From: Patescibacteria group bacterium | GTDB lineage: Bacteria; Patescibacteriota; Patescibacteriia; SG8-24 | Assembly (NCBI GenBank): GCA_041667185.1 | Contig: JBAYFM010000002.1 | Location: 23,432 to 87,431, forward strand | Direction of reading: 5' to 3' | Length of the DNA stretch: 64,000 nucleotides | In this document: piece after piece, positions 1-64,000 of the stretch | Layout: each line of letters begins with the position of its first letter | How positions within the stretch are numbered: position 1 is the first letter of the stretch | Notes under the pieces: generated by a model | Database searches by the model: none | Told to the model about the DNA's origin: nothing | What the model saw: the letters and a program-made list of their open reading frames with translations, nothing else | Made by a program: the position numbers and the translations under genes

Positions 1-529
1 CGACTGGCTGAACCAATGGCGCGGCCGCCGGAGGCTGCGAAGCCTGGCCGAAACCCGCCGGCAGAATCTGGATGCTCTGAGCGGAAACACTGCCATCCTG
101 ATTCGAACTACCCATGATGCGGACGGAAACGCCAGCCGCCAGATCAGCGACTCCTGCCGGCTCAGTCTTCGTCACCTGCGTTTTTTCGGATAGGAACACC
201 AACCTGGTTCCGCTGTTGGCGACCTTGACCGTGACGCTCTGTTCATCGAGTTTCAGGATCTCGCCGAGAATATTACCACCCAGCATCCGGCCGGTCGCGC
301 GGGAGCCATTACCGCCGTCCATGCGGTCAAAAGTCATGTCGCCGCCAGCACCGCCTTGTAACCCGCTGCCGCGGACAAATAATCCGCCACGATCGCCGAC
401 GAAGCCAGCCAGTGATCTTTTGGCTGCTGTCCGCCCCAGAGCCCAACCTCCAGCAAAACTCCCGGCCGCCACGACGAGACAAACCGCTACCGCCGCTAAC
501 AGACACTTCCTATGATTTTTCAGGTCCAT
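1..529 (-). CDS. Partial (5' end only; runs off window) exported protein with a DUF5666-like beta-rich domain. It is a paralog-like match to the 4340-4837 protein
   Basis: Manual minus-strand translation from ATG (cat at 527-529) gives MDLKNHRKCLLAAVAVCLVVAAG... (signal-peptide-like), then ...VTVKVANSGTRLVFLSEKTQVTKTEPAGVADLAAGVSVRIMGS..., similar to the 4340-4837 product. It lies just downstream of the MacB permease on the same strand. The supplied ORF track shows only an implausible plus ORF here. Confidence 0.4.
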   Translation of the reverse strand, partial: MDLKNHRKCLLAAVAVCLVVAAGSFAGGWALGRTAAKRSLAGFVGDRGGLFVRGSGLQGGAGGDMTFDRMDGGNGSRATGRMLGGNILGEILKLDEQSVTVKVANSGTRLVFLSEKTQVTKTEPAGVADLAAGVSVRIMGSSNQDGSVSAQSIQILPAGFGQASQPPAAAPLVQPV

Positions 530-567
530 ATCGGTCAGGGGCGCCGACGAGCGGAACCCGGTAAATA

Positions 568-1791
568 TTATTCGTAGCGCAGGGCCACGATGGCGTTGAG
601 TCCCGCCGCGCGGCGAGCCGGATAAAAACCGAAGATGATGCCGATGGCCGCCGAAACCCCGAAAGCCAACGCCACTGACTGGAAAGTGATCGTGGTGGTC
701 AGGCCGCCGAACTTGGCGATCAGGATCGAGAGCAGCCAGCCGAAGAACACTCCGAACAAGCCGCCCAGGAACGTCAGGGTCACGGATTCGGCCAGGAATT
801 GGGCGCTGATGGCCCCGCGCTTGGCGCCGATCGCTTTCCTGAGGCCGATCTCGCGGGTCCGTTCAGTGACGTTCGTGAGCATCATGTTCATGATGCCGAT
901 GCCGCCGACGAGGAGCGAGATTCCGGCGATGGCCGCGAGCAGTAACGTGAATGTGTTGGTCACCGAAGAGGCCGTGGCCACGATGTCCGCCTGGTTCATG
1001 ATGCTGAAGTCGGCGAGCGTCGGGTCGGAAATATTGTGGCGCGCCAGCAGCAGGTCGGTAACCTGGGTCTGAAGGTCCGCCATCGACGCCTGGTCCGGAG
1101 CCTGGATGCTGATCTGGGTCACGTAATCTCCGCCGCCCAAGAAACGTTGCGCGGCGGAAAGCGGCACATAGATCATGTCATCCTGGCTGCCGAAGCCTGT
1201 GCCGCCCTTGGCCGCCGTCACGCCGATGACCTTGAACTCGACCTTGTTGATCCGGATCATCTTGCCGATGGACTCCCCGCCCTCGCCGAAGAGATCGTCC
1301 CTGGTCGTCGGGCCGATGACCGCCACTTTGGAGTAGCTCTGGACGTGCTGCTCGGTGATGAACGAACCGTCTTCGACCTCGATACTGCGGACGATCGCGT
1401 AATCCGGGACCGTGCCGACGACCTGGGTGTTGGTGTTCGTGCCCTTGGCCGCGATCTGATAGCGCTGCGAAACCTCCGGCGCCACCGCCTGAGCCTGGGC
1501 GATCTCACGTTTGATGGCGTCCGCGTCCGCCTGCGTGAGCGTCGTGGCCGAACCGCGGCCCGATCTCACTTCCATGCCGGCGCCGCGCTGGAAGCCCGGC
1601 GTCACCAGGATCAGATTGGAACCGATGGACTGGATGCGGCTTTCGATGGAACCTTGCACGCCCTGGCCGATCGAGACCATGGCGATGACCGACCCGATGC
1701 CGATGACGATGCCGAGGATCGTGAGCCCGGAACGGACCTTGTTGACGACGAGCGACGCGTAGATCTCCTGTAACAGATCAAGCGGGTTCAT
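568..1791 (-). CDS. ABC transporter permease, FtsX/MacB family (N-terminal TM, large periplasmic domain, C-terminal FtsX 4-TM bundle)
   Basis: 407 aa. N-term MNPLDLLQEIYASLVVNKVRSGLTILGIVIGIGSVIAMVSIGQG and C-term ...NVTERTREIGLRKAIGAKRGAISAQFLAESVTL... match the MacB/LolE-type permease architecture. A 4-nt overlap with the upstream ATPase gene indicates an operon. Confidence 0.85.
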   Translation of the reverse strand: MNPLDLLQEIYASLVVNKVRSGLTILGIVIGIGSVIAMVSIGQGVQGSIESRIQSIGSNLILVTPGFQRGAGMEVRSGRGSATTLTQADADAIKREIAQAQAVAPEVSQRYQIAAKGTNTNTQVVGTVPDYAIVRSIEVEDGSFITEQHVQSYSKVAVIGPTTRDDLFGEGGESIGKMIRINKVEFKVIGVTAAKGGTGFGSQDDMIYVPLSAAQRFLGGGDYVTQISIQAPDQASMADLQTQVTDLLLARHNISDPTLADFSIMNQADIVATASSVTNTFTLLLAAIAGISLLVGGIGIMNMMLTNVTERTREIGLRKAIGAKRGAISAQFLAESVTLTFLGGLFGVFFGWLLSILIAKFGGLTTTITFQSVALAFGVSAAIGIIFGFYPARRAAGLNAIVALRYE

Positions 1792-2510
1792 ACGGCGCGG
1801 TGGATATGGCTTAAAGGTCCTTTGGGGTTGGCCGTATCCTTGATGATACGCCCGTCCTGGATAGTGATGATCCGGTCGGCATGTTCGGCAACGTAAGGTT
1901 CGTGGGTGATCAGGATGATGGTGTGATGGCCGTCGCGATTCAATTTCTGAAAAGTATCCAGGACGATGTCGCCGGTCTTGGTATCCAGATTCCCGGTGGG
2001 TTCATCGGCGAAAATGATGCTGGGATTGTTCACGAGCGCCCGCGCGATGGCGACGCGCTGCATCTGACCGCCGGACAACTGGTTCGACAGATGATGCCAG
2101 CGGTCTTCCGGCAGTCCGGCCGCACTCAGCGCCTTGGCTGCCCGCGTCCGGCGCTCGGACCGAGGCACGCCGGCATAAATGAGCGGCAAAATAACGTTCC
2201 TGAGCACCGTCGCCCGCGGCAACAGATTGAACGACTGGAAGACGAAGCCGATCTGATCGCGGCGGATCTCGGCCAGTTCATCGTCGGTCTGTTTCGAGAC
2301 GTCGCGTCCGTTCAGTTTATAGGTCCCGGAAGTGGGGCTGTCGAGCGCACCCAGGATATGCATCAGGGTCGATTTGCCGGAACCGGAAGGACCCATGATG
2401 GCCACGAACTCGCCGGCCTCCACTTGGAAAGTGACGTTTTTCAGGACCTGAGTATCGACATCGCCGGAAACGTAGGCCTTACAGATCTTGTCGCATTCGA
2501 TGAGGGCCAT
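1788..2510 (-). CDS. ABC transporter ATP-binding protein (MacB/LolD-type)
   Basis: 240 aa. Walker A GPSGSGKST, ABC signature LSGGQMQRVAIARAL, Walker B IIFADEPTGNLD and H-loop HTIILITH are present. Confidence 0.9.
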   Translation of the reverse strand: MALIECDKICKAYVSGDVDTQVLKNVTFQVEAGEFVAIMGPSGSGKSTLMHILGALDSPTSGTYKLNGRDVSKQTDDELAEIRRDQIGFVFQSFNLLPRATVLRNVILPLIYAGVPRSERRTRAAKALSAAGLPEDRWHHLSNQLSGGQMQRVAIARALVNNPSIIFADEPTGNLDTKTGDIVLDTFQKLNRDGHHTIILITHEPYVAEHADRIITIQDGRIIKDTANPKGPLSHIHRAV

Positions 2511-2513
2511 AGG

Positions 2514-4322
2514 TCAGTTTCCGAATCCGCCTACGCCCGGGATCCGCACGCCGCCGCGCGACTGGTTGCTCGCCGCACCCGCGGCGCCCGCAGCGGCGCT
2601 GGTCACGGTCCGCGTGACGATGATGTCGCCCTCTTTGAGGCCGCTCAAGATCTCGGTCGAGGTATCGTTGGCGAGGCCGATCTCAACGCTGCGGCGTTCC
2701 GGCGCCGCCGTCGAAGTGACGGTCCCGACCTCGGTCGCGCCGGGAAGGATCTCGACGTAGCGGCTGCCGTTGCTGCTCTTCACGGCCGCGTTCGGCGCTA
2801 ACAGCACGTCCGGTCTCATGTCGATGACGATCGCTACGGAAACACTCATGCCCGGCTTGATCCGTTCGTCCTGATCGTCGAGCGCCACCTGCACGCCGTA
2901 ATTGACGACGCCCTGGGTCGTGGTGCCGAGGGTGTCGATCTCCACCACCGCTCCGGTCATGGTGAGATCCTCGATGGCATCGAAGGTCACCGTCGCTTTC
3001 TGGCCGAGCTTGACCTTGGCGATGTCGATCTCATTGAGCGTGAGCGTGGCGATCTTCTGCGGCGTCACGAGCACGGCCAGGACCGCGCCCGACGAGACTG
3101 CGCTCCCTTTCTTGGCCGTGTCGCTGACCGAAGCGATGACGCCGTCGAACGGCGCCCGGATGCTGTAGTTGGCGACCTGTTCCCGCGCCGCACTCAAGGC
3201 ATCTTCCTTCTGCGCCACGACATTGCGCTGTGACCTGATCTCCTGGGCGGTGTAACCGTCGCGCAGATCGGCCAGGGCGGCGCGCTTGGCCTCCAATGTT
3301 TCGGTAGCCACTCTGAAGGACCAATCGGCATCCGAGATGAGTTTGGGGGCGTTCTTCACAGCATCGTCGATCGCCGTCCTGCGGTCGCGCAATGCGCCCA
3401 GATCGGCATAAGCGGCCGTGATGTCAGCCTCAATCTTGGGCCGCATAGCATCGATGGTGGCGGCGATCTTCAGCGAGGCGTAATCATGCGCCACGATCGC
3501 GTCGTACATGCGCCGGGCGCTTTCCAGAGCCTGAGTGACGGAATCGGTCGTAGTCACCATCTGGCCGATGAGTCCGTAAATGGCGTCGCGCGGACTATCG
3601 CGCTTGATGCCGTTGAAATAAGCCGTGGTCTCGTCGAAAGCGTCGCGCGCGGCATAATAATCATCAACCGTATCCTGCACGAGCGTCGAATCGGATCCCA
3701 GGATCAGCCGATAAGAACGGACGTGTTCCTGTTCGCCCTGCGCATTTCCCAGGACATCCTTCAGATCCGCGAGGTAGTCGGCCAATTTGAACAAGGTCGT
3801 GGAAGTACCGTCGTAAGCGTTCTCATAAGCGGTCTGCAGCGCCTGGACGCCAATGGTCTCGGCATCGACCCGGTCGGACGCGGCCTGGCTCAGATCGCGT
3901 TCCGCCTGGGCGACGGCGGATTCGGCCGCGAGCAGCGTCTGGGCGTTCGGCGGAGCCAGCATGTCATCCAATTTGGCCTGGGCGTCGTCGAGCGAAACTT
4001 GGGCGTCGCGGATCGATTTCTGAGCGGTGCGGGAATCGAACGCGAACAGCAGATCACCGGTTCTCACCTGCTGATCCTTGACCGCGTACGTTCCAGTCAG
4101 GTCTCCGGAGACCTCGGCCTTGAGATCAACCTGATCTTTCGCCGCGATCTGGCCGGTGCCGGAAACGGAAATCACGAGCGTGCCGCGTTCCACGGCAGTG
4201 GTGGCGTACTTCACGCCGGCCGCCGACCCGCCGCCGAACCAGCGATAGCCGCCGTAGCCCAGAATAACTAGCACGACAGCGACCAAGGACGCGATTTTAA
4301 ATTTACTGATCTTGAGCATCAT
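2514..4322 (-). CDS. HlyD/MacA-family periplasmic adaptor (membrane fusion protein) with an unusually long coiled-coil region
   Basis: 602 aa. N-terminal TM anchor, long Ala/Asp/Glu-rich coiled coil, and C-terminal beta-barrel/lipoyl-like motifs (ATVTFDAIEDLTMTGAVVEIDTLGTTTQGVVNYGV). Its position immediately upstream of the ABC ATPase and permease is the classic MacAB arrangement. Confidence 0.8.
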   Translation of the reverse strand: MMLKISKFKIASLVAVVLVILGYGGYRWFGGGSAAGVKYATTAVERGTLVISVSGTGQIAAKDQVDLKAEVSGDLTGTYAVKDQQVRTGDLLFAFDSRTAQKSIRDAQVSLDDAQAKLDDMLAPPNAQTLLAAESAVAQAERDLSQAASDRVDAETIGVQALQTAYENAYDGTSTTLFKLADYLADLKDVLGNAQGEQEHVRSYRLILGSDSTLVQDTVDDYYAARDAFDETTAYFNGIKRDSPRDAIYGLIGQMVTTTDSVTQALESARRMYDAIVAHDYASLKIAATIDAMRPKIEADITAAYADLGALRDRRTAIDDAVKNAPKLISDADWSFRVATETLEAKRAALADLRDGYTAQEIRSQRNVVAQKEDALSAAREQVANYSIRAPFDGVIASVSDTAKKGSAVSSGAVLAVLVTPQKIATLTLNEIDIAKVKLGQKATVTFDAIEDLTMTGAVVEIDTLGTTTQGVVNYGVQVALDDQDERIKPGMSVSVAIVIDMRPDVLLAPNAAVKSSNGSRYVEILPGATEVGTVTSTAAPERRSVEIGLANDTSTEILSGLKEGDIIVTRTVTSAAAGAAGAASNQSRGGVRIPGVGGFGN

Positions 4323-4339
4323 AATGTTGGCGGTCCGCT

Positions 4340-4837
4340 TTAGCGCGGCGGCAGACGCCGTTCGAAGAACGGACCCGGCGGCGGTTCCTGCGGGAACACC
4401 CGGATGAATTTAGCAGCGATCTGGCCGGCCGTATCGGGCTCGCCGATGACCACGACCGAATCCTCGGTCGTCAGATCCTCCGCCCTGACCGTTTCGCGTC
4501 CGGCTCTGATGACGGTGGTGTCAGCGAGCAGCACGACCAGCTCCGCGCCGTCAACGCCGCGGATCACGAGCGTCCGGCCGTCGATCTTGATGATCGCGCC
4601 GGCGACGCCGTTCGCATTCATGAAATCACGCCCCTCGAAATCGCGGCGGAAATCCCCGGCGAAACCGCCCTGCGGACCGCCGAACATCTTGTGATAATTC
4701 TCGCCCCACTGATAAGAGAACCGCGCCTTACGGAATCCGACGGCCATGCCGGCCTGGAAGATAACGATCAGCAGGATCAGTCCGCCGATGGCGGCCGCGC
4801 CGATGCGGAACGACCGTTTTTTTAATAATTCATTCAT
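4340..4837 (-). CDS. Membrane-anchored DUF5666-like protein (beta-rich periplasmic domain)
   Basis: 165 aa. N-terminal TM segment (IGAAAIGGLILLIVIF), then ...IIKIDGRTLVIRGVDGAELVVLLADTTVIRAGRETVRAEDLTTEDSVVVIG... . Its start overlaps the stop of the upstream anti-sigma gene by 4 nt. Confidence 0.5.
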   Translation of the reverse strand: MNELLKKRSFRIGAAAIGGLILLIVIFQAGMAVGFRKARFSYQWGENYHKMFGGPQGGFAGDFRRDFEGRDFMNANGVAGAIIKIDGRTLVIRGVDGAELVVLLADTTVIRAGRETVRAEDLTTEDSVVVIGEPDTAGQIAAKFIRVFPQEPPPGPFFERRLPPR

Positions 4838-5268
4838 AGGGTCAAAAATGATGAACGCTGCTTAAGACGCTCGATGGCGATCGCGCCGAGTCCGGCGACA
4901 AAAGCGAAGAGCGACAACATCGTCAAGGAAACGGCCGCCAAAGAACCGGCCAGACTCGTGACCGGCAGGGCTTCGAGCAAGGCGGACGAAAAGATCCCGA
5001 AATTATTCAGGACCATATCGGCATCAGTCGCGAGCAACGACAGGAACGACGTAACGCCGGCGGCAGCGGAATCGACCATGAGCTTGTTCATAGCTAAGAC
5101 CGCGAGAGGCGCGGCTATCAAAAGACCGGCTGAACCCAGGATCAAGCGCCGCTGCACGGCCAAAAGCCGCTCTTCCCGGCGAATGCGGCTAATGATCCGA
5201 TCGGCCAGAGCCGGCGGCGGCTCGACCGTTACATTGCGGCTGAATAAGGTCGCAAAGTCGTTCGACAT
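4834..5268 (-). CDS. Putative anti-sigma factor (single-pass membrane protein)
   Basis: 144 aa. Directly downstream of the ECF sigma gene. Cytoplasmic N-terminal helix (ALADRIISRIRREERLLAVQRRL), then hydrophobic TM and C-terminal segments. This is the typical small anti-sigma partner. Confidence 0.5.
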   Translation of the reverse strand: MSNDFATLFSRNVTVEPPPALADRIISRIRREERLLAVQRRLILGSAGLLIAAPLAVLAMNKLMVDSAAAGVTSFLSLLATDADMVLNNFGIFSSALLEALPVTSLAGSLAAVSLTMLSLFAFVAGLGAIAIERLKQRSSFLTL

Positions 5269-5327
5269 AGGCTTATATCACTAATACGACCGGCGTCGTC
5301 TTTTTGGTGCGCCGATCCCGGCAAGAA

Positions 5328-5891
5328 CTATTGATTTTGGTCCGCCAGCAGCTTTTTCAATCTGAGCAAGCCGCGCTGATAACGGCTTTTGACGGTATCC
5401 AGAGGCTCGGCCAGGATCTCGGCGATCTCGCGGAACGTCAATTCGCCGCGGTGGTGCAGGTCGATGACCTCCTGGAACGGCAGCGGCAGCCGACCCAGAG
5501 CCTCACGAAGCAGCCGCGCGTCGAGTGCCCGATCGAACAGCTCATCCGGCCAGGGCTCGGGATCTTCCGTAGTCTCGATCAAGACATTGCCGCCGTCTTC
5601 GGACTCGAACTCCGCGAAAGACACGGTACGCCTCTTCTTCAGCAGATCGAAGGTCGCGTTGCGGGCCACGCGATAAATCCAGGTCCTGAACGAGCGCTGC
5701 TGATCGAACCGGCGCAGCTGCCGCCACGCCTTGAGAAAAGTTTCCTGCACGGCGTCCTCGGCCTGTCCCTTGTCGCCGGCCAGACTCAGCGAATAATTGA
5801 ACAACGGCCGCAGATAACGCCGGACCAATTCGTCAAAAGCTTCGGCACGGCCGGATAAATAGTCGGCAACGAGTTGTTCATCGGTTACCAT
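5328..5891 (-). CDS. ECF (extracytoplasmic function) sigma-70 family RNA polymerase sigma factor
   Basis: Start set at the internal Met (MVTDEQLVADYLSG...), because the longer ORF would overlap the upstream kinase gene. Region 2 (FDELVRRYLRPLFNYSLSLAGDKGQAEDAVQETFLKAWR) and region 4 (LREALGRLPLPFQEVIDLHHRGELTFREIAEILAEPLDTVKSRYQRGL) motifs are present. Confidence 0.85.
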   Translation of the reverse strand: MVTDEQLVADYLSGRAEAFDELVRRYLRPLFNYSLSLAGDKGQAEDAVQETFLKAWRQLRRFDQQRSFRTWIYRVARNATFDLLKKRRTVSFAEFESEDGGNVLIETTEDPEPWPDELFDRALDARLLREALGRLPLPFQEVIDLHHRGELTFREIAEILAEPLDTVKSRYQRGLLRLKKLLADQNQ

Positions 5892-5997
5892 GGGCGGAAT
5901 TCTCGCATAAAAATCGGCCTTCAACAAGAAAAATCCGGATGACTCGCGCCGGCCGTGCATCAAAAACAGGGCCGCTAGCCCTGTTTTCTGACGCGTT

Positions 5998-8184
5998 TCA
6001 ACTGAGGCGCACCATGCCTGACCGAGCTTTGCTGCCGACGAGCGGCAGACTGAAGTAGAAAGTCGTGCCCACATCCTCGGTGGATTCTAACCAGATGCGG
6101 CCGCCGGAGACCTCGACGATCTGTTTGGCGAAATATAATCCAAGACCAGTCCCCTCCTCGGACTTGCCGACGATGTTACTCGCACGGAAAAATTTGTCGT
6201 AGATGCGTTTTTGATCGCTCAACGGAATGCCGTAGCCATTATCCTTGATCAGCGAAATCAGTTCTTCGCCTTTTTTCTCCAGCCGCACTTCTATTTGCGC
6301 GCCCAGCGGCGAATATTTGATCGCGTTCGTCAACAGATTCTTATAGACCTCCCGAATCAACAGCGGATCGACGCTGATGACCGGCAAACCATCCTCGGAT
6401 GTGAAAGCGATATGTTGCTTCTTTTTCGCAGCCGCCGCAGTATTTTCCCTGATCACGCCCACGGCCAGCGCGGCCAGATCAGTGGGTTTGGGATCGATCG
6501 TCAGCCGCCCGGATTCGATGCGCGTAATGTTCAGCAGTGACTTCACGAGCTCGGTCAGCCCCCGGGTCACGTCGGCGATATCGTTGATTGCCTGCGTTTC
6601 CTCCGGCTTCCGCGCAGACGACGCTTCGCTCAGCATTTCCACCGCCCATTTCAAAGCCGTGAGTGGCGTCTTCAGCTGGTGGACGGCGATATTGATGAAG
6701 TCCGTCTTCATCTGGTCGATCTTCACCTCCTGCGTGATATCGCGAACCGTCGCCTGCAAGACGTCCATGCCCTCATGGCGCATAGGCGTCAACAGCACGT
6801 TGGCGAAAAAATCAGTGCCGTCGGCTCGCTGGTGGATCCAGTTGAAAAAGTTGTGCCCCTCTTTGAGCGCCGTCGCGATCTTCTCATTGGCGGCGATGTG
6901 GGATTCGCGGCCATCGGCCTGATGAGGCGGCGAAACGTCGCCTGGATGTTTACCGAGGAATTCCTCCCGGGTCTTGTAGCCGAAGATCTTCAGGGTGGCG
7001 TTGTTGCAATCAACGAATTTCTCCGGCGTCAGCAGCATCATGGCATCCTCGGAATTCTCGAACAGGACGCGATATTTTTTCTCGCTCTCGACCAAGGCAT
7101 CCTCGAATTTCACGCGCTCGGTGATATCACGGAAGACCATGAGAGCGACAAGTTCGCCAGTCTCCAGGTCCGTTTTAACGATCGATATTTCGACCGGAAA
7201 TACCGCTCCGTCCGGCCGCTTGAGATAAGGGTGGTCATGTCCGGCATGCGAGGACGACTTGTGTTCGGATAGCACACCGGGCCCGAATACCGCGAGTGGC
7301 TGATGCTCCTCCGGCAAGGCGACGCCTTTCTGGTCAACGATCATCCAATGGATGCGGTAATCCTGACCGAGACATTCGGCCTCATTCCGACAGACCGAAT
7401 CGACCGCGAATTTATTGGCGAAGAGGATCTTGCCCGATTCGTTGAAAGCGACCACTCCTTCGCCGATGTTCATGAGTAATTTTTCGCGTTCTTCGGCCCG
7501 GTGCAATTCATTGAGTTCACCGGTGCGTCGCAGCCTCCTGGCCGACAACAAGCGTTCGATCACGAAAAAAATCAGCGGATACAGCCCCAGTAGAATAATG
7601 CTGATTGTCCGGACCTCATCCAAATCGTTGCTATATAATTTCTTGAACGCGTTGATCTCGATGTCAGTGGCTATAAAAGCGACGATCTGGCCACTCTTGT
7701 CGTACTGCGACGCGAAAGCGGAATAGAACGATCCGAATTCGTCGGTATACGGGCCGTAAAGCTGCGGTGTGCCGTAGCGGATGGTGTCTAACAAGGCCTG
7801 AGGAGGCCGCTCATAGATGGTTCCAGGCTCGTGACGAGACGGATCAGTGGGCATCGAAGAATCAACAATGAATTTGATTTCGCCATCGACCACTTTCATG
7901 GCATAGATGTTCCGAATCCCATACTCTTTCTGCATCACGCCAACCAGCTTCATGTAATGCTGTTGCAACTTGTCGTAGTTGGAATTCTGACCCTCGACGA
8001 CCGGCAGACCGGTAAAAAGTTCGGCATCAGTAGCGGCTACGACCAATTCGTTATTAGCCAGAAGCTCCTCTCCGGCGTATTCATTCAGCTCATTTCCGAC
8101 GTTGAACATCCAAAAAAGACAGGCCGCGATCAACATGACCAGTCCTATCGTAAAGATTGCTGCCAGCTTGAATTTTCTATTCAT
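5998..8184 (-). CDS. Sensor histidine kinase: N-terminal TM + extracytoplasmic sensor domain, two PAS domains, HisKA, HATPase_c. No adjacent response regulator
   Basis: 728 aa. H-box IAVHQLKTPLTALKWAVEMLSE, N-box LLTNAIKYSP, G-boxes DNGYGIP and GTGLGL. PAS-like segments (EGVVAFNESGKILFANKF..., SEDAMMLLTPEKFVDCNNATLKIFGYK...). Confidence 0.85.
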   Translation of the reverse strand: MNRKFKLAAIFTIGLVMLIAACLFWMFNVGNELNEYAGEELLANNELVVAATDAELFTGLPVVEGQNSNYDKLQQHYMKLVGVMQKEYGIRNIYAMKVVDGEIKFIVDSSMPTDPSRHEPGTIYERPPQALLDTIRYGTPQLYGPYTDEFGSFYSAFASQYDKSGQIVAFIATDIEINAFKKLYSNDLDEVRTISIILLGLYPLIFFVIERLLSARRLRRTGELNELHRAEEREKLLMNIGEGVVAFNESGKILFANKFAVDSVCRNEAECLGQDYRIHWMIVDQKGVALPEEHQPLAVFGPGVLSEHKSSSHAGHDHPYLKRPDGAVFPVEISIVKTDLETGELVALMVFRDITERVKFEDALVESEKKYRVLFENSEDAMMLLTPEKFVDCNNATLKIFGYKTREEFLGKHPGDVSPPHQADGRESHIAANEKIATALKEGHNFFNWIHQRADGTDFFANVLLTPMRHEGMDVLQATVRDITQEVKIDQMKTDFINIAVHQLKTPLTALKWAVEMLSEASSARKPEETQAINDIADVTRGLTELVKSLLNITRIESGRLTIDPKPTDLAALAVGVIRENTAAAAKKKQHIAFTSEDGLPVISVDPLLIREVYKNLLTNAIKYSPLGAQIEVRLEKKGEELISLIKDNGYGIPLSDQKRIYDKFFRASNIVGKSEEGTGLGLYFAKQIVEVSGGRIWLESTEDVGTTFYFSLPLVGSKARSGMVRLS

Positions 8185-8230
8185 ATATATATAATAGCAT
8201 TTTTTTCAACATCCGCACAACCTGCAGCAA

Positions 8231-8260
8231 AAACTAAAAACCCGGGCTCCAGGGCCCGGG
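8231..8260 (-). terminator. Rho-independent terminator (GC hairpin CCCGGGCTCCAGGGCCCGGG with flanking A/T runs)
   Basis: Perfect 8-bp GC stem at 8241-8260 with an A-run at 8231-8240 (a T-run on the minus strand). It sits between the Zn-ribbon gene end and the kinase gene start. Confidence 0.6.
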
Positions 8261-8273
8261 TCAGATATTATTT

Positions 8274-8525
8274 TTAACGCTCTTTCAGCAGGCCGATGAT
8301 CTCATCGAGTTTGAGTTCGATGGCGACGAGCCGATCCGGCTGCCCCGGAGCCATTACCGGTCCGGCCGCCGCCGCTTCGCCTTCGGCGCGGGCCGTGGCT
8401 CCGCAGCCGCCGTTGCGTTTGTCGCAGGACCAGAAAGCCGAATATGGCTTGTTCTTGGCCCGGCTGAATCCGGCGGGAATGAGCTTCATTTCGGAATCGC
8501 ACTTTTCACAGATCTTCGTGATCAT
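8274..8525 (-). CDS. Small stand-alone C4 zinc-ribbon protein (topoisomerase-type zinc-finger-like)
   Basis: 83 aa. CEKCDSEMKLIPAGFSRAKNKPYSAFWSCDKRNGGCGAT follows the C-x2-C...W-x-C...C pattern of TopA C-terminal zinc fingers. It is followed by a terminator. Confidence 0.4.
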   Translation of the reverse strand: MITKICEKCDSEMKLIPAGFSRAKNKPYSAFWSCDKRNGGCGATARAEGEAAAAGPVMAPGQPDRLVAIELKLDEIIGLLKER

Positions 8526-8689
8526 ACACGGATAACCGATGATTTTGATTTAATCGTCGAACTTGCGGAGACGCCGTGGGCGCGCGCTCCGACAGGAACG
8601 GGCAAAAACATAAAGGAAGGCCTGGCTGCTGTCAAATGGCGTGGCTCTTCCGCCGAACGAAACTTTTTTTGCGCCGCCCGGCGGCCGAT

Positions 8690-9595
8690 TCAGGAATTGA
8701 TCAGCGCGACGCCGACGGCAACCAGAACCGCGCCGGCGCCTTTTTGCAACAGGTTCCGCCGCGAAAGATCCTCTCTTCCCAGCGACGGCCAAAACACGGT
8801 GATCAGCACGCCGAACAGGAAGACGAACAGCGTCGTCGTGCTGACGATGGCCTGGACCAGAGCGACCGGCGCCAGCATCAGCGCGTAGCGGGCGCCCAAG
8901 CCGCCGCCCAGGTTGATCAGTTCGTTCGTGCCGTTGACGGCCAGGAGCGCCGCCGGACTCGCGCGCAGCAGCCGAAACATCTGACGCGCATAGGCCGGGA
9001 TCGCCATGATCGCCATGCCCAGCACCGCCTCGCCGGCGAAGGTCCAGAAGACCGTGCTCCAGAATTCGTCGTTCACGGCAAAATATTTGAAGATGACCGA
9101 GGAAAGCGCCAGTGCCAGCGTGCAGGCTCCCATGCGCAAAACGAGACCGATCTTGATGCGCCCGAACCTCATCGACTTATCGAGCGACAGGATCGCGCCG
9201 GCGACCAGGACGATGGCACCGCCGGCCAGTTGCGCGGGCGTCAATTTCTCGCCGAGCAAAAAATACGCCAGCGCGCCTCCCCACACCGCCGAAGCCTGGA
9301 ACAGCGGTGCCACGACGGAAGCTTCCTCCGTCTGGATAGCCTGGAGATAGAGCAGCATGGCTCCCATGTACAGGATGCCGGACGCCATCATCACCGCGAT
9401 CGCCGTCCGCGGCAGCGCCAGCACCTGAGGCTGATGCAGCCAGATGAACGGCAGCGCCACGAGGCCGATGAGCGACGTGAAGACCATGAGCACGGCCGTG
9501 CTTGAATTCTTGAAATATTTCTCAACCAGGTATTTGTCGATGTGCGTGGAGACCGCCCACAACACCGGACTGGAAAAAGCGAAAAGAAGCCACAT
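8690..9595 (-). CDS. EamA/DMT-superfamily transporter (10 TM)
   Basis: 301 aa, hydrophobic throughout, with a duplicated EamA-like architecture (...FLLGEKLTPAQLAGGAIVLVAGAILS... and ...LFGVLITVFWPSLGRE...LLQKGAGAVLVAVGVALINS). Confidence 0.8.
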   Translation of the reverse strand: MWLLFAFSSPVLWAVSTHIDKYLVEKYFKNSSTAVLMVFTSLIGLVALPFIWLHQPQVLALPRTAIAVMMASGILYMGAMLLYLQAIQTEEASVVAPLFQASAVWGGALAYFLLGEKLTPAQLAGGAIVLVAGAILSLDKSMRFGRIKIGLVLRMGACTLALALSSVIFKYFAVNDEFWSTVFWTFAGEAVLGMAIMAIPAYARQMFRLLRASPAALLAVNGTNELINLGGGLGARYALMLAPVALVQAIVSTTTLFVFLFGVLITVFWPSLGREDLSRRNLLQKGAGAVLVAVGVALINS

Positions 9596-9685
9596 AATCA
9601 GGAATGATCCTTTGCCTCAGTATAAGATTTTTCCGCAAAAACGTACACCGCGCCGGAGCGGATCCGGGATCGCTTGCTGCCGCGG

Positions 9686-10366
9686 TCAGGACCGATCCGT
9701 CAGACGGGCGACCCGGGCTTTCAAAGAGGCGGCAACCGGCCAGAGGCGCAGATCCTGCCGCAGATGGGCGTAGATGATGGCGCTCAAGATAGCGGAAAAG
9801 AAACACCACGTGGAATAGAACGCTTCCTGGTAAGCCCACAAGGCCAGCGACAGCGCCCCCATGGCCGCCCAACCGAGAACTCGGATGAATTTATGGCTGG
9901 AGATCAGGCAGGGAAAACAAGTGGCGAACACGTACGCCGCCAGGCCGTACGGGATCGGCGGCAAGGTCATGTCGTAAATGACGCAGCCGGTGGCCAGCGA
10001 AGCTGTGATCGGTCCGCGAACCACGTAAGCAGCCAGCCAGGAGCTGAGCGCGACCCCGAAGATCAGCAGGACCCGGAGCGCTGATTTTCTCCGCCCCGGA
10101 GGCTCCAGCGCGCCGACCGCCAGAGGAACATAGAACGGCCACAGCACGTGGGAGAACATGATGTACACGAAAGCCGCTCCCGTCTGCAACCAGGGTGATC
10201 CGGAAGACAACCAGACGACCCCTTCCACGGCTTGTTGAACGCCGAAAAGCAGCGGCATGGCCGCGAGCGGCAGCTGGGACGCGGACTTGGCTTCACGTAT
10301 CGTCAGGACGCCGACGGCGCCGAGTCCGGCGGCGGCAGCGAAACTGGCCGTAGCTGAAAAACACAT
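9686..10366 (-). CDS. Hypothetical polytopic membrane protein
   Basis: The track ORF (9686-10966) overlaps the plus-strand 10610-11776 gene. It was trimmed to the internal Met MCFSATASFAAAAGLGAVGVL... (cat at 10364-10366). Multiple TM helices; no recognisable motif. Confidence 0.45.
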   Translation of the reverse strand: MCFSATASFAAAAGLGAVGVLTIREAKSASQLPLAAMPLLFGVQQAVEGVVWLSSGSPWLQTGAAFVYIMFSHVLWPFYVPLAVGALEPPGRRKSALRVLLIFGVALSSWLAAYVVRGPITASLATGCVIYDMTLPPIPYGLAAYVFATCFPCLISSHKFIRVLGWAAMGALSLALWAYQEAFYSTWCFFSAILSAIIYAHLRQDLRLWPVAASLKARVARLTDRS

Positions 10367-10609
10367 GGCGGAAGTATGACAGATTTTTGATACATCCGCT
10401 ACTCTGAACCGATTCACTGACGATGACGCGCCAGCTAAAAACCAGCATCGCGCCAGCGATCCGAAAAACTGAAAATGACCGCCGCTAGAAATAACCCAGC
10501 CGGGAGCGGGCGTTAACACGGACTTGAAACTTCCGGGCGGCCCGATTAAGGTTGCGGATAGCGTTCTTTTCACGCGGCCGCCGAAGCGGCTGGAAAGGTT
10601 TGGCTGCCC

Positions 10610-11776
10610 ATGACATCCAAGAAGCGCAGATACGCCCTCGTCGGCGCCGGTCTTCAGGGACAAGCGATCGCTTATGACCTGCTGCAGGATGCGAAAACGT
10701 CCGGTCTGACCATCGTCGACCGCGACCTCGCCGCTCTCAAAGAGATCGGCAAACATCTGCGATGCGGCTCCGATTGCGACCACCGCGTCGCCCTGATCGA
10801 GGCCGACTGCCGCGACCAGCAGGCCATGGCTGAGATCTTCCGCGGCCACGATGTGGTCATCGCCGCGGCGAGCTACGAGCTCAATCTCGGACTCATGCAG
10901 GCTGCTTTCGAAGCCGGCGCCCATTTCTGCGACCTGGGAGGCAACAACGACGTCGTCGAGCGGCAATTCGCCCTGGACGATGAAGCCAAACGGCGTGGCC
11001 TCAAGGCTGTGCCGGACTGCGGCGTGGCCCCCGGAGCGGTCAGCATCATCACGCGCCTCGGGATCGACCGCTTGGGACAGATGCCGGACACGGTCAAGAT
11101 CCGCGTCGGCGGTTTGCCGGCCTCGCCCGAAGGGCTGCTCAAGTACGCGCTAGCCTTTTCGGTGCGCGGCCTGTTCAACGAATGCCTGGAGCCGACCGAG
11201 ATCCTGCGCGGCGGCCAGCTCGTCAAAGTGCCGTCGCTCACCGGACTCGAGCGCCAGCGCTTCGAAGGCTTGGGCGCACTGGAAGCGGCTTTCACTTCCG
11301 GCGGTTCCTCGACGCTCGCCAAAACCTTCGCCGGCCTGATCGAGAACCTCGACTACAAGACCCTGAGGTATCCCGGCCACTGGCGGATCTGGACGATGCT
11401 GCGGGAACTGGGCTATCTCGGCGAACAAGAGATCCTGGTCGACGGCGCAGCGGTCAATCCGCGCCGGCTGTCCGAAGCTCTTTTCGAAAAGATCCTGCCG
11501 CACGCCGTCGAAGATCTGCTGGTGCTTCGGGTCATCCTGAAACACGGCCGACAAGAGGTCCGCTATGACATGATCGACCGCCGCAGCAGCGCGGCCCCCG
11601 GCCACTCGGCCATGCAGCGGACGACCGGCTACTCCGCGGCCATCATCGCCAAGATGCTGGCCACCGGCGAGATCGCCGACCTCGGCGTGCTGCGCCAGGA
11701 ACTCAGCGTTCCGGCCGCGCGTTTCGCCGAAGAATGGCGAGCACGAGGCCTGATCCTGCAGGAGATCATCAAATAG
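10610..11776 (+). CDS. Saccharopine dehydrogenase-family NAD(P)-binding oxidoreductase
   Basis: 388 aa. N-terminal Rossmann motif ALVGAGLQGQAIAYDLL and the saccharopine dehydrogenase-like body (VVIAAASYELNLGLMQAAFEAGAHFCDLGGNNDVVERQFALDDEAKRRG). Confidence 0.8.
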   Translation: MTSKKRRYALVGAGLQGQAIAYDLLQDAKTSGLTIVDRDLAALKEIGKHLRCGSDCDHRVALIEADCRDQQAMAEIFRGHDVVIAAASYELNLGLMQAAFEAGAHFCDLGGNNDVVERQFALDDEAKRRGLKAVPDCGVAPGAVSIITRLGIDRLGQMPDTVKIRVGGLPASPEGLLKYALAFSVRGLFNECLEPTEILRGGQLVKVPSLTGLERQRFEGLGALEAAFTSGGSSTLAKTFAGLIENLDYKTLRYPGHWRIWTMLRELGYLGEQEILVDGAAVNPRRLSEALFEKILPHAVEDLLVLRVILKHGRQEVRYDMIDRRSSAAPGHSAMQRTTGYSAAIIAKMLATGEIADLGVLRQELSVPAARFAEEWRARGLILQEIIK

Positions 11777-11812
11777 ATATCGCGCCGTCCTCACCACGGC
11801 GGCTAAAAACCA

Positions 11813-11839
11813 GACCCCCGGCTTCGGGGGTCTTTTTTT
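11813..11839 (+). terminator. Rho-independent terminator (AGACCCCCGGCTTCGGGGGTCT + T7)
   Basis: A 9-bp GC stem and U-tract immediately after the 10610-11776 stop. Confidence 0.65.
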
Positions 11840-11941
11840 GTCGGCCGACCGATACCCCGCGCCCCCGATGACTTGGTCAACAGGACTTTAAGGTGTATAC
11901 TCACTGCAGATTTATTATTGAAGAGGGAATCAATCAAATCT

Positions 11942-12301
11942 ATGGATTCTTCTAATTCTCCGAGCACGAAACCTCTCTACCGCGGCATCCAGATCGTCTG
12001 GTACATCTTCGGGGCCATTGAAGTCCTGTTGGCGTTCCGTTTTGTCTTGAAGCTATTGGGGGCGAACCCTCTCGCCGGCTTCACCAGTTTTATTTATGGC
12101 GCGACCTACGTTTTTGCCGCTCCCTTCCTCAAGGTCTTCCGGATATCGACAGTGGCGGACAATATCTTTGAATGGACGACGCTTCTGGCGATGTTCGTCT
12201 ACTGGGTGCTGGCCGTCGGCATCATCAAACTGCTCCTGATCGGCAAGACAGTATCGACGCCGGAAGCCGCGGCGAAACTTAACGAACAAGAGAAGAAATA
12301 A
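11942..12301 (+). CDS. YggT-family membrane protein
   Basis: Start at the internal ATG (MDSSNSPSTKPLYRG...); the track ORF begins at an upstream TTG. The characteristic YggT segment WYIFGAIEVLLAFRFVLKLLGANPLAGFTSFIYGATYVFAAPF is present. Confidence 0.7.
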   Translation: MDSSNSPSTKPLYRGIQIVWYIFGAIEVLLAFRFVLKLLGANPLAGFTSFIYGATYVFAAPFLKVFRISTVADNIFEWTTLLAMFVYWVLAVGIIKLLLIGKTVSTPEAAAKLNEQEKK

Positions 12302-12312
12302 GATCAGGATCT

Positions 12313-12654
12313 ATGCGATTACTCATTCGTTGGATCATCGCGGCTCTGGCCATTCTGGCGACAGCCTACGTGCTGCCTGGCGTGACCGTCAGCAGTTTCT
12401 TCGTCGCCATGGTCGTGGCGGCGATGCTCGGCGTCGTGAACGCTTTCATCCGGCCGGTACTGCTTCTACTGACGCTTCCGATCAACATCCTGACCCTGGG
12501 TCTCTTTACCTTCGTCATCAACGCGCTCATGGTCATGCTGGTGGCGAACATCGTCCCCGGATATAAGATCGCGAGTTTCTGGTGGGCGCTGGCGTTCAGC
12601 CTACTGCTCTCGCTGATCATGAACGTACTCGACGGAGTTCTGGAACGCAAGTGA
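12313..12654 (+). CDS. DUF360 / phage-holin-4-like 4-TM membrane protein (YvlD-like)
   Basis: 113 aa. IRWIIAALAILATAYVLPGV...NAFIRPVLLLLTLPINILTLGLFTFVINALMVMLVANIVPGYKI matches the DUF360 architecture. Confidence 0.7.
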   Translation: MRLLIRWIIAALAILATAYVLPGVTVSSFFVAMVVAAMLGVVNAFIRPVLLLLTLPINILTLGLFTFVINALMVMLVANIVPGYKIASFWWALAFSLLLSLIMNVLDGVLERK

Positions 12655-12693
12655 CACCGCCGGGCGGACAGAAACGGCAAAATTCAAGAAACG

Positions 12694-12718
12694 AAAAAGC
12701 CCCGCCAAGGGGCTTTTA
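12694..12718. terminator. Bidirectional terminator hairpin (AAAAGCCCCGCCAAGGGGCTTTT)
   Basis: GC stem flanked by an A-run and a T-run, between the convergent genes 12313-12654 (+) and 12756-13895 (-). Confidence 0.55.
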
Positions 12719-12755
12719 TCGTCGATGGCTCCATGACCGATCGTCCAGCCGTCGA

Positions 12756-13895
12756 TCACTGGAACTGGATGAATGACGGCTGCGGCGTCAGCGTCAGGAT
12801 CTCGGCCGGCGTGAGCAGCCGCGACCCCGGCCGCAAAATATCGTTCTTGTAGAAGAGTTTGAATCCCGTGAATTGCACCGGCTCAGGAGCGATACAGGTA
12901 TTATAAGTGCCGAACTTTTTGGCTTGCGGTCCCCAACCGTCCATGTCCATCACGATCTGCACCTCCGGCAGCGGCGTGATCTTCCGGGCGTTCGTCACCA
13001 TCTCCTTCGTATAACGATGCACCACCAGCACCTTGGGCGGCAAGCCGTTGGTCCGCACCAGTCCGGCCAGATACTCCGCGGCGGCATTCACGTCCGTGGC
13101 GTCCACCGTCCCCACCCGCGTGCCGGGCGGCGCGCCGGTCTTCATGGAAAATTCCGGATCAATGGCCAGATGCACCTGCGGCAGGCGGAGATACGGTTCT
13201 AGAGCCTTGATCTCCCCCATCAGGTCGGCCAAGCCCGGCTCAACCTCCAGAATGACGATGCCGTCGATCTTGGCGGCGATCGCCAGCGCTTTGTCGATCT
13301 GCGCGGGCGGCATGCGCAGCCGATATTTGCCGTCCTTGCCCGCGCTCTGCTGGGCGGTGACGGCGATATAGTCGATGCCCGGCTGCACCGGCGTGGTCGG
13401 ATCAGCGGCCTCCCAGGCCCGTAACTCCTTGGTCAGTTTTTCGATCACCACGGCTTCGGGATACTCGCCGAGCACGCCCATGCCTTTGGAAAGAAAATTG
13501 CCGTAGTAGGCCACGATGCGTTTGAACGGCAGGATGGCGCCGTACTCGGGATAAGCGGCTTTGACCGGCCAGAGTCGGATCTTTTCCGGGGTCTCGGCGG
13601 CGGTATCGGTAGCGGCAGCGGTGACTGCGGTCCCGGCGAGATCAGACAAATGCGCCAACTGCAGCAGTTTGCGGTCATACGCCTCCCGGTCGAGCGTCGG
13701 CTTCGGAGGAACGGGCGCCACCGCAGGATCACCTGCCGCGCCCGGCTGGCCGCTGGCGCTCGAAGACAGATCTACACCCAATATCACCGATCCTAACAGG
13801 ACGCCAAAAACCAAGACCGCTACGAGCGCGATGAATTTTCCGGTCCGCTCGCCCAGAACGCTTTTTATCCTGACCAAATATGATTCAAATGACAT
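12756..13895 (-). CDS. Hypothetical membrane-anchored exported protein, possibly a glycoside-hydrolase-like TIM-barrel lipoprotein (function uncertain)
   Basis: Start set at MSFESYLVRIKSVLGERTGKFIALVAVLVFGVLLG (signal/TM). Mature part contains ...DYIAVTAQQSAGKDGKYRLRMPPAQIDKALAIAAKIDGIVILEVEPG...VLVVHRYTKEMV...MDMDGWGPQAKKFGTY... . No confident family assignment. Confidence 0.5.
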   Translation of the reverse strand: MSFESYLVRIKSVLGERTGKFIALVAVLVFGVLLGSVILGVDLSSSASGQPGAAGDPAVAPVPPKPTLDREAYDRKLLQLAHLSDLAGTAVTAAATDTAAETPEKIRLWPVKAAYPEYGAILPFKRIVAYYGNFLSKGMGVLGEYPEAVVIEKLTKELRAWEAADPTTPVQPGIDYIAVTAQQSAGKDGKYRLRMPPAQIDKALAIAAKIDGIVILEVEPGLADLMGEIKALEPYLRLPQVHLAIDPEFSMKTGAPPGTRVGTVDATDVNAAAEYLAGLVRTNGLPPKVLVVHRYTKEMVTNARKITPLPEVQIVMDMDGWGPQAKKFGTYNTCIAPEPVQFTGFKLFYKNDILRPGSRLLTPAEILTLTPQPSFIQFQ

Positions 13896-13984
13896 AACAA
13901 TCGAACTGTACCTGATGTTCAGCGGCAAAACAATCTGGCCTGCGTCGATCTTGGAGCAGAGGCGCGATGAACGCCGCCGATCTT

Positions 13985-14380
13985 TCACTTCTTATCCGGA
14001 TTTTTATTCGCAATGCTGACTTTGCGGACATAGTAAGGGACGACCAGAGCGTGCCCGGGCGCGTGCCAGACCGCAACCGCCTGGCCAGCCGCGCGGGCCG
14101 CGAATCTTGCAGCGTCCGTTCTGGCGGCACGAGCCGCCGCGTGGGCGGCGAGCGAGAGTTTACGCGTCTCGACCATACTGAGTTCCAGCTTGCCCCGCGC
14201 CCAAGCTTCGATCGCTGCCAGCGCCTGGCGCGGACGATCATCATCAGGATGTTCTTTTTCAAAAACAGGCAGGACCCGTCTGGCTTGGCCGGCGGCCTTG
14301 AGCGCCAACGCCCGATGCACGCGCGAATTCCGCGCCACGGAATGCTGGTCTTTCGGTTTCGGGATCATTCTAGATTTCAT
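13985..14380 (-). CDS. Small Ala/Arg-rich helical protein of unknown function (immunity-protein-like composition)
   Basis: Trimmed to MKSRMIPKPK... (cat at 14378-14380), 12 nt downstream of the helicase stop with an AGGAAG RBS. The tail ...AAIEAWARGKLELSMVETRKLSLAAHAAARAARTDAARFAARAAGQAVAVWHAPGHA... is distinctive. The upstream part of the track ORF overlaps the helicase and was rejected. Confidence 0.45.
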   Translation of the reverse strand: MKSRMIPKPKDQHSVARNSRVHRALALKAAGQARRVLPVFEKEHPDDDRPRQALAAIEAWARGKLELSMVETRKLSLAAHAAARAARTDAARFAARAAGQAVAVWHAPGHALVVPYYVRKVSIANKNPDKK

Positions 14381-14391
14381 GAGAAGCTTCC

Positions 14392-15945
14392 TCAGGCCGC
14401 TTCTTCCTTGACGAGCCCGAGCTTCTTGAGGCGCGAGGCGATGCCGCCGCGCTGCCGCTCGAGACGTCGGGCGATCTCTTTCATCGCCACACCCTCGTTG
14501 AACAGCGCGACCAATTCTTTTTCTTCCCGCTCCGTCCAGCGCGCGTAGGCTTTCGGATGTTTGGCGCGCTGAGCGGCTGCTGAAAGATCTTTCTCTTCCA
14601 CAAGCTTCGTTTTCGCCGCGTCCGGATTTCCGCCACACAAGACAATGAAGCTGCGCTCGGCCGCCGCCCGTTTCTCGGCGGAGACCTGCGTGTCAAATTC
14701 CTCCGCGCCCTGCGACACGGCGCGGAATTCGCCGTCCTGCTCCAGGATAGCAGGATGCACTTCAAGGGCGCGCGCGTTGCAGCCGAGGAGGAACAATCCG
14801 GCCAGCCGGCGGACGCGCGAGAGCGCCACGTAACCCTGGCCGAACTCGAAAGCCGCGCCGAGATCCATGAGAGCGGCGTCAAGGCTCATCCCCTGGCTTT
14901 TATGGACCGTCATCGCCCATGCGAGCCGCAGCGGCACTTGTTTGGTGGACGCGAGGACCCGGCCCTGATCCTCGATCTTCCATTCCATCGGTTCAGCGGC
15001 GATACGCGCGCCGGTGCTGGTCCGGACGAGCGGGAAGCCATTCTCACCGGCCGCGTCGATGACCGTGCCGAGCGTGCCGTTCACGAAGCCGGCCTGCGGA
15101 TTATTCCGCGTGAACATGACGGCCGCCCCCGGCTTGAGCCGCAGCGTTTCCGGCGACAAGCAGCCGCGTTTCAGCGACGTCACGAGCTGCTCGGGCCCCT
15201 TCGTTTCCATCGCAAACACCCGCTCGACGCCAGGCAGCCGCAGCAGCTCCTGTTCGTTGATGCGATCGACGTCGGCATTGTGCGAAAAAAGTTTGACCGC
15301 GCCTTTCGCCGCGCCGACGCGCGCCGCCGCCCGCGATTCGAGGATGCGGAGATGATCCTCGCCTACCGCGTTCGAACGGATCGCCGACAGGACAGAGAGG
15401 AATTCGGGATCATCCTGCCGATACTGCCCGGACAGATAGCAGACGGCGGGCCGGAGTTCCGCCCAGGCGGAAGACCGGAACGCGAATTCCGCCGTCCGGC
15501 CGTCGCGCGCCACCGGCGGCAGCTGGAAAAAATCTCCGACCAGCACCGTCTGCAGGCCGCCGAACGGCATCGGGTTCCGCCTGGTCTCGCGGCATACGGC
15601 ATCCACCATGGCCAGCGTCCGCGCATCCAGCATCGAGACCTCGTCGATGACGAGGATCTTCGCTTTCATGAGGCGCTTGTAGATGCGCTCGTTGCTGGCG
15701 ATGCGGTCGAGGTCGTAGGGCGTCAATTCATCCGCGATCCCGATGCCGCACCACGAATGGATGGTCATGCCGCCGATGTGAGTCGCCGCGATGCCGGTCG
15801 AGGCGGTCAGCGCTGGTTCGATGCCGCGCGCCCGAAGATACGCCACGTACCGGTTGATGGTGTGGGTCTTGCCCGAACCCGGCTCGCCGGTCAGGAACAC
15901 GTTCGCGCCAGTCTTCAATATCGCCAATGCCTGTTCTTGGGTCAT
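14392..15945 (-). CDS. PIF1/RecD-like SF1B DNA helicase with a C-terminal HTH-like tail
   Basis: 517 aa. Walker A GEPGSGKTH, Walker B ILVIDEVSML, PIF1 signature GDFFQLPPV, motif VHKSQGMSLD. C-terminal ...MKEIARRLERQRGGIASRLKKLGL resembles sigma-70 region 4. Confidence 0.85.
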   Translation of the reverse strand: MTQEQALAILKTGANVFLTGEPGSGKTHTINRYVAYLRARGIEPALTASTGIAATHIGGMTIHSWCGIGIADELTPYDLDRIASNERIYKRLMKAKILVIDEVSMLDARTLAMVDAVCRETRRNPMPFGGLQTVLVGDFFQLPPVARDGRTAEFAFRSSAWAELRPAVCYLSGQYRQDDPEFLSVLSAIRSNAVGEDHLRILESRAAARVGAAKGAVKLFSHNADVDRINEQELLRLPGVERVFAMETKGPEQLVTSLKRGCLSPETLRLKPGAAVMFTRNNPQAGFVNGTLGTVIDAAGENGFPLVRTSTGARIAAEPMEWKIEDQGRVLASTKQVPLRLAWAMTVHKSQGMSLDAALMDLGAAFEFGQGYVALSRVRRLAGLFLLGCNARALEVHPAILEQDGEFRAVSQGAEEFDTQVSAEKRAAAERSFIVLCGGNPDAAKTKLVEEKDLSAAAQRAKHPKAYARWTEREEKELVALFNEGVAMKEIARRLERQRGGIASRLKKLGLVKEEAA

Positions 15946-16134
15946 GAGATTCCGGTTGTTAGATGATGAGACCGCGAACGAAATACCACGGAACGGGTTG
16001 CGGCGTCAACTGGGCCGCGGCCCGTGGACGCGAAGCGTCTTTACGGGCTTCACGGAGCGGCTCAAGCGTACACAAATCATGACCGTCTGACCACCGGCTA
16101 AAAAACAGGCACCGCTCGTAGCGCCCGCTTTTTG

Positions 16135-17340
16135 TCATTTTATTTCCGACGGAGCGTTCGCGGTCTTGCGCGCGTGCGCGAAAAACGCGGCGGCCAAGAT
16201 CAAACAGGAAAGCAGCGATCCAGCGGACGAAAGCCGAAAAGCGAACTCCGGCGACACGGCGTCCCAAATATGGCCCAGGCCGTATCCGCCGGCGATCACG
16301 GCGAGACCGGTCAGCGTATAATAGGCGGCGTACGCGGTGCCGCGCGAACCATACGGAACCGCCTCGGCGATAAAAGCGCGGGCGGAGCCCTCGGTCAGGG
16401 CGTAAAAAACGCCGTAGAAACCGAAGAGGACGAGCGATGAGGCGAGCGGAATGCGGAAGGAAAAACCGAACTCCACGGCCGCGAGCGTCAGCCAGCCACC
16501 GACGATGAGCGGCATCTTGCCGATCCTGTCGCTCCAAATGCCGATGGGATAAGACAGCAGCGCATACAGCAGGGTGAAGCCGGCGAAAATGACGGGAACC
16601 CAGACCGGCGGCATGCCCAGATGCCCGGCGCGGACCAGGAATAACGAATCATTGATCTTCGTCAGCATCGCGACAGTGACGCCGCTGGTGAAGATCCAAA
16701 AACTCCAGGGCAGCGCCCGCTGCCCGGCCGCCGGCGCCTGGGCCGGGGCTGATTCACGAATGCCGAAAATGATCAGCGCGAGCGCTACGGCGCCCGGGAT
16801 CACGGCCAGAAAGAAAATTAACCGGTACGACGCGAGCGATGGCGTCAGTATCAGCAGCACTCCGGCCGCGATGAGCGGGCCGATGACGGAGCCAGCCGTG
16901 TCGACGAGCCGGTGGAACCCGAACGCGCGGCCTTTCGTCCCCGCGGCCGCCGAATCCGCGACCAGCGCGTCCCGCGGCGCGTCTTTCGAACCCTTGCCAA
17001 CGCCATCCACGAGCCGTAGTCCGGCGATCGCGCCGAACGACGAGGCGAACCCGAGCAGGGGCCGGGAGACCGATGACAGCGCATACCCCAAGAAAACTAG
17101 GCGCTTGCGGTTGCGGAACTTGTCCGAAAGGATGCCAGAGACCAGGCGGAAAACACTGGTCGAACCCTGCAACAAACCATCGATCAGGCCGATGCCGGCG
17201 GAAGTGAATCCGAGCAGCCCGAGATACGCCGGCAGCACCGGCGTGATGAGATCCTGTCCCAAACCTGAAGCCAGCGCGACGAACGCGATGACCAGGATAT
17301 TGCGCGGGATCTTCGGTTTTTCGCCAGTGGCGTGGTCCAT
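16135..17340 (-). CDS. MFS transporter
   Basis: Trimmed to MDHATGEKPKIPRNILVIAFVALASGLGQDLITPVLPAYL... (cat at 17338-17340). Twelve predicted TM helices. MFS motif region GILSDKFRNRKRLVFLG. Confidence 0.85.
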   Translation of the reverse strand: MDHATGEKPKIPRNILVIAFVALASGLGQDLITPVLPAYLGLLGFTSAGIGLIDGLLQGSTSVFRLVSGILSDKFRNRKRLVFLGYALSSVSRPLLGFASSFGAIAGLRLVDGVGKGSKDAPRDALVADSAAAGTKGRAFGFHRLVDTAGSVIGPLIAAGVLLILTPSLASYRLIFFLAVIPGAVALALIIFGIRESAPAQAPAAGQRALPWSFWIFTSGVTVAMLTKINDSLFLVRAGHLGMPPVWVPVIFAGFTLLYALLSYPIGIWSDRIGKMPLIVGGWLTLAAVEFGFSFRIPLASSLVLFGFYGVFYALTEGSARAFIAEAVPYGSRGTAYAAYYTLTGLAVIAGGYGLGHIWDAVSPEFAFRLSSAGSLLSCLILAAAFFAHARKTANAPSEIK

Positions 17341-17455
17341 GTCTGAATTATAGCATTCCGGTGGCGCCGCCGCACCTGGTAATCGAAGTGAAAATGATCG
17401 TCTTGTCCGTCGAACCGCCATCATTTTCCTGACTGGACGCCGCGAAGCCGCCGCA

Positions 17456-17493
17456 GATAAAAAAGCCCCCGAGTCGCAACGCGACTCAGGGGC
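17456..17493 (-). terminator. Rho-independent terminator for gene 17523-18359
   Basis: Imperfect GC hairpin GCCCCCGAGTCGC-AAC-GCGACTCAGGGGC followed (on the minus strand) by a TTTTTTAT tract. Confidence 0.5.
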
Positions 17494-17522
17494 CAAAGAC
17501 CCGACTTTCACCAGACCGTCTC

Positions 17523-18359
17523 TCATCCATTCCAAGAACTCGCGCTGACCTCCACCGGAGCGATTTCCAGGATCTCGTCCGGATCGACCTTCCAAAGGAC
17601 ATGACTCTCGACTCGCCTGTCCCAATCATATCGGACTTTCCGGCCGTCCACGGCGACAGCCAGCATCATCTGATGATTCCGAGAAAACACCGACGGCTTC
17701 CTGACCCCGTGGTCGGTGTAGTAGACGATGTCGATCTCAGGCACTCTCATCCGCAACAGATAGAAACGCGCGCCTTCTTGCCGCCGGCCGAAATGCCGTC
17801 CGACAGCGATCGCCACATCCCGATGATCCGTGACGGAGATGAACGGCGTCTTCTCATTCTCATGATGAAAATGCCTTTCCGCCAGATTGCGTATCTGCAC
17901 CGACAAGTACCGGCGGTCGAATTCTCCAGCCCGGTCATCCTGGCTGCCCAGATGCGAGGCCAGGCCCGACAAGACGCCACTGCACTTCACTGTCTCCGCG
18001 CCCTCGTCCGTCAGCATCATCCCGCGCCAAACCTCTCGGCAACCCAGCTTCCGCTCTGCGATCTCTCTCGCGGCCAAGCAGCCGGAGCCGTCAGCCGAAA
18101 GTCCGAGAAGCTCGTCCGCTATTTCCGGCAGATGAGTGATGAACCCCGGGTCCAGACTCAGCTGATCCAGGTCGGGCCGCAGTTCCCGGAGCCGGCCATA
18201 AACAGTCGGGATCTCCGGCGTAGTCCAGCCGCCAGTGCTCTTCAGCCAATTCGCGTCGCCGTAGTCCGCGCCGCGGCAGTGTTCGAAGACCGCCATCAAG
18301 AACTGCCGGCGGGTTCCGGCCGTCGCCGAACCAAGGATCGTTGGGAATGTACTGGTCAT
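17523..18359 (-). CDS. Hypothetical cytoplasmic protein (no recognised family)
   Basis: 278-aa ORF with normal codon usage, a terminator downstream and a divergent neighbour upstream. No motif identified. Confidence 0.5.
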   Translation of the reverse strand: MTSTFPTILGSATAGTRRQFLMAVFEHCRGADYGDANWLKSTGGWTTPEIPTVYGRLRELRPDLDQLSLDPGFITHLPEIADELLGLSADGSGCLAAREIAERKLGCREVWRGMMLTDEGAETVKCSGVLSGLASHLGSQDDRAGEFDRRYLSVQIRNLAERHFHHENEKTPFISVTDHRDVAIAVGRHFGRRQEGARFYLLRMRVPEIDIVYYTDHGVRKPSVFSRNHQMMLAVAVDGRKVRYDWDRRVESHVLWKVDPDEILEIAPVEVSASSWNG

Positions 18360-18599
18360 CTTCGCAACCTCCCGGATGGTGACATCCGTCTGAAATATGA
18401 AAAGAACCGTTGAGGATACGGCGAAAACCGGCTTTTGTCAATATATCCGGAAAGGAACGGGGGTTGGCATTTGGACGAGGGATGTCGGATGCCGTGCCTC
18501 GCACCGCGCGCGCCGATTGCGACTGAAGCTTTCGAAATAGGCCGCTCTGCGCATGGTTCAGGCTTGTCACGGCTGCCGGCCTTTGATACGTTCCTGGTC

Positions 18600-19673
18600 A
18601 TGAACACCGCCAAGATACAACAGGTACTCGCCGCCGCCGGGATCAACAAGCCCTACCGCCTGAAGCAGGCCGTGCGCGCCGCCTACCGCGACCTCGTCCC
18701 CTCCTGGGAAGCCGCCGCGGAGCTGCCGCCGGAACTGCGCACCCTGCTCGACCGCGAGGCACCGATCATGTCGCTCACGCTGGAACGCGAGGCGGTCTCC
18801 GCCGACGGCCGCACCGTGAAAGCCGCGCTCAGGACAACGGACGGCAAGACGATCGAAACCGTGCTGATGGCGCACGAAGACGGCCGGCGCACGGTCTGCG
18901 TCTCGTCGCAGGCCGGCTGCGCCATGCGCTGCGCTTTCTGTGCGACCGGCGCGGGCGGCTTCAGCCGCAACCTGACCGCCGAGGAGATCAGCGATCAGGT
19001 CCTGCACTTCGCCCGCCGTCACGTCGTTCGCGAACGACGTGACGCTGCCTCCGCTGTAGACAAGAAGACCGTCACCAATGTGGTCGTGATGGGCATGGGC
19101 GAACCGATGAACAATTACGACGCCGTGCTGGCCGCCATCCGCGAACTCAACCGCGCTGACGGGCTCGGCATCGGCATCCGGCATTTCACTGTTTCCACCT
19201 GCGGCGTGGTCCCGGGCATCGAGCGCTTCGCGACGGAGCCGGAGCCGCTGAACCTCGCCGTCTCGCTCCACGCGCCGAACCAGGCCCTGCGCGAACGGAT
19301 CATGCCGGTCGCCGCCGCCTACCCGCTCGACCAGCTTCTGGCCGCCTGCCGCGCGTACGTCGAGCAGACCGGCCGCAAGATATTTTTCGAGTACCTGTTG
19401 CTCGATGGCGTGAACGACGGCGACGAACAGGCCGACGAGCTGGCGCGGATCATGGACCACGAGCTCTATCACGTGAACCTAATCAAATACCACGCGACCG
19501 GCGCTTTCCGCGCCTCGCCGCCGGAGCGCTGCCGCGCTTTCCAGCGCCGGCTCTGGGACCAGCACCGCGTGCCCGTGACTTTCCGCGTCGACTTCGGCGA
19601 AGACATCAGCGCCGCCTGCGGGCAATTGGCGGGACAGAAACCGAAAGACCAACCCCGAGGCGCAGCGGTGTGA
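18600..19673 (+). CDS. rlmN: 23S rRNA (adenine2503-C2)-methyltransferase RlmN (radical SAM; RlmN/Cfr family)
   Basis: Start at the internal Met MNTAKIQQVLAAAGINKPYRLKQAVRAAY. Radical-SAM Cys triad CAMRCAFC, plus MGMGEPMNNYD, LAVSLHAPNQALRERIMP and the C-terminal catalytic Cys region GEDISAACGQLA. Confidence 0.9.
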   Translation: MNTAKIQQVLAAAGINKPYRLKQAVRAAYRDLVPSWEAAAELPPELRTLLDREAPIMSLTLEREAVSADGRTVKAALRTTDGKTIETVLMAHEDGRRTVCVSSQAGCAMRCAFCATGAGGFSRNLTAEEISDQVLHFARRHVVRERRDAASAVDKKTVTNVVVMGMGEPMNNYDAVLAAIRELNRADGLGIGIRHFTVSTCGVVPGIERFATEPEPLNLAVSLHAPNQALRERIMPVAAAYPLDQLLAACRAYVEQTGRKIFFEYLLLDGVNDGDEQADELARIMDHELYHVNLIKYHATGAFRASPPERCRAFQRRLWDQHRVPVTFRVDFGEDISAACGQLAGQKPKDQPRGAAV

Positions 19674-20134
19674 TACGATATGACGACCTTATGACCGCGA
19701 CCTCTCGTCCCACGCCCGCTTTCGGACCACAAGGGATCTTCCTGATCTTCTTGTTCGCGCTCATCTTCAACGCGATCTGGGAAAACCTGCACGCTCCGCT
19801 GTATATCAGCTACCGGGGCCAGACCATCACCGAACTCATCCTGCTCCGGGCCGCGGTCGTGGACGCCGGCATGATCACGCTGCTCGCCCTGCCTTTCATC
19901 TATAATGCGGGCTTCAGGCGCCGTTCCTGGCTCATCATCCCCCTCGGCATCCTGATCGCGGTCTTCCTGGAACTTTACGCCCTGAACTCCGCGCGGTGGG
20001 CTTATACCTCCGATATGCCGCTCGTCCCGTTCCTGGCGGTCGGTCTGACGCCGACGCTCCAGCTCGGGCCTCTCGGTTATCTCGCTTTCTGGATCGTCGA
20101 AAATCTGATGAAGCGCGATGCTCGGATCGGCTGA
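19670..20134 (+). CDS. Hypothetical membrane protein (4-5 TM)
   Basis: 154 aa. Its start overlaps the rlmN stop (ATGA). Hydrophobic segments FLIFLFALIFNAIW, MITLLALPFIY, LIIPLGILIAVFL. Confidence 0.5.
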   Translation: MIRYDDLMTATSRPTPAFGPQGIFLIFLFALIFNAIWENLHAPLYISYRGQTITELILLRAAVVDAGMITLLALPFIYNAGFRRRSWLIIPLGILIAVFLELYALNSARWAYTSDMPLVPFLAVGLTPTLQLGPLGYLAFWIVENLMKRDARIG

Positions 20135-20157
20135 CTGCTCCCAAAACTGACGCCTAC

Positions 20158-20186
20158 AAAAAAACTCCAGCTAGGCTGGAGTTTTG
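20158..20186. terminator. Bidirectional terminator hairpin (AAAAACTCCAGCTAGGCTGGAGTTTT)
   Basis: Between the convergent genes 19670-20134 (+) and 20209-20550 (-). Confidence 0.6.
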
Positions 20187-20208
20187 CGAAAGCTGGGAAA
20201 GACGCGGC

Positions 20209-20550
20209 TCAGTCTTTATGCAGCACCTTTTCCGCAGCGCGAAGACGAGGCACGCCGTTCACCGCGGTCACGATCGCATAGACCTGCCGGCGCGAGGTCC
20301 AGCCGTTCACGCGGCCGTGGTTATTGGCGATCTGCACCTTGTCGCCCTGAACGGCGCTCACCTTGTGGGTGAAAAAACGGCCGCGAACCTTGGCCAGCAC
20401 GATATCGCCCCTCTCGAGTTTGGACGCGTCCACCGGAGCCAGGGTCACTGGCTCGCGATGCCTGATGAGAGGCGCCATCGAATTCCCCGGCTCCCGGTGA
20501 TTCTCTATGGTCTCGCCGCGGGCAAGACGTTCAAGGATCAATGCGTTCAT
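20209..20550 (-). CDS. Small S24/S26-family peptidase-like protein (LexA / signal-peptidase fold)
   Basis: Trimmed to MNALILERLARGE... . Contains GNSMAPLI (the G-x-SM Ser-nucleophile motif of LexA/signal peptidase) and a downstream Lys-containing segment GDIVLAKVRGRFFTHKV. Confidence 0.5.
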   Translation of the reverse strand: MNALILERLARGETIENHREPGNSMAPLIRHREPVTLAPVDASKLERGDIVLAKVRGRFFTHKVSAVQGDKVQIANNHGRVNGWTSRRQVYAIVTAVNGVPRLRAAEKVLHKD

Positions 20551-20759
20551 GCTGCTCTCCTTCTGTTGGCGCGAACGTAACAAGATTTTACGTCTTTGTC
20601 AATCATCGCGCCCGCGGATCCTCCGCCCAGTGCCCTTCAGGATACCGATCGCCCGCGATCTTCTCGCTCCACGCAAGTTGCGGCTGGGCCGCTGGCGACG
20701 AATTGACTTTTCTTATATTATCATATATAATCATACATAAGAGATATATCAGATGATCT

Positions 20760-21815
20760 ATGCCTGATTTCAACAAGAGGATGGACAACCTGCCGCCGAG
20801 CCTCTGGGGCGTCATCGCCAAAATCGATGAGCTGAAGGGTCGCTGGATCCAGGGCGAGTCTCTGCACCCGTATCAGCTCGCCCAGCTCAAGAAATACGTG
20901 CTCGTCACCTCGACCGGCGCCTCGACGCGCATCGAGGGCGCGACCTTGAGCGACGCCGAAGTGGAAAGGCTGATCCGCGGCGTCAGATCCAAAAAGACCG
21001 CCGAACGCGACGAACAGGAAGTCCGCGGCTACTTCGAACTCCTGGAGCGGATCTTCGAGTCCCCTGCCGCCGTCCCCTTCACCGAATCGTCGATCCTGAC
21101 CCTCCACCAAAAGATGCTCAGATACGTCGACAGCGCGGAGCCGCACCGTGGCAAGTACAAGACGGCGGAAAACGTGATTACGGCGATCGGCTCGACCGGC
21201 GGAGCGGCCGTGGTCATGAAGACGACGCCGCCGTACCTCGTCCGTAAAGAGATGGAGTCGCTTCTCGACTGGACCCGTGAGCGGCTGGCGGCCGGGGACA
21301 TTCACCCGCTCGCGGTCATCGCCAACTTCGTCGTCGAGTTCCTGAAGATCCATCCGTTCCAGGACGGCAACGGCCGCCTGTCGCGCATCCTCACGAATCT
21401 CCTGCTCCTCCGGTCCGGCTACGCCTTCGCACCTTGTGTTTCACACGAGAAGATCATCGAGCGCCGGCGGCCGGACTATTATCTGGCCCTGCGCCGCAGT
21501 CAGGCCACCATCGGCACCGGCAAAGAGGACATCGTCCCCTGGGCAGAATTCTTCCTGTCTGTCATCCTGGAGCAGGCCGAGAAAGCCGCCGCGCTCATGG
21601 AAAAGACGGGCATCGAGGAAGTCCTTTCCACCAAGCAGCTCGAGGTCTACAACGCCGTACTCGGCGGCAAGGGAGTGAGCGCTGGCGAGATCGCGGCTTC
21701 GACAGGCGTCGCCAGGCCGACGGTGAACCAGGCGCTCAGCAAACTGATCCGGTTCAAGAAGATCAGCAAGATCGGCATCGGGCGCGGGACCAAGTACTGG
21801 CCGACGAGGAAATAA
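20760..21815 (+). CDS. Fic-family protein (AMPylator/adenylyltransferase fold) with a C-terminal winged-helix domain. An intramolecular inhibitory helix motif is present (class II Fic)
   Basis: Canonical Fic motif HPFQDGNGRLSR. The N-terminal S-T-R-I-E-G segment fits the (S/T)xxxE(G/N) inhibitory motif. C-terminal HTH-like segment AGEIAASTGVARPTVNQALSKLI. An AT-rich promoter-like stretch lies at 20690-20758. Confidence 0.9.
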   Translation: MPDFNKRMDNLPPSLWGVIAKIDELKGRWIQGESLHPYQLAQLKKYVLVTSTGASTRIEGATLSDAEVERLIRGVRSKKTAERDEQEVRGYFELLERIFESPAAVPFTESSILTLHQKMLRYVDSAEPHRGKYKTAENVITAIGSTGGAAVVMKTTPPYLVRKEMESLLDWTRERLAAGDIHPLAVIANFVVEFLKIHPFQDGNGRLSRILTNLLLLRSGYAFAPCVSHEKIIERRRPDYYLALRRSQATIGTGKEDIVPWAEFFLSVILEQAEKAAALMEKTGIEEVLSTKQLEVYNAVLGGKGVSAGEIAASTGVARPTVNQALSKLIRFKKISKIGIGRGTKYWPTRK

Positions 21816-21828
21816 GCGGAGCACAAAA

Positions 21829-21857
21829 ACACGGGTCGATCGCGACCCGTGTTTTGA
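21829..21857 (+). terminator. Rho-independent terminator after the Fic gene
   Basis: ACACGGGTCGATCGCGACCCGTGT hairpin followed by TTTTG. Confidence 0.6.
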
Positions 21858-21937
21858 TTAATCAGATGAACCACCGGCTTGAGTCGGATAAGGTCAGACT
21901 ATTCGGTCAACCGACGCGTCGATATCTCCCTCCGGTG

Positions 21938-22333
21938 TCAGGCACGGCTAACAGTCACAAAAAGTTTGCCGCCGAGCCAGACGAACAGCGGACCAGTGGC
22001 CGCCAACAGCACGGGATACCAGTGATTGCCCAGGTTCCATCCGGATACGGCTCCCGCGACGCCGCCGATGCCACCCAGCACCATCAGCCCCGCCACATGC
22101 CGCATGGGGCGGCTCTTGGCCAGCCGAGCGGTGAGGTAGCCGCCGGCGATCGTATAGATGCTGCGATAGCCGAGCGCAAGCGCGAGCATCCAGGCGGTAT
22201 AGGCCTCGGGATGGACGGCTGGCGGAAACACGCCGGTCGCTTCCAAGGTGCGATCCGTGATCACGGACAAGGCTGCCACGGTGATGAACCCGGCCAGAAC
22301 GACACCGATACTTCGGAAAATTGATCTGATCAT
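21938..22333 (-). CDS. Hypothetical small membrane protein (4 TM)
   Basis: 131 aa, hydrophobic, Gly-rich TM helices (LMVLGGIGGVAGAVSGW). Confidence 0.5.
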   Translation of the reverse strand: MIRSIFRSIGVVLAGFITVAALSVITDRTLEATGVFPPAVHPEAYTAWMLALALGYRSIYTIAGGYLTARLAKSRPMRHVAGLMVLGGIGGVAGAVSGWNLGNHWYPVLLAATGPLFVWLGGKLFVTVSRA

Positions 22334-22360
22334 ACTGGATGCTGAATGGCGCTCGGGATC

Positions 22361-22807
22361 TTAGCTCTCGAGCCTTTTTCTCAGTTCGTCTATGACGGCT
22401 TTCTGCCAGTACTTCATGGAATACCGGCTGATCAGTGGCTGTGCGACTAGGCGGAGCCAGCGTTTATGGATGACGACCTGATAAGTGTAATCGATCAGGG
22501 TTCCTTCCGGGTGTTCGGAGAGCAGCACTTCTTCATGGCCGGAAGTCCCGAATTTCGGGCTTTCATTGTCCGAAACATACCCCTTGCCGGAGAGGATCTG
22601 GGTCTTCATTTTGACCGGGAACTTTTGGCCGAACGATCTGACGGTCGCCTCCATTTCCAGATGATCTCCCTCGCGCCTCACGACTCGTATGGATTCCGCG
22701 ACTTTCGGAAAATACTCAGGAAATTTTTCAAAGTCAGTCATTATGCCAAACACCTCCGTCAAAGGAGCCTTGACGAGCCACTGGGCATGAAGAGCGAGGT
22801 CTTTCAT
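22361..22807 (-). CDS. SRPBCC (START/Bet v1/polyketide-cyclase-like) family protein
   Basis: 148 aa with the typical SRPBCC layout (APLTEVFGIMTDFEKFPEYFPKVAESIRVV...KFPVKMKTQIL...). Confidence 0.65.
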   Translation of the reverse strand: MKDLALHAQWLVKAPLTEVFGIMTDFEKFPEYFPKVAESIRVVRREGDHLEMEATVRSFGQKFPVKMKTQILSGKGYVSDNESPKFGTSGHEEVLLSEHPEGTLIDYTYQVVIHKRWLRLVAQPLISRYSMKYWQKAVIDELRKRLES

Positions 22808-22845
22808 GCAAGAACTATATCAAAAATATCTGTGTCGGGCACGGA

Positions 22846-22925
22846 TAACGTCAGTCAGTCTAAGCCAAAAATGTGCAATTCTTAGGCAACCCGCGGGCAA
22901 CCGAATACGTTATCTAATCAATTTA
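22846..22925. repeat. Copy 1 of an ~80-bp direct repeat that brackets the R-M module (pairs with 27000-27078)
   Basis: cgtcagtcagtctaagccaaaaatgtgcaattcttaggcaacccgcgggcaaccgaatacgttatctaatcaattta versus tgtcagtcagtctaagtcagaagtgtacaattcttgggcaacccgtgggcaaccgaatatattgactaatttaata. About 85% identity, same orientation. Confidence 0.7.
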
Positions 22926-23498
22926 CGAACCAAGAGTCTCTAAAGGATTGTCAGAAATCTCTTCTGCTGTAAAACGTTCATTTGATGCCAAAAAAAACAT
23001 CTGCAAATTTTTGGGTACAAATATCTTTTGTTTCGGCAACTTAATGTGGTGTCTGTAGAGATTGAGGGTCTCAGAAAACAAGTCGTCGAGTATCCTCAAA
23101 CTCCAGAGGCAATCAATGCTTAGTCCGCTCTCTCCAAAACGTGTTGAATCATAAATTTTTGTCAGTTCATTCAAAAAGTCTTTCTTTTGGGAGTCATCTA
23201 GTATCTTTTTGTACTCCGGAATATATGGAAGCGCCCTGCGCATCAACCCGACTAAATTATGTCCTCGCACAAAGTTATCGATATCCTTTCCCGTCGACTC
23301 TTTAATCTCCCTCCAATATATTCGAAGGGCTGCCTTAATACATGATTCCAAACATTGTTGTGCCAATAAACAACCTGTGTCGCAAAGACCCTCAATCAAA
23401 CCTACTCGTGCCAAAATATATGCCTCGCGAGCATTCCTGACTGCGAGCAAAAAAGCAAATATTTTTGTGTCCGGCCCATTCTTCAGTGGTTTTTCCAT
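22923..23498 (-). CDS. HEPN-like helical protein (putative; defense-island context)
   Basis: 191 aa, low GC. All-alpha composition with an R-x4-6-H-like motif (VRGHNLVGLMRRA). It sits directly upstream of the restriction endonuclease gene on the same strand. Confidence 0.4.
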   Translation of the reverse strand: MEKPLKNGPDTKIFAFLLAVRNAREAYILARVGLIEGLCDTGCLLAQQCLESCIKAALRIYWREIKESTGKDIDNFVRGHNLVGLMRRALPYIPEYKKILDDSQKKDFLNELTKIYDSTRFGESGLSIDCLWSLRILDDLFSETLNLYRHHIKLPKQKIFVPKNLQMFFLASNERFTAEEISDNPLETLGS

Positions 23499-23602
23499 AA
23501 CCGCCCCTTTTCTTTTCTAAATCATTGCTGGTATTACTTGAGCAATTCTTGGTCAACCGATGGTCAACCGGACCGGGAAATAACGCGGCTAGGATTTATA
23601 CG

Positions 23603-25012
23603 TCAATTCGATTGCGAGGCTGCTACGATATCTGCTATGAATTTCCTATTTAACCAGAAGCATTTCCTCACATACCTCTTCCCGTCTGGAGCGATGTCTG
23701 TGTCTGCCGCATTACGTGCATGTGGTCGGACATGACAGACCGGGCTCTCGGATTCACGGGGTAAATCATCTATTCTTCCCGCCTTGATCATCTTCACTGT
23801 TTTCTCCCAGACCTTTTTTACCTCGCCCTCAAGGGCGTCTGTCGGCATTGTCCAAAACAATACTTTTTTCAGGACCAATCGACCCGACTCATTCCTCTGG
23901 AAGACGACGAAAAAGAACCGCTGCTGAAATAAGCGTCTTAAATCTGAGTCATCCCAAGTCTGCGCGATGAGATCATTGTAGCGAAATGCGGGGAAAGACA
24001 TGGATTCCTTTGGTGCCCCATGCCGCTCTAACCTGATGGTTTTCATCAGTACTCCTGCCTTTTCGAACTCTTCGATCTTCTTCTTCCGAACACCCAAAAT
24101 AGCTCTCGTGAGGACTGCGATGTAATTTTTTGCGCTCGGATCAAGGATCAACTGCAATTCCGCGTTGATCTCATCAGTGGTCATCCCGATGAATGTCTTG
24201 AATCGTCTGGCGATATATTCCTCGAAGGTCTCGCCGCCCCTATAGGCATTAGAGGCCTTAACGGCTGGCTCCAGCTCTTTCCGTGCGAGCCTCGGGGCCA
24301 GTAGCCGTTCCAATATCGTTGTCACGTATGGCTGCTTGAGGGTCAGCGATCGCTGTTTGGCGTCAGGCCCACGAGGTTGTTTTCTCAACTTCGAGCCCTT
24401 CTGACCAGAGGTGGCGGCACCAAGATACAAGGTATCACCTTCTGATATCTCGTGTGCCCTTCCACCCCTCACCTTCTCGACGATCAGATTCCAATCATCC
24501 CGTATGATCTTCAGGTCGCCGTCGGGATAATCCCAGAGATGTGCGAGCCTGATGAGCGCATCACGATAATCAAAACCTGTCGGTCGGGAACCCCTGCGGT
24601 CTCGCAGGTAAGCGACCAGCAGGAGAAGGGCGTTCTTCTTCAAGAACGAGCTCGTCTCCCATTCTTCAGTGGCCATTTGCTCATAGTCTATGCTGCCCAA
24701 CTTGATCCGCTCCCCCGCGACCAGTTTGTTGTTCTTTCGCTGGTCGATGGGAAAGGACTTCAGCTCCACCCCTGCTTCGGTGAAGTCCGGCGCTGAAATG
24801 TTTCCTGGCGATATCTTGAAGTAATATTCTTCAAGGTCCTGACCAAAACCACCCTTCCCGGCACGTTTCGTGTCAGGAAGGTCAACGGCAATCTTTTCCC
24901 TGAGGCTATGCCCGAGAAGTTCTTGCGCGTAAGCTTCTATTGATTTTGGATCGGTTTGATCGTAATTCATATGTCTGATACGATTATGACGGATGTGGAT
25001 AAGTTCGTCCAA
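23603..25012 (-). CDS. Type II restriction endonuclease of the Sau3AI/MutH family
   Basis: 469 aa. N-terminal KRAGKGGFGQDLEEYYFKISPGNISAPDFTEAGVELKSFPI is collinear with the MutH/Sau3AI catalytic core (KGW-GQLLE...PDF...GIELK). The long C-terminal domain is consistent with the Sau3AI allosteric domain. Paired with an adjacent C5-MTase and Vsr. Confidence 0.7.
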   Translation of the reverse strand: MDELIHIRHNRIRHMNYDQTDPKSIEAYAQELLGHSLREKIAVDLPDTKRAGKGGFGQDLEEYYFKISPGNISAPDFTEAGVELKSFPIDQRKNNKLVAGERIKLGSIDYEQMATEEWETSSFLKKNALLLLVAYLRDRRGSRPTGFDYRDALIRLAHLWDYPDGDLKIIRDDWNLIVEKVRGGRAHEISEGDTLYLGAATSGQKGSKLRKQPRGPDAKQRSLTLKQPYVTTILERLLAPRLARKELEPAVKASNAYRGGETFEEYIARRFKTFIGMTTDEINAELQLILDPSAKNYIAVLTRAILGVRKKKIEEFEKAGVLMKTIRLERHGAPKESMSFPAFRYNDLIAQTWDDSDLRRLFQQRFFFVVFQRNESGRLVLKKVLFWTMPTDALEGEVKKVWEKTVKMIKAGRIDDLPRESESPVCHVRPHARNAADTDIAPDGKRYVRKCFWLNRKFIADIVAASQSN

Positions 25013-25081
25013 TGGCGAAGTTGATCTTCTGTCGATGACCGTCTATAATGATATGGCTATGTTCACCAGTAATACTCTCTT

Positions 25082-26497
25082 ATGATCAAGGGCAAGAAAA
25101 GCAACAAGATCCTCCGCGCAGCAGAATTATTCGCTGGTGTCGGCGGTTTCCGCATCGGACTCGACCGAGCGTCGTCCAGGAACAAACGGTTCGAGACTGT
25201 CTGGGCCAACCAGTGGGAGCCGTCGTCAGGCAAGATACAGCACGCGGCCTGGGTTTACGAACAAGCGTTCTTCAGGTCGCGAGACAAGACGGAGGCCGAG
25301 ATGAAGAAAGGATTCTCTAACATCGACATCAACAAGGTCGTGAACAGCGATGTGAGCATCGCCGACGACATTCCCCCGTTCGACCTGTTGACCGGCGGCT
25401 TTCCCTGCCAAGACTATTCGGTGGCTCGTCCACTCAGCCAGGCCGCCGGACTCAAGGGCAAAAAAGGTGTCCTCTGGTGGAGCATCTATGAAATCCTGCG
25501 GCACAGGATAGACTCTTCGAAGGAAGGGCCTGTCCCCTACCTGTTCCTGGAGAATGTCGACCGTCTCCTGAAATCTCCGGCATCGAATCGGGGGCGCGAT
25601 TTCGCCATCATGCTTTCGACATTGTCCGAACTCGGCTATGTGGTCGAGTGGCGTGTGATAAACGCTGGAGAGTACGGCCTGCCCCAACGCCGTCGTCGCA
25701 CTTACATAGTCGGCTACCACAAGACGACCAGGTTGGCCCAGGAGGCCAGAGCGGCCAAAAATCATCTTGAGTGGGTGCTGCGGAGCGGTGTCGTCGCCAA
25801 AGCCTTCCCGGTGGAGAAGACGTTCGTGCGCGGCGGATTCTTTGGCCTGTCGACCAGACCAGAGGACATCACGAAGCGCTTCGTCCCGCTGGACCCGGAG
25901 GTAGACGTGGATTTCTCCGCTCCATTCCAGAATGCCGGTCTGATGATTGAGGGACGGGTCCATACCGCCAAGACCTCGCCCGTCTTCCATGGCAAACCCC
26001 AGACCTTGGGTGACATCCTGCAACCAGAGGATACGGTTCCGAAGCAATTCTATATCCCTGCGTCAGAGGTAAAGAAATGGGAGCAGCAGAAGGCGGCGCA
26101 TCGATTCGAGAGGACTCACAAGGACGGGCATAAGTATCTGTACGTCGAAGGCAGGCTCCCCTTCCCTGATCCGTTGGATAAGCCCTCGCGCACGATCATA
26201 ACCAGCGAAGGAGGCCGGTCATCATCGCGGTTCAAACATGTCATCGGCGTGCGACAGCGCCCTGGATATCCCAAGGGCCGCACTATCGACGGACAGACTT
26301 ACCTGTACAGACGACTTACGCCGATAGAATTAGAGAGACTCTGCATGTTCGAAGATGACCACACCAGACTGATGTTCAATCCTCTCAAACAGGAGATCTC
26401 TGAGGTGCCGGATACGAAAAGAGCGTTCTTCATGGGGAACGCCCTCGTGGTCGGAGTCATCACCAAGATAGGCCGGGAACTACTTAAACGAGTCTGA
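25082..26497 (+). CDS. DNA (cytosine-5)-methyltransferase (Dcm-type; motif I FxGxG, motif IV PCQ, motif VI ENV)
   Basis: 471 aa. ELFAGVGGFRIGL (motif I), GGFPCQDYSVA (PC motif), LFLENVDRLL (ENV), and the C-terminal target-recognition/motif IX-X region (...FMGNALVVGVITKIG). Confidence 0.9.
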   Translation: MIKGKKSNKILRAAELFAGVGGFRIGLDRASSRNKRFETVWANQWEPSSGKIQHAAWVYEQAFFRSRDKTEAEMKKGFSNIDINKVVNSDVSIADDIPPFDLLTGGFPCQDYSVARPLSQAAGLKGKKGVLWWSIYEILRHRIDSSKEGPVPYLFLENVDRLLKSPASNRGRDFAIMLSTLSELGYVVEWRVINAGEYGLPQRRRRTYIVGYHKTTRLAQEARAAKNHLEWVLRSGVVAKAFPVEKTFVRGGFFGLSTRPEDITKRFVPLDPEVDVDFSAPFQNAGLMIEGRVHTAKTSPVFHGKPQTLGDILQPEDTVPKQFYIPASEVKKWEQQKAAHRFERTHKDGHKYLYVEGRLPFPDPLDKPSRTIITSEGGRSSSRFKHVIGVRQRPGYPKGRTIDGQTYLYRRLTPIELERLCMFEDDHTRLMFNPLKQEISEVPDTKRAFFMGNALVVGVITKIGRELLKRV

Positions 26498-26905
26498 ACT
26501 GTCGCGCAGCAGATCCAAGACCCTGAGCACCGCCCGCTCGGGGTCTTTTTTGATGTCATGCTCCCAAATTCTCAGCACCCGCCATCCGTGGCGTCGCAGA
26601 CCGGCCGTGTGACGCCGATCCCGTGCCCGATTCCGCTCGATCTTATCTCTCCAGAACTTCAGCCGAATCTTATGTTTCCATGCCGGGTAACGATACCCGT
26701 GCCAAAAATCTCCGTCGATGAATACTGCTATTTTATTTTTCGGCAAGGCGATGTCCGGAACCCCGAAAGCGGTGTGATAATGCCGCCGGAACCTGATACC
26801 GACTGCTGATAGTGCGCGAAACATGACCAGTTCCAACGAGGTATTTTTACCTCGAATCTTTGACATGATGATGCTCCGGACCTCTTTTGAAAACCTGTCT
26901 GGCAT
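26480..26905 (-). CDS. vsr: Very-short-patch repair endonuclease Vsr
   Basis: 141 aa. MPDRFSKEVRSIIMSKIRGKNTSLELVMFRALSAVGIRFRRHY...IAVFIDGDFWHGY...WRDKIERNRARDRRHTAGLRRHGWRVLRIWEHD is highly characteristic of Vsr. It overlaps the MTase 3' end convergently. Confidence 0.9.
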   Translation of the reverse strand: MPDRFSKEVRSIIMSKIRGKNTSLELVMFRALSAVGIRFRRHYHTAFGVPDIALPKNKIAVFIDGDFWHGYRYPAWKHKIRLKFWRDKIERNRARDRRHTAGLRRHGWRVLRIWEHDIKKDPERAVLRVLDLLRDSSDSFK

Positions 26906-26999
26906 CGGAGTAATGGTTCGAGACTAGGGCTCGAACCCATGAATCCTTAATTCTTGATCTGACCTATCGTCAGCGGAAACTTCGTCCGTCAGCACTCGT

Positions 27000-27078
27000 C
27001 AGTGTCAGTCAGTCTAAGTCAGAAGTGTACAATTCTTGGGCAACCCGTGGGCAACCGAATATATTGACTAATTTAATA
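27000..27078. repeat. Copy 2 of the ~80-bp direct repeat (pairs with 22846-22925)
   Basis: See copy 1. It carries a plus-strand sigma70-like TTGACT-17-TATCAT arrangement at its 3' end that copy 1 lacks. Confidence 0.7.
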
Positions 27079-27092
27079 TTCATTGATATCAT

Positions 27093-27824
27093 TTAGTCGT
27101 GCTCCGCAAGGGGTGCCCTGCCTGTGGATACAGGTCCGATGTCAAGACCCTCCCCGCCTAACGGCGCGTTGGGTCTTTTGATAATAGTTATATATTTTTT
27201 GATTCTTTGAGCGTTGATTGTAATATCGGCTTTGCGTTTGAATTCGATTCTAGTACTACTGCCGTGAATAAGAATCACGTTCTTTTTAGCTCGCTTCTTT
27301 ACGTGTTCGAGCAGCCCGCCGAAGTCATTATCGCTAGAAAATAAGCATAGAGTATCGAACTTGTCGGCCATCCTTGTAACATCGAGACAAAGTTCGACAT
27401 CGAAATTGCATTTTTGAATCACGATAAATCTATGTCCTTGATCATCGACTTCCGTCGTTCGTGATGTGGCTTTATCATCAGTTTGAATGTAATGGCGTAT
27501 CAGCTGGATGGGTTTTGTTATTGTCGACGAAAACTGATTCCTTGCCTTTTTAATGAGGTGGAGCGACGACGGCCTACTTTCGTCCAGGCCGTAATAGAAT
27601 AAACTTCGGGTCGAAAACCGATTTACGAATTCGCCCAGTCGATTGATGCTTACGACAATTTTTTCTTCCTCTCGTAAAGCTGCACCGGAATCATCGCGCC
27701 TATCTTTTTCGTACCAATAATTTACATTACCAAAATCAATGTACGTATAAATTCGACCCAGTTGGGTTAAATCAATGCGCAAGTCGTCTAAAATAATTTT
27801 AGTTTTTGCTTCATCAAGATTCAT
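27093..27824 (-). CDS. NYN-domain (PIN-like RNase fold) protein
   Basis: Start set at the Met that overlaps the upstream gene's stop (MNLDEAKTKII...); an earlier in-frame Met at 27863 is an alternative. NYN signatures YIDFGNVNYWY and CLFSSDNDFGGLLEHVKK, with acidic residues in VIQKCNFDVELCLDV. Low GC. Confidence 0.65.
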   Translation of the reverse strand: MNLDEAKTKIILDDLRIDLTQLGRIYTYIDFGNVNYWYEKDRRDDSGAALREEEKIVVSINRLGEFVNRFSTRSLFYYGLDESRPSSLHLIKKARNQFSSTITKPIQLIRHYIQTDDKATSRTTEVDDQGHRFIVIQKCNFDVELCLDVTRMADKFDTLCLFSSDNDFGGLLEHVKKRAKKNVILIHGSSTRIEFKRKADITINAQRIKKYITIIKRPNAPLGGEGLDIGPVSTGRAPLAEHD

Positions 27825-28339
27825 AACATCGGGCCCGACTTTTGGCTGATATGCTCGCTGCACCTAAATTCACCAAGTAATTTTAGATATTCCGACTGGC
27901 GACTAGTTTCTACCCACCCATCGGTTAATTTTCCGATGCGTTGCTCGCCGGCAATTACGCTGCACGGTGAGCAATAGAAAGCTTCGGGTGTTGCAACAAA
28001 TAACCAGGAGGGGTTCCAGCGATCGAGCAATTTGGATGCATGCGCGACTATTTGCTCAATATCAAATCGAGTCTGATATTTTACCTCGACAAGATACACT
28101 TCCTTTTTGTTACTCGAAATGAGGACAAAATCTGGGGCGTCCGAAATATTGTTTATTACTTGTTCAATCTCCACAAAATGCCGATACTGCGCCAACGTGG
28201 GCAGGGTGTGTTCGTACCCAAAAGGAATCACGGTATACCGGCCTTCCTTACGAATCATTTGCTCGAACAACACCTCGGCTATGCGACCCCGAATTAATTT
28301 GCGGGCGTAGGATATTTCGTCTGAAAATTTTTCGTCCAT
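27821..28339 (-). CDS. PD-(D/E)xK-like nuclease-fold protein (putative)
   Basis: 172 aa. APDFVLISSNKKEVYLVEVKYQTR gives D...E-V-K spacing typical of the PD-(D/E)xK core. Its stop overlaps the NYN gene start. Low GC. Confidence 0.5.
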   Translation of the reverse strand: MDEKFSDEISYARKLIRGRIAEVLFEQMIRKEGRYTVIPFGYEHTLPTLAQYRHFVEIEQVINNISDAPDFVLISSNKKEVYLVEVKYQTRFDIEQIVAHASKLLDRWNPSWLFVATPEAFYCSPCSVIAGEQRIGKLTDGWVETSRQSEYLKLLGEFRCSEHISQKSGPML

Positions 28340-28357
28340 AAATAGCTGTCAGCGCCC

Positions 28358-29311
28358 CTACATCGCTGGAGGCTCAATTTGTTTGGTCTCTGGCGTTTCA
28401 GCGGTATTTAGCGCATGAATCTTTTTGTAGTCAATCTGCAATTGCCCGCCCTGCTCTGTGGCATATGACGGTGGGTTTAGCGACAGGTGAAATTCGGCTC
28501 CGTCACCAAGTATTGCTACGAGGTCTTTGGTGGCGATAACAAGCTGAGTGTGCAGCTCGGCGTTTGCTCTCCCGTTTAGTTCCTTGATATCATTGATGAT
28601 ATTTTTAATGCGTTCTTTAAGTTCGAGATCTAACAGATTATCGATATATTTAATCAGCCCTTTTTCAGTGAATTCTTTTTCTTTTTCAAGTGCTGCCAGA
28701 CTGGCCTTATAATTTAACTCCGCACTTTTTGATTCATAATACGCCTTCTTTGTCTCCAAATACTTTATTGCGCCATCCAAACAGCCAAGAAAGTACTGAT
28801 AAGTTAAAGTACCGGCTGCTAATATTGCGTACCAATTGGTTCCTCGGTCAAAACCCGCAAATGTAAATTCGCCGTCGACGTTAAATTTTTTGAGAGTAGC
28901 GCCCAATTTAGTATTAAACGCGGTCAACTCGTCTAAGTTTGCTGTAGTTTTTGGTAAAAGTACGTTGATGATTTGCGCCGCTTGATCTTCAACAGCATCC
29001 GTAAGCATCGCATAAAATAGCGGGGCCGTTTTATTGAGCTGATCGACGTAGGATTTAAGGAACGAGAATTCGTCTTGCGGCAACAAAACTGGATTAGCGG
29101 CGGTTTTGTGAGCTTCAAGAACCTTCGCCACTGATTCACTTGGCAACTTATTCCATGACATTGATATAAACTTTTCGAGCGCAGTTGATATCTCAACAAA
29201 ATTTTCTACTTCAGAGGCTTGTCCGCCATATACGGCACGTGATTTGAGAGTAATCACGCCGACATCACTAACTACCTCTTTGATAATTTTTCGTAGTTCT
29301 CCTAATCGCAT
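28358..29311 (-). CDS. Hypothetical all-alpha protein, first gene of the three-gene low-GC cassette
   Basis: 317 aa, K/E/L-rich helical composition, no recognisable catalytic motif. 18-nt gap to the downstream PD-(D/E)xK-like gene. Confidence 0.55.
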   Translation of the reverse strand: MRLGELRKIIKEVVSDVGVITLKSRAVYGGQASEVENFVEISTALEKFISMSWNKLPSESVAKVLEAHKTAANPVLLPQDEFSFLKSYVDQLNKTAPLFYAMLTDAVEDQAAQIINVLLPKTTANLDELTAFNTKLGATLKKFNVDGEFTFAGFDRGTNWYAILAAGTLTYQYFLGCLDGAIKYLETKKAYYESKSAELNYKASLAALEKEKEFTEKGLIKYIDNLLDLELKERIKNIINDIKELNGRANAELHTQLVIATKDLVAILGDGAEFHLSLNPPSYATEQGGQLQIDYKKIHALNTAETPETKQIEPPAM

Positions 29312-29629
29312 ACAAGTTGCATTTATTTAATATTTTATGTAAGTTTAGCGCCATGAAGCTCATAATTCAAGAGCTAGAGCGCCGCTTTGACGCGATTAAA
29401 TTCAAACCGCGCGATTTTGAATTTTGATGGACTGAACGACTCCCCTCGCTCCGACTCGGGCCGGGGTTGGCGCGAGTCAATGAGCGCCAACGGGCGACAT
29501 GGGTCGCCCGGGGTCAGCCGAGGCCTTCATTACTTTGCCGAGGCTGACTGCGCACCGCCCCGCAATGTTGCGGGGCTCTCGCGTCCTTCTCGCCCCAGTT
29601 CCGCAGCTAAACAAAATTCGCCACGCCTC

Positions 29630-30394
29630 CTATTTCCGAGCCTCAACCTTCAGACTCTCCAACGGAATACCCTGATATTGCCGCTTACTGATGTCCTTGT
29701 CCTCGGATAAGATCTTCACTTTGAAACCTGCGCGAGCAATCTTCTTCAGATATTCGTCCCGGAGGACGGCCCCGCCGACGCAGCCCGCGATCAATTCTTC
29801 GTCCCCCCTCTGCTCAGCGGTCAAGTCCTCCAGAAGCACGATATCTGACAAATACATCCGGCCGCCGTCTTTCAGCACCCGCCAGGCCTCTTCAAACACT
29901 TTTGACTTGTCCGGGGCCAGATTGATGACGCAGTTGCTGATGATGACGTCGACCGAGCCGCTATCGACGGGTAGGTCCTCGATGTCGCCCAGCCTGAATT
30001 CGACGTTTTTGTAACCTTGCCTGTCGGCATTCATCCTGGCCTTGTCGATCATCTCCTGGGTCATGTCGACGCCTATGACCCGGCCGGTCCGGCCGACCTT
30101 CCTGGCGGCCAAAAAACAGTCGAAGCCGGCACCTGACCCAAGATCCAGAACAGTGTCGCCTTCCTTGATCTCGGCCATCCCCGTCGGGTTGCCGCAGCCC
30201 AGACCCAGATTGGACCCCGCCGCCGATCTGATCTCCGCAGCCGAATAACCGATGCTTTCGGCTATCCGTTCGTTTTCCCCGTCACCGCCACAACTACAGC
30301 TGCAACAACAGCCTTTACCGGCGATCTTGCTGTAGTGTTTTTTTACGATCTGCTTGACTGACTTGCCTGCGGTCATGTGAGTTGGGTCAAACAT
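29630..30394 (-). CDS. arsM: Arsenite S-adenosylmethionine methyltransferase ArsM (Cys-rich N-terminus)
   Basis: 254 aa. SAM motif [13 protein letters not shown], conserved ArsM cysteines ([12 protein letters not shown] and GLGCGNP), and IISNCVINL. Confidence 0.85.
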
Positions 30395-30484
30395 TAATAC
30401 GAATATGGTATCACAATGGGGTCGCTCCGTGGCAGGAATTACAGAGAAGCGGAACCAACGCTCGGCGAACTGTCGATTCTACTC

Positions 30485-30577
30485 AAAAGCCAGCCAAGAA
30501 ATTGGCTGGCTTTTGACTCTGAACGCATGTTGATCTCCATATATGTTCACTAAAACCGCAGACGAGCTGCGGTTTTT
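30485..30577. terminator. Two consecutive intrinsic-terminator-like hairpins (30485-30514 and 30552-30577)
   Basis: AAAAGCCAGCC-AAGAAATT-GGCTGGCTTTT and AAAACCGCAG-ACGAGC-TGCGGTTTTT. Both are flanked by A- and T-runs, so they could act in either orientation. Confidence 0.5.
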
Positions 30578-30580
30578 ACA

Positions 30581-30600
30581 TGGCTCCGAGGCTGGGGCTC
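30581..30600 (-). repeat. 20-nt exact copy of the 3' end of tRNA-Asn (att-like direct repeat)
   Basis: tggctccgaggctggggctc at 30581-30600 is identical to 30853-30872 (CCA, discriminator, acceptor 3' strand, T-stem). Similarity stops exactly after the T-stem. The two copies are 272 bp apart. Confidence 0.6.
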
Positions 30601-30814
30601 CTCTTCCCCCGCCGCTCGGGTCTTGGGGCCCCTCGACCTCGGCAAAATATTGAAAGCCTCGGTCGAGCCGCGGTCGCCGTTGCGACCGTTCGCTGCTTCG
30701 CTGGCTTGCGGCTCACCCCAAGCCTCGTGGCTCCTCCAGAGCCCGGGTCATCCGGCGAGTGCCATTCAAGGCACTCGCCGGATGTACCCTTCTCGCCCCA
30801 GCCTCGGTACAATA

Positions 30815-30850
30815 AAGAAGAGGCGGTGCCGTATGGGCACCGCCTCTTCT
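30815..30850 (-). terminator. Strong rho-independent terminator abutting the tRNA-Asn 3' end
   Basis: AAGAAGAGGCGGTGCC-GTAT-GGGCACCGCCTCTTCTT is a perfect 16-bp stem with a U-tract on the minus strand. Confidence 0.7.
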
Positions 30851-30852
30851 TA

Positions 30853-30927
30853 TGGCTCCGAGGCTGGGGCTCGAACCCAGAACAAATGGATTAACAGTCC
30901 ATTGCTCTACCATTGAGCTACCTCGGA
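30853..30927 (-). tRNA. tRNA-Asn (anticodon GTT), CCA encoded
   Basis: Manual fold of TCCGAGGTAGCTCAATGGTAGAGCAATGGACTGTTAATCCATTTGTTCTGGGTTCGAGCCCCAGCCTCGGAGCCA. 7-bp acceptor stem, D-arm GCTC/GAGC, anticodon stem ATGGA/TCCAT with loop CTGTTAA, T-arm CTGGG-TTCGAGC-CCCAG. Confidence 0.9.
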
Positions 30928-31176
30928 ATAATGATTTCCAATGAACGCTTTAACAAATTCGCGGCCGCATCCTGACTTCAACCATTTTTCCCGTTTTCTC
31001 GCTGTTGGCCGATCTGGTGTTTCCTCGCTATAGACCATGACATATGGCCTATGGTTCTTAGTCCACCTGACGTATCCGGAATTATGTTCCTTGAGACGCC
31101 GTGCGAGATCAGAAGTTAAACCAATATATAACGTCCGATCAACCAGACTCCGTAAGACATAAACCTTGTATTCCAT
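30907..31176 (-). CDS. Small GIY-YIG nuclease-domain protein (YhbQ/UPF0213-like). Its last seven codons are the 5' end of tRNA-Asn
   Basis: 89 aa. KVYVLRSLVDRTLYIGLTSDLARRLKEHNSG fits the GIY-YIG core (Y-x-L...YIG, Arg, Glu). The C-terminal ...SEVAQW* is encoded by TCCGAGGTAGCTCAATGGTAG, which is tRNA-Asn positions 1-21. Confidence 0.7.
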   Translation of the reverse strand: MEYKVYVLRSLVDRTLYIGLTSDLARRLKEHNSGYVRWTKNHRPYVMVYSEETPDRPTARKREKWLKSGCGREFVKAFIGNHYSEVAQW

Positions 31177-31179
31177 AAG

Positions 31180-31232
31180 CAGTCCATTGCTCCCTGCCTA
31201 CCGGCAGGCAGGTACCATTGAGCTACCTCGGA
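31180..31232 (-). pseudogene. Duplicated 5' half of tRNA-Asn (acceptor 5' strand, D-arm, anticodon-stem 5' strand) with a 20-nt hairpin inserted in the D-loop
   Basis: Minus-strand TCCGAGGTAGCTCAATGGTA[CCTGCCTGCCGGTAGGCAGG]GAGCAATGGACTG matches tRNA-Asn positions 1-20 and 21-33 around the bracketed insertion. It lies immediately 5' of the GIY-YIG start. Confidence 0.6.
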
Positions 31233-31320
31233 ATATAAACGTATTCCTTGACGGGAATAAGGCTGGCCAAAGAACTGACCGAAATAGTTTAGCACAAGAA
31301 ATAAATTTGGCAACACCGGG

Positions 31321-31600
31321 AGCTGAAAGATCCATTAAAAAGAGAGTGCGGGAGCCACGTCGTTCGCGAACGACGTGGCGGAGTGTGGGAGAGGCTGGAT
31401 TCCCGCTGGAGTGAAACCCCGCACTTGCTGCGGGGCGGGAATGACAATAAAAAGAGGGTGGATTATAAAACCACGAGCTGATCCCCCTTCGCTAAAGCTT
31501 CGGGGGACAAGTCGGAGGATTCGCGAATTATAAAACCCCGAGCTGGCGCTCGGGGTTACATATTGGAGGCGAAGAAGCCGGCCTCATGATCCGATCTCGA
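31321..31600. repeat. Composite intergenic repeat element, copy R1 (GGAG-rich tract, 24-nt perfect palindrome, conserved hairpins)
   Basis: Contains GAGTGCGGGAG, the palindrome CCACGTCGTTCGCGAACGACGTGG (31355-31378), GGGCGGGAATGACA, GGATTATAAAACC plus a hairpin, and ATTATAAAACCCCGAGCTGGCGCTCGGGGTTA. The modules are shared with R2 (32222-32440) and R3 (37125-37440). Confidence 0.6.
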
Positions 31601-31602
31601 TC

Positions 31603-32127
31603 TCAGATGATCCCCGCGGTCATCGCCACGGTGAAATTGCACAACGCGTGAACGAAAACGCAGGAAAAATACGCTGCGAACTGATTCTGGCTGTTCCGGA
31701 GATAAAGACCGCCCAGGATCATGCCGCCGACACCCTGGATAAGCATGCCCTGCGGCACGGCTTGAGCCAAACCGAAGAGGACGCCGCAGACAATGATCAC
31801 GACCACACCTGCCGCTTCCGGCCGCTTGTTCCGGACGATCTCCAGAGGCAGCATCCGGAAAAGCGCCTCCTCGACGATCGGCGCGCAGAACAGGACGAAG
31901 AAGAGGACCAGTGATGGGCGTCCGACTAGGAAATCGTCGCCGCAGAATCTGACGAGCAGCCAGAAGCTCGCCGAAAAATACGGCAAGGAGTACGGCAACA
32001 GCGACTGGCCGGCCACGGCTCCCAAAAGACAGAACACCACCATGACCCAGATCCAGTTGGCGCCGTAAGCGGCCAAAAGATCAAGCGCCATCCGGCGCCA
32101 AGACAACACCTGTCTGCTTCCGTCCAT
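31603..32127 (-). CDS. CPBP-family (CAAX protease / Abi) intramembrane metalloprotease, paralog 1
   Basis: Start at MDGSRQVL... with RBS GGAGGtctgtgATG. Motif 1 VEEALFRMLPLE, motif 2 FGLAQA, motif 3 VHALCNFTVA. Confidence 0.75.
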   Translation of the reverse strand: MDGSRQVLSWRRMALDLLAAYGANWIWVMVVFCLLGAVAGQSLLPYSLPYFSASFWLLVRFCGDDFLVGRPSLVLFFVLFCAPIVEEALFRMLPLEIVRNKRPEAAGVVVIIVCGVLFGLAQAVPQGMLIQGVGGMILGGLYLRNSQNQFAAYFSCVFVHALCNFTVAMTAGII

Positions 32128-32221
32128 CACAGACCTCCATTCGGCGCTAAGCCGACGATCTGAACCGTTTGAATGAGCTGAACGAAAATTAACAAGCAAG
32201 ACGCGGGAAGTCAACTGGGCG

Positions 32222-32440
32222 AGATAGATGAGAGAAACGAAGTCATGGAGTGCGGGAGAGACGGAGTCACGTCGTTCGCGAACGACGTGGCGGAGAGTGC
32301 AGGAGTGCGGGAGTGCGGGAGTAAAGAGGATGGATTATAAAACCCCTGGCTCAATCCCCCTCCGCTGAAGCTGCGGGGGATTCACGAGTCATAAAACCCC
32401 GAGCTGACGCTCGGGGTAAAATTAAGGTGGCGAAAAAAAA
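32222..32440. repeat. Composite intergenic repeat element, copy R2
   Basis: GGAGTGCGGGAGAGACGGAG, the palindrome TCACGTCGTTCGCGAACGACGTGG (32267-32290), GAGTGCAGGAGTGCGGGAGTGCGGGAG, GGATTATAAAACC, and CATAAAACCCCGAGCTGACGCTCGGGGTAAAA. It lies in the 5' region of CPBP paralog 1. Confidence 0.6.
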
Positions 32441-32490
32441 TCGGGCCTGCCAGCTGAGTGGCAAAACCCGATCAAGATGCTGCTGGACGA

Positions 32491-33003
32491 TCATCCGCCC
32501 ATCGCGACGATGGTGAAGTTGTACAGCGCATGAACGATCACGCAAGAAATATAGGCGGCTTTCTGCGACGTGTTGTTCTTCACGTAGAGCCAGCCGAGCA
32601 TGAGGCCGACGAAGCCCTGGATGAAGACGTTCAACGGCGAGCCGTGCGCCCAGCCGAAGATGATGCCGCAGATGACGATGACGACCGCGCGCACCCGCTC
32701 AGGATGCTGGCCGATGACGAAGGTCAGCGGCAGCATCCGGAAGATAGCTTCCTCGATCACGGGAGCGAAGACGAGCGTCATGAAGAGGCTCAGACCCACG
32801 CTGGCCTTGATCGCGGTAGCCATATCCGGGAAGTGGTCGATCCAGGCGCCGAAAACGGACAGTACCGGCAGTTCGGAACTGATGACGGCTTTCGGCAGCA
32901 AAGCCTGAAGGATATTCGAGACAATGACCACCCAAACCCAGGACAGCCCGTAGGCAGTCAGGATGTTGCGCACATGGCGCAACCCAAAAGTCCTATTTTC
33001 CAT
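32491..33003 (-). CDS. CPBP-family (CAAX protease / Abi) intramembrane metalloprotease, paralog 2
   Basis: Start at MENRTFGLRH... with RBS GGGAGGctgtcATG. Motif 1 IEEAIFRMLPLT, motif 2 FGWAHG, motif 3 VHALYNFTIVA. Confidence 0.75.
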   Translation of the reverse strand: MENRTFGLRHVRNILTAYGLSWVWVVIVSNILQALLPKAVISSELPVLSVFGAWIDHFPDMATAIKASVGLSLFMTLVFAPVIEEAIFRMLPLTFVIGQHPERVRAVVIVICGIIFGWAHGSPLNVFIQGFVGLMLGWLYVKNNTSQKAAYISCVIVHALYNFTIVAMGG

Positions 33004-33134
33004 GACAGCCTCCCTTGTTTCTTGACGGATATCAAAGACCGCTATTGTTACCATAGCGGTCTATGAAATTGGCGTCAAATACGCTCCGGGCCGCCGGCGG
33101 CCAAGCCAGAATAGAGGCTCAACCCAGCGACGGA

Positions 33135-34433
33135 TCAATAATCGCGGAGTTTGGAGATGCCCTGGTGATGCTGGATCTTTTCGAGCGCCTTAGCCTCGAT
33201 CTGGCGGATGCGCTCGCGGGTGACGTCGAACTCCTGGCCGACCTCTTCGAGCGTGTGGCTGACCCCGTCCGTGAGTCCGAACCGCATCTCGAGGATCTTC
33301 TGTTCGCGCGGGCTCAGGTCCTTGATGACGTTCCTCACGTAATCGCGCAGGAGCTGGAGCGCGGCGGCGCGGTCCGGAGCGATGTTCTTCACGTCCTCCA
33401 CGAAATCCACGAGCGTCGAATCCTCGTCATCCTCGCCGACCGAGGTCTCCAAGGAAACCGTGTCCTGCGAGATCTGGATGATATGGCGGACCTTCTCGAC
33501 GTCCTCGCCCATCTCGGCGGCAATCTCCTCCGGCAGCGGTTCGCGGCCGAGGTCTTGGATGAGCTGGCGCTCGATCTGTTGGAAGCGGTTGATGGTCTCG
33601 ACCATGTGAACCGGGATGCGGATGGTGCGCGACTGATCGGCTAAGGCGCGGGTGATGGCCTGGCGGATCCACCAGGTGGCGTAGGTCGAGAACTTGAAGC
33701 CTTTGCGGTATTCGAATTTCTTCACGGCGCGGAAGAGGCCGATGTTCCCCTCCTGGATGAGGTCGAGGAGTGACAGCGACTTACCGACGAATTTCTTGGC
33801 GATGGAGACGACGAGGCGCAGGTTGGCTTCGATCAGGCGCTTCTCGGCCTCGCGGTCGTTGCGCTCCTTGCGTTTGGCGAGCGCGATCTCCTCTTCGCTC
33901 GTGAGCAGCGGGATCTTGCCGATCTCGCGCAGATACATCTGGATCGAGTCCGTGGAGATGTCCGTGAGATCGAACCGCTTCTTTTCCTTGGTGGAACGGA
34001 TCTGATTGAGCAGATTTTCCTGCTCTTCGCGGCGGCCCAGGAGACCCTCTTTCATCTCCACGAGCTTCATGCCGATGGCGTCGACCCGGTCGAGGAAGTC
34101 GATATAAAGCGGCAGATACTCCTCCAGGTCGGCGAACGTATGCAAAAGTTCGGTCTCAGTGATGAAACCGCGCGAGCGGCCCTTGGCCAAGAGCGCGTCG
34201 ACGACTTCCGGCGGCGGCGGCAGGGCTTTGGCGCGCTTGATCGGCACCATCGGCGCCGGTTTCTTGCCGGAACCTTTGGCGGGCTTGGCGCCTTTTTTCG
34301 GAGCGATCTTCTTGGCCGGCCGTTTGGCCGGTCTCTTTACGATCTTCTTCAGCGGTTTCTTGGCGATCTTCTTGGGCGCGGCCTTCGCGGCCGGCTTCTT
34401 CTTCGCTTTCTTGGTCGCAGTCTTCTTGGACAT
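33135..34433 (-). CDS. rpoD: Primary sigma-70 factor RpoD with a lysine/alanine/proline-rich histone-H1-like N-terminal tail
   Basis: Start at [22 protein letters not shown]... . Region 1.2 ([10 protein letters not shown]), region 2 ([16 protein letters not shown]...[35 protein letters not shown]), region 3 and region 4 ([15 protein letters not shown]...[24 protein letters not shown]). Confidence 0.9.
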
Positions 34434-34501
34434 AAATGGTGCGGCGAGCGCTGGCCTGACAAAAATGCCGGCCTTCCGTCTCAAAGGACGGAATGTCGCG
34501 T

Positions 34502-36304
34502 CTACAACATGAGTTCGCTGAGCTGCCGCTGGATATCCTGGATACTCGTGGCATCCCCGGCCTTTTCGGCGCGGGACATCGCGGCAGTAAGTTCGCGTTG
34601 GCGGCGGCCGATGTGGAGTCGTTTGATTTCTCCCATCAAAGCGGTGAGCGTGTCCCTGCGCTGGTCTTCCGGAAAATCGCCGAGCTCCTTTTCGGACAGG
34701 AGCTTCATGATAGCGATAGTTTCCGCGGTTTTTGGATCACCGTTGCCAGCGAACCGGGATAACGAGGCCGAATTTTGTGGACCGCCTGTCCGTTGCTCAT
34801 TATAGAAGACGACGTATTCCGTGTAAAGCTGCCGGAGGGGCGCGGCCAGGAATTCCGGCTTGACCGCGGCGAACACGGTTTCCGCCAGATCAGGCCAATT
34901 TAAGGCTGCGCCGAAGATGGTCCGGGAGACCAGATCTTCGCGATCCTGGGGCTGCGATGGCAAGGCGACCGGCGCTGCTGGCTGAGCTCCGGCCGGCGAC
35001 GGCTTGGCCAGCTTCTCGAACTCCCGGCGCAGGTCGCCTTCCGGGGTTTCCACGAGTTCCGCCAGCTCCCGCAGCCAGTGCGCGCGCTCGGCGGCCGACG
35101 GCAATTTGGCGATCTCGGCCAGGATCTCCGCGGAGGTCTTGCGCTTGGCGTAGGGATCTTCGGGTTTCAGTCTCTGCCGCGCGAGATCCAGATACCACTG
35201 CATGAACGGCGCCGCGTCGGCGATGGCCTGCTGCCACATCTTCACATCCTTGCGGATGCAGTCGTCGGGATCCTTGCCGGCCCCGGGCGGCAGACGCAGC
35301 ACGCGGACCTCGAAACCGTGCGAGACCGCGAGATCGATGCTCCGCCGCGCGGCCTGCTCGCCGGCCGCGTCCATGTCGAAAGACAGCACCAGTTTGTCGG
35401 TCTTGTGTTTGAAGAGAGCCAACTGCTCCTCGGTGAAAGCCGTGCCGGAACTCGCCACGACATTCTTCACGCCGGCCTGGTGCGAAGCGATCGCGTCCAT
35501 GTTGCCCTCGACGACGACCGCGAAGCCTTGCTTGCGGATCTCGGACTTCGCTTTGTCGAGCAGGAAGAGGATCCGGCTCTTGCGGTAGACGGCGGTCTCC
35601 TGGGTGTTCACGTACTTGCCTTCTTTGGGCGGGTCCTTGCCGTCGGGACCGGGCATGACGCGGCCGGTGAAACCGACATGATTGCCCTGGGCGTCAGTGA
35701 TCGAGAACATCAGGCGGCCACGGAACCGGTCGAAATAACCGCCGCCGCGCTCTTTCTTGGAGACGAGCCCGGCCCGGAAGATCTCGTCGTCAGTGAATTC
35801 TTTCTTGCGCAGGAAATTCAGCAGGGCGTCCCAGGAGTCCGGCGAGTAGCCAATCAAGAAATCCTCGAGCGTCTCTTCTTTCAGTTCCCGCTTGGCGCAG
35901 TAAGCGCGCGCCCGCTCGGCCTGCGGCGAACGCATCAGCACCTCGTGGTAATAACGCGCCGCCCAGCGGTTGGCGTCATGCAGGCGCTGGCGGCCCTTGT
36001 CTTCGGACAGATCGACGTGCTTCAGGACCACGCCGGCTTTCTTGGCCAGATGCCGCAGCGCTTCCACGAAATCAACCCCGTCGATCTTCATCACGAAAGT
36101 GAAGATGTCCCCGTCCTCGCCGCAGCCGAAACAGTGCCAGCGCTGGCGGTCCGGCGTGACGTAGAACGACGGGTCCTGCTCGTGATGGAACGGACACGGC
36201 GCGCGAAAATTGACCCCGGCTTTGCGGAGCTGGATGTATTCCGAGATCAACTGGACGATGTCGATCTTGGATTTGATCTCTTCAATAACGCTGTTGTCGG
36301 ACAT
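34502..36304 (-). CDS. dnaG: DNA primase DnaG
   Basis: 600 aa. Zinc-binding domain [13 protein letters not shown]...WHCFGCG, TOPRIM region ([28 protein letters not shown]...[12 protein letters not shown]), and a C-terminal helical domain. Located upstream of rpoD on the same strand. Confidence 0.9.
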
Positions 36305-37121
36305 AATTCGGCGTCAGCAGGTCAGCGATCCATTCCAGGGTCAATTTCGAGGTCCGGACGTTCTTCGTCAGATCGCCGCCGCAGATGATCATCTTCTTCG
36401 AATGATGCAGATACCAATTGGCCTCCGGTTCGACCTGCATGATCTGCTGATAGACCGGCGTCAGATCGATGCGCGACCCGGCGAAAGCACGGATGTTGTG
36501 GTAATTGCGCTCCTTGTTGACGTAGACGATCAGATCGAAGCCGCGCTGAAAGGCGAAAGCCTCGATGTCGCGGGCCGAGGTGCTCACGGCCGCCGCCGGA
36601 CCGTAGATCGACTCGAATTCGATGTGAGTCTTCCAGTCGTCCTCCAGGACCGCTTCGTTCTTCTGGGCCGCGAACAACGCATCGCAGACGGTCAGTCCCA
36701 GCGACATCAGGGCTTCGTCGCTGCCGGTGAGCTGTCGATGGAACGCCAGGATGGCGTGCAGGCTGAAACTGTGATGCGGAATCTTGTGGAGCTGTCCAGT
36801 GTCGTCCAGCTTGACCCAGTCGATGAGTTTGTCGAGGCCGCGCGTTTCCAGCGCGTCTGATTTGACACCGCTCTGCCGCAGGTGTTTCAGGATCAGCGAG
36901 GCCGCGCATTCGCCGACGTCGCCCTTGTGCTCGTCGAACTCGCCGCTGCCGACGCCGACGCTGATCCTGTCGGCTGCCGCGCCATCGCTGCTGTCGCGTT
37001 CGTTCGCGGCGACATACTCGATCTTGGCGTCGCGATATTCCTCAGGCAAAAAACGCTTCAGCAGCCAGATGGCAGCCACCTCGTCGAGATGCGGACGGAC
37101 GTGCGTGACGATGGTCTTCAT
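36282..37121 (-). CDS. Putative MYG1/UPF0160-like metal-dependent hydrolase (weak assignment)
   Basis: 279 aa. The N-terminus VTHVRPHLDEVAAIWLL resembles the MYG1 T-H-x-G-x-F-H-x-D-E-x-x-A start. It overlaps the dnaG start by 23 nt. Confidence 0.35.
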   Translation of the reverse strand: MKTIVTHVRPHLDEVAAIWLLKRFLPEEYRDAKIEYVAANERDSSDGAAADRISVGVGSGEFDEHKGDVGECAASLILKHLRQSGVKSDALETRGLDKLIDWVKLDDTGQLHKIPHHSFSLHAILAFHRQLTGSDEALMSLGLTVCDALFAAQKNEAVLEDDWKTHIEFESIYGPAAAVSTSARDIEAFAFQRGFDLIVYVNKERNYHNIRAFAGSRIDLTPVYQQIMQVEPEANWYLHHSKKMIICGGDLTKNVRTSKLTLEWIADLLTPNYVRQQRY

Positions 37122-37124
37122 AGT

Positions 37125-37440
37125 GCGGGAGTGAGGGGGGGGGTTGAGAGTGCTGGAGTGCTGGAGTGCTGGAGAGACGGAGTGGAATGTCGGAGTGTCG
37201 AAGAGGCGGAGTAATGAGAGGTGTATTCTTCGCTTCTCCCCTGCTTCTGAGTTGGCCGTATTTTACCTTAAACCGGCGCAAACATCAAAATAAACAGGCT
37301 AAAAGTTCTGGAGTGCGGGAGTCAGGGAGAGACGGAGTCAGGGAGTGCTGAAGTACTGGAGTTCTGAAGGGCGGGAATGACATGTGTTAAATGCACGCGT
37401 CAGCTAAAGCTGATGGTTTATGGGGGAATAATAAAAGGAC
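37125..37440. repeat. Composite intergenic repeat element, copy R3 (octamer-periodic GGAGTGCT repeats)
   Basis: AGTGCGGGAGTGAG-G10-TTGAGAGTGCTGGAGTGCTGGAGTGCTGGAGAGACGGAGTGGAATGTCGGAG..., then CTGGAGTGCGGGAGTCAGGGAGAGACGGAGTCAGGGAGTGCTG and GAAGGGCGGGAATGACATG. The last matches GGGCGGGAATGACAAT in R1. Confidence 0.55.
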
Positions 37441-37465
37441 GCGATTTCGCGCCCTTAGGGTGTTC

Positions 37466-38008
37466 TCAGCAGCCGATAATGGACCGCCAATCGTCCCAGC
37501 GGACCAAGCGCCGCTTGTCGGCCACGGTACGATTATAAGGAACATCGAAGATCACGTGCTCCCACACGGGCGGCAAAGCGCCGGTGATCGCGGGGTTGTC
37601 GTCGATGAGAATGTCGCCCCGCACCAACGTCTTATCGCCGGTCAGGATGATCCGGCCGACCAGATCCGGTCCCAGGTTTTGCCCGACCCACTGGAATTTC
37701 TCCGTCGCGCAGGTCGGACAGCCCGGCATCGGCGCCGTGCAGAAGAAGACCCGGTGTCCGTGCGTCAACATCTCGCGAACAGCCGCCTGGCCGCCGGCGA
37801 TCGGCGGGAGTCCCAGGAAAAATCCCGGCTCGCGGATCAGCTCCTGGATCGGATCGCGGCACCAGGATGGATATTGCTTGTGCATCCCGAAGACCGTGCG
37901 CTGATCGCGAGTGATGCAGGGATACGACGGGTGGCGTTGGCGCCAGCGCTCCAGGAAACCGCCTTCGAAATCAGCCAATACGTCATCCAAGTCGATGAGG
38001 ATGATCAT
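37466..38008 (-). CDS. 5'(3')-deoxyribonucleotidase-like HAD-superfamily phosphatase (NT5C family)
   Basis: Start at MIILIDLDDVLADFEGGF (DxDxV HAD motif I) with RBS GGAGG. The rest resembles the NT5C-type fold (FFCTAP..., ILIDDNP). Confidence 0.65.
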   Translation of the reverse strand: MIILIDLDDVLADFEGGFLERWRQRHPSYPCITRDQRTVFGMHKQYPSWCRDPIQELIREPGFFLGLPPIAGGQAAVREMLTHGHRVFFCTAPMPGCPTCATEKFQWVGQNLGPDLVGRIILTGDKTLVRGDILIDDNPAITGALPPVWEHVIFDVPYNRTVADKRRLVRWDDWRSIIGC

Positions 38009-38084
38009 CTCAGACCTCCGGTCCAAAAAAAAGAACCGCAGGCAACTTAACACAGCCTCCGGTCGGTGACAACTGACGGTCGGT

Positions 38085-38738
38085 TCACAGCCCCAGCCGT
38101 TGCGCTAATTCAGGGTAAGTATCCACGACCGGATTGGCCGACAATTCCAGAAGCCGTTCCCTGGGAAAAGTGGTAGTGATCCCAGCGGCGCGGCAGCCGG
38201 CGGCCAGGGCCGAGCGGATGCCGTTGTCCGAATCCTCGATGACCAGACAGGCGGCGGGTTCGATCTTCAGGCGCTTGGCGGCGAGCAGGTACGGTTCGGG
38301 GTGCGGCTTGCCGTGCATCACGTCCTCGGCCGTCACCACGGCGTCGAAATAATCATGGAGTCGGTAAGCATCGAAAATGGCGCGCTGGACCGGCGCGAGA
38401 CTGGAGGTCGCTAGGCCGATCTTGGCGAACTTCGGACGGGCGAGCCTGATGAATTCGACGACGCCCGGCACGAGCGGCAGTCGCTCCGACGTGAGCCGGA
38501 AATAATGCACCAGCTTGCGCTCGATGAGATCGGCGATCGGGATGTCGCGGCCGGCGTATTCCGCGACGGCTTTCCTAAAAATAGCGGCGTCGGTCAGCCC
38601 TTTGAACGCGTGCCACTCCGACCGCGGCACTTCAAAACCGAAATCCAGACAGGCCAGGTGCTCGGCCTCGGCGTGCAAAGGCTCGGTGTCAGTGATGACG
38701 CCGTCGAGGTCGAAGATGAGCGCTTGGAGTTCGCGCAT
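38085..38738 (-). CDS. HAD-IA family hydrolase (beta-phosphoglucomutase/phosphatase-like)
   Basis: 217 aa. Motif I LIFDLDGVITDTE, motif II GLATSS, motif III/IV K...LVIEDSDNGIRSALAAG. Confidence 0.8.
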   Translation of the reverse strand: MRELQALIFDLDGVITDTEPLHAEAEHLACLDFGFEVPRSEWHAFKGLTDAAIFRKAVAEYAGRDIPIADLIERKLVHYFRLTSERLPLVPGVVEFIRLARPKFAKIGLATSSLAPVQRAIFDAYRLHDYFDAVVTAEDVMHGKPHPEPYLLAAKRLKIEPAACLVIEDSDNGIRSALAAGCRAAGITTTFPRERLLELSANPVVDTYPELAQRLGL

Positions 38739-38755
38739 AACGGATCTGCGGTGGC

Positions 38756-39238
38756 CTAAGGAGCCGGTTCGGCCGCGGCCGCCTTTTTGATCAACAACAA
38801 TCTGACCACGCCGTAGGTCCCGTCAACGTTCTTATGGCCCTCGATGCGCACATCATCATCCGCTCCGAGCCGGGTCAGGTCGCAGGCCTGGAATTCAGCC
38901 CCGAAACGACAGAGACTGTCCTCAGCGAAACAGAGCGGCGCGAATTGCAGCGGCTTGCGCAATTTTTTGTAGACCAGCGACCAGCCGGTGCCGGGTTCAG
39001 CGGCGGCCTCGTTTTTATTGTTGAGCCACCCCGTCTCGAACAGATCCGGCTCGCCGAGTTCGCAGACCGGCTTCGGAGGCAGTGGCGCGATTACGCCCGA
39101 TCCCGTGGCCGCTGGCGAGACTGTGGGCGCCAGGACCTGCCGGCCGGATAACCAATAGACGACCGCGATGACCGCGAGCGCGATGGCCGCTGACGCCGCC
39201 GCCTTGATGAGAAGATTGCCGCTCTTGGTCTGGGCCAT
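38756..39238 (-). CDS. Hypothetical membrane-anchored protein
   Basis: 160 aa. N-terminal TM segment (AAASAAIALAVIAVVYWL), Pro-rich linker, and a Cys-containing C-terminal domain. Confidence 0.45.
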   Translation of the reverse strand: MAQTKSGNLLIKAAASAAIALAVIAVVYWLSGRQVLAPTVSPAATGSGVIAPLPPKPVCELGEPDLFETGWLNNKNEAAAEPGTGWSLVYKKLRKPLQFAPLCFAEDSLCRFGAEFQACDLTRLGADDDVRIEGHKNVDGTYGVVRLLLIKKAAAAEPAP

Positions 39239-39385
39239 AATTTTGGTCAGGTATTCAATAGCTGTATCTTAGCTAATTTCCGGCTCTTTGAGTAGCGACA
39301 GCGGCGGCTTGGTCAGATGACGTTGATATCCTAATATATTACAAAACCGCCCTTTAGCAGGACGGTCTGTAATCTGTCAGCAAGA

Positions 39386-39838
39386 TTAGATATCGGATCG
39401 CGTCATCCGTCCGGATGCAGCAGACTCAAACCTGACCGACAGGGAGACGACCAGGATAATGATGAAGAACACCAGGCCGTAAGCACAGGTTGACAGGCCG
39501 AGTCGTCCGAAGGCGCGAAAACCCGAGGTAAACCAGGTCGCGATCTCGCCGACAGTGAACGAACCGGCGAACATGACGCCCAGGCTGGCGATGAGAGTGT
39601 TCACCGCGACCGGCCATTTGGCCCTAACCCCGAACGCCCAGGCGTAGGCGGTCGAGACGAACATCGTGGAGAACAGGGCGAATCCGAAGTAACAGGCTGG
39701 AAAACCCAGGAAGACCGGGCAGCCTTCCCGGAACGCGCAGACGCCGCTGAAGAATCTTGTGCCGGCCAAGTAGCCGGAGAACATCGTGCCGGCCAAAGTG
39801 ATGGAAAGGGCGAATTTGAGGTAACGGTTGGGGTTCAT
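39386..39838 (-). CDS. Hypothetical 4-TM membrane protein with a CxxxxxxC pair (possible thiol-redox/VKOR-like; uncertain)
   Basis: 150 aa. SGVCAFREGCPVFLGFPACYF is followed by several TM helices. Immediately downstream of copA. Confidence 0.4.
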   Translation of the reverse strand: MNPNRYLKFALSITLAGTMFSGYLAGTRFFSGVCAFREGCPVFLGFPACYFGFALFSTMFVSTAYAWAFGVRAKWPVAVNTLIASLGVMFAGSFTVGEIATWFTSGFRAFGRLGLSTCAYGLVFFIIILVVSLSVRFESAASGRMTRSDI

Positions 39839-39847
39839 ATGTGGTGT

Positions 39848-42800
39848 TTACAGCCGAAAGTCGGCCGAGACGTAATGCAGTTCGTCCATGATCGTGCCGG
39901 TCGCGGGCAGAATGTCGATTATGACCGCGCGGTTGCCGAAGAAGTTGTCGAGCGTATCGCCGACTTTGGTGAACAGTTTTTCACTAATCATCATCTCGGC
40001 CTCGCGGCTGCCGACGGCGACCGGTTGATAGGATTGTCCGCCGAGTTTCAGCGGCGCAAAGCTGTCAAAGCCGATCCGGTCAGCGAAGCTGTCGGGCAGG
40101 GTGCCGGCAGCGATCGGGTAGAAGACCTTGAGTTGGTTGCCGGCGACCGCGAAGCGGAGGTCCGCGACGGCGGTCAGCCGGGCGTAGGTCGCGGCATTCA
40201 GCAGATGGAACCTGTCGAGCAGAGTATCCGTCGGTTCCAGGATGCCAGCGACAGTGATCTGCGGCAGACCGAAGAAGTTCTTGACGACGTCGCCGGGTTT
40301 GGCGAACAGTTTTTCGGCAATCATCATCGCCGCCTCATCGGAGCCGATCAGCATCTCGTTGTCATTGAGAGCCGCGATACCTTGTTTGGCTTTGATGACC
40401 ACCGGGTCCACGGAGTCGATACCGACGAATAATTTCGGGCTGCCTTCAGAGAAACCGATTTTGGCTTTTTGTCTGGCCAGGTAGCTGATGACCGGCACAG
40501 CAGCTTTTAGAGTCGTTTCCGCCTTTGAGTCGACGTTCATGCCGACCGATACAGTGGTCTTGTCCTGGACCGCAGCCACCGCCGGCATCTTGGCCGGCGC
40601 CTCGCCCATCGCCGAACTGAACTGCGCGAACTTCAGGAACAGGAAGCCGAACACCAGCACCATGACTGCCGGAGCGGCCAAGGACAACCAGTTGCGCCGC
40701 CGCGGCCTGAAAGTCTTGAGCAGCAATGAATTGGAGACGACCGAGACCGAACTTAGGGCCATGGCCAGGCCCGCCAGTTCAGGTTTAAGGATCAGTCCGA
40801 GCGCGACGAAGACTCGCGCCGCGATCGGGATGCCGACGACGTTGTAGAACAGGGCAAAGAACATGTTCTGCCGGATCTTGCCCATGGTCTCCCGCGACAG
40901 CTCGATGGCCGTCACCACGTCGTTCAGATCGTTCTTCATGATGACGATACCGCCGGTCTCCATGGCGACGTCCGTGCCGCCGCCCATGGCGATGCCGAGG
41001 TCGGCCTGGGCCAGCGCCGGCGCGTCGTTTATGCCGTCGCCGACCATGGCGACCTTCTTGCCAGCCTCCTGTAGACGTTTCACTTCGCGCGCCTTATCCT
41101 CGGGCAGGACCTCCGCGAGCACCGAGGTGATGCCGACCTGCGAGGCGATGAACCGAGCCGTCCGCTCGTTGTCGCCGGTGATCATCCAGGTCTCGATGCC
41201 CATCTTCTGGAGCTTCTCCACGGCTGCATGCGAGGTCTCTTTCACCTTGTCGGCCACGGCCAAAGCCCCGACGACCCCCTTGACGTCGGCGAGCAGCATG
41301 ACCGTCTTGCCCTGGTCCTCCAGTCTGGCGATCTTGCGCTCGTACAGCGCGATGTCATGTCCGACGATCTCCGTCATCAGCTTGCGGTTGCCGAACCAGT
41401 AAGCAACGCCGGCGACCTTGGCCGTGACGCCGTGTCCGGGGATCGCTTTAAAATCACCCGCTTCTTCCGTTCCGTAAGCCTCCTCTTCGGCGTAGTTGCA
41501 GATGGCTTCGGCGAGCGGGTGTTCGGACAGCTTCTCGATGCTGGCCGCGATGCACACGACCTCGTCCGCCGGCAGACCTCCGAACGTCAGCACTTCGGTG
41601 ACCTCGGGTTTGCCCTTGGTCAGCGTGCCGGTCTTATCGAAGATGACGGCCTTGATCTTGCAGGCCGCCTCGAGCGGTTCGCCGCCCTTGATGAGAATGC
41701 CATGTTCCGCTCCCTTGCCGGTGCCGACCATGATGGCCGTAGGCGTGGCGAGTCCCAAAGCGCAGGGACAGGCGATGACGAGCACCGCCGTGAACGCCAT
41801 GAGCGCGAAGGACAGGCTGGCGCCCAGGAGCAGCCAGACCCCGAAGGTGACCGCGGCGATCACCAGCACGATGGGAACGAACCGGGCTGAGATGCGGTCG
41901 GCGAAGGCCTGGATCGGGGCCTTGGAGCCCTGGGCCTGTTCGATGAGCTGGATGATCTGCGCCAGAGCCGTTTCGGAACCGACGCGCGTGGCGCGGAACT
42001 CGAAACTGCCGTTCTTGTTGATCGTGGCGCCGATGACCTTGTCGCCGGCGCCCTTATCCACCGGCAAGCTCTCGCCGGTGATCATCGATTCGTCGACGGC
42101 CGAGGAACCGGAGACGATCTCGCCGTCCACCGGCACCTTCTCGCCGGGACGGACGATGACGATGTCGCCCTTCACGACCTGATCGGTCGGGATGTCGACC
42201 ATCGAGCTGCCGCGCTTGACTCGCGCCGTCTTGGCCTGCAGCCCCATGAGCCTTTTCAGCGCCTCCGAGGTCTTGCTCTTGGTGCGCGTCTCGAGCCATT
42301 TGCCCAGCATGACGAAGGTGATGAGGAACGCCGACGTCTCGAAGTAGAGTTCCGGTATCTTCGCGCCGCCGAGGCCGATCAGGCTGTTGTTGGCTAGGGC
42401 GTAGAGGACGAAGTTGACGACGCTGTAGACGAAGGCTGTCGTCGTGCCGATGGCGATGAGGCTGTCCATGTTGAATGTCCTCATCTTCAGGCTGGACCAC
42501 ATGCCGCGGTAGAAGCCTGCACCGATGACGAACTGGACCGGCGCCGCGAGGACGAACGATACGAGCCCGGCCCATGGCCACAGGAGGGCGCGTCCGGGCA
42601 CCCAAGCAAAGAAGTCGAAGAGCATGAACCAGAGCATCGGCAGGCTCAAGACCAGGCCAACCAGGAACCGGTTGCGGTAAGAGGCGGTTTCGGCCGCTCG
42701 CCGGCGGCGTTCTTCTTCGGGATCGGTCTTGTCAGCAACCTGGGCGCGGTAGCCGGTCTTCCGGATGCGCTCGACCAGGGCGTTGACGTCCGTCATCTGC

Positions 42801-43561
42801 CCGTCAAAGACAACGTGCGCCTTTTCGGCCGCGAAGTTGACGTAGGCTTCCTTGACCCCCTTTTCATTCCGTAAGCTCCGTTCGATGAGGCCGGCGCAGG
42901 ACGAGCAGTGCATCCCGCTGATCGTGAAAGTCGTCCGGCGCTCGCCCGCGGCCTCTTCCGGCCGCTGAACCGGCGCTTCTTGAAGTTCGCGGCTCTTTGA
43001 AGCCGGTTCAACGATGGTGTGGCCGGGATCGCCGTCCAAAAGCAGGCCGGAATGAAGCACCCGCGCCAGGCTTTCGACCAATTTTTCGAGTTCGGGAGCG
43101 CCTTTAGGGTATTCGATCGCGCTCTGCCGCCGCGCAGTGATCTTGCCGGAGAAATACGGGCGGCCGGCATCATCGCCGCGCACTTCGCCCTCGGCTTCGG
43201 TCACGGTCTCGTAACTGAGTTTCAATCTGGCACCCCGGCTGACTTCGTCCGCCTCCGCGCGCTGGTCCGCCGGACTTTCCGGTCGAACCGCGGCGACCGC
43301 CGGATCGGGAACAACAACCAGTGGCGCTGCGGCGACCGCTACGCCCGCAGTCATGCTCTCCGAGACGATGCCGTACCCAAGATCCTTGATAGCGGCCTTG
43401 ATGGCCGTGGTCGACGTCCCCTCGTTGGCTTCGACGCGACACTCGCCAGTGGACGCGTCGACACTGACGCCGCGAACCCCGGCCAAGCCGCTCAACGCCT
43501 CGCGGATCAGGGTCTCGCAGGAGCTGCAGTGCAGGCCGCTGAGTTTGAGATCAATGGTCAT
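39848..43561 (-). CDS. copA: Copper-translocating P1B-type ATPase CopA with two N-terminal HMA domains and an unusual ~310-aa C-terminal extension (extra TM plus two tandem repeats)
   Basis: 1237 aa continuous [14 protein letters not shown] and [11 protein letters not shown] (HMA x2), TGES, CPC in TM6 ([13 protein letters not shown]), [17 protein letters not shown]. After the last canonical TM (...[10 protein letters not shown]) the protein continues with a further hydrophobic helix and two ~45-aa repeats ([43 protein letters not shown] and [43 protein letters not shown]). Confidence 0.9.
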
Positions 43562-43565
43562 ATCT

Positions 43566-43775
43566 TTAAGCCTCGCGGACCTGATAACCCTTCTCCGCGA
43601 GTTTGGCGCGGATGTCTGCGAGGGCGACCGGCTGTCCGGCGGTGACCTTGATCAGGCCGCTGGACTCGTCGGTCAACACCTGTATGACCCCGCTCATTTT
43701 CATGAGAAGCAGGTTGATCATTTTGGAGCAGGCCGAGCATTTAATGTTGGTGACGGTGAATTGCTGTTGATACAT
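43566..43775 (-). CDS. copZ: Copper chaperone CopZ (single HMA domain)
   Basis: Start at [17 protein letters not shown] (M-x-C-x-x-C). 70-aa ferredoxin-like HMA fold ending ...[12 protein letters not shown]. Confidence 0.7.
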
Positions 43776-43800
43776 ATGGATATTAGATTCATCGAGGCCA

Positions 43801-45552
43801 TTATTCGACATGGATCGTGGCCCGCCACATGCCCATGGCGCAGGTGACGTCGTAGTCGCCGGGTTCGGTCGGAATGAACTCGATGACCGTCGGGTCGGGA
43901 TAATTTTCGCGGACGCCGATGCCGAGATCCCGATTCACGAAAGCGACCATGCAGCCGGCGGGCGGCGCGTCCGGCGTGATAGTCCACTCGACCGGCTGGC
44001 CGGCCTTGACGGTGAATTCGTTCGGGGACAGGCCGTAATTATCGCGCGCGTCGATCCGCTGCACCCCGGCGTCGGTTTTGACCGAACCGGTGACCGGAGC
44101 CTTGGGCTGTGCGCCACCGCCGCAGCCGCAGCCGCCTCCGCCGCAGGAACTGCCCGAAACGGGCGGCGGCGCCGGTGACACAGCCGTCGGACCGGCCGCC
44201 GTCGCACCGTTCGAGGCCCCGTCCGTGACATTGAAGACGCCCCGATACATGCCCATGCTGCAGGAGAACGGGATGTCGCCGGCGCTGGTCGGCGTGAATT
44301 CGATGATGTTCTCCCCCTTCCTCAGCTGCCGGGAGATCTTGAACGCCGGCATCGAGATCGAGGCCGCGCAGGATAGTTCAGTTTCCGAAGTGATGATCCA
44401 CCTGACCGGCACGCCTTTCCGGACCGAAAAAACGTTGGGCGCGTAGCCGCCGGCCTTCTGGGTCATGCGCACGGTCTGGACCCCGTTCTGTTCGGTCGCG
44501 GCGGTCGCGGGTCGTTTCAGCTGCGCCGCGGCAGGATCGAAACCGGCGAGCGCCAGGCCATTGCCGAAATTGAGCACTCCGAAGATCAGCACGGCGAGAC
44601 CGACGACCGCGTAGAACAACTTGGCCGCGGCCCCTTTGATGACCGAGGTCAGTCCGCCGATGCCGAGCAGGGCCGGCGCGGTACCCAGCGCGAATAGAGC
44701 CATCACCGCGCCGCCGCGCCAGAAACTGCCGGTGCTGACGGCGTAGAGCTGCGTGGCCTGAGTGAAGCCGCAGGGCAGGAAGAAGGTCAGGGCCCCGGTG
44801 ACCAGCGCCGATGAATGGCTGTACTCCTTGTTGTGGTGGTTCAGACCGAGTCGGCGGCCGATCCAGGAAGGCAGCATCGGTCCGCCCTCCTTGAGCCGTG
44901 GCGACAGGCCGGACAATTTCAGCCCCATGACGATCATGACGGCGCCGACCGCCAAAGTCAGGACCGACAGCAGGCCGTTCGAGAGCTTGAAGACGCTGCC
45001 GGCCGCCCCGAGCAGGCCGCCGAAGAAGGCGTAGCCGGACACGCGTCCCGCGTTGAAGTAGAGGTGCGGCCGGAATTTCTCCCAGGCGGTGGCTTCCGGA
45101 TGACTTTCGGCGTGGCTCGCGGACAGTCCCAGGATGAGGCCGCCGACCAGAGCCATGCAGGTGGAGATGCCAGCGATAAGACCCACGACCAGAGCCATGG
45201 CCAGAGAGACGTTCTTCGTGTCGACGCTGAATCCCAGGGACCCCAGGGCGCGAACGGCGAAATAGAGTACGCCGACGATCAGGACAGCCTTGCCTATATT
45301 GCGGTAATCCTCGTGGTTGTCGGAAATCCAGGGCAACGGTCCGGAACTACCGATCTCATAACCGCTTTCCTTGACCGCCCGGATGATTTCCTCACGGCTC
45401 GGTATGTCGGCGCCATGACGGATCGATGCCTCGCCTTTCCGATAATCGACTTTGACATGATCGACCCCCTGAACTTGCCCAATCTTATCCTCGAGCAACA
45501 GTTCGCAGGAGCGACAATGCATTCCTTTAATTGGTATAACAAAATGCTTCAT
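43801..45552 (-). CDS. HMA-domain membrane protein of the TauE/SafE / DsbD-TM type, with two C-terminal cupredoxin-like Cys-x-MGM(Y/W)R domains separated by a Cys/Gly-rich linker
   Basis: N-terminal HMA (GMHCRSCELLLED), then ~8 TM helices containing a conserved Cys pair region (GISTCMALVGGLILG ... FFLPCGFTQATQ). The C-terminus carries two repeats ending FSCSMGMYRGVFNV and VTCAMGMWRATIHV, separated by GSSCGGGGCGCGGG. Confidence 0.65.
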   Translation of the reverse strand: MKHFVIPIKGMHCRSCELLLEDKIGQVQGVDHVKVDYRKGEASIRHGADIPSREEIIRAVKESGYEIGSSGPLPWISDNHEDYRNIGKAVLIVGVLYFAVRALGSLGFSVDTKNVSLAMALVVGLIAGISTCMALVGGLILGLSASHAESHPEATAWEKFRPHLYFNAGRVSGYAFFGGLLGAAGSVFKLSNGLLSVLTLAVGAVMIVMGLKLSGLSPRLKEGGPMLPSWIGRRLGLNHHNKEYSHSSALVTGALTFFLPCGFTQATQLYAVSTGSFWRGGAVMALFALGTAPALLGIGGLTSVIKGAAAKLFYAVVGLAVLIFGVLNFGNGLALAGFDPAAAQLKRPATAATEQNGVQTVRMTQKAGGYAPNVFSVRKGVPVRWIITSETELSCAASISMPAFKISRQLRKGENIIEFTPTSAGDIPFSCSMGMYRGVFNVTDGASNGATAAGPTAVSPAPPPVSGSSCGGGGCGCGGGAQPKAPVTGSVKTDAGVQRIDARDNYGLSPNEFTVKAGQPVEWTITPDAPPAGCMVAFVNRDLGIGVRENYPDPTVIEFIPTEPGDYDVTCAMGMWRATIHVE

Positions 45553-45597
45553 AGTCTCAGGTATTGAATGAGGACGAACTGAACCTGAACTATGAAG

Positions 45598-46053
45598 CTA
45601 TTCGTTCTTGATGGTCGTGCCGGTGAGCTTCGGAGCGCGATCAAAATGAACTTTTTGGCCGGAAGGATCGGACTCGTTGCTCAAAAGCGACGCTGGCGGG
45701 GACGCGGCCGCGGCGGCAGGAGGCGGGGTGATCGTAAAGGTCCCGCCGGACCGTGACTCGACGTTCGCGTAACCGGTCATATTGTGGCCGTCGGAGTCGC
45801 CGCCCATCGGACATTCCGAAGCCGGCGGATACTGCGATCCGACCATGATTGCGCTTGCCGCATCCGGTACCATCGGAACGTCGACGGACGCGTCCGAAGC
45901 AACCGCTTCATCCGCGCATTCATCGACCGCCGGTAACGAATGATCTTCGGCGGCGAAAGCTATCGGGCCCATCGTCGGGCAGACTAAACAATTGCCGCCC
46001 AGGATGACGGCGGCCGCGACGAACTTCAGCGCTAGTCGATGACTGGAGGACAC
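45598..46053 (-). CDS. Hypothetical secreted protein (possible GTG start, signal peptide) within the cop operon
   Basis: The track ORF overlaps csoR by 62 nt. An in-frame GTG at 46053 yields MSSSHRLALKFVAAAVILGGNCLVCPTMGPIAFA|AEDH... . The mature part has Met/His/Cys/Asp residues (PMVPDAASAIMVGS...ECPMGGDSDGHNMTG) compatible with metal binding. Confidence 0.35.
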   Translation of the reverse strand: MSSSHRLALKFVAAAVILGGNCLVCPTMGPIAFAAEDHSLPAVDECADEAVASDASVDVPMVPDAASAIMVGSQYPPASECPMGGDSDGHNMTGYANVESRSGGTFTITPPPAAAAASPPASLLSNESDPSGQKVHFDRAPKLTGTTIKNE

Positions 46054-46057
46054 AGGA

Positions 46058-46333
46058 TCATTTCTTGCGCCAAACGTTGCAGACGCGCAATATTTCCTTG
46101 ATGAACCGGTCGCGTTCACCCTTGCTCTTCGACGCCAAGGCGACGCCGCACGTGCGAAGATGACTTTCGAGGATCAGGTTGTTGGCCTGCTGCAGGATGC
46201 CGATCACGGCGTTGTTCTGCTGGATGATGTCCATGCAATAACGATCGGCTTCCGCCATCTTAATGACGGTGTCCAGCTGGCCGCTGGCTTTTTGCAGGCC
46301 TTTTTTCACCTGACCGGCGTATGGTTCGATCAT
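46058..46333 (-). CDS. csoR: CsoR/RcnR-family metal-sensing transcriptional repressor (copper-sensitive operon repressor)
   Basis: 91 aa. The DUF156 helical bundle with the conserved C-H-C ligand set (RYCMDIIQQNNAVIGIL...ESHLRTCG). Confidence 0.8.
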   Translation of the reverse strand: MIEPYAGQVKKGLQKASGQLDTVIKMAEADRYCMDIIQQNNAVIGILQQANNLILESHLRTCGVALASKSKGERDRFIKEILRVCNVWRKK

Positions 46334-46359
46334 AGGTCTGATGATTAATGTTGTGGAGG

Positions 46360-46383
46360 ATACCCCAACCTATGGTATAGGTT
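46360..46383. promoter_or_regulatory. Candidate CsoR operator: inverted repeat ATACC-N9-GGTAT overlapping the perfect palindrome AACCTATGGTATAGGTT
   Basis: Located 27-50 nt upstream of the csoR start codon (minus strand). The ATACCCCAACCTATGGTAT symmetry resembles known CsoR operators of the TACCC...GGGTA type. Confidence 0.4.
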
Positions 46384-46860
46384 ATCAGTTGTGCTCGGAC
46401 GCGTCAACACCCATACCCCCGACCAAACGATGTCATATATTCAATCCCGGATCGAAAATTACAGAAACAATAAATGACCGTTTTAGGGCAACAACGGGCA
46501 GGATCAGCCTGGACTTCCTTTGAGTTATCCAGCATCCCTTGTCTTCCTATGAAGCCAATACCCTTTCAGGGGCCTTCAGAAGCCGGGGCCCAGACCCAAA
46601 CTCAGCAGCTCCCTATTAAAATGAAGCACTGCCTGTAGGGGGAGGGATTTCTGCTCCCCCACTTTGTCCGTGATTCACATCGCGGACTGCGGTTCCTCCG
46701 GTTTCGCTCGCGTAGGATTAGAGATCGCTTGCAAAACCCCGGGCGGCCCTTGCCGCCCGTGCGACACTCGCTAGCTTGCGTCGCACCCCGGGTCATCCGC
46801 TGCGTGCCATACCAGGCACGCCGCGTCTGTACCCTTCGAATCCCTCTTATATAAAGAACC

Positions 46861-46885
46861 GCCTTCCGCCTGAAAGGCGGAAGGC
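46861..46885 (-). terminator. Terminator hairpin immediately 3' of tRNA-Ser
   Basis: GCCTTCCGCC-TGAAA-GGCGGAAGGC is a perfect 10-bp stem followed on the minus strand by GGUUCUUUAUAUAA. Confidence 0.6.
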
Positions 46886-46891
46886 AGTTCT

Positions 46892-46979
46892 TGGCGGAGG
46901 GGGAGGGATTCGAACCCTCGATACCTTGCGGTATACTCGCTTTCCAAGCGAGCGCACTCGACCACTATGCGACCCCTCC
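46892..46979 (-). tRNA. tRNA-Ser (anticodon GGA), long variable arm, CCA encoded
   Basis: Manual fold of GGAGGGGTCGCATAGTGGTCGAGTGCGCTCGCTTGGAAAGCGAGTATACCGCAAGGTATCGAGGGTTCGAATCCCTCCCCCTCCGCCA. Acceptor GGAGGGG/CCCCTCC, anticodon stem CTCGC/GCGAG with loop TTGGAAA, 16-nt variable arm, T-arm GAGGG-TTCGAAT-CCCTC. Confidence 0.85.
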
Positions 46980-47089
46980 AAAGGTGCTGGTCGAGACGTC
47001 AAAAATTGTTCGTGGGGATATTATACGCTTCTCCCCTATTCTTTCAACTCGCGTGCCCGAAAAACGGCAGACAAGGCCATCAGCCGAGC

Positions 47090-47563
47090 TTAAGGTCCGT
47101 GCCGCAGGAACAGCACGCCGACCGCGAACAGATACAAGATATAAGTCGTAGTCAGGGCGGCGATCCAATTCTGGCTGACCGGCTGCTTCGAGCGTTGATT
47201 GGCCGAAACGAACAGCGCCAGACAACCGCCGATGAGACCAGCATCACGGACAGTCGCGTCGCTGACGCCGGCGAACAGACAGATGAGGATCAGGTAGATG
47301 GCCGCAGCCGCCGCGATGACCCGCGGCCTCCGTCCGGACAGGAAAAAGAAACCCATGGCCAACTCCAGGGAACCGATGCTGAACATGACCAGACTCGGAC
47401 CAAGCAGGGTGATCGGCCAGATCCACAGATCGAACCAGGCCTGCCAGGCTCCGGGATGAACCCACTTGTCCAGGCCGAACCACAGAAAGACGCTACCGAC
47501 GGCAAAACGCAATATCGTCACCAGGAAATCTTCTTTGTAGCGGCGAAACGGAAAGATGTTCAT
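47090..47563 (-). CDS. DoxX-family membrane protein
   Basis: 157 aa. TILRFAVGSVFLWFGLDKW matches the DoxX N-terminal signature. Four TM helices. Confidence 0.6.
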   Translation of the reverse strand: MNIFPFRRYKEDFLVTILRFAVGSVFLWFGLDKWVHPGAWQAWFDLWIWPITLLGPSLVMFSIGSLELAMGFFFLSGRRPRVIAAAAAIYLILICLFAGVSDATVRDAGLIGGCLALFVSANQRSKQPVSQNWIAALTTTYILYLFAVGVLFLRHGP

Positions 47564-48360
47564 GTGCGTGAAGATGCGGCCGCGGCTTCAGGAGCCGCGA
47601 TCCCGATCCGCGGCAAGACCCGTCTCAGTGCGATGACGCCGCTGACGCAGGCTGCCAGGGACAGATATTGGGCGGGTGTCAGGAACCAGAGACGCGCGTC
47701 GGACTGCGGCAGATCCCAGACGCGCAGAAAATCCAAGCCGAACCGCGTGGCGCCGTAGATCGCCAGATACCAGAACAGCCACGGCTCCGCTGATCCGGAT
47801 CGCGAGCGGCTGCGCGCCAGGAAAAACAGGAAGATCCCGAGATTCAGGAGCGCCAGCAGCAACCCGTGGTCGAGGCGACCGCCGCCGGGATAAGCCACGG
47901 CCAGGAACGACGCCGAGCGGATCCCGGGATGGTCGTGGATCAGGAAGCAGCCGATCCGGCCGATCGCGCAGCCGAGCGGCAGAGCGAAAGCGATCAGATG
48001 GGCGTAAGGCAGGAACGCGACCCGGTGCCGGCGGCAGTACCACCAGCCGGCCAGGGCGCCGCCAAGGAAGCCGCCGTAGATCGACATGCCGCCCTGCCAA
48101 ACGCGGACCGCCAGCAGCGGATCAGCGAACCAAGCCAACGGATCGTAAGCGAGCAGATAAAGCAGCCGCCCGCCGAGCAGTCCGCCGAGCAGCATCCAGG
48201 CGGCGAGGTCGAGCGCGAAACCGCGGTCCAATTTATAGCGACCGGCCAAACGATAGATCAGAGCCAGCGCCGCGGCGATGCCGGCGGCCACGAACAAGCC
48301 CCAGACCTGGATGGTCAGCGGGCCGACGGCAAAATTAGTTCGATCAAAATACGGGATCAT
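47560..48360 (-). CDS. lgt: Prolipoprotein diacylglyceryl transferase Lgt
   Basis: 266 aa. The Lgt signature region GGMSIYGGFLGGALAGWWYCRR and the conserved LGCAIGRIGCFLIHDHPG are present. Confidence 0.9.
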   Translation of the reverse strand: MIPYFDRTNFAVGPLTIQVWGLFVAAGIAAALALIYRLAGRYKLDRGFALDLAAWMLLGGLLGGRLLYLLAYDPLAWFADPLLAVRVWQGGMSIYGGFLGGALAGWWYCRRHRVAFLPYAHLIAFALPLGCAIGRIGCFLIHDHPGIRSASFLAVAYPGGGRLDHGLLLALLNLGIFLFFLARSRSRSGSAEPWLFWYLAIYGATRFGLDFLRVWDLPQSDARLWFLTPAQYLSLAACVSGVIALRRVLPRIGIAAPEAAAASSRT

Positions 48361-48392
48361 TCGGGTTTCGCCCTCGCGGGATCAGATCAGGG

Positions 48393-48851
48393 TCAGATGG
48401 CGCCGAGCCGCCTCAAGGCCCGCCCGTACTGTTTGACGGCCTTATAGGCCAGGCCGCCGTCCAGATGATAAGTGGCTTCGTGGACGAGCTGATTGCGGAT
48501 CCTGTGCGCCCACCAGACCTCTTTCAGTTCCGGATGCTTGTAGCAGACGAATTTCAGGCGCTCGCCCAGGGTCTCGCCGGGCATGGCGAGCGACTTCAGG
48601 GCCTGATCGAGCAGTTTGTCGGCCTCGATGATGGCGAGTTTGTGGCTCACTTCGCCCGGCGCCTTGAGCAGGACGACGATCTCCCGCCAGCGCCGGCGCA
48701 TCGCCTCCAGATCATTGCGTTCGAAACGGTGCGAGGCGATGAAATTCCTGACCTTGCCGACGATCATCACGAACAGGAAAATACCGACCACGGCGAAAAG
48801 GATGCCCGGCAGGTAGCGCCAGACCGAAATGAAGTCGATGGTCAGGGTCAT
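48393..48851 (-). CDS. Hypothetical membrane-anchored protein
   Basis: 152 aa. N-terminal TM (LPGILFAVVGIFLFVMIVG) and a helical cytoplasmic domain. Confidence 0.5.
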   Translation of the reverse strand: MTLTIDFISVWRYLPGILFAVVGIFLFVMIVGKVRNFIASHRFERNDLEAMRRRWREIVVLLKAPGEVSHKLAIIEADKLLDQALKSLAMPGETLGERLKFVCYKHPELKEVWWAHRIRNQLVHEATYHLDGGLAYKAVKQYGRALRRLGAI

Positions 48852-48857
48852 AGGATC

Positions 48858-49382
48858 TTAGATGCCGGCCTGCCAGCGGACCCGGACCAATTTATCGCCT
48901 TTGGACCAGATGATGCTCAGGCGGCCGCCTTTCCGGGCGCTGTCCAGCTGTTTGCCGATGGAGACCGCGAGCTGGTTCTCCGAGGTCAAGACGCGCAGTT
49001 TGCCGGCCGACTTCTCGATCTTGACGATGCGCTCTTCGGGATCGCGCGACGCGGCGCGCCGGCCGACGTTCTCGACGAGCTGGACGATCTCCGCGAGCAA
49101 AGCCTTGTCTTTGACACCCTCAATCATGACCTCGCCGGCGTAATCGCCGCGCTTCTGTCTCTTGAGTTTGCATTCGCTGCACAACATCTCGGGCAGCTTC
49201 GAAACACTGATCCCGGCCGGAGCGCGGAACTGCGAGTACCACTGCTTGTTGGAATAGACCGCCCGGCAATCCGGACAGACAGCGCTGTGGGCGCCGGCTG
49301 TTGCCGGACCATTGGAACGAAGACGCCGCCCGCCGGCGATGCCGCGGCGGCCTTTCTGAACCCTGTTCGGAGAGACTGACAT
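48858..49382 (-). CDS. Zinc-ribbon protein (CxxC...CxxC), possibly NMD3-like (weak)
   Basis: 174 aa. AVCPDCRAVYSNKQWYSQFRAPAGISVSKLPEMLCSECK then a ~100-aa alpha/beta domain. Confidence 0.4.
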   Translation of the reverse strand: MSVSPNRVQKGRRGIAGGRRLRSNGPATAGAHSAVCPDCRAVYSNKQWYSQFRAPAGISVSKLPEMLCSECKLKRQKRGDYAGEVMIEGVKDKALLAEIVQLVENVGRRAASRDPEERIVKIEKSAGKLRVLTSENQLAVSIGKQLDSARKGGRLSIIWSKGDKLVRVRWQAGI

Positions 49383-49416
49383 AAGGTTTGGTAACGATTA
49401 ATAACGAATTGATCGA

Positions 49417-50862
49417 TCATTTGATGGCCGTGGCTGCCTCATACGCCCGCGCGGCCCGGAGCACGGTCGCCTCGTCGAAATGCCGGCCGATGATCTGCAG
49501 GCCGACGGGCAGGCCGGCCGCGGTGTTGCCGCAAGGCACGCTCACCGCCGGCAGGCCGGCGACATTGACCGAGACGGTGTAGACATCAGCCAGATACATC
49601 GACAGCGGATCGTCGGTCTTGGCGCCCAGGTCCCACGCCGGAATGGGCGAGGTCGGCGTCAGGAGACAATCAACCTCGGCGAAAACCTTCTCGAAATCGC
49701 GCAGGATCAGCTGGCGGACCTTCTGAGCGCGCAGATAGTAAGCGTCGTAATAACCCGAGGAAAGCGCGTAAGTACCGAACATGATGCGGCGCCGCACTTC
49801 CTGGCCGAAGCCCTGGCCGCGAGTGGCACGATAGGTCTCTTCGAGCGTCGGGCCGGCCGCGCGCAGCCCGTAGCGCATGCCGTCAAAGCGGGCCAGATTG
49901 GCGCTGACTTCGCAGGGCATGAGGATGTAATAGACCGCGAGCGCGTAATCCGCGTGCGGCAGGCTGACCTCGCGGATCTCTGCGCCGCGTTCTTTGAGGA
50001 CCTCGATGGCTTTTCTCACGGCGCTTTCGACCTCCGGATCCATGCCCGAGACGAAATATTCTTTGGGCAGTCCGATCTTCAGGCCTTTGACGTCGGCGGT
50101 GATCTCCGGCGGCAATAACGCCTCCGGCTTCAGGACGACGCTGGTCGAGTCATGCGGATCGCGGCCTTCGATGGCCGCGAGCAGCAGCGCGGCATCGGCA
50201 ACAGTGTTGGCGAACGGACCGATCTGATCAAGACTGGAAGCCATGGCCATGAGGCCATAACGGGAAACGCGGCCATAGGTCGGCTTCAGGCCGACGACGC
50301 CGCACATCGCCGCCGGTTGGCGGATCGAACCGCCGGTGTCCGAACCCAGCGCCAGCAGCGCCGAGCCTTCGGCCACGGCCGCCGCCGAACCGCCGGAGGA
50401 ACCGCCCGGGATCTTGCCCAGAGCCCGCGGATTCCGCGTGGGTCCGAAATGCGACGACTCGGTCGACGAACCCATGGCGAACTCGTCCATGTTGGTCTTG
50501 CCGATGATGACCGCGCCCGCGGCTTTGAGCTTTCCGATGACCGTGGCGTCATAAGCGGCCGCATAGTCTTTCAGGATCGCCGAACCGGCCGTGGCCCGCT
50601 GGCCGGCCACGAGAATATTGTCCTTGATCGCGACCGGGATGCCGTCGAGTCCGGAGAGCGGCGCGCCCTGGGCGAAACGTTTGTCCGACTCAGCCGCCGC
50701 GGCCAGCGCGTCTTCGGAGCACAGCGTGATGTAGGCGTTGGTGGTCTTTTGCCCGGCCTCGGCGATCTCAAGACAAGCCCGCACCGCCTCGGTGCTGCTG
50801 ATCTTGCGTTCTTTCAACCGCGCGGCCAGATCGGCGGCGGAACTCAATTCCGGTCTCTTCAT
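49417..50862 (-). CDS. gatA: Glutamyl-tRNA(Gln)/aspartyl-tRNA(Asn) amidotransferase subunit A
   Basis: 481 aa. Amidase signature GGSSGGSAAAVA and the Ser-cisSer-Lys triad context (KDNI..., GKTNMDEFAMGSS). Confidence 0.9.
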   Translation of the reverse strand: MKRPELSSAADLAARLKERKISSTEAVRACLEIAEAGQKTTNAYITLCSEDALAAAAESDKRFAQGAPLSGLDGIPVAIKDNILVAGQRATAGSAILKDYAAAYDATVIGKLKAAGAVIIGKTNMDEFAMGSSTESSHFGPTRNPRALGKIPGGSSGGSAAAVAEGSALLALGSDTGGSIRQPAAMCGVVGLKPTYGRVSRYGLMAMASSLDQIGPFANTVADAALLLAAIEGRDPHDSTSVVLKPEALLPPEITADVKGLKIGLPKEYFVSGMDPEVESAVRKAIEVLKERGAEIREVSLPHADYALAVYYILMPCEVSANLARFDGMRYGLRAAGPTLEETYRATRGQGFGQEVRRRIMFGTYALSSGYYDAYYLRAQKVRQLILRDFEKVFAEVDCLLTPTSPIPAWDLGAKTDDPLSMYLADVYTVSVNVAGLPAVSVPCGNTAAGLPVGLQIIGRHFDEATVLRAARAYEAATAIK

Positions 50863-51164
50863 ATTTGCTGCTGATCAAAAACAGCTTGGACCTTGAGCAG
50901 ATCGCCTTCGCGTTCGGGAAATGCTTCGATCAGCCGGCGGCGGACGGCTTCGTCCGCAACCGCCAACTCGTCGGGCCGCAGCACGTTCACGACCGGAACG
51001 ACATGCGCCAAAGGCTCGACCCCGGCGATATCGGCCCGGGCCAGCACTTCGACATATTCCAAAATATCCGAAAGCTGGCGGCTGAAACGCTCCGCTTCCT
51101 GGCCGCCGAGCTGGAGCCGGGCGAGTTTCGCGATATGTTCGACCTGGACGGCCGTGAGCTTCAT
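50859..51164 (-). CDS. gatC: Glu/Asp-tRNA amidotransferase subunit C
   Basis: 101 aa. VEHIAKLARLQL...ILEYVEVL is the typical GatC pattern. 4-nt overlap with gatA. Confidence 0.85.
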   Translation of the reverse strand: MKLTAVQVEHIAKLARLQLGGQEAERFSRQLSDILEYVEVLARADIAGVEPLAHVVPVVNVLRPDELAVADEAVRRRLIEAFPEREGDLLKVQAVFDQQQI

Positions 51165-51176
51165 AAGACAAGCGCG

Positions 51177-54138
<2,962 letters not shown>

Positions 54139-54144
54139 ATTTTA

Positions 54145-54747
54145 TCAGCGTCCGTAACCGCGGCTTTCCGTGGTCGTCTGCAGATAGACGATCGAGCGTT
54201 CGCGCGGATCCTGGCCGGCGCTCTCGAGCACCAGCACGACCGTGACGTGAGGCTGCACATCGGCTTCGAACCTGCCGGAAACACTGTTGAAGACCGACGG
54301 ATCGACATCGGGCATGACGTAAAATCTGAGATTGCGCAGGATCACTCCCTGGGGCGTCGCGGTCACCGGTTCGCCGCCGTCGACCGCGAGGCGCAGGCAC
54401 GGACTGCTCACGGGATCGGCGCAATTCTCGGTACTCGAAAAAAACCTGATCTTGCGTCCGAGGCTGTCGATCAGCGCCAGGGCCTCCACCGGACCGGACG
54501 CCGACAGATCCATCTCCGCGTAATCGATCTGCCCGGTCCGCACCACGCGCGAGATTGTCTCCATGGTGAACCGGGCGTCGGCCTGGGCCCGCTCGAGCGC
54601 CACGACCTTCCGCTGCGAGCGGCTCGACATCATGAAGATATCCGTCGCCGAAATGACCACCGTGGAGAAGATGCCCAAAACGACCAGCATCTCCATCAAG
54701 GTGAAGCCGCGCGCCGCCGCCGGACGTTGGTGTCTGCCATGATCCAT
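54145..54747 (-). CDS. Type IV minor pilin / pseudopilin (prepilin N-terminus)
   Basis: RGFTLMEMLVVLGIFSTVV is the class III signal peptide cleavage/methylation motif (G|FTLxE). Confidence 0.65.
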   Translation of the reverse strand: MDHGRHQRPAAARGFTLMEMLVVLGIFSTVVISATDIFMMSSRSQRKVVALERAQADARFTMETISRVVRTGQIDYAEMDLSASGPVEALALIDSLGRKIRFFSSTENCADPVSSPCLRLAVDGGEPVTATPQGVILRNLRFYVMPDVDPSVFNSVSGRFEADVQPHVTVVLVLESAGQDPRERSIVYLQTTTESRGYGR

Positions 54748-54749
54748 GT

Positions 54750-55415
54750 TCAGCGCCAGTTATACATCTGCTCGACGATCTCGAGCCGCCGGGGCCGGCT
54801 GCTCGACAGCCACTGGACCCGGGACCTGACCCGGACGCCGATCTCTTCGCCGGCGCAAACGACGCCGGATTCCAGGATCGTCACCATCCCCGCGACGTCG
54901 CACAGGACATCCGTGGTCACGAGCCGGCGAAACGGCGAGACGACGGTCCCGGCGGGCTGTTCCGCCGCCTGGACATAAAGTCCGACCGTCGCCGCCGGCT
55001 CGGCGGAATTGGAAACATAACGATAGACCTGGGCGGCGTCGTCTTCGATCGCGACGACCGCTCCGTAATCCAGCGACCAGCGGCGATCAGCGGGCGAAAA
55101 AGCCGGGATCGCCGTCCGATCGGCCGCCGCTCCCGCGAGCCCAAGGCTCCATTCTTCCCCGGCCAGCCAGTTGGAGTCCCGAACCATGCGCGCGATCTCG
55201 ATCCCCTCGCGCGCCAGATTGGCGGCGATGATGCCGGACTCGCTTTCTTTTTCCGCACTCACCGACGCCGAAACCAGGGTCAGCGAGGACGACACGGCGG
55301 TCGCGATGATGCCGCTCGCGATGATGGCCTCGATCATGCTCTGGCCGAAACCGCGGCGCCGGAACGGCGTCTTTCCCTTTGCGGTCATCCTGCGCAGGTC
55401 GAACATAATGATCAT
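54750..55415 (-). CDS. Type IV minor pilin / pseudopilin (degenerate prepilin N-terminus)
   Basis: RRGFGQSMIEAIIASGIIATAV has prepilin-like G|F...E spacing. Confidence 0.55.
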   Translation of the reverse strand: MIIMFDLRRMTAKGKTPFRRRGFGQSMIEAIIASGIIATAVSSSLTLVSASVSAEKESESGIIAANLAREGIEIARMVRDSNWLAGEEWSLGLAGAAADRTAIPAFSPADRRWSLDYGAVVAIEDDAAQVYRYVSNSAEPAATVGLYVQAAEQPAGTVVSPFRRLVTTDVLCDVAGMVTILESGVVCAGEEIGVRVRSRVQWLSSSRPRRLEIVEQMYNWR

Positions 55416-56029
55416 TCGGCGCTTATCTGTCCGGACAAGCTGTTGATGAAGACCCGCTTGGTCGCGCCCGTCTGGCTGTGGCGCAGGGTGACGGTGGCGA
55501 TGGCCGTTTCCACGGTCTGGTTGAAATAAACGGTCGTGGCGTTGGGCGCAAAGACGATATCCAGGTTTCCGCCAGCCTCCGGCGCCAGCGCGCTGACGCC
55601 GACGAGCGCTCCCGACGACACCGGCTCGCGCCGGATCTCTTCGCCGTCGTCAAAACCGTAGTCGCGATCCAGATCGGCGAAAGTGATGATGACGCGCTCG
55701 GACCCGGCGACGGTCGAAAGCCGGATGCCGTAACCGCCCGGCGGAACCTCTTTGACGCAGGAACCTTCCAGGCACTCCGCGCTCGCGCCCGACGGGCACA
55801 GCCGCGTTCCGGTCGATTCGCCGTCCTTGCGGCAATAAGAAACCGTCTGCCCGGCCACAGCCATGGTCTGGATCCGACGGACTGAACTCGCCACGAGCTG
55901 GCTCGACAGGCGCAATTCATCGCCCTGGCCGCCGACGCGCAGATTCGCCATCACGAAACCGGTGATCACCGCAAAGATCGCGAGTGACACCAGCATTTCT
56001 ACAAGAGTGAAACCGGACCGGTCGTTCAT
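55412..56029 (-). CDS. Type IV minor pilin / pseudopilin (GspH-like)
   Basis: Start at MNDRSGFTLVEMLVSLAIFAVITGF (prepilin motif). Confidence 0.65.
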   Translation of the reverse strand: MNDRSGFTLVEMLVSLAIFAVITGFVMANLRVGGQGDELRLSSQLVASSVRRIQTMAVAGQTVSYCRKDGESTGTRLCPSGASAECLEGSCVKEVPPGGYGIRLSTVAGSERVIITFADLDRDYGFDDGEEIRREPVSSGALVGVSALAPEAGGNLDIVFAPNATTVYFNQTVETAIATVTLRHSQTGATKRVFINSLSGQISAE

Positions 56030-56796
56030 AGCAGCAGGCCGAGATACCAATCAACCAGCGGCTGGCCGTAAAGCAAGGTGACCAGCGTCGCGGCGGCGAG
56101 AAACGGCCCGAAAGGCAATTGGCTCTTGAGTTGTTTGCGCTTGGCGGCGAGCAGGACGAGGCCGACGGCGGCGCCGGAAACATAAGCCAGAAGCAGCGCC
56201 ACGAGCACCATGGGCCAGCCCAGGATAGCGCCCATGAGCAAGCCGATGTACATGTCCCCGCCTCCGACCCAGCGCCCCTTGGACAGTGTGTGCTGGAGCC
56301 AGAAAAAACCTCCCGCCACGATCATGCCGATGGCGAGCAGGCTCCAGCGGTAGCCGAGCCACAGGTTGCCCAGGGCCAAGATGACGGTGGCCGGCAGGGT
56401 CACCGAGCGCAGGACCAGGAAATACCGCAGGTCATAGACGAAAACCACGGTCAGGATAGCGATGGCGTACCAAGCCAACAGCAGGTGCGAGATTCCGAAC
56501 GCGGCGACGGGCGGCCAGACCCGGGCGGCCAACAGGAAAGCGGCCGCTACGGCCAATTCGACCCAGAGGTACTGCGGCCCGATGGCCTTGCGGCAATGAC
56601 GGCAGCGGCCGCACAGCATGAGGTAGCTCACGATCGGCACGAGATCAACGGCCTCCAGCGTCTCGCGACACTGCGGACAATACGATCGTCCGACGATGAA
56701 ACTTTCTCTCGTCCGCAGACGCCAGATCACGGCATTCAAAAAACTGCCGATCACCGCGCCAAAGAAGAAAATGAAGACCTGTTCGGCGATGCTCAT
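56026..56796 (-). CDS. pilD: Prepilin peptidase (A24 family, PilD)
   Basis: Start at MSIAEQVFIFFFGAVIGSFLNAVIWRL. N-terminal Cys tetrad (CPQCRE...CGRCRHC) and the catalytic Asp regions in TM segments (...GGGDMYIGLLMGAILGW). Confidence 0.85.
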   Translation of the reverse strand: MSIAEQVFIFFFGAVIGSFLNAVIWRLRTRESFIVGRSYCPQCRETLEAVDLVPIVSYLMLCGRCRHCRKAIGPQYLWVELAVAAAFLLAARVWPPVAAFGISHLLLAWYAIAILTVVFVYDLRYFLVLRSVTLPATVILALGNLWLGYRWSLLAIGMIVAGGFFWLQHTLSKGRWVGGGDMYIGLLMGAILGWPMVLVALLLAYVSGAAVGLVLLAAKRKQLKSQLPFGPFLAAATLVTLLYGQPLVDWYLGLLL

Positions 56797-56935
56797 AGGC
56801 CTTAATAATAGCACCATCAACCGGTTTAAAATAGGTCCGGAGACAAAAACCCTCCGTTTTGAACGGAGGGTTTTTGCTTGCTGAATTCAGCTTGGTCCAA
56901 GACGATCCCGAAAGACCATCGAGAACCTAGGAACT

Positions 56936-57433
56936 TTAACGGATACCGGTCGGATCAGCCGTCCGGACGCCGCTACCCAAACCGCCAACCTTGTTGCCAA
57001 GGCAGAACGCGATGGAGTAAGAAGTCCCGTCAGTGCTAGCGTACACGTACGGATTGTTGTCCACAGTGCAGTCCCCATCCTGAGGCGTCGGAGCGCTCGG
57101 GACAAGGCCCATATAGACGGTGTCGGTGCCGGCGCAAACGGATTTGAAACCGCAATCGCCCGCGGCCGCACACGCGTTATCGCTGCAGATCGCCTTCATG
57201 TTGGTATCCGTACCGAGGAGCGACTCGCCGGTCGGCGGCAGCGGATAGCCGTTAAGATCGGCGAAGTACAGCTCGAGGGCTGTCTGAACCTGCTTGGTAT
57301 CGGCAACGCGCTTCGAATCGCGCGACTTCTGCCGGGCGCTGTTCAAGGCGACGACGGCGAGGGTCGACAGCAAACCAATGATGGCGATGACGACGAGCAG
57401 TTCGATCAGTGTGAAACCTTTCTTGTTGTTCAT
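56936..57433 (-). CDS. pilA: Type IV major pilin (PilA-like)
   Basis: KKGFTLIELLVVIAIIGLLSTLAVVALNSARQKSRDSKRVADTKQVQTALELYF is a canonical type IVa pilin N-terminus. The C-terminal part has Cys pairs for disulfides. Confidence 0.8.
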   Translation of the reverse strand: MNNKKGFTLIELLVVIAIIGLLSTLAVVALNSARQKSRDSKRVADTKQVQTALELYFADLNGYPLPPTGESLLGTDTNMKAICSDNACAAAGDCGFKSVCAGTDTVYMGLVPSAPTPQDGDCTVDNNPYVYASTDGTSYSIAFCLGNKVGGLGSGVRTADPTGIR

Positions 57434-57576
57434 AGTTACACCCCCCCTCGTGTTAAAGATAACCCCTGATATCAGGGCCGTATCATTGTGGGCTTATCCA
57501 CAAAAATACGCACATATATTATATCATCTATGCGCGCAGGCTACAATCAATTTCCGCTTATTTGGCCAAGCGAACG

Positions 57577-58785
57577 CTAAAACTGCGTGGCTAAACTGTA
57601 CATCGGCATGATGATCGCCGCGACCATGACGCCGACGGCCGCGCCCATGACCATCATGATCAGCGGCTCGATGGCCGAAACCAGCGTGGAAACGAGATTC
57701 TGCAATTCACGAGAATAGAAAGAAGTGAGCTTTTCGAGCACGTCATTCAGCCGCCCGGTCTCCTCGCCCACAGCCATCATCTGCGAGACCATGGTCGGAA
57801 TGGTCCGCTCTTTGGCGAAGACCATGGTGATCGAATTGCCGTCCATCACCTCTTTTTTCGTGGCCAGGATCTGCTCGCGATATTTGGCGTTGCCGACGAT
57901 ATCGGCGCAAACATCCAGACTGCCGGGAATGTCGACGCCGCCGGCGAGCAGGGTGGAAAGACTCTGGGTGAAGCGCACCAGATAGATGCGCTGAAGCATC
58001 ACTCCGAAGACCGGAAGATACAGGATGAACCCGTCCCAGTGGCGCTTGCCGTTCGGCGTCTTGATCCACCACATCAGGCCCGCGAGGCCCAGGACCACGG
58101 TGACGACGATCTGGATGACGTATTGTTTGGCGAAACCGCTGACGAAGATGAGCATGCGCGTCGGCAAAGGCAGGGCGGCGCCGGATTCCGACAGCACGAC
58201 GGTCAATTTCGGGACCACGAAGGTCAGCATGATGAAGCCGACGATCACGAGACCGATGATGATGAAGATCGGGTAGGTCATCGCGCCTTTGATCTTGGAC
58301 ATCAGATCGTAATCCTTCTCCATCTGGTCCGCGAGATAATTCATGACATCCTCGAGGCGGCCGGTCGTCTCGCCGGACCTGATCATGTTCACGAAAAAAT
58401 TGCTGAACGCATCCGGATACTTGGCCATTGCCATGGACAGCGACGTGCCGGATTCGACCTCGTCGGCGATGGAGACGATCATCTTCTGCAGGCGCTTGTT
58501 CTGCGTCTGCCGGATCATCGTCTTGAGCGAGGTCACGATCGGCATTTTGGCGCCCATGAGCACCGAGAACTGGCGGGAAAAAATGACGATGTCCTTGATC
58601 GGGATCTTGTTGAAGAACGGGATCTCAAAAGCCAGGAGACCGCCGCCGGCCTCCTGTTCGATCGAAACCACCGTGAGATCCTTGTCTTTCAAAGTATCGG
58701 TGGCGATCTCCAAATTATCGGCTTCCACGAAGCCGACTTTGGTCTGTCCCATTTGATCGTTGGCCCGATATTTGAAACGCGGCAT
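57577..58785 (-). CDS. pilC: Type IV pilus platform protein PilC (GspF family)
   Basis: 402 aa with duplicated GspF domains (FSRQFSVLMGAKMPIVTSLKTM... and FTQSLSTLLAGGVDIPGSLDV...). Confidence 0.9.
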   Translation of the reverse strand: MPRFKYRANDQMGQTKVGFVEADNLEIATDTLKDKDLTVVSIEQEAGGGLLAFEIPFFNKIPIKDIVIFSRQFSVLMGAKMPIVTSLKTMIRQTQNKRLQKMIVSIADEVESGTSLSMAMAKYPDAFSNFFVNMIRSGETTGRLEDVMNYLADQMEKDYDLMSKIKGAMTYPIFIIIGLVIVGFIMLTFVVPKLTVVLSESGAALPLPTRMLIFVSGFAKQYVIQIVVTVVLGLAGLMWWIKTPNGKRHWDGFILYLPVFGVMLQRIYLVRFTQSLSTLLAGGVDIPGSLDVCADIVGNAKYREQILATKKEVMDGNSITMVFAKERTIPTMVSQMMAVGEETGRLNDVLEKLTSFYSRELQNLVSTLVSAIEPLIMMVMGAAVGVMVAAIIMPMYSLATQF

Positions 58786-58837
58786 GAACTTCGATGTCGC
58801 TGGCCGGGCCGCAAAAACGCCCCCGACCGCTCCCTTT

Positions 58838-59227
58838 TTAGGCCATCTTGAGAACCTTCTTGATCTTGGCCACGGCCTCGGCCGGCACGAAATGAGCTTT
58901 GATCAGATAATCGGCCGCGCCTTCCTGAAGACCCTTCTCCACGTCTTCTTTCTGGCCCAGATTCGTCAACATGATGACCGGGATGTTCTTGGTCGTTTCT
59001 TCGGCCTTCAGCCGCTTCAGGACCTCGAAACCGTCCAATTTGGGCATGAGCACGTCTAGCAGGATCAGGTCCGGCAACTCTTTCAGGGCGGCTTTGATGC
59101 CCTCGTCCCCGTCCCGGGCCGACACGACGGCAAAACCGTCGAGTTCCAGCTTGGTGGCATAAATACCCGAAAGGAACGCGTCGTCATCAACGATCAGGAC
59201 CTTGATCTTCTTGGCTTCGTCTGGCAT
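58838..59227 (-). CDS. Single-domain CheY-like response regulator (REC) embedded in the pilus cluster
   Basis: 129 aa. Acidic pocket VLIVDDD, phospho-acceptor Asp in LILLDVLMP, T/K residues (IPVIMLTN..., YLIKA). Confidence 0.8.
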   Translation of the reverse strand: MPDEAKKIKVLIVDDDAFLSGIYATKLELDGFAVVSARDGDEGIKAALKELPDLILLDVLMPKLDGFEVLKRLKAEETTKNIPVIMLTNLGQKEDVEKGLQEGAADYLIKAHFVPAEAVAKIKKVLKMA

Positions 59228-59260
59228 AGGCGGTTGGTTATTCCCGAAAATTTACGATCT

Positions 59261-61006
59261 TCATTTAACTGATGATATCCTCATCACCTCTTCAATTGTA
59301 GTCGAGCCCTCCAAAGCTTTCAATATGGCGTCCTGGCGGATATTCATCAGCTTCTGTTTCTTGATCTCTTCCTGGACCTTGTCGATGGGGAAACCCTGGG
59401 TGATCAGCTGGCGGAAATCATCGTTGAAACGGATGAGTTCGGCCACCGCCACGCGACCGCTATAACCGGTGTCGTTGCAGCGCAGACAGCCTCTTCCTTT
59501 ATAGAACGTGAGCTTGGGAGCCGAAAGGTCGATGTGAGCGCGATGAATGTCCGGGATCTCCAGAATCTCCTTGCGCAGGCCCGCCTCCACTTCGGGCGGC
59601 ACGTTGACCTGGCCCTTGCAGCGTTCGCAGATCTTCCGGGCCAGACGCTGCGCGATGGCCATGTTGAGGGTCGCGGCCAGCAGGAATGGTTCGATATGCA
59701 TGTCGATGAGGCGCGGCACCACGCCCAAAGCATCGTTCGTGTGCAGGGTCGAGAAAATCAGGTGGCCGGTCAAAGCCGCGTGGACGGCCAACTCCCCCGT
59801 CTCCACGTCGCGGATCTCGCCGACCATGATGATGTTCGGATCCTGGCGCAAGAGAGCTCGCAGGCCGGAAGCGAAAGTGAAGCCGACCTCAGCGCGGATC
59901 TGCGACTGGTTGACGCCCCGGATGGTGTACTCGACCGGATCCTCGAGAGTCGAGATGTTCACCACCTCGTCGTTGCGCATGTTCAGGATGGTGAAGAGCG
60001 TGGTGGATTTGCCGGAACCGGTCGGACCAGTGATCAGGAAGATGCCGTGCGGTTTGCGGATATCCTCCTTGATGATGTCGACATAATGTTTGCGGAAACC
60101 GAGCTGTTCGAGAGCCGGGACGCCTTTCGTGGTATCCAGGATGCGCATGACGACCTTCTCAGCGTCCTGCAGCGGCAACGTCGAGACGCGAAAGTCGATG
60201 ATCTTCTCGCCGAAAGTCTCCCGGATGCGCCCGTCCTGCGGGATGCGAGTCTCATCCAGTTTCATGTTCGAGAGCACTTTGATGCGGGAGACGATCGAAT
60301 TGTGGATGTATTTCGGCAGGCGCAACGAAGTGCGCAGCACGCCGTCCACGCGGTAACGCACGCGCGTCTCCTCGCCGTAAGGTTCGAGGTGGATATCCGA
60401 GGCGCCGCCGTCGACGGCGTGGCGCAGGATGACCGACACGATGCGCGAGACCGGCGCGCCCTTGATGATCTCCTCCAGCTTCTCCTCTTTCTCGTCTTCT
60501 TTCGGTTTGGGGACGTACCGGTCCTTGGCGACCTCCAGCGCTTTGGCGACCTCCTTGCCGATCTCCTCGTATTTCTTCAGCGCGTAATTGAACGAGGGAT
60601 TGGAGATGACGAAATATTTGACCGCGAAACCGGCGTTCTGCGCCAGGAAACCGATCGCCTGGACCGCGGCGGGATCGCGAGGATCGAGCATGCCGATACT
60701 GACGACGCCATCCTGCTTATCGAAAGCCACGGCCTTGTTGTTCTCAGCGACCGGTTTGGGGATCAGGTTCACCACTTGGACGTCGATCTTCTTGCCGACC
60801 AAATCGGCAAAGGGCAGGTTCATGACCAGGCCCTTGGCTTTGACGATCAGTTCCTCGTCCACCAGGCGCTTCTTGATCAAAAGCGCGTCGACCGGCAGAC
60901 CGGAATCAACGTGTTCTTTCTGGACGAGGCGATAATTATCTTCCGTGATATGCCCCGCTTCGAGCAAGATATCCAATAATTCGGAATTGTTGTTCATGCG
61001 CTTCAA
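59261..61006 (-). CDS. pilB: Type IV pilus assembly ATPase PilB (GspE family)
   Basis: 581 aa. N-terminal GspII-like domain, Walker A GPTGSGKSTTLF, Asp box, Walker B IIMVGEIRD, His box, and the tetracysteine motif CERCKG...CLRCNDTG. Confidence 0.9.
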   Translation of the reverse strand: MKRMNNNSELLDILLEAGHITEDNYRLVQKEHVDSGLPVDALLIKKRLVDEELIVKAKGLVMNLPFADLVGKKIDVQVVNLIPKPVAENNKAVAFDKQDGVVSIGMLDPRDPAAVQAIGFLAQNAGFAVKYFVISNPSFNYALKKYEEIGKEVAKALEVAKDRYVPKPKEDEKEEKLEEIIKGAPVSRIVSVILRHAVDGGASDIHLEPYGEETRVRYRVDGVLRTSLRLPKYIHNSIVSRIKVLSNMKLDETRIPQDGRIRETFGEKIIDFRVSTLPLQDAEKVVMRILDTTKGVPALEQLGFRKHYVDIIKEDIRKPHGIFLITGPTGSGKSTTLFTILNMRNDEVVNISTLEDPVEYTIRGVNQSQIRAEVGFTFASGLRALLRQDPNIIMVGEIRDVETGELAVHAALTGHLIFSTLHTNDALGVVPRLIDMHIEPFLLAATLNMAIAQRLARKICERCKGQVNVPPEVEAGLRKEILEIPDIHRAHIDLSAPKLTFYKGRGCLRCNDTGYSGRVAVAELIRFNDDFRQLITQGFPIDKVQEEIKKQKLMNIRQDAILKALEGSTTIEEVMRISSVK

Positions 61007-61272
61007 TCGAAGAATTTTGACGAGCCGGATTCAGTGACAACGATGGGAATCTCACCGAAAGCCTTCAACTCCTTATAATCCTGACGGCCAAACAACCGCT
61101 GGGCTTCGCCGGACGGCAGCGTGAAACGGACAACTGCCGGCAACAGCTTGCCGCCCGCTGACGGCGACGGCACGAAACGGTCTCGAAAAATGAAAACCGC
61201 CACCAAGACACACACGACGACGAACCCGGCCAGGAATTTGATCTGTTTGCTTTCTTTGCTGCCTAAAGCCAT
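61003..61272 (-). CDS. Small membrane-anchored protein of the pilus cluster (function unknown)
   Basis: 89 aa. TM segment FLAGFVVVCVLVAVFIF. 4-nt overlaps on both sides. Confidence 0.4.
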   Translation of the reverse strand: MALGSKESKQIKFLAGFVVVCVLVAVFIFRDRFVPSPSAGGKLLPAVVRFTLPSGEAQRLFGRQDYKELKAFGEIPIVVTESGSSKFFD

Positions 61273-61273
61273 A

Positions 61274-61882
61274 TTATTTGGCGCCGGATTTAGCGGCCGC
61301 GACAGCCGGTTTATCCAGGAAGTACGCCGTCAGGATCAGATTATACGTGGTCGAGCCGCGAATCACGGACACTGACTGAACATCGAAGAGGCGGAGCGAA
61401 CGTTCGATGTCCTTGAGCAGCAGTTTGAACTGGCTGTAAGTGCCGCCTTCGAAAGTGGCCGACACGCGGACCGGTTTTCGCCCCAGAGCCGTGACCAGCT
61501 TTTCGTTGGCGACCGCATCAACCCCTTTCAGGCGCATGTTGTTCGCCCGAGCCACTTCGTCGAGCTGGACAAAAATACCGGGAACATCGAGGTCGGCGAG
61601 CGGCACGATCCGCGAAGCGCGACGGCGATTCTCGGCACTGAGCTTGGAATATTTAGCGAGCGCCGTCTCGGCGTCGGCTAAAAATTTCTCATCCTCGCTG
61701 ATGCGCGTCGTGATTCCGGTCAGATCATATTCGCCGCCGGGCATGAGCTGGCTGATCTTCGGCAGCAAAAACAGGTAGTAGCCGGCCGCAGCATATGCCA
61801 GGCCGACAATGACGGTGATGGCCGGCAGCCAGGCCGCGAGCATCTTGGTCCCCCGTTCGGTTTTAGCGGTTGAAGCCGGCAT
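61274..61882 (-). CDS. PilO-like pilus assembly protein
   Basis: Start chosen at MPASTAKTERGTKMLAAWLPAITVIVGLAYAAAGYYLF (TM), followed by a coiled coil and an alpha/beta domain. This is the typical PilO topology. Alternative starts exist at 61921 or 61843. Confidence 0.5.
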   Translation of the reverse strand: MPASTAKTERGTKMLAAWLPAITVIVGLAYAAAGYYLFLLPKISQLMPGGEYDLTGITTRISEDEKFLADAETALAKYSKLSAENRRRASRIVPLADLDVPGIFVQLDEVARANNMRLKGVDAVANEKLVTALGRKPVRVSATFEGGTYSQFKLLLKDIERSLRLFDVQSVSVIRGSTTYNLILTAYFLDKPAVAAAKSGAK

Positions 61883-61883
61883 A

Positions 61884-62615
61884 TCATTGAGTAGCCTCCG
61901 CCACCGGACGTTTCCAGACATCCGGCTTGGCTTTCACGATCAACGAAAAGAAAATCCCTTCGATCGCCCCATTCTGACCGAGTTTTTCAGATGCGCTCGA
62001 AACTTTGACCGAAACGATCGCGGGGTGGTCTTTGATGTTCACGACCTGCTCGGCCATGTCGCGATAACTTTTGGCGACCGCATCGACCGTGAACAGGCTG
62101 TTCTCGACATCGCCGGAAAACTTATCGTAGATCACTGTTTCTTTCGTGACGCTCTCCAGGAAAGTAAAGAAATTGGTCCAGTAAACGTGAGCGTCCAGAG
62201 TTTCCGCCACAACCTTGGCCTGCCGTTCGAAATCGATGGCCTCGGCGCTGGCGACCTTGCTCTCCTGGAGGACCTTGGTCAGGGCTTCGACCCGCGCCCA
62301 CTTTTGTTCGCGAACAACAGTCTTATTGGAAATCTCGCCGGACAAATAAAAATTTGCCCCGCCGATCGCAAGCGTGACCAGGATCAGGACCAGGATCAAC
62401 GCGAACAGCCGCCGTCCGAAATTCGGACCTTCGCTTCCGGCCAGTTCCGTCGGCATGAGCGAAACGCGCAACGCCGCCAGACCGCCGGTGGAAGCGGCCG
62501 CTCCGGACGACGATTGCTTCGAGACCGCTGATGGTCGCGAAGCTGGAGGCGTCGGCGATGACTGAGCCGCCGAGCGCGGACTTGTTCCGCCAAGATTAGT
62601 CGGATCAAAAGCCAT
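61884..62615 (-). CDS. PilN-like pilus assembly protein
   Basis: 243 aa. Low-complexity Ser/Ala/Pro N-terminus, a single TM (LFALILVLILVTLAIG), and a periplasmic domain. Lies between pilM and pilO. Confidence 0.55.
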   Translation of the reverse strand: MAFDPTNLGGTSPRSAAQSSPTPPASRPSAVSKQSSSGAAASTGGLAALRVSLMPTELAGSEGPNFGRRLFALILVLILVTLAIGGANFYLSGEISNKTVVREQKWARVEALTKVLQESKVASAEAIDFERQAKVVAETLDAHVYWTNFFTFLESVTKETVIYDKFSGDVENSLFTVDAVAKSYRDMAEQVVNIKDHPAIVSVKVSSASEKLGQNGAIEGIFFSLIVKAKPDVWKRPVAEATQ

Positions 62616-62621
62616 AGGTTC

Positions 62622-63755
62622 TCATTCGATATCGCGCATCGCCAGACCGGTCGCGACCGCGAAACGATAACCGATCTCGTCGAGGATCGGCCTGAGGCCG
62701 TCCGGATAAACTACGCGGGCCCAGGGATCGCCGGCATAGACGCGGACATTGAGCTGTCTGGAGAAATAATCGACGAGTTGCGGCAAAGCGGCCGAACCGC
62801 CGGTCAGGATGATCTTCTCGATGCGTTTCGCGGGCTGCCCTTCCTGCTGCTGTCCGGAATACAGGTTCATGGAATACTGCAGCTCCGTGAGCAGCGGCGC
62901 GACGGTCGCCTCGAAGATCTTCGGCAGACCCTCGCCGGGATAGATCGTGGAGACGCTCTTGATGTCGCATTTCATCTGTTCGGCCGCCTTGAGTTCGATC
63001 GACATGGCGTGGCTCATGGCTTTGGTGAAAGCGATGCCGCCCATGTCGAGGCTCCTGGTCACGAACGGAATGCCGTTCTCGACGATGATGATGTTCGTCC
63101 GCGCCGCGCCCATGTCCACGATCATCGTGGTGGCGCGATCCTTGCCGACGATCGAGCGGATCAGGCCGAAAGTCTCGGACTCAAGACTGATCGGTTCCAA
63201 TCCGGCGGCTTTGAGAGTATTGAAATATTTCATCACCATCGTGCGCGAAGCGCCGGTGATCAGCACCTGCACGGTCTTGGAAGCGTCTTTCTTCTCTTCT
63301 TTGGCGCCCGGAGCCGCGGCCTTGGCTTCCCTCTCAGCTGGCGTCAGCCGGTCTTTCGGACTGTCCGACTGGCTGATGATCTTGGGATCAAGGACCATTT
63401 CTTCGAGCGGCACGGGGATGAGTTTGCGCGCCTGCTGCTGGATGGCTTCGTCCTGCTCTTTGGGCGTGCCTTTGGGGATCGTGATGACCGAACTGAAGAC
63501 CGACGCGATCGGCAGACTGGCGACCGTCTTCACGGTGGTCATGCGGGATTTCTTCCAGATATTCCTCAGGATCTCGGCGGTGCCTTTTGGATCGTCAACC
63601 GGATTGACCGGCTGGACGTCCGGCAGGCGTTCCGTAAAACCGTAGGTCACGAGCCGGGCGCGCCCTTTCTCATTGCGCAGCTCAACCAATTTAAGCCCGC
63701 CAACGCCAAGATCGGCGCCGATATAGCTGATCTTTTTTGGTCCGAATAACCCCAT
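62622..63755 (-). CDS. pilM: Type IV pilus assembly protein PilM (actin-like ATPase fold)
   Basis: 377 aa. N-terminal IGADLGVGGLKLVEL (phosphate-1 loop) and the overall PilM/FtsA-like architecture. Confidence 0.85.
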   Translation of the reverse strand: MGLFGPKKISYIGADLGVGGLKLVELRNEKGRARLVTYGFTERLPDVQPVNPVDDPKGTAEILRNIWKKSRMTTVKTVASLPIASVFSSVITIPKGTPKEQDEAIQQQARKLIPVPLEEMVLDPKIISQSDSPKDRLTPAEREAKAAAPGAKEEKKDASKTVQVLITGASRTMVMKYFNTLKAAGLEPISLESETFGLIRSIVGKDRATTMIVDMGAARTNIIIVENGIPFVTRSLDMGGIAFTKAMSHAMSIELKAAEQMKCDIKSVSTIYPGEGLPKIFEATVAPLLTELQYSMNLYSGQQQEGQPAKRIEKIILTGGSAALPQLVDYFSRQLNVRVYAGDPWARVVYPDGLRPILDEIGYRFAVATGLAMRDIE

Positions 63756-64000
63756 AGGCTCATTTTAAGGCTGGTCTCAACTTCAACGGTCGCCCTATTT
63801 CCTCTTTGAATTATACACTTTTTCAGCCAGGAATGACAGTCTCTTCAAGCTTGTTTATCCCCCATCATTGAGCGATCGGCAGATCGCTGAAGGTCGGCAT
63901 GGTCTTGGTGACGTCCTCAAAACCCGGCGGCGGGTTGGCCAAGGCCCGACCGTCATAGACCACGACTTCGGAACCCTGTTCGATGCTCTTGAAAGAGCGG

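Follow-up and report, generated by a model that had tools for sequence, protein, structure and literature searches.

A mosaic tRNA-linked defence island, probably assembled by several horizontal acquisitions, in a GC-rich Patescibacterium

In the 64,000-nucleotide stretch of Patescibacteria (CPR) DNA analysed here (the window), an AT-rich segment of 6.6 kb, located at 22.8–29.4 kb, interrupts GC-rich sequence. We conclude that this segment is probably a mosaic defence island produced by several horizontal acquisitions downstream of a conserved dnaG-rpoD-tRNA-Asn anchor, in a CPR genome of about 60% GC. The donors were most likely other CPR.

An earlier note on this DNA had recognized an AT-rich tract at 22.9–29.35 kb, and this was borne out by sliding-window analysis (GC 0.49 vs 0.60 outside). 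In 500-bp windows, GC was 0.487 ± 0.058 within positions 22846–29350, with a minimum of 0.39, and 0.604 ± 0.040 elsewhere; the surroundings, given as more than 65% GC, are thus closer to 60%. GC fell below 0.50 in just 5 of 556 outside windows, two at about 7.7–8.3 kb and three at a GIY-YIG gene (30.8–31.5 kb), and the 6.5-kb segment with the lowest GC of the entire 64 kb starts at about 22900. Change-points were placed at about 22802 and 29429, 50–80 bp from the limits proposed previously. The island genes are clearly deviant in GC3 as well (0.42–0.70, vs about 0.80 for core genes), and the DNA is therefore foreign by composition, as had been suggested.

The tract had also been described as one 6.5-kb insert, and this description did not hold. 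A single element inserted at once between core genes would account for the contiguity of the low-GC tract, for its sharp outer change-points and for the common orientation of six of the seven genes. We nevertheless consider it very unlikely. The tract is made of at least three modules, with GC values of 0.41 (HEPN), 0.53 (R-M/Vsr block) and 0.43 (NYN-orf172-orf317), so that blocks 10–12 GC points apart, with GC3 of 0.42–0.50 vs 0.58–0.70, alternate within it. It contains island-specific junction repeats and a decayed tRNA-Asn 3′ end, the genes of the third module occur neither together nor with the island's R-M genes in nine other contexts, and the flanking genes are themselves compositionally intermediate. 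The seven genes are all present as first listed, and five of them exceed curated-model cut-offs. The claim that all are of defence type stands for the HEPN, Sau3AI-family endonuclease, m5C methyltransferase, Vsr, NYN and PD-(D/E)xK genes, whereas orf317 carries no defence annotation.

The first module (23.6–26.9 kb) is, judging from its sequence, an intact Sau3AI-type type II restriction-modification (R-M) system, with predicted GATC specificity and activity. The Sau3AI system consists of R.Sau3AI and the m5C methyltransferase M.Sau3AI, acting at the site GATC. The endonuclease gene of the window (23603–25012, reverse strand), with GATC as presumed target, encodes two MutH-like domains, both visible as stretches matching PF02976, and fits the NF040973 Sau3AI equivalog model from end to end (426.7 bits for a cut-off of 300, profile positions 2–474 of 475); it also matches PADLOC REase_II (2.8e-77). 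The adjacent C5 cytosine methyltransferase gene (25082–26497, forward strand; PF00145, 5.5e-48; TIGR00675, 189 bits; PADLOC MTase_II, 3.5e-133) diverges from it, and has its own promoter-like site at 25021–25049 and a terminator at 26517–26547. An identical divergent dcm/Sau3AI arrangement is found on the Priestia plasmid NZ_CP092389.1. The window system, known from sequence, differs from its Firmicutes plasmid homologues in being only 35–43% identical to them (35–39% for the endonuclease), in its CPR host and in the addition of a Vsr gene.

This very-short-patch repair endonuclease gene (26480–26905, reverse strand; TIGR00632, 114.7 bits for a cut-off of 97.85; PF03852, 4e-22) converges on the methyltransferase gene, and the two share 18 nt at the 3′ end of the latter. 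Vsr offsets the deamination of 5-methylcytosine, and the E. coli dcm/vsr pair likewise combines overlapping genes with this logic. In contrast to the window pair, the E. coli genes are co-directional; moreover, the window pair belongs to an R-M system that is complete, and its mismatch context would be derived from GATC, not CCWGG. Methylation would mark the sites of the host itself, presumably GATC; incoming DNA without the mark would be cut by the endonuclease with its two MutH-like domains, and Vsr would nick the T:G mismatches that arise from 5-methylcytosine deamination. Such a lowering of the mutational cost of methylation would matter because the genome contains about 11 GATC sites per kb.

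The second module (22.9–23.5 kb) is a solitary, stand-alone HEPN-domain protein of 191 aa (22923–23498, reverse strand; PF05168, 28.6 bits for a cut-off of 22), encoded by a gene with a GC of 0.41 and a GC3 of 0.42. The gene has no MNT partner, the Rx4-6H catalytic motif was absent when the protein sequence was read, and no match was obtained in PDB, PADLOC or PHROG.

The third module (27.1–29.4 kb) is predicted to be an operon in the order orf317, orf172, NYN, with a gap of 18 nt between the first two genes and a 4-nt overlap between the orf172 stop and the NYN start. The product of orf317 (28358–29311, reverse strand) belongs to an uncharacterised stand-alone family that is widespread (528 representatives at 50% clustering); no longer, fused forms occur among the best 150 of these 528 representatives. 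Its invariant residues are M1, R2 and the motif E273-x-H275-x-S-L-N-P-P. Its structure was predicted confidently (pLDDT 91.9), and neither the fold (Foldseek against PDB and BFVD) nor the sequence (PDB, Pfam, NCBIfam, PHROG) found a match. A lone, weak PADLOC match to GajB (E 0.0028) was presumably spurious. The orf172 product (27821–28339, reverse strand) has no match in Pfam, PADLOC, NCBIfam or PHROG; invariant residues E22, D70, E85 and K87 and the AlphaFold2 model (pLDDT 89.5) nevertheless identify it, by motif and predicted fold, as a PD-(D/E)xK nuclease. All of its top Foldseek hits in the PDB, and nearly all others, are nucleases of this fold (Hjc, SPARDA, PA-N, RecU; probability 0.9–1.0), and its CPR family is highly conserved (55–69% identity). 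The last gene encodes a LabA-like, PIN-fold NYN nuclease of 243 aa (27093–27824, reverse strand; PF01936, 43.6 bits for a cut-off of 24.2) in which D142, E144, D148, D165 and D167 are invariant and D30 is nearly so (at least 90%). The profile of this family matched PDB entry 2qip, a 'protein of unknown function VPA0982' according to its depositors, at 1e-7.

Homologues of the three proteins, 103 of them for NYN, bear CPR-type names wherever the source gives a name. We sampled nine homologue contexts (five for orf317, two for orf172 and two for NYN). Homologues of orf317 lie twice inside type I R-M operons, between hsdM and hsdS/hsdR, at unrelated loci, and once between two type II R-M systems; one NYN homologue lies in a type III locus, flanked by mod and res, another adjoins a Bsp6I R-M system, and an orf172 homologue adjoins Mrr. 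Some homologues have housekeeping surroundings, such as orf172 in Campbellbacteria and orf317 beside dnaK. The tight operon and the similar GC3 of the three genes (0.42–0.50) would be expected if they formed one three-gene defence system, for example a sensor with two nuclease effectors. This seems quite unlikely, as no two of the three were found together in any of the nine contexts, and the genes adjoining orf317 homologues are unrelated from one context to another. Most likely, the module brings together independent single-gene defence or R-M-accessory nucleases and one uncharacterised gene, from low-GC CPR donors.

Payne et al. reportedly described 'embedded' candidates in restriction operons. 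The position of orf317 homologues between hsdM and hsdS/hsdR at two loci, and of one NYN homologue between mod and res, resembles that of such candidates, of PrrC and of TgvAB in a V. cholerae type I R-M operon. By contrast, orf317 resembles none of these in sequence or fold, and in the window it lies beside a type II system without being embedded in it. TgvAB offers a precedent in which genes housed within a type I R-M operon turned out to form a defence system (PMC11411939). Through its genomic context, its one link to defence, orf317 becomes a candidate for a new defence gene.

All three modules end in a related junction repeat of 39–69 nt, placed 4–32 nt after the last stop codon. DR-a (22850–22918, 69 nt), in which GGCAACC motifs recur in tandem at a spacing of 11 nt, starts 4 nt past the stop codon of the HEPN gene; DR-b (27004–27072, 69 nt), 86% identical to it, starts 20 nt past the NYN stop codon; a partial third copy (23532–23570), with two mismatches in the core motif, lies 32 nt past the stop codon of the Sau3AI-family gene. 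The core motif occurs three times in 64 kb, where 0.03 occurrences are expected, and always at module boundaries. The modules might be read as cassettes of a recombinase-driven array, integron-like without being an integron, in which each cassette would end, on its 3′ side, in a site for recombination or recombinase binding, namely the 39–69-nt junction, whose GGTTGCCC repeats stand in tandem at a spacing of 11 nt. Modules in series, each followed by a related junction, do recall integron arrays, and independent capture predicts the observed differences in composition. However, the junctions do not form attC-like hairpins (z −0.7 to +1.5), neither IntI nor any other recombinase gene is present in the window, and nothing similar was detected in the other fetched CPR loci. 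In addition, the window modules are multi-gene, with a promoter-like site of its own for at least Dcm, and three copies in one genome fit an operator, a shared 3′ UTR or a duplication equally well. We therefore regard a cassette array as unlikely, and any part of the junction repeats in recombination is conjectural.

The ArsM gene, tRNA-Asn and att-like tRNA fragments reported just outside the island are all real. The tRNA-Asn (GTT) gene (30853–30927, reverse strand) was identified by ARAGORN and by the Rfam tRNA model (72.8 bits). Its 3′ end is repeated as an exact, direct, att-like copy of 21 nt at 30580–30600 (reverse strand), 272 bp downstream of the tRNA (two exact copies vs 0 expected); this pair encloses only 251 bp. 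A decayed copy of the tRNA 3′ end, covering the T-arm, the acceptor strand and CCA, is present inside the island at 26914–26943 (reverse strand, tRNA orientation; 27 of 31 positions match) and comes to within 8 nt of the start codon of Vsr, on the upstream side. Its local alignment score of 53 was reached by none of 2000 shuffles (27.8 ± 4.4); farther 5′, the similarity does not rise above background, and the short fragment was detected neither by the Rfam tRNA model nor by ARAGORN. Judged on sequence, it is probably an att scar. The tRNA-derived repeats fail to bracket the whole island, and none is found at its left end.

The flanks, previously taken for high-GC core genes, are not clearly core. 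On the left, an SRPBCC/polyketide-cyclase-like gene (22361–22807, reverse strand, 148 aa; PF03364, 4.8e-6) has a transitional composition (GC 0.515, GC3 0.64), and its product shares 72% identity with its counterpart in the CPR locus L171, against only 51% for RpoD; it is probably an older accessory gene. On the right, between island and tRNA, the gene for the arsenite methyltransferase ArsM (29630–30394, reverse strand; NF008823, 314.7 bits for a cut-off of 263), also transitional (GC3 0.71) and with inverted repeats on either side (29511–29543 and 30637–30669), is probably accessory too. Locus L171 carries rpoD, an orf317 homologue and SRPBCC in an order that mirrors the window, which could reflect ancient linkage instead of independent insertion.

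The tRNA-Asn gene follows rpoD in relatives as well (L088, L090, L091, L092 and L032). Of the four informative relatives, two have low-GC remnants of a mobile or defence type directly after this gene. In islands linked to tRNA genes, an integrase mediates integration at the tRNA 3′ end and elements accrete in tandem. The window island shares with them its position downstream of the tRNA, tRNA-oriented 3′-end direct repeats, deviant composition and defence cargo. It differs in that the repeats do not surround the whole island, the distal (left) end has no tRNA scar and ArsM lies between tRNA and island. As the earlier note had also observed, no integrase or transposase is present, either among the gene calls around the island or among 20 further ORFs scanned.

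The region might instead be native, that is, vertically inherited with an atypical composition, or a chimera of metagenome assembly. The fetched relatives, which are all too distant to be decisive, provide no empty site, the nearest informative ones having RpoD 51–84% identical and none of the window's flanking genes, and the gene order of L171 would suit vertical inheritance. The source of the window is a metagenome contig assembled with MEGAHIT, and a Logan contig stops 70 bp from the left boundary, as a chimera might produce. Both explanations are highly improbable. A GC3 of 0.42–0.50 vs about 0.80 is far beyond the host range. At the four CPR loci of low GC that were measured, the homologues of orf172, orf317 and SRPBCC have the local, native composition. 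The junctions are present in the ENA assembly and in an independent JGI assembly (99.97% identity), with 5–6 SNPs over 17 kb, and the orf317 protein is listed with an NCBI record and a longest contig of 127 kb. Finally, tRNA scars and repeats indicate recombination.

Under the mosaic reading, site-specific integrations would have occurred one after another at the tRNA-Asn 3′ end, leaving the exact scar at 30580 and the decayed one at 26914; modules would also have recombined at their shared 39–69-nt junction sequence, and the integrase may since have been lost or may be located elsewhere. Genomic islands carrying R-M systems, and transfer mostly from CPR to CPR, have already been described in Patescibacteria (PMC12455944). 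There, too, an R-M system lies in an island of deviant composition in a CPR genome; the system described is of type I and was found by IslandViewer, whereas in the present island, from a CPR of high GC, a type II system with Vsr is joined to nuclease genes specific to CPR. The island is a known kind of structure, a mosaic tRNA-linked defence island, for which the genes predict an anti-phage-type role.

The GC content in 500-bp windows was 0.487 ± 0.058 within 22846–29350 and 0.604 ± 0.040 outside, change-points were located at about 22802 and 29429, and the lowest-GC 6.5-kb window of the entire 64 kb begins at about 22900. The low-GC tract described in the earlier note therefore exists at the place indicated, whereas its background, put there at more than 65% GC, was measured at about 60%. 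Only 5 of the 556 windows outside the tract fell below 0.50, three of them at the small GIY-YIG gene that adjoins tRNA-Asn. The contrast between island and core is sharper when GC3 is measured in addition to overall GC. The host has a GC3 of about 0.80, and its long core genes range from 0.79 to 0.84, against 0.42 for the HEPN gene, 0.43 for NYN, 0.42 for orf317 and 0.50 for orf172. The restriction-modification (R-M) genes are intermediate (Sau3AI 0.58, Vsr 0.62, Dcm 0.70). Elsewhere in the window, a PAS/HisKA/HATPase histidine kinase gene (5998–8184; GC 0.535, GC3 0.68) lies below its neighbours in composition, with 500-bp windows falling to GC 0.47 at 7.7–8.3 kb, and may be a second foreign gene. 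All seven island genes listed earlier are present, five through matches to library models, orf172 by motif and fold, and orf317 without a match.

The island is a mosaic of three blocks rather than the single insert first implied. The HEPN block (22850–23570) has a GC content of 0.41, the Sau3AI-Dcm-Vsr block (23571–26913) 0.53, and the NYN-orf172-orf317 block (27093–29430) 0.43, with repeats at the junctions between them. A related junction sequence is located 4–32 nt past the last minus-strand stop codon of every block (3/3). The copies at 22850–22918 and 27004–27072 form a 69-nt direct repeat with 86% identity, and a partial copy occupies 23532–23570. Their core, TTGGGCAACC-N3-GGGCAACCG, consists of tandem GGCAACC motifs spaced 11 nt apart; it occurs at the three junctions only in 64 kb, for 0.03 occurrences expected, and was not found in any other locus fetched. 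The 16-base core matched 65 viral contigs, about the number expected by chance on a rough estimate, and none of these matches extended past the core. Integron cassette arrays combine attC sites that fold into imperfect hairpins with the integrase IntI, whereas the island has neither hairpin junctions nor an integrase. The junction repeats form no hairpin and fold no better than shuffled sequences, which rules them out as attC sites.

The right edge of the island lies 1.4 kb from the tRNA-Asn gene (30853–30927, minus strand), with ArsM (NF008823) in between; both genes had been noted just beyond the island and both were confirmed. Like tRNA-targeted integrative genomic islands, this one deviates in composition and has a tRNA gene nearby. 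Such islands, however, carry an integrase or recombinase inside the element, and neither was found in the island or in the rest of the 64-kb window, in agreement with the earlier note. Direct repeats of the tRNA 3′ end at both ends are another mark of such elements. Here, copies are found at 30580 and, decayed, at 26914, and none at the left boundary of the island when up to 3 mismatches were allowed. The first (30580–30600) reproduces 21 nt of the tRNA-Asn 3′ end exactly, which bears out the att-like fragments reported previously, and encloses just 251 bp. The second (26914–26943), located in tRNA orientation between Vsr and the second junction repeat, matches the tRNA-Asn 3′ end at 27 of 31 positions through CCA (z of the score about 5.7 relative to shuffled sequences). 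It is not a full pseudo-tRNA: the similarity convinces only over some 30 nt on the 3′ side, a full-length alignment scores no better than the window background, and the Rfam tRNA model gave no match at this fragment. Serial integration at the 3′ end of tRNA-Asn would have produced the two tRNA scars, and modules may have been shuffled further at the junction repeats.

The surroundings of the tRNA-Asn gene are rich in other repeats. The 251-bp segment between the two exact direct repeats (21 nt each) of the tRNA-Asn 3′ end (30580–30872) is hairpin-rich, with a GC content of 0.65, and may be what is left of an integrated element, or else a miniature insertion. In a long hairpin at 30795–30870, the 3′ strand of the tRNA acceptor pairs with a downstream inverted copy, which explains spurious matches to Rfam miRNA families. 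ArsM is flanked by a GC-rich 33-nt inverted repeat (29511–29543 and 30637–30669, 82% complementary). Three families of GC-rich direct repeats, 80–89% identical, flank one Rce1-like gene (31344–31576 and 32256–32437), and some of them hold perfect 24-nt palindromes. The GC-rich repeats around ArsM and the Rce1-like gene may be REP- or MITE-like elements of the host genome. The GIY-YIG gene (89 aa, PF01541, GC3 0.44; minus strand, region 30853–31235) sits between a partial and an intact copy of tRNA-Asn and overlaps the first 21 nt of the intact one. The partial copy comprises the 5′ acceptor strand, the D-arm and the anticodon stem, and a palindrome of 20 nt, CCTGCCTGCCGGTAGGCAGG, splits its D-loop. 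Locus L090 (775–1189), from the closest relative (RpoD 84% identical, 35% GC), is laid out in the same way and carries an almost identical hairpin insert. The GIY-YIG gene and tRNA-Asn together look like a mobile cassette that displaces the resident tRNA.

The central block encodes a complete predicted R-M system. The endonuclease matches the Sau3AI equivalog NF040973 with 426.7 bits (cut-off 300) over positions 2–474 of 475, and PF02976 matches it in two MutH-like stretches, so that both parts of the Sau3AI architecture, catalytic at the N-terminus and MutH-like at the C-terminus, are present. The adjoining gene encodes a C5 cytosine methyltransferase (Dcm; PF00145 at 5.5e-48, positions 2–323 of 324; PADLOC MTase_II at 3.5e-133) whose translation contains the catalytic motifs GFPCQDYS and ENV. 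The gene for Vsr (TIGR00632, 114.7 bits for a cut-off of 97.85, positions 1–119 of 119) overlaps the 3′ end of dcm. Both Sau3AI-type systems and the pairing of Dcm with Vsr are textbook knowledge. The R and M genes point away from each other, like those of plasmid systems in Firmicutes, to which they are 35–43% identical. A scan for sigma-70 promoters gave results that were overall not above chance, and the promoter-like site and strong terminator of the Dcm gene are the only signals that deserve mention.

By family membership, we infer that the endonuclease recognises and cuts GATC and is blocked by GAT(m5C). The methyltransferase would then mark host GATC sites as GAT(m5C), the Sau3AI-type enzyme would cut unmethylated GATC in incoming DNA, and Vsr would nick beside the T of T:G mismatches arising from 5mC deamination. 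Outside the island (1–22801 and 29430–64000), GATC occurs 10.9 times per kb, with an observed/expected ratio of 1.14 under a maximal-order Markov model. The site is thus not avoided by the host although a GATC-type restriction system is resident, and damage control by Vsr is relevant in a genome with so many of these sites. GATC avoidance was rejected as a clock for residence time, since the host displays none and the ratio of 0.71 in the island is within noise. In the same region outside the island, CTAG is depleted (0.56) and AATT enriched (1.79).

The HEPN gene was recognised by PF05168 (28.6 bits, cut-off 22). Its 191-aa product has no Rx4-6H catalytic motif, and the flanking intergenic stretches of 104 and 115 nt contain no ORF for an MNT partner. 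With both motif and partner missing, the activity of this protein is doubtful.

No match to orf172 was found in domain and protein libraries, including the PADLOC 2.0 defence models and PHROG. Its family has four invariant residues, E22, D70 (in APDF), E85 and K87 (in LVEVKY). Its confident structural model (pLDDT 89.5) retrieved with Foldseek nearly only PD-(D/E)xK nucleases (Hjc, RecU, the SPARDA nuclease domain, influenza PA-N), with probabilities of 0.9–1.0 but weak E-values (2e-3 to 3e-2). The assignment of orf172 to the PD-(D/E)xK superfamily, whose hallmarks are an alpha-beta-beta-beta-alpha-beta core and the catalytic residues E...PD...(D/E)xK, was already made in the earlier note and stands on this motif and on the predicted fold. 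The NYN protein, of the LabA-like PIN-fold nucleases (PF01936, 43.6 bits, cut-off 24.2) has invariant D142, E144, D148, D165 and D167 and a near-invariant D30 across 40 homologues, and its family profile matches PDB entry 2qip at 1e-7, deposited as a protein of unknown function.

For orf317, searches of Pfam, NCBIfam, PADLOC, PHROGs and PDB sequences gave nothing significant. The sole PADLOC match, to GajB, was weak (E 0.0028) and presumably spurious. The predicted structure is confident (pLDDT 91.9) and has no fold match in PDB or BFVD by Foldseek. An exhaustive profile search puts the size of the family at 528 or more clusters (50% identity). Full-length relatives among the 150 best listed stand alone, with about 300–340 aa, and there are no longer, fused forms. 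Distant members contain no recognised domain, and PADLOC gave no consistent match for 10 of them, with one weak and presumably spurious cyclase (E 0.0018). The family is characterized by an invariant N-terminal MR (LGE at 90% or more) and C-terminal E-x-H-x-SLNPP. One homologue, P0054 (locus L250/L251, 6001–6978), differs from the database protein when translated with code 11, and code 25 scores better, so its host probably reads UGA as sense. We take this to indicate a lineage of Gracilibacteria or Absconditabacteria type, in which case the family would extend beyond Parcubacteria-type (Paceibacteria) lineages.

Homologues of orf317 lie between hsdM and hsdS/hsdR of type I systems at two unrelated loci, and between two type II systems beside a LexA-like gene at another; one is downstream of rpoD beside an IS200-type transposase and one adjoins the dnaK operon. 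The neighbours are unrelated to each other, which disposes of a conserved partner gene. An orf172 homologue is found beside Mrr and Fic at one locus and in a housekeeping neighbourhood at another, and of the NYN homologues one is enclosed by type III mod and res and another adjoins a Bsp6I system. That type I operons can harbour defence genes has been shown by experiment for TgvAB (PMC11411939). No two of the three genes co-occur in any of 9 homologue contexts. From these associations, the preferred reading of orf317, orf172 and NYN is that of independent genes, for defence or accessory to R-M, which by chance form one operon here. We regard as tentative and rather unlikely the reading that orf317 is a new CPR-wide single-gene immune or R-M-accessory protein and, as a separate point, that the junction repeats mark an undescribed mechanism of cassette exchange in Patescibacteria.

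As judged from their known members (62 close homologues for orf317, more than 247 at 55–69% identity for orf172 and 103 for NYN), the three families appear to be confined to Patescibacteria. A phage origin was discarded: orf172 is absent from IMG/VR, orf317 has a single marginal match there (21% identity), and there are no PHROG matches. Where measured, homologues of orf317, orf172 and SRPBCC have the composition of their own low-GC loci (0.34–0.41). Since they are compositionally native there and the island shows a GC3 gap, low-GC CPR are the most likely donors of orf317, orf172 and NYN.

The window matches ENA contig ERZ27249449 k141_1320996 (109.6 kb) at 100% identity. The island and its junctions are also present, with 5–6 differences over 17 kb, in a JGI contig of sample 3300037810, which argues against an assembly chimera. 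NCBI lists the proteins under 'Patescibacteria group bacterium', and relatives of DnaG and RpoD are overwhelmingly CPR, with some records evidently mislabelled. The host is therefore a CPR bacterium of about 60% GC, well above the 34–53% measured at related CPR loci. Several of the closest DnaG relatives, in GTDB-derived records, bear the labels 'uncultured Gammaproteobacteria' or 'Vicinamibacterales', which look like mis-binning or mislabelling. Relatives were sought with DnaG as anchor in reference genomes, with RpoD in metagenomes, and by exact look-ups of ArsM, the 131-aa membrane protein and RpoD. What these searches retrieved was only the same strain, or relatives so distant that the flanks are not shared, and the closest DnaG contigs stop immediately after dnaG. 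The order dnaG, rpoD, tRNA-Asn is kept in the nearest relatives at hand (RpoD 51–84% identical). The flanking genes (SRPBCC, the 131-aa membrane protein, Fic and Rce1-like) are absent from all of these, which makes an empty-site comparison impossible at this distance.

Past tRNA-Asn, one relative (L091) carries a low-GC truncated Dcm, an IrrE/XRE pair and an SLFN-AlbA_2 gene, another (L092) a GIY-YIG gene, directly adjoining tRNA-Asn, and an HsdR fragment, and two more (L088 and L032) unrelated genes. This varied content suggests, without proving it, that the site past rpoD-tRNA-Asn is a recurrent insertion hotspot. On the other side of the island, the Fic gene (20760–21815) is 46% identical to the one located with an orf172 homologue and Mrr on another CPR contig of the same JGI sample. 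The SRPBCC gene (22361–22807) is 72% identical to a copy (L171) located downstream of rpoD and near an orf317 homologue, in a relative whose RpoD is only 51% identical. The left flank, previously considered as core, may be an older, ameliorated accessory region.

Compositionally deviant islands with R-M systems have already been documented in Patescibacteria, as has transfer mainly from CPR to CPR (PMC12455944). Taken by itself, the island is an object of an ordinary kind. Less ordinary are the large orf317 family, embedded in restriction operons and devoid of Foldseek matches in PDB and BFVD, the island-specific junction repeats and, outside the island, the GIY-YIG/tRNA-Asn arrangement common to the window and the 35%-GC relative. 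The practical value of the analysis is a short list of candidates: orf317, a conserved PD-(D/E)xK family of 154 aa and the NYN family embedded in R-M loci. The genomes of Patescibacteria are very small, and elaborate immunity is often said to be missing from them. Here, a high-GC member of the CPR stacks a complete predicted GATC restriction system, Vsr damage control and three CPR-specific genes of nuclease type or unknown function.

Follow-up and report, generated by a model that had tools for sequence, protein, structure and literature searches.

In the window, which is the whole 64-kb stretch of DNA analysed here, a variable region extends from a tRNA-Asn gene to an SRPBCC gene. The region contains three copies of a short repeat, hereinafter designated c1, c2 and c3, and is laid out as follows.

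22361-22830, minus strand: SRPBCC gene (GC3 0.64) with its native promoter-proximal sequence (TTTTTGATATAGTTCTTG at about 22811-22828), the conserved distal flank of the variable region
22844-22914, plus strand: c1 together with a flanking 8-bp inverted repeat, GATAACGT / ACGTTATC
22850-22918, minus strand: c1, a full 69-nt copy (core 22876-22903), between the HEPN stop (22923) and the SRPBCC start (22807)
22923-23498, minus strand: HEPN-domain gene (GC3 0.42), a separate module bounded by c3 and c1
23543-23570, minus strand: c3, a third, core-only copy, between the endonuclease stop (23603) and the HEPN start (23498)
23603-26905: R-M-Vsr module (GC3 0.58-0.70), between c3 and the tRNA-like fragment beside c2
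23603-25012, minus strand: Sau3AI-family restriction endonuclease gene (R; GC3 0.58)
25082-26497, plus strand: C5 cytosine methyltransferase gene (M; GC3 0.70)
26480-26905, minus strand: Vsr gene (GC3 0.62)
26914-26972, minus strand: degenerate tRNA-like 3' fragment, from the anticodon arm to CCA, detected by ARAGORN at a relaxed threshold only
27004-27072, minus strand: c2, a full 69-nt copy (core 27030-27057), between the NYN stop (27093) and the Vsr start (26905)
27093-29311, minus strand: NYN-domain gene (GC3 0.43) and two genes of unassigned function (172 aa, GC3 0.50; 317 aa, GC3 0.42), a low-GC module with c2 at its end
30580-30600, minus strand: 21-nt exact direct repeat of the tRNA-Asn 3' end, with its second copy at 30852-30872
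30853-30927, minus strand: tRNA-Asn(GTT), the anchor of the variable region

The copies c1 and c2 enclose exactly four genes, encoding the HEPN protein, the Sau3AI-family endonuclease, the C5 methyltransferase and Vsr, as the first-pass annotation of this DNA had described. Breaks in GC3 coincide with the repeat copies, in the order SRPBCC, c1, HEPN, c3, R-M-Vsr, c2 and NYN set, and the three copies lie at the three compositional junctions of a low-GC island. The HEPN protein is an orphan, for which a homologue search returned nothing. Neither an integrase gene nor an excisionase (HTH_17) gene was found in the window by Pfam searches of the island ORFs and by tblastn; with both absent from the 64 kb, present-day mobility of the modules is putative at most.

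Repeat search and local alignment define c1 and c2 as a 69-nt direct repeat with 86% identity, in one orientation and 4154 nt apart. The alignment score is 88, while 300 shuffles gave at most 25. The repeats of ~80 bp and ~85% identity first reported at 22846-22925 and 27000-27078 are thus real and rightly located, with limits drawn a few bases too wide on each side. Both reported copies are present, but the core-only copy c3, inside the bracketed block, had been overlooked. All three copies share the minus-strand core CGGTTG(C/A)CC-N3-GGTTG(C/A)C-N-AAGAATTG, which consists of two head-to-tail 8-bp units with a spacing of 11 bp, or one helical turn. Specifically, the internal direct duplication, correctly noted in both full copies, reads AGGCAACC-CGC-GGGCAACC in c1 and GGGCAACC-CGT-GGGCAACC in c2, and the minus-strand sequence of c3 is CGGTTGACC-ATC-GGTTGACC-AAGAATTG. 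The upstream GTCAGTCAGTC iterations of the earlier description are present as well. A lone GGTTGACC unit at 21912 was taken as a chance occurrence.

The 28-nt core pattern CAATTCTTNGNCAACCNNNGGNCAACCG has three matches in the window against 0.00 expected. It is very improbable that the copies belong to a generic REP- or MITE-like intergenic repeat that by chance occurs three times here, a possibility that the first-pass annotation had raised. The repeat is short and intergenic, with short inverted repeats, and the scan covered 64 kb of the genome. Nevertheless, the copies are confined to a single 4.2-kb part of the window, a scan of 185,579 species genomes for the core pattern gave no match, blastn searches of plasmids with c1 and of phages with c2 gave only short matches with E of at least 3, and the homologues that were found (see below) are tied to HTH_17 genes, an integrase gene and tRNA fragments.

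On the minus strand, about 60-90 nt separate the c2 core from the tRNA-like fragment downstream of it (26914-26972). The fragment includes a 13-nt exact match to the T arm of tRNA-Asn (26927-26939), oriented like tRNA-Asn, and is a putative relic att core, judged from its sequence and position. No tRNA-like fragment was found beside c1 or c3, and a recognisable tRNA-derived core is kept at one of the three junctions only. Next to tRNA-Asn itself, the 21-nt pair derived from its 3' end flanks a 251-bp insert.

The occupancy of the site between tRNA-Asn and SRPBCC varies among relatives. Between the two lie nine genes over 8 kb in the window, three genes over 2.4 kb in contig L015, and 240 nt in contig L023; in contig L013, ~1.2 kb with one gene separates a tRNA-Asn 3' fragment from SRPBCC. 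These relatives are distant, with 80-89% nucleotide identity in SRPBCC for L013, L014 and L015, and L013 is the nearest SRPBCC relative examined (87% amino-acid and 88.7% nucleotide identity). A profile of c1 and c2 has no match in the distant relatives L023, L022, L014 and L015, and in L013 matches only the element side of the tRNA fragment. Upstream of SRPBCC, the window shares with L023 only the 18 nt next to the ATG. A resemblance of the 3' part of c1 (ATTTTTGGCTTAGA) to the native SRPBCC upstream sequence of L022 and L023 failed a shuffle-controlled local alignment. Contigs encoding proteins identical to SRPBCC, the 131-aa protein, ArsM or the Rce1-like protein were looked up, and none showed a strain-level empty site; all four contigs with this locus either share the arrangement or are truncated within SRPBCC. 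In L013, a terminator-like hairpin follows the tRNA-Asn fragment, and its homologue in the window (30483-30515) is tRNA-proximal to all modules.

These comparisons bear on the possibility that native SRPBCC-upstream sequence was duplicated as the HEPN, R-M and Vsr block inserted, by long target duplication, or was duplicated locally later. Furuta et al. describe such R-M insertions in Helicobacter, Haemophilus and others, defined by a direct repeat of >30 bp and an insert of <20 kb with R and M (PMC2853133). The 69-nt repeat, which is not a generic genome repeat, flanks 4.1 kb with R and M and thus has the form laid down there. We nevertheless regard this origin as very unlikely. Although the relatives are distant, L023, L015 and L013 have no repeat copy between tRNA-Asn and SRPBCC, and this join without a repeat counts against target duplication; the empty site with a single copy that the first-pass annotation had envisaged does not appear among them. 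In addition, a third copy lies inside the block, and the core is homologous to foreign att arms (see below), which is a further mobile-element signature. A tRNA fragment such as that beside c2 is, in the same paper, a signature of site-specific recombination (PMC2853133). Finally, 86% identity is low against the 93-98% of reported cases, a range that we calculated from the ratios 44/46, 417/423 and 384/412 in Tables 2-3 of that paper (PMC2853133).

The tandem motif recurs in other metagenome contigs, ~50 nt from a gene of the HTH_17 (excisionase) family and 125-150 nt from a tRNA 3' fragment. In L013, the motif GCGTTGCCC-ACG-GGTTGCCC-ACGAACTG matches c2 at 24 of 28 bases (92% identity by blastn for L013 224-249); a divergent HTH_17 gene is 50 nt away, and the motif is ~120 nt upstream of the tRNA-Asn 3' fragment. 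Contig L021 has the same arm, and its flank turns unrelated to that of L013 exactly past ...CCTCGGAGCCA, which places the element boundary at the tRNA end. In contigs L017-L020, whose HTH_17 protein is 75% identical to that of L013, GCGTTGCCC-GCC-GGTTGCCC occurs at the same position and is followed by a fragment of a different tRNA. The order and orientation of motif and tRNA fragment at c2 are the same as in L013, L021 and L017. The L013 and L017 contigs, which are short, showed no integrase gene; because there is none in the window either, the HTH_17 gene is called an excisionase only by family membership and position.

A relaxed 20-base pattern gave two matches in metagenome contigs (L003 and L004) and none in IMG/VR viral contigs. 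The L003 match was rejected as chance, being in coding sequence with only two of six free positions in agreement. The L004 match was taken as real: its motif, GGTTGACC-ATG-GGTTGACC-AAGAATT, matches c3 at 25 of 26 bases and lies 20 nt upstream of a P4-type integrase gene (Arm-DNA-bind_3 and Phage_integrase domains), with a tRNA-Phe 3' fragment 125 nt away. Relatives of this integrase were not found in IMG/VR. L004 alone is weak evidence, since its motif has the opposite orientation relative to the tRNA fragment and, by our own estimate, ~1-2 chance matches are expected in the scan.

We built an nhmmer profile from the arms of L013, L021 and L017 only. Its top four of all matches in the 64 kb, all on the minus strand, are c2 (E = 0.003), the tRNA-Asn 3' end (E = 0.005), c1 (E = 0.016) and c3 (E = 0.38), and the fragment at 26914-26972 is also a weak match. 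Outside the core, the flanking sequence common to c1 and c2 was found in no foreign arm. Taken together, the profile ranks and the L013/L021, L017-L020 and L004 contigs indicate that the repeat is homologous to att arms of elements with recombination genes.

The same positions can be read as those of a shared operator, with the tandem GGTTGNCC units as half-sites through which one regulator of the OmpR/PhoB or HTH_17 type co-controls vsr, HEPN and SRPBCC. Two direct repeats of 7-8 bp with 11-bp phasing, as in the core, have the geometry of a classic activator site. All three copies lie upstream of minus-strand start codons in uniform orientation, the L004 motif lies 20 nt before the integrase ATG, and in L013 and L017 the motif overlaps the probable HTH_17 promoter region. 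However, a promoter and terminator scan of the minus strand found no σ70-like −35/−10 pair in or just past the element, and the distances from core to ATG are 45, 69 and 125 nt, so that the spacing is not fixed. SRPBCC has its own conserved TGnTATAGT-type sequence between c1 and the ATG, as it has in L023, where there is no c element. The neighbouring gene is divergent from the motif in L013 and L017, which means that the orientation of the motif relative to a regulated gene is not conserved, and the island has no regulator gene. A common regulatory role is thus unlikely, and the duplicated regulatory region suggested in the first-pass annotation finds little support. ECF-like and Pho-box-like readings, made by eye, were dropped because they are not conserved between copies. 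A C-protein operator (C-box) was rejected too, as the R-M unit has no C-protein or small HTH gene by Pfam; the R-M intergenic region (25013-25081) contains no c-element core.

Another reading, which we consider highly improbable, takes the copies as structured single-stranded recombination sites or small RNAs of an integron-like array, with a plus-strand fold read by a recombinase encoded elsewhere. The proposed fold combines an outer stem of 8 bp with an inner hairpin of 7 bp. In c1 and c2 the 8-bp stem occurs at exactly homologous positions (GTCAGTGT / ATATTGAC at 26998-27068 in c2), with three compensatory double changes and two G-T changes, and the 7-bp inner stem is conserved. Plus-strand pairing holds in 30 of 30 cells, compared with 30-43% in slid controls, and each copy follows a stop codon, like attC. 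Against this, the covariation comes from two sequences only, the shuffle control is weak, with the observed value attained in 64 of 500 shuffles, folding z-scores for every copy and either strand are unremarkable (−1.5 to +0.6), and the corresponding positions of c3, L004, L013 and L017 form no stem. Moreover, the conserved part is a tandem direct repeat and not the R''/L''-L'/R' palindrome of attC with its GTTRRRY boxes, and no match to IntI, attI or Rfam was found; the Rfam search, at E up to 5 over 22300-31200, gave nothing at the repeats. There is accordingly only a slim chance that the c elements are live, structure-dependent sites of an undescribed cassette-capture system of Patescibacteria. 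It is just as doubtful that the NYN set, R-M-Vsr and HEPN would be cassettes, each ending in a ~70-nt plus-strand-folding site, and that such a site would combine a variable but complementary outer stem with a conserved interior of tandem GGCAACC units. Equally remote is a recombinase, encoded elsewhere, that would insert and excise cassettes at the tRNA-Asn/SRPBCC hotspot. If true, cassette capture would represent integron-like logic built from tyrosine-integrase att-arm parts.

We favour, with a probability of roughly 0.55, the reading in which c1, c2 and c3 are relic att-site arms of tRNA-targeting integrative elements, left at the junctions of accreted, integrase-less (CIME-like) modules. 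On this best reading, the repeats are neither the ends of one R-M cassette nor a target duplication. The first-pass proposal of mobile-cassette ends holds insofar as the repeats are recombination-related, with a core homologous to att arms and a tRNA-Asn-like fragment after c2. It does not hold for a single four-gene cassette, because c3 splits the block, there are three compositional junctions, and the 64 kb contain neither integrase nor excisionase.

In the relic-arm reading, the core would be a binding array for an element-encoded recombination protein, either an excisionase of the HTH_17 family, acting as recombination directionality factor, or a tyrosine integrase through its arm-binding domain. 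The bound protein would bend the arm beside the tRNA-derived core during integration and excision. Foreign modules may have been added successively between tRNA-Asn and SRPBCC, namely the NYN gene and its two companions, then R-M-Vsr, then HEPN. Each would have retained an arm remnant at its tRNA-distal end and lost its integrase and excisionase genes, by CIME-like decay and tandem accretion. The sites would now be orphans, offering at most 69 nt of imperfect homology for deletion of the HEPN, R-M and Vsr block, or else being acted on by a cognate recombinase whose gene lies elsewhere in the genome. The process by which decayed elements without an integrase, bounded by att sites, accrete in tandem is established (PMC5704250). 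Because c1 and c3 have no tRNA core, the relic-arm reading must assume deletions, and because the hairpin at 30483-30515 is tRNA-proximal to the modules, their order is not explained by simple serial integration into the present 3' end of tRNA-Asn.

The region outlines how a small defence island (R-M with Vsr, HEPN and the NYN set) was assembled beside tRNA-Asn in a probable member of the Patescibacteria (CPR). To our knowledge, mobile elements and the dynamics of defence islands are poorly documented in this group, and elements of the CIME kind have been little described there. The sequence GGTTG(C/A)CC-N3-GGTTG(C/A)CC in the vicinity of a tRNA 3' fragment, linked with an HTH_17 excisionase-like family, provides a compact and reusable DNA signature for searches, and the conserved tRNA-Asn/SRPBCC hotspot allows the cargo of different relatives to be inventoried. 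That elements integrate site-specifically and then decay and accrete is a known mechanism; the annotation is refined and no new principle is added.

Among known systems, integron attC arrays likewise have same-orientation cassettes with a ~70-nt element after each, and c1 and c2 give a hint of strand-specific folding. Unlike integrons, the locus has no IntI, attI or Pc, its core is a tandem direct repeat, and the stems are absent from c3 and the foreign homologues. Arm-type arrays of integrases and excisionases (RDFs) include λ P'1-P'3 and X1-X1.5-X2, the Xis sites of L5, and the TorI and IntS sites of KplE1, which overlap the int promoter. As in these arrays, short head-to-tail repeats are spaced by about one helical turn and lie tens to ~150 nt from the core, and the motif adjoins xis or int genes in L013, L017 and L004. 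In contrast to them, the window has no cognate genes. We know of no characterised Int or Xis site that matches GGTTG(C/A)CC.

The locus also resembles the complexes of Furuta, Abe and Kobayashi 2010 in having an R-M unit with linked Vsr, direct repeats of >30 bp and GC below that of the genome (PMC2853133). The paper separates repeats due to site-specific recombination from long target duplications; the c1/c2 case fits the first class by its tRNA fragment and att-arm homology, and fails the empty-site test of the second (PMC2853133).

The closest kind is the accretion of CIMEs and genomic islands at tRNA genes, as in ICESt1/ICESt3-related elements and IME/CIME arrays (Pavlovic 2004, Bellanger 2011, in PMC5704250). 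Unlike those arrays, the locus has a tRNA core at one of three junctions and repeats an arm motif instead of the core; the window has no functional partner element or integrase, and the position of the native hairpin misfits simple serial integration. Like them, it carries unrelated cargo modules in one orientation downstream of a tRNA gene, split by probably att-derived repeats, with integrase and transfer genes lost and with site occupancy that varies among relatives.

The first-pass annotation described direct repeats of about 80 bp around a restriction-modification module. Sequence inspection, a repeat search and local alignment define these as two 69-nt copies, c1 and c2, which are 86% identical and in the same orientation; their local alignment score is 88, whereas shuffled sequences peak at 25. 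Both copies contain a tandem (A/G)GGCAACC-N3-GGGCAACC and a GTCAGTCAGTC run. A third copy, c3, comprises the core only and lies between the stop codon of the restriction endonuclease gene (R) and the start of the HEPN gene. The 28-nt core pattern has three matches in 64 kb, versus 0.00 expected. On the minus strand, that of tRNA-Asn and the genes, the core is CGGTTG(C/A)CC-N3-GGTTG(C/A)C-N-AAGAATTG, with two units 11 bp apart; its tandem signature in short form is GGTTGNCC-N3-GGTTGNCC. The repeats and the features around them are as follows.

22361-22807, minus strand, SRPBCC gene (flanking)
22850-22918, c1, full 69-nt copy
22923-23498, minus strand, HEPN-domain gene
23543-23570, c3, core-only copy
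23603-25012, minus strand, Sau3AI-family restriction endonuclease gene (R)
25082-26497, plus strand, dcm-type C5 methyltransferase gene (M)
26480-26905, minus strand, vsr
26914-26972, degenerate tRNA-like 3' fragment; on the minus strand it follows the c2 core at a distance of about 60-90 nt
27004-27072, c2, full 69-nt copy
27093-27863, minus strand, NYN gene (flanking)
30853-30927, minus strand, tRNA-Asn

The annotated four-gene content between c1 and c2 is confirmed by Pfam, NCBIfam and PADLOC, and the Sau3AI-family endonuclease passes the equivalog cut-off. The 3' ends of vsr and the convergent methyltransferase gene overlap by 18 bp (26480-26497). The HEPN-domain protein is an orphan; among 5.8 billion proteins searched, the sole match is a truncated copy of itself.

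The region at ~22.8-29.4 kb, downstream of tRNA-Asn, is low in GC (0.43-0.53 versus 0.59 for the window), and per-gene GC3 breaks within it coincide exactly with c1, c2 and c3. Specifically, GC3 is 0.74 (131-aa gene) and 0.64 (SRPBCC) on the SRPBCC side of c1, 0.42 (HEPN) between c1 and c3, 0.58 (R), 0.70 (M) and 0.62 (Vsr) between c3 and c2, and 0.43 (NYN), 0.50 (172-aa gene) and 0.42 (317-aa gene) beyond c2, followed by 0.71 (ArsM). Therefore, the three copies mark where independently acquired modules meet, rather than the two termini of a single cassette. The earlier proposal of recombination sites is partly right: an origin as recombination sites is retained, while the third copy and the GC3 breaks speak against the ends of a single restriction-modification cassette.

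The core has no match in 185,579 species genomes, IMG/VR, plasmids or phages. With three core matches in 64 kb and none in the species genomes, a generic REP- or MITE-like repeat is not supported within the sequence available. The window does contain other repeats, namely 8-nt-period GGAGTGCN-type arrays in two intergenic regions (32226-32330 and 37134-37378), and a 44-nt palindromic element (ACGTCGTTCGCGAACGACGT) with 64-nt repeats at 31344-31576 and 32256-32437.

When metagenome contigs were scanned with a relaxed pattern, one match was convincing, GGTTGACC-ATG-GGTTGACC-AAGAATT on contig L004, which matches c3 at 25/26 bases. A tyrosine integrase gene, whose product has an Arm-DNA-bind_3 domain, lies 20 nt downstream of this motif. 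A tRNA-Phe 3' fragment is at a distance of 125 nt, and the motif is inverted relative to it; the surrounding island also has HTH_17 and DUF3631 genes. A second contig, L013, was reached via SRPBCC homologues (87% amino-acid and 88.7% nucleotide identity). Its motif is GCGTTGCCC-ACG-GGTTGCCC-ACGAACTG. A divergent gene of the HTH_17 (excisionase) family lies 50 nt away, and a tRNA-Asn 3' fragment lies ~120 nt downstream, followed by a hairpin with homology to window 30483-30515. The HTH_17 gene start is immediately preceded by a tandem GATTCAAC-GATTCAAC (L013 173-222, minus strand), distinct from the GTTGCCC array.

Two relatives of the L013 HTH_17 protein were found. The arm on contig L021 is the same as that of L013, and its flank loses similarity precisely after ...CCTCGGAGCCA, which places the element boundary at the tRNA 3' end. 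On contigs L017-L020, the HTH_17 protein is 75% identical, and GCGTTGCCC-GCC-GGTTGCCC at the same position precedes a fragment from another tRNA. The L013 and L017 contigs are short and show no integrase, and the HTH_17 gene is a putative excisionase by family and position. Recombination genes and tRNA-derived cores accompany the motif in two or more independent element lineages, and in L004 as well. Using an nhmmer profile made from the L013, L021 and L017 arms only, we searched the whole window. The top four matches, all on the minus strand, are c2 (E 0.003), the tRNA-Asn 3' end (0.005), c1 (0.016) and c3 (0.38).

The layout at c2 (motif, spacer, tRNA 3' fragment) has the same order and orientation as the L013, L021 and L017 arms. 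The fragment is picked up by ARAGORN at relaxed threshold only and shares a 13-nt exact match with the tRNA-Asn T arm; c1 and c3 have no tRNA core alongside. The c2 and c3 cores contain an 8-mer, CAAGAATT (27038-27031, 23551-23544), that recurs at 26956-26949, in the anticodon-arm part of the fragment; across 64 kb it occurs just four times, always on the minus strand.

A 21-nt exact duplicate of the tRNA-Asn 3' end is present at 30580-30600, and the pair brackets a 251-bp insert (30580-30872), a possible miniature element or collapsed attL-attR remnant. The insert holds a 26-nt inverted copy of the tRNA end (30790-30815). In the distant relative L023 (1474-1650), a 15-nt repeat of its tRNA-Asn end likewise encloses a comparable insert of ~147 bp, and GGGCGAGAAG is common to both inserts. 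A 51-nt segment, palindromic around GTGCC...GGCAC, occurs with 80% identity just downstream of tRNA-Asn (30742-30792) and tRNA-Ser(GGA) (46787-46837), and may represent a tRNA-associated repeat family. The ArsM-like methyltransferase gene (29630-30394) and the hairpin region lie between inverted repeats of 22-33 nt with 82% complementarity (29511-29546 and 30637-30669 / 30799-30820).

Exact-protein look-ups for a strain-level empty site gave only the same arrangement or contigs breaking inside SRPBCC, two Logan contigs among the latter. In more distant relatives, the linkage of tRNA-Asn to SRPBCC is conserved and the content in between varies: 240 nt in L023, 2.4 kb with three genes in L015/L016 (which share the upstream rpoD with the window), a single gene separating SRPBCC from the tRNA-Asn 3' fragment in L013, and nine genes in the window. 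None of these intervals has a copy of the c element. L023 and the window share only 18 nt next to the SRPBCC ATG (TTTTTGATATAGTTCTTG), located between c1 and the ATG, which looks like the gene's own promoter-proximal sequence. Because a long target duplication requires one repeat copy at the empty site (PMC2853133), these relatives argue against restriction-modification insertion with such a duplication and favour repeats imported with the inserted DNA. The SRPBCC gene is unusually conserved, with >1400 homologues, mostly from Patescibacteria MAGs, clustering near 80% amino-acid identity and nucleotide identity of 80-89% across host contigs of GC 0.35-0.59 (L013-L016, L022, L023), and it is repeatedly linked to tRNA-Asn. 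Synteny, together with NCBI's name for the identical SRPBCC protein, is the basis for regarding the window as probably from a Patescibacteria MAG.

The retention of SRPBCC's own upstream sequence also bears on the suggestion that the repeats are a duplicated regulatory region, acting as a common promoter or operator. This is probably not the case, as distances from motif to start codons differ, the motif and the adjacent gene have no fixed relative orientation, and no sigma-70 match is found in the element.

A further, unlikely reading of the full copies is an integron-like structured site. In them, 8-bp inverted repeats at homologous positions (22844-22851 / 22907-22914 in c1; 26998-27005 / 27061-27068 in c2) form an outer stem whose arms differ in sequence between copies and keep complementarity on the plus strand through compensatory changes (three double, two G-T), and a 7-bp inner stem pairs on the same strand. 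However, only two sequences are involved, their folding energies are unremarkable, and c3 and the foreign homologues have no equivalent stems; thus the stems are no evidence for a new system. The inner arm of the 8-bp inverted repeat is a variable patch within otherwise conserved sequence.

For the preferred origin as recombination sites, the tandem units would form an array bound by the element's HTH_17 RDF or by the integrase arm domain. No integrase or HTH_17 gene is found within 64 kb (Pfam on ORFs, tblastn); therefore, the sites are expected to be inactive, barring a cognate recombinase gene elsewhere in the genome. A terminator hairpin resembling the native tRNA-Asn flank is tRNA-proximal to all modules, which implies a more complex history than successive integrations at the current tRNA end. 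The window modules are probably decayed, integrase-less remnants accreted in tandem, similar to cis-mobilizable elements (CIMEs; PMC5704250), and the case is a new example of an already known process in a probable Patescibacteria MAG.

Follow-up and report, generated by a model that had tools for sequence, protein, structure and literature searches.

A foreign, low-GC gene block in a Patescibacteria genome as a probable part of a defence islet built from independent modules

Three co-directional genes, here termed g1, g2 and g3 (Table 1), lie side by side in a 64,000-nucleotide stretch of Patescibacteria DNA (the window), and the question that they raise is whether they form a single three-component defence system, as had been proposed in an earlier note on this DNA, or are independent genes. 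The ORF listing returned all three on the minus strand at exactly the coordinates given in the earlier note; the length of 243 residues for g3 is counted from its ATG, and the ORF lister extends the start to a GTG at 27863. The tight packing that had been described was read directly in the DNA, where an 18-nt gap separates g1 from g2 and a 4-nt ATGA overlap joins g2 to g3. Within g1-g3, no internal promoter- or terminator-like sites were observed on the coding strand. The tight spacing, the absence of such sites and the presence of one boundary motif, after g3, fit a single transcription unit, and in this genome one transcript probably covers all three genes. The GC content is 0.40-0.46 over positions 27000-29500, compared with 0.55-0.68 in the flanks. 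The claim that the segment lies below the host in GC therefore held, and the ∼65% GC quoted for the surroundings was a minor overstatement, the mean for the whole window being 0.59. GC3 values of 0.415, 0.503 and 0.426 were determined for g1, g2 and g3, respectively, compared with 0.70-0.84 for host genes (sigma-70, Fic, MTase and CAAX protease). Given this departure from host genes, a foreign origin of g1-g3 is indicated.

Table 1. Features of the g1-g3 block and its neighbourhood, in window coordinates.
Feature	Coordinates	Strand	Description
g1	28358..29311	-	317-aa soluble protein, uncharacterised family
g2	27821..28339	-	172-aa stand-alone PD-(D/E)xK-fold nuclease (predicted)
g3	27093..27824	-	243-aa NYN (LabA-like, PIN-like) nuclease (predicted)
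69-nt repeat	27004..27072	-	directly 3' of g3
tRNA 3'-end-like fragment	26908..26940	-	T-arm + acceptor strand ending CCA
Adjacent Type II R-M module	23603..26905	mixed	Sau3AI/MutH-like + Dcm + Vsr
Vsr	26480-26905	-	E 4e-22
Dcm C5-methyltransferase	25082-26497	+	E 5.5e-48
MutH/Sau3AI-like endonuclease	23603-25012	-	E 2.5e-29
HEPN-domain gene	22923-23498	-	low GC3, 0.417; 69-nt repeat + motif follow

The Sau3AI/Dcm/Vsr neighbourhood that had been noted next to the block was recovered in full, all three genes being matched by profile; no Type I hsd genes are present in the window. The 69-nt repeat that follows g3 shows 86% identity to a second copy at 22850-22918, 3' of the HEPN gene. Within the g3-side repeat, at 27030-27056, lies a 27-nt motif, GGTTGCCC-ACG-GGTTGCCCAAGAATTG, of which three copies were observed in the window with 0 expected: one after g3, one after the Sau3AI-like module (23543-23569) and one after the HEPN gene (in 22850-22918). 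No copy was found between g1, g2 and g3. The motif was absent from 107 fetched loci, and the pattern was seen at this one locus only.

To establish whether the triad recurs, 30 g1 loci, 68 g2 loci and 9 g3 loci (only six distinct) were taken from a pool of 185,579 species genomes plus 241 million records from metagenomes and were searched for the partner genes with tblastn and profile HMMs. That the three genes never occur together elsewhere had been named in the earlier note among the observations that would refute a sensor, a DNase and an RNase acting as one system, and no triad was found in the 30, 68 and 9 loci. The only other copies share 99.98-100% DNA identity with the window and represent the same population, so the assemblies that carry them were rejected as independent copies; a cassette conserved across diverse genomes was thus not observed. 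Apart from one NYN gene (L011), neither g2 nor g3 was next to g1 in the 30 genome loci. The 62 metagenome g2 loci contained no g3 and a single g1 (L064, order reversed), and the 9 g3 loci contained neither g1 nor g2. Each pair recurs once elsewhere in other orders, namely g2-g1 (L064), NYN-g1 (L011) and g2...NYN (L075). Given that the L064 proteins show only 43% (g1) and 58% (g2) identity to the window proteins, that pair is not a recent copy. Such pair recurrences exceed the expectation for random genes and could hint at a functional affinity. The earlier statement that the genes match no named system was borne out by PADLOC-DB v2.0.0, in which no significant system match was obtained for g1, g2 or g3 (all ≤15.4 bits).

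Given that ∼100 related loci show the genes travelling separately, we favour, with a probability of roughly 0.6, the reading that independent modules accreted here into a defence islet of horizontal origin and that the segment does not represent a three-component system. Here, g1, g2 and g3 would make up module A, the Sau3AI-like/Dcm/Vsr restriction-modification (R-M) genes module B and the HEPN gene module C, each putative module closing with the same 27-nt motif. The comparative data show that each gene of module A can stand alone: g1 belongs to a large, uncharacterised family normally encountered just ahead of a restriction gene, mostly hsdS within Type I operons; g2, a small PD-(D/E)xK nuclease, is a solitary gene in variable parts of Patescibacteria genomes; and g3 comes from an NYN lineage that has apparently entered, or settled beside, Type III, Type IIG and MTase-Mrr systems more than once. 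Both g2 and g3 would be metal-dependent nucleases acting as autonomous effectors, with g3 putatively acting on RNA and g2 on either DNA or a structured nucleic acid. The protein g1 may be a nucleic-acid-binding accessory or back-up protein and, by analogy, may work alongside restriction enzymes as R-M-embedded genes such as PrrC do. The three-part system does not stand, and its useful residue is g1 as an uncharacterised restriction-linked family.

The g1 family comprises 532 clusters by profile search, with 62 word-indexed matches. No match to the family was found in Pfam, PADLOC, NCBIfam or PHROGs, and a PDB sequence-profile search returned no relative, in agreement with the earlier description of g1 as lacking a recognisable family; no support was obtained for its label as a sensor. 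The best PADLOC v2 match of g1, to GajB (E 0.0028, 14.7 bits), was not significant, and neither a Pfam domain nor a fusion protein turned up among ten distant relatives. The fold predicted for g1 is a ferredoxin/RRM-like beta-sheet unit into which a four-helix coiled coil is inserted. The family has an invariant N-terminal MRLGE and an invariant EFHLSLNPP motif, and the motifs INIK and WY are invariant as well; in the model, the latter two would be borne with EFHLSLNPP on the RRM/ferredoxin-like sheet, the conserved residues mapping to its predicted strands. Two other assignments were considered for g1: that of a transmembrane effector was rejected because the Kyte-Doolittle mean over 19 residues peaks at 1.05, and that of a 2H-phosphoesterase, suggested by the 'HLSL' motif, was dropped given that a single conserved HxS motif is present. 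No match to g1 was found in plasmids, phages or IMG/VR, and none to g2 in IMG/VR, which makes an origin from phage anti-restriction genes unlikely.

The genomic contexts of g1 relatives point towards restriction. In 13 of the 30 loci, g1 lies immediately upstream of hsdS (≤40 nt or overlapping) in Type I R-M operons of Patescibacteria, Alpha- and Gammaproteobacteria and Gastranaerophilales. Both hsdM and hsdR were found in 9 of these 13 loci and one of the two in each of the others, several loci being truncated at contig ends. A further 8 loci place g1 beside other restriction or defence-like genes (two other R-M, six defence-like), including DUF4917 genes that adjoin g1 (L023-25) and a Schlafen-like helicase (L026), and in six loci g1 is alone among housekeeping or uncharacterised genes. 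On these locus counts, the family recurs within established immune systems, or directly next to them, in genomes that are unrelated. Its recurrent placement within R-M operons supports a candidate defence-related role for g1 taken singly.

The prediction of defence genes through 'guilt by embedding' is well established and is exemplified by the HEC/PDC genes of Payne et al. 2024 (bioRxiv 10.1101/2024.01.29.577857). As with such embedded defence candidates (HEC/PDC, PrrC), relatives of g1 occur as single genes flanked by hsdM and hsdS within complete Type I operons, and relatives of g3 likewise sit between Type III mod and res. By contrast with them, g1 has no PADLOC v2 model match and no recognisable enzymatic domain, and the window genes lie beside a Type II system, not inside one. 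With about 500 unannotated clusters and no solved structural relative, the g1 family is found widely among Patescibacteria and Alphaproteobacteria with small genomes, bacteria that to our knowledge lack most known defence systems. Its members occur mostly in uncultured small-genome bacteria with a poorly known immune repertoire, and the position directly before hsdS in Type I operons is among the most defence-predictive known. If active, g1 would represent an added restriction-linked defence or accessory protein and would extend 'guilt by embedding' to Patescibacteria. A more specific proposal, which we regard as doubtful, is that g1 typifies a new family of restriction-coupled proteins that would act with the restriction nuclease encoded downstream, be it HsdS/HsdR, a Type IIG enzyme, GmrSD or, here, g2, either as a guard when restriction is inhibited or as an added recognition or regulatory subunit.

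These contexts also bear on a narrower explanation, in which g1 is an accessory partner of restriction-type nucleases, g1 and g2 form a two-gene restriction-like module (g1 for recognition or regulation, g2 for cleavage) and g3 is an unrelated neighbour. In 15 of the 30 loci, the gene that directly follows g1 encodes a restriction component, which fits this explanation; to the 13 hsdS cases are added L003 (EcoRI-type MTase, g1, GmrSD-HNH) and L005 (g1, then a Type IIG enzyme). However, g1 is not needed to complete the Type I, Type IIG and GmrSD enzymes, and it occurs solo amid housekeeping genes in L013, L017 and L021 and so needs no fixed partner. The g1-g2 adjacency of L064, not being a recent copy, also favours the explanation, but its gene order is reversed, and the pair is missing from 61 of the 62 metagenome g2 loci and from all 30 genome loci of g1. 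A DUF2726 protein that lies divergently upstream of g1 in L008/L009 fits the explanation as well, but on comparison the L008 protein showed no detectable relationship to g2. We consider this explanation unlikely.

For g2, the PD-x(n)-EVK nuclease core recognised in the earlier note is confirmed by a restriction-endonuclease-like alpha-beta-beta-beta-alpha-beta fold and by a catalytic signature (E22, P69-D70 and E85-V86-K87) that is invariant in 28 sequences. No Pfam family reached threshold (best PDDEXK_11, 13.7 bits against a cut-off of 23.7), matches in PADLOC and NCBIfam had E values of 0.01 or worse (best PADLOC AbiEii, E 0.011), and a PDB sequence-profile search returned nothing. Compared with small stand-alone PD-(D/E)xK nucleases (Hjc resolvase, the I-Ssp6803I homing endonuclease and cap-snatching/R2 endonuclease domains), g2 shows 6-19% identity, falls below every Pfam threshold and has no partner or specificity domain. 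A word-indexed search gave 247 matches to g2. Relatives within the family share ∼60% identity, and all named members are Patescibacteria. Their neighbours vary and, besides housekeeping genes, comprise serine recombinase/Rep elements, a SMODS cyclase and a DndB-like protein. In two locus groups with different gene order, g2 is near a gene matching the AAA and DNA_pol3_delta2 Pfam models. Conservation at this level across lineages looks more like that of a cellular nuclease than that of a fast-evolving defence gene.

The assignment of g3 to the NYN family also stands, given a Pfam match (PF01936) of 43.8 bits against a curated cut-off of 24.2 (E 5e-11) and an intact acidic site (D30, N140-x-D142-x-E144 and S163-x-D165-x-D167). 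An alignment of 25 sequences shows no variation at D142, E144, D165 or D167 and almost none at D30. A word-indexed search gave 103 matches to g3. Relatives of g3 were observed between Type III mod and res (mod-NYN-res, L100), ahead of a Type IIG/ISP enzyme (L102/103) and behind an MTase-Mrr fusion (L106/107), so that g3 is R-M-embedded or adjacent in 3 of the 6 distinct loci, a small sample; to these is added L011, in which an NYN relative lies between hsdM and hsdS of a complete Type I operon. The NYN gene of L104 has a housekeeping context, and the contexts of L099 and L105 were assigned to neither class. Such recurrent placement within R-M operons supports a putative defence-related role for g3 taken singly. 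A similar protein is HEC-09, a LabA-like NYN candidate (PF01936, NYN.COG1432 group) found by 'guilt by embedding' (bioRxiv 10.1101/2024.01.29.577857). Both proteins have conserved acidic residues and are embedded, g3 through its relatives, in restriction-type systems, and the HEC-09 PADLOC model matches g3 weakly (E 0.0027, 15.4 bits). Given that HEC-09 gave no phage protection when tested (bioRxiv 10.1101/2024.01.29.577857), membership of that group would not establish the function of g3.

The three genes could also be explained without defence, by cellular nucleic-acid processing or repair (g2 resolvase-like, g3 an RNA-maturation NYN) or by toxin-like addiction modules that merely stabilise mobile DNA. 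The conservation of g2 and its proximity to the AAA/DNA_pol3_delta2 gene are in keeping with this, as are the housekeeping surroundings of some NYN and g1 relatives and the link of bacterial NYN proteins to tRNA/rRNA processing (PMC5499597). By contrast, all three genes have a foreign GC3 in this genome, g1 and g3 are strongly associated with R-M systems, and g2 is carried by recombinase/Rep elements and adjoins the SMODS cyclase and the DndB-like protein; a non-defence explanation is judged improbable. Slightly less probable still is that the three genes do form one defence system, confined to its lineage or too rarely present for sampling to have met it elsewhere; the tight spacing, similar GC3, single boundary motif and one-off recurrence of each pair are set against 0 triads in ∼100 loci, abundant relatives of each gene without the others and a sole set of further triads from the same population.

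The accretion of independent modules that we favour bears some likeness to integron cassettes and dif-module arrays, in which gene modules are bounded by short recombination sites: three successive islet modules are each closed by the same 27-nt motif, which hints at the assembly route of such islets. The likeness is a tentative one: integron attC sites are hairpin-forming, and the islet motif is a direct dyad. An attC-like hairpin in the 69-nt repeat was not supported (z-scores of -1.5 to +1.3). No integrase or Xer gene was found among the Pfam-scanned ORFs (about 14.4-43.6 kb), and an Rfam scan of 22-32 kb returned nothing besides tRNA-Asn. Between the g1-g3 module and vsr lies the tRNA 3'-end-like fragment, which was not called as a tRNA. 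Positions 26919-26939 within it show 90% identity to the T-arm of tRNA-Asn, and the fragment is possibly a relic attachment site.

Three adjacent minus-strand open reading frames, g1, g2 and g3, are present at exactly the positions assigned to them in an earlier note on this DNA, which proposed the triad as one new defence system. The tight packing described there was read directly in the sequence: an 18-nt gap separates g1 from g2, and g2 and g3 share an ATGA stop/start overlap. The restriction neighbours, a MutH/Sau3AI-like endonuclease, a Dcm methylase and Vsr, were likewise found as claimed; further neighbours are a Fic-HTH gene and a low-GC HEPN gene, and the chromosomal surroundings include dnaG, rpoD and tRNA-Asn. 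GC content is 0.40-0.46 across positions 27000-29500, compared with 0.55-0.68 in the surroundings and a mean of 0.59 for the 64-kb window. GC3 values of 0.415, 0.503 and 0.426 were obtained for g1, g2 and g3, respectively, against 0.70-0.84 for comparison genes (sigma-70, Fic, the neighbouring SAM methyltransferase and the CAAX protease), and by this measure the block is clearly an import in this genome. Given that no promoter-like or terminator-like site was found on the coding strand within the block, which is a weak test, the three genes probably form a single transcript. Their nearest database entries are labelled as a Patescibacteria MAG. The HEPN gene is a stand-alone gene with a GC3 of 0.417, low like g1 and g3, and had no partner among the scanned adjacent ORFs (the Sau3AI-like endonuclease and an SRPBCC protein).

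Features of the window and gene contexts in loci fetched from other genomes and metagenomes
Sequence	Feature	Position	Strand	Remark
Window	g1	29311-28358	minus	317-aa ORF
Window	g2	28339-27821	minus	172-aa ORF
Window	g3	27824-27093	minus	243 aa, counted from ATG
Window	HEPN gene	22923-23498	minus	
Window	27-nt motif	27030-27056	minus	just 3' of g3 (g1-g3 module)
Window	27-nt motif	23543-23569	minus	just 3' of Sau3AI-like gene (Vsr/Dcm/Sau3AI module)
Window	27-nt motif	22876-22902	minus	just 3' of HEPN gene
Window	69-nt repeat	27004-27072 / 22850-22918		copies 86% identical
Window	tRNA 3'-end-like fragment	~26908-26940	minus	T-arm + acceptor strand, CCA end; between first motif and vsr
Window	copy of tRNA 3' end	30580-30600		exact, 21 nt
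Window	intact tRNA-Asn	30853-30927		
Window	GIY-YIG nuclease ORF	30907-31176	minus	
Window	anticodon-arm-like copy	31175-31192		
Window	duplicated 5' half of tRNA-Asn	31213-31235		
L001, L002, L004, L006, L010, L011, L012, L014, L015, L016, L019, L022, L029	g1 in Type I operon			
L003	EcoRI-type methylase, g1, GmrSD-HNH			in this order
L005	g1, Type IIG enzyme			in this order
L008/9	divergent DUF2726 gene			upstream of g1
L023	DUF4917 protein, distant g1 homologue	109-2372		same strand, in this order
L024	DUF4917 protein, distant g1 homologue	4861-6984		same strand, in this order
L025	DUF4917 protein, distant g1 homologue	3499-5703		same strand, in this order
L026	distant g1 homologue, Schlafen-like helicase			in this order
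L045	880-aa DndB-like protein, g2 homologue	1296-4459		g2 homologue directly downstream
L051	g2 relative			adjoins GlmS
L059	SMODS+AGS_C (CBASS-type) cyclase, g2 homologue	858-2738		g2 homologue directly downstream
L100	NYN relative of g3			between Type III mod and res
L100	ruvB beside R-M + NYN arrangement	711-1754		
L102/103	g3 relative			directly upstream of Type IIG/ISP enzyme
L104	g3 relative			adjoins glycyl-tRNA synthetase
L106/107	g3 relative			directly downstream of N6_N4-methylase-Mrr fusion
L106	ruvB beside R-M + NYN arrangement	4764-5771		

The g1 protein matched nothing in Pfam, PADLOC, NCBIfam, PHROGs or PDB sequences and has no transmembrane segment. AF2 modelled it with confidence (pLDDT 88.7, pTM 0.76), and a Foldseek comparison of the model with the PDB gave no match below E 0.5. 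The predicted elements are, in order, beta 114-118, alpha 126-141, beta 149-154, beta 160-165 and alpha 168-193, followed by three more long helices and beta 273-276. The (near-)invariant residues of the family (I115-N116, D155, W160-Y161 and E273-F-H275-L-S277-L-N-P-P) sit on or next to predicted strands, and we infer from the model a putative ferredoxin/RRM-like sheet, with a coiled-coil insertion, that would bear the functional surface. An N-terminal M-R-L-G-E is (nearly) invariant in all 32 aligned homologues, at an overall identity of 33-46%; such conservation is uncommon for an N-terminus. An exhaustive profile search placed 532 clusters at 50% identity in the family, 204 of them at E 1e-10 or better. 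Among the 150 clusters listed, members span ~270-350 aa, apart from shorter, apparently partial ones, and none is a fusion protein; ten distant members contained no Pfam domain, and the family was not found in plasmid, phage or IMG/VR collections.

A profile scan of one genome per species (185,579 species) yielded 30 g1 loci, 13 of which are Type I operons with g1 directly upstream of hsdS. The layout is hsdM, variable cargo (RhuM, a NYN gene, a DUF4145 gene or unknowns), g1, hsdS and hsdR. In all 13, g1 is the last gene before hsdS, with no more than 40 nt between the g1 stop and the hsdS start or an overlap of the two, an adjacency constant across several phyla (hosts include Parcubacteria, Saccharibacteria, Peribacteria, Alpha- and Gammaproteobacteria and Gastranaerophilales). 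These operons are otherwise intact so far as the contig extends: both hsdM and hsdR were found in nine, and none of the 13 lacked both. Elsewhere, g1 stands alone amid housekeeping genes (L013, L017, L021) or has the other neighbours tabulated above. The distant homologues that follow a DUF4917 gene are 24-28% identical and come from gut Alphaproteobacteria (two of the three MAGs carry the label Alphaproteobacteria, the third Candidatus Enterousia); DUF4917 and g1 may here form a two-gene arrangement.

For g2, the best profile score was sub-threshold (PDDEXK_11, 13.7 bits). The PD-(D/E)xK fold previously claimed for it is nonetheless borne out by invariant E22, P69-D70 and E85-V-K87 in the family alignment and by an alpha-beta-beta-beta-alpha-beta core in the AF2 model (pLDDT 89.2). 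Relatives are numerous (247 word-indexed, ~60% identity). Neighbour clustering revealed no recurrent partner; serine-recombinase/Rep elements carry g2 relatives in L034/35 and, as judged from the clustering of neighbours, in L064 and L067, and a gene matching the AAA and DNA_pol3_delta2 models lies near g2 in two locus groups of differing gene order.

The NYN assignment of g3 also holds, PF01936 scoring 43.8 bits where the cut-off is 24.2. D142, E144, D165 and D167 are invariant among 25 aligned sequences and D30 nearly so; thus, the PIN-like acidic site is intact. A survey of the PIN superfamily links PIN-like toxins with Type I systems and gives no functional data on the NYN proteins of bacteria (PMC5499597). 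HEC-09, the only NYN candidate found by embedding that has been tested, gave no protection (bioRxiv 10.1101/2024.01.29.577857). Two different R-M + NYN arrangements adjoin ruvB, which suggests that its flank is a recurrent insertion hotspot in those Patescibacteria.

Among the loci examined from other populations, the three genes never occurred as a unit. Neither g2 nor g3 gave a tblastn match in the 30 g1 loci, and a profile HMM search of the same loci detected one NYN gene (L011) and zero g2. Among 6 + 62 (metagenome) g2 loci, g3 never adjoined g2; a single g1 homologue was present, in the order g2 then g1 (L064), and one NYN-like ORF lay 1.8 kb from g2 on the opposite strand (L075). Nine loci representing five relatives of g3, in six distinct settings, lacked both g1 and g2. 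Triads were otherwise found only in L108-L110, whose DNA matches the window at 99.98-100% identity over 6.9-9.5 kb; these are the same population sampled again elsewhere. The earlier note had named a lack of co-occurrence elsewhere as a refutation of its proposal, and for the triad this outcome was obtained. Given that the families meet only occasionally, in pairs of varying order and orientation, the pattern is that of defence-island co-residency rather than of a system with obligate partners, and g1-g2-g3 do not qualify as a multi-gene system. What stands of the earlier proposal is the defence-like, foreign and unnamed nature of the genes, none of which matched a named system in a PADLOC search limited to systems published up to 2023; the triad as a unit does not stand. 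The three families share a niche in variable, restriction-rich regions. It seems unlikely that g1 is a restriction-coupled protein working with whichever nuclease is downstream, and hence that g1 and g2 form a functional pair here.

The data establish the fold and the conserved active site of g2 and of g3, together with the genomic associations of the genes. As to mechanism, g3 would be an autonomous metal-dependent effector cutting RNA, and g2 one cutting DNA or structured nucleic acid. The g1 protein would bind nucleic acid via its RRM-like sheet and act alongside restriction enzymes, perhaps serving as a back-up like PrrC in EcoprrI, a comparison based in part on the embedding literature (bioRxiv 10.1101/2024.01.29.577857). 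Of the kinds already known, R-M-embedded single-gene candidates come closest; g1 matches their position well, whereas the case for g3 draws on only six distinct loci. The chief value of the analysis lies in g1, a restriction-embedded family that is abundant and structurally unplaced and occurs in phyla that are poorly studied.

Exactly three copies of a 27-nt motif, GGTTGMCC-N3-GGTTGMCYAAGAATTG, are present in the 64 kb, where 0 would be expected, and they are placed as if marking cassette boundaries. Two copies are enclosed by the 69-nt repeat. The motif formed no hairpin in a folding test and was not found in 107 fetched loci, and no recombinase gene was seen near its copies among Pfam-scanned ORFs. 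The tRNA 3'-end-like fragment shares 90% identity with the tRNA-Asn T-arm across 21 nt, differs in the acceptor strand and may be a relic attachment site. From the motif copies and this fragment, the region is read as a defence islet assembled module by module. At tRNA-Asn itself, the GIY-YIG nuclease ORF lies between the duplicated 5' half and the intact gene, and the region from 30580 to 31235 has the look of a scar left by a homing endonuclease or by integration.
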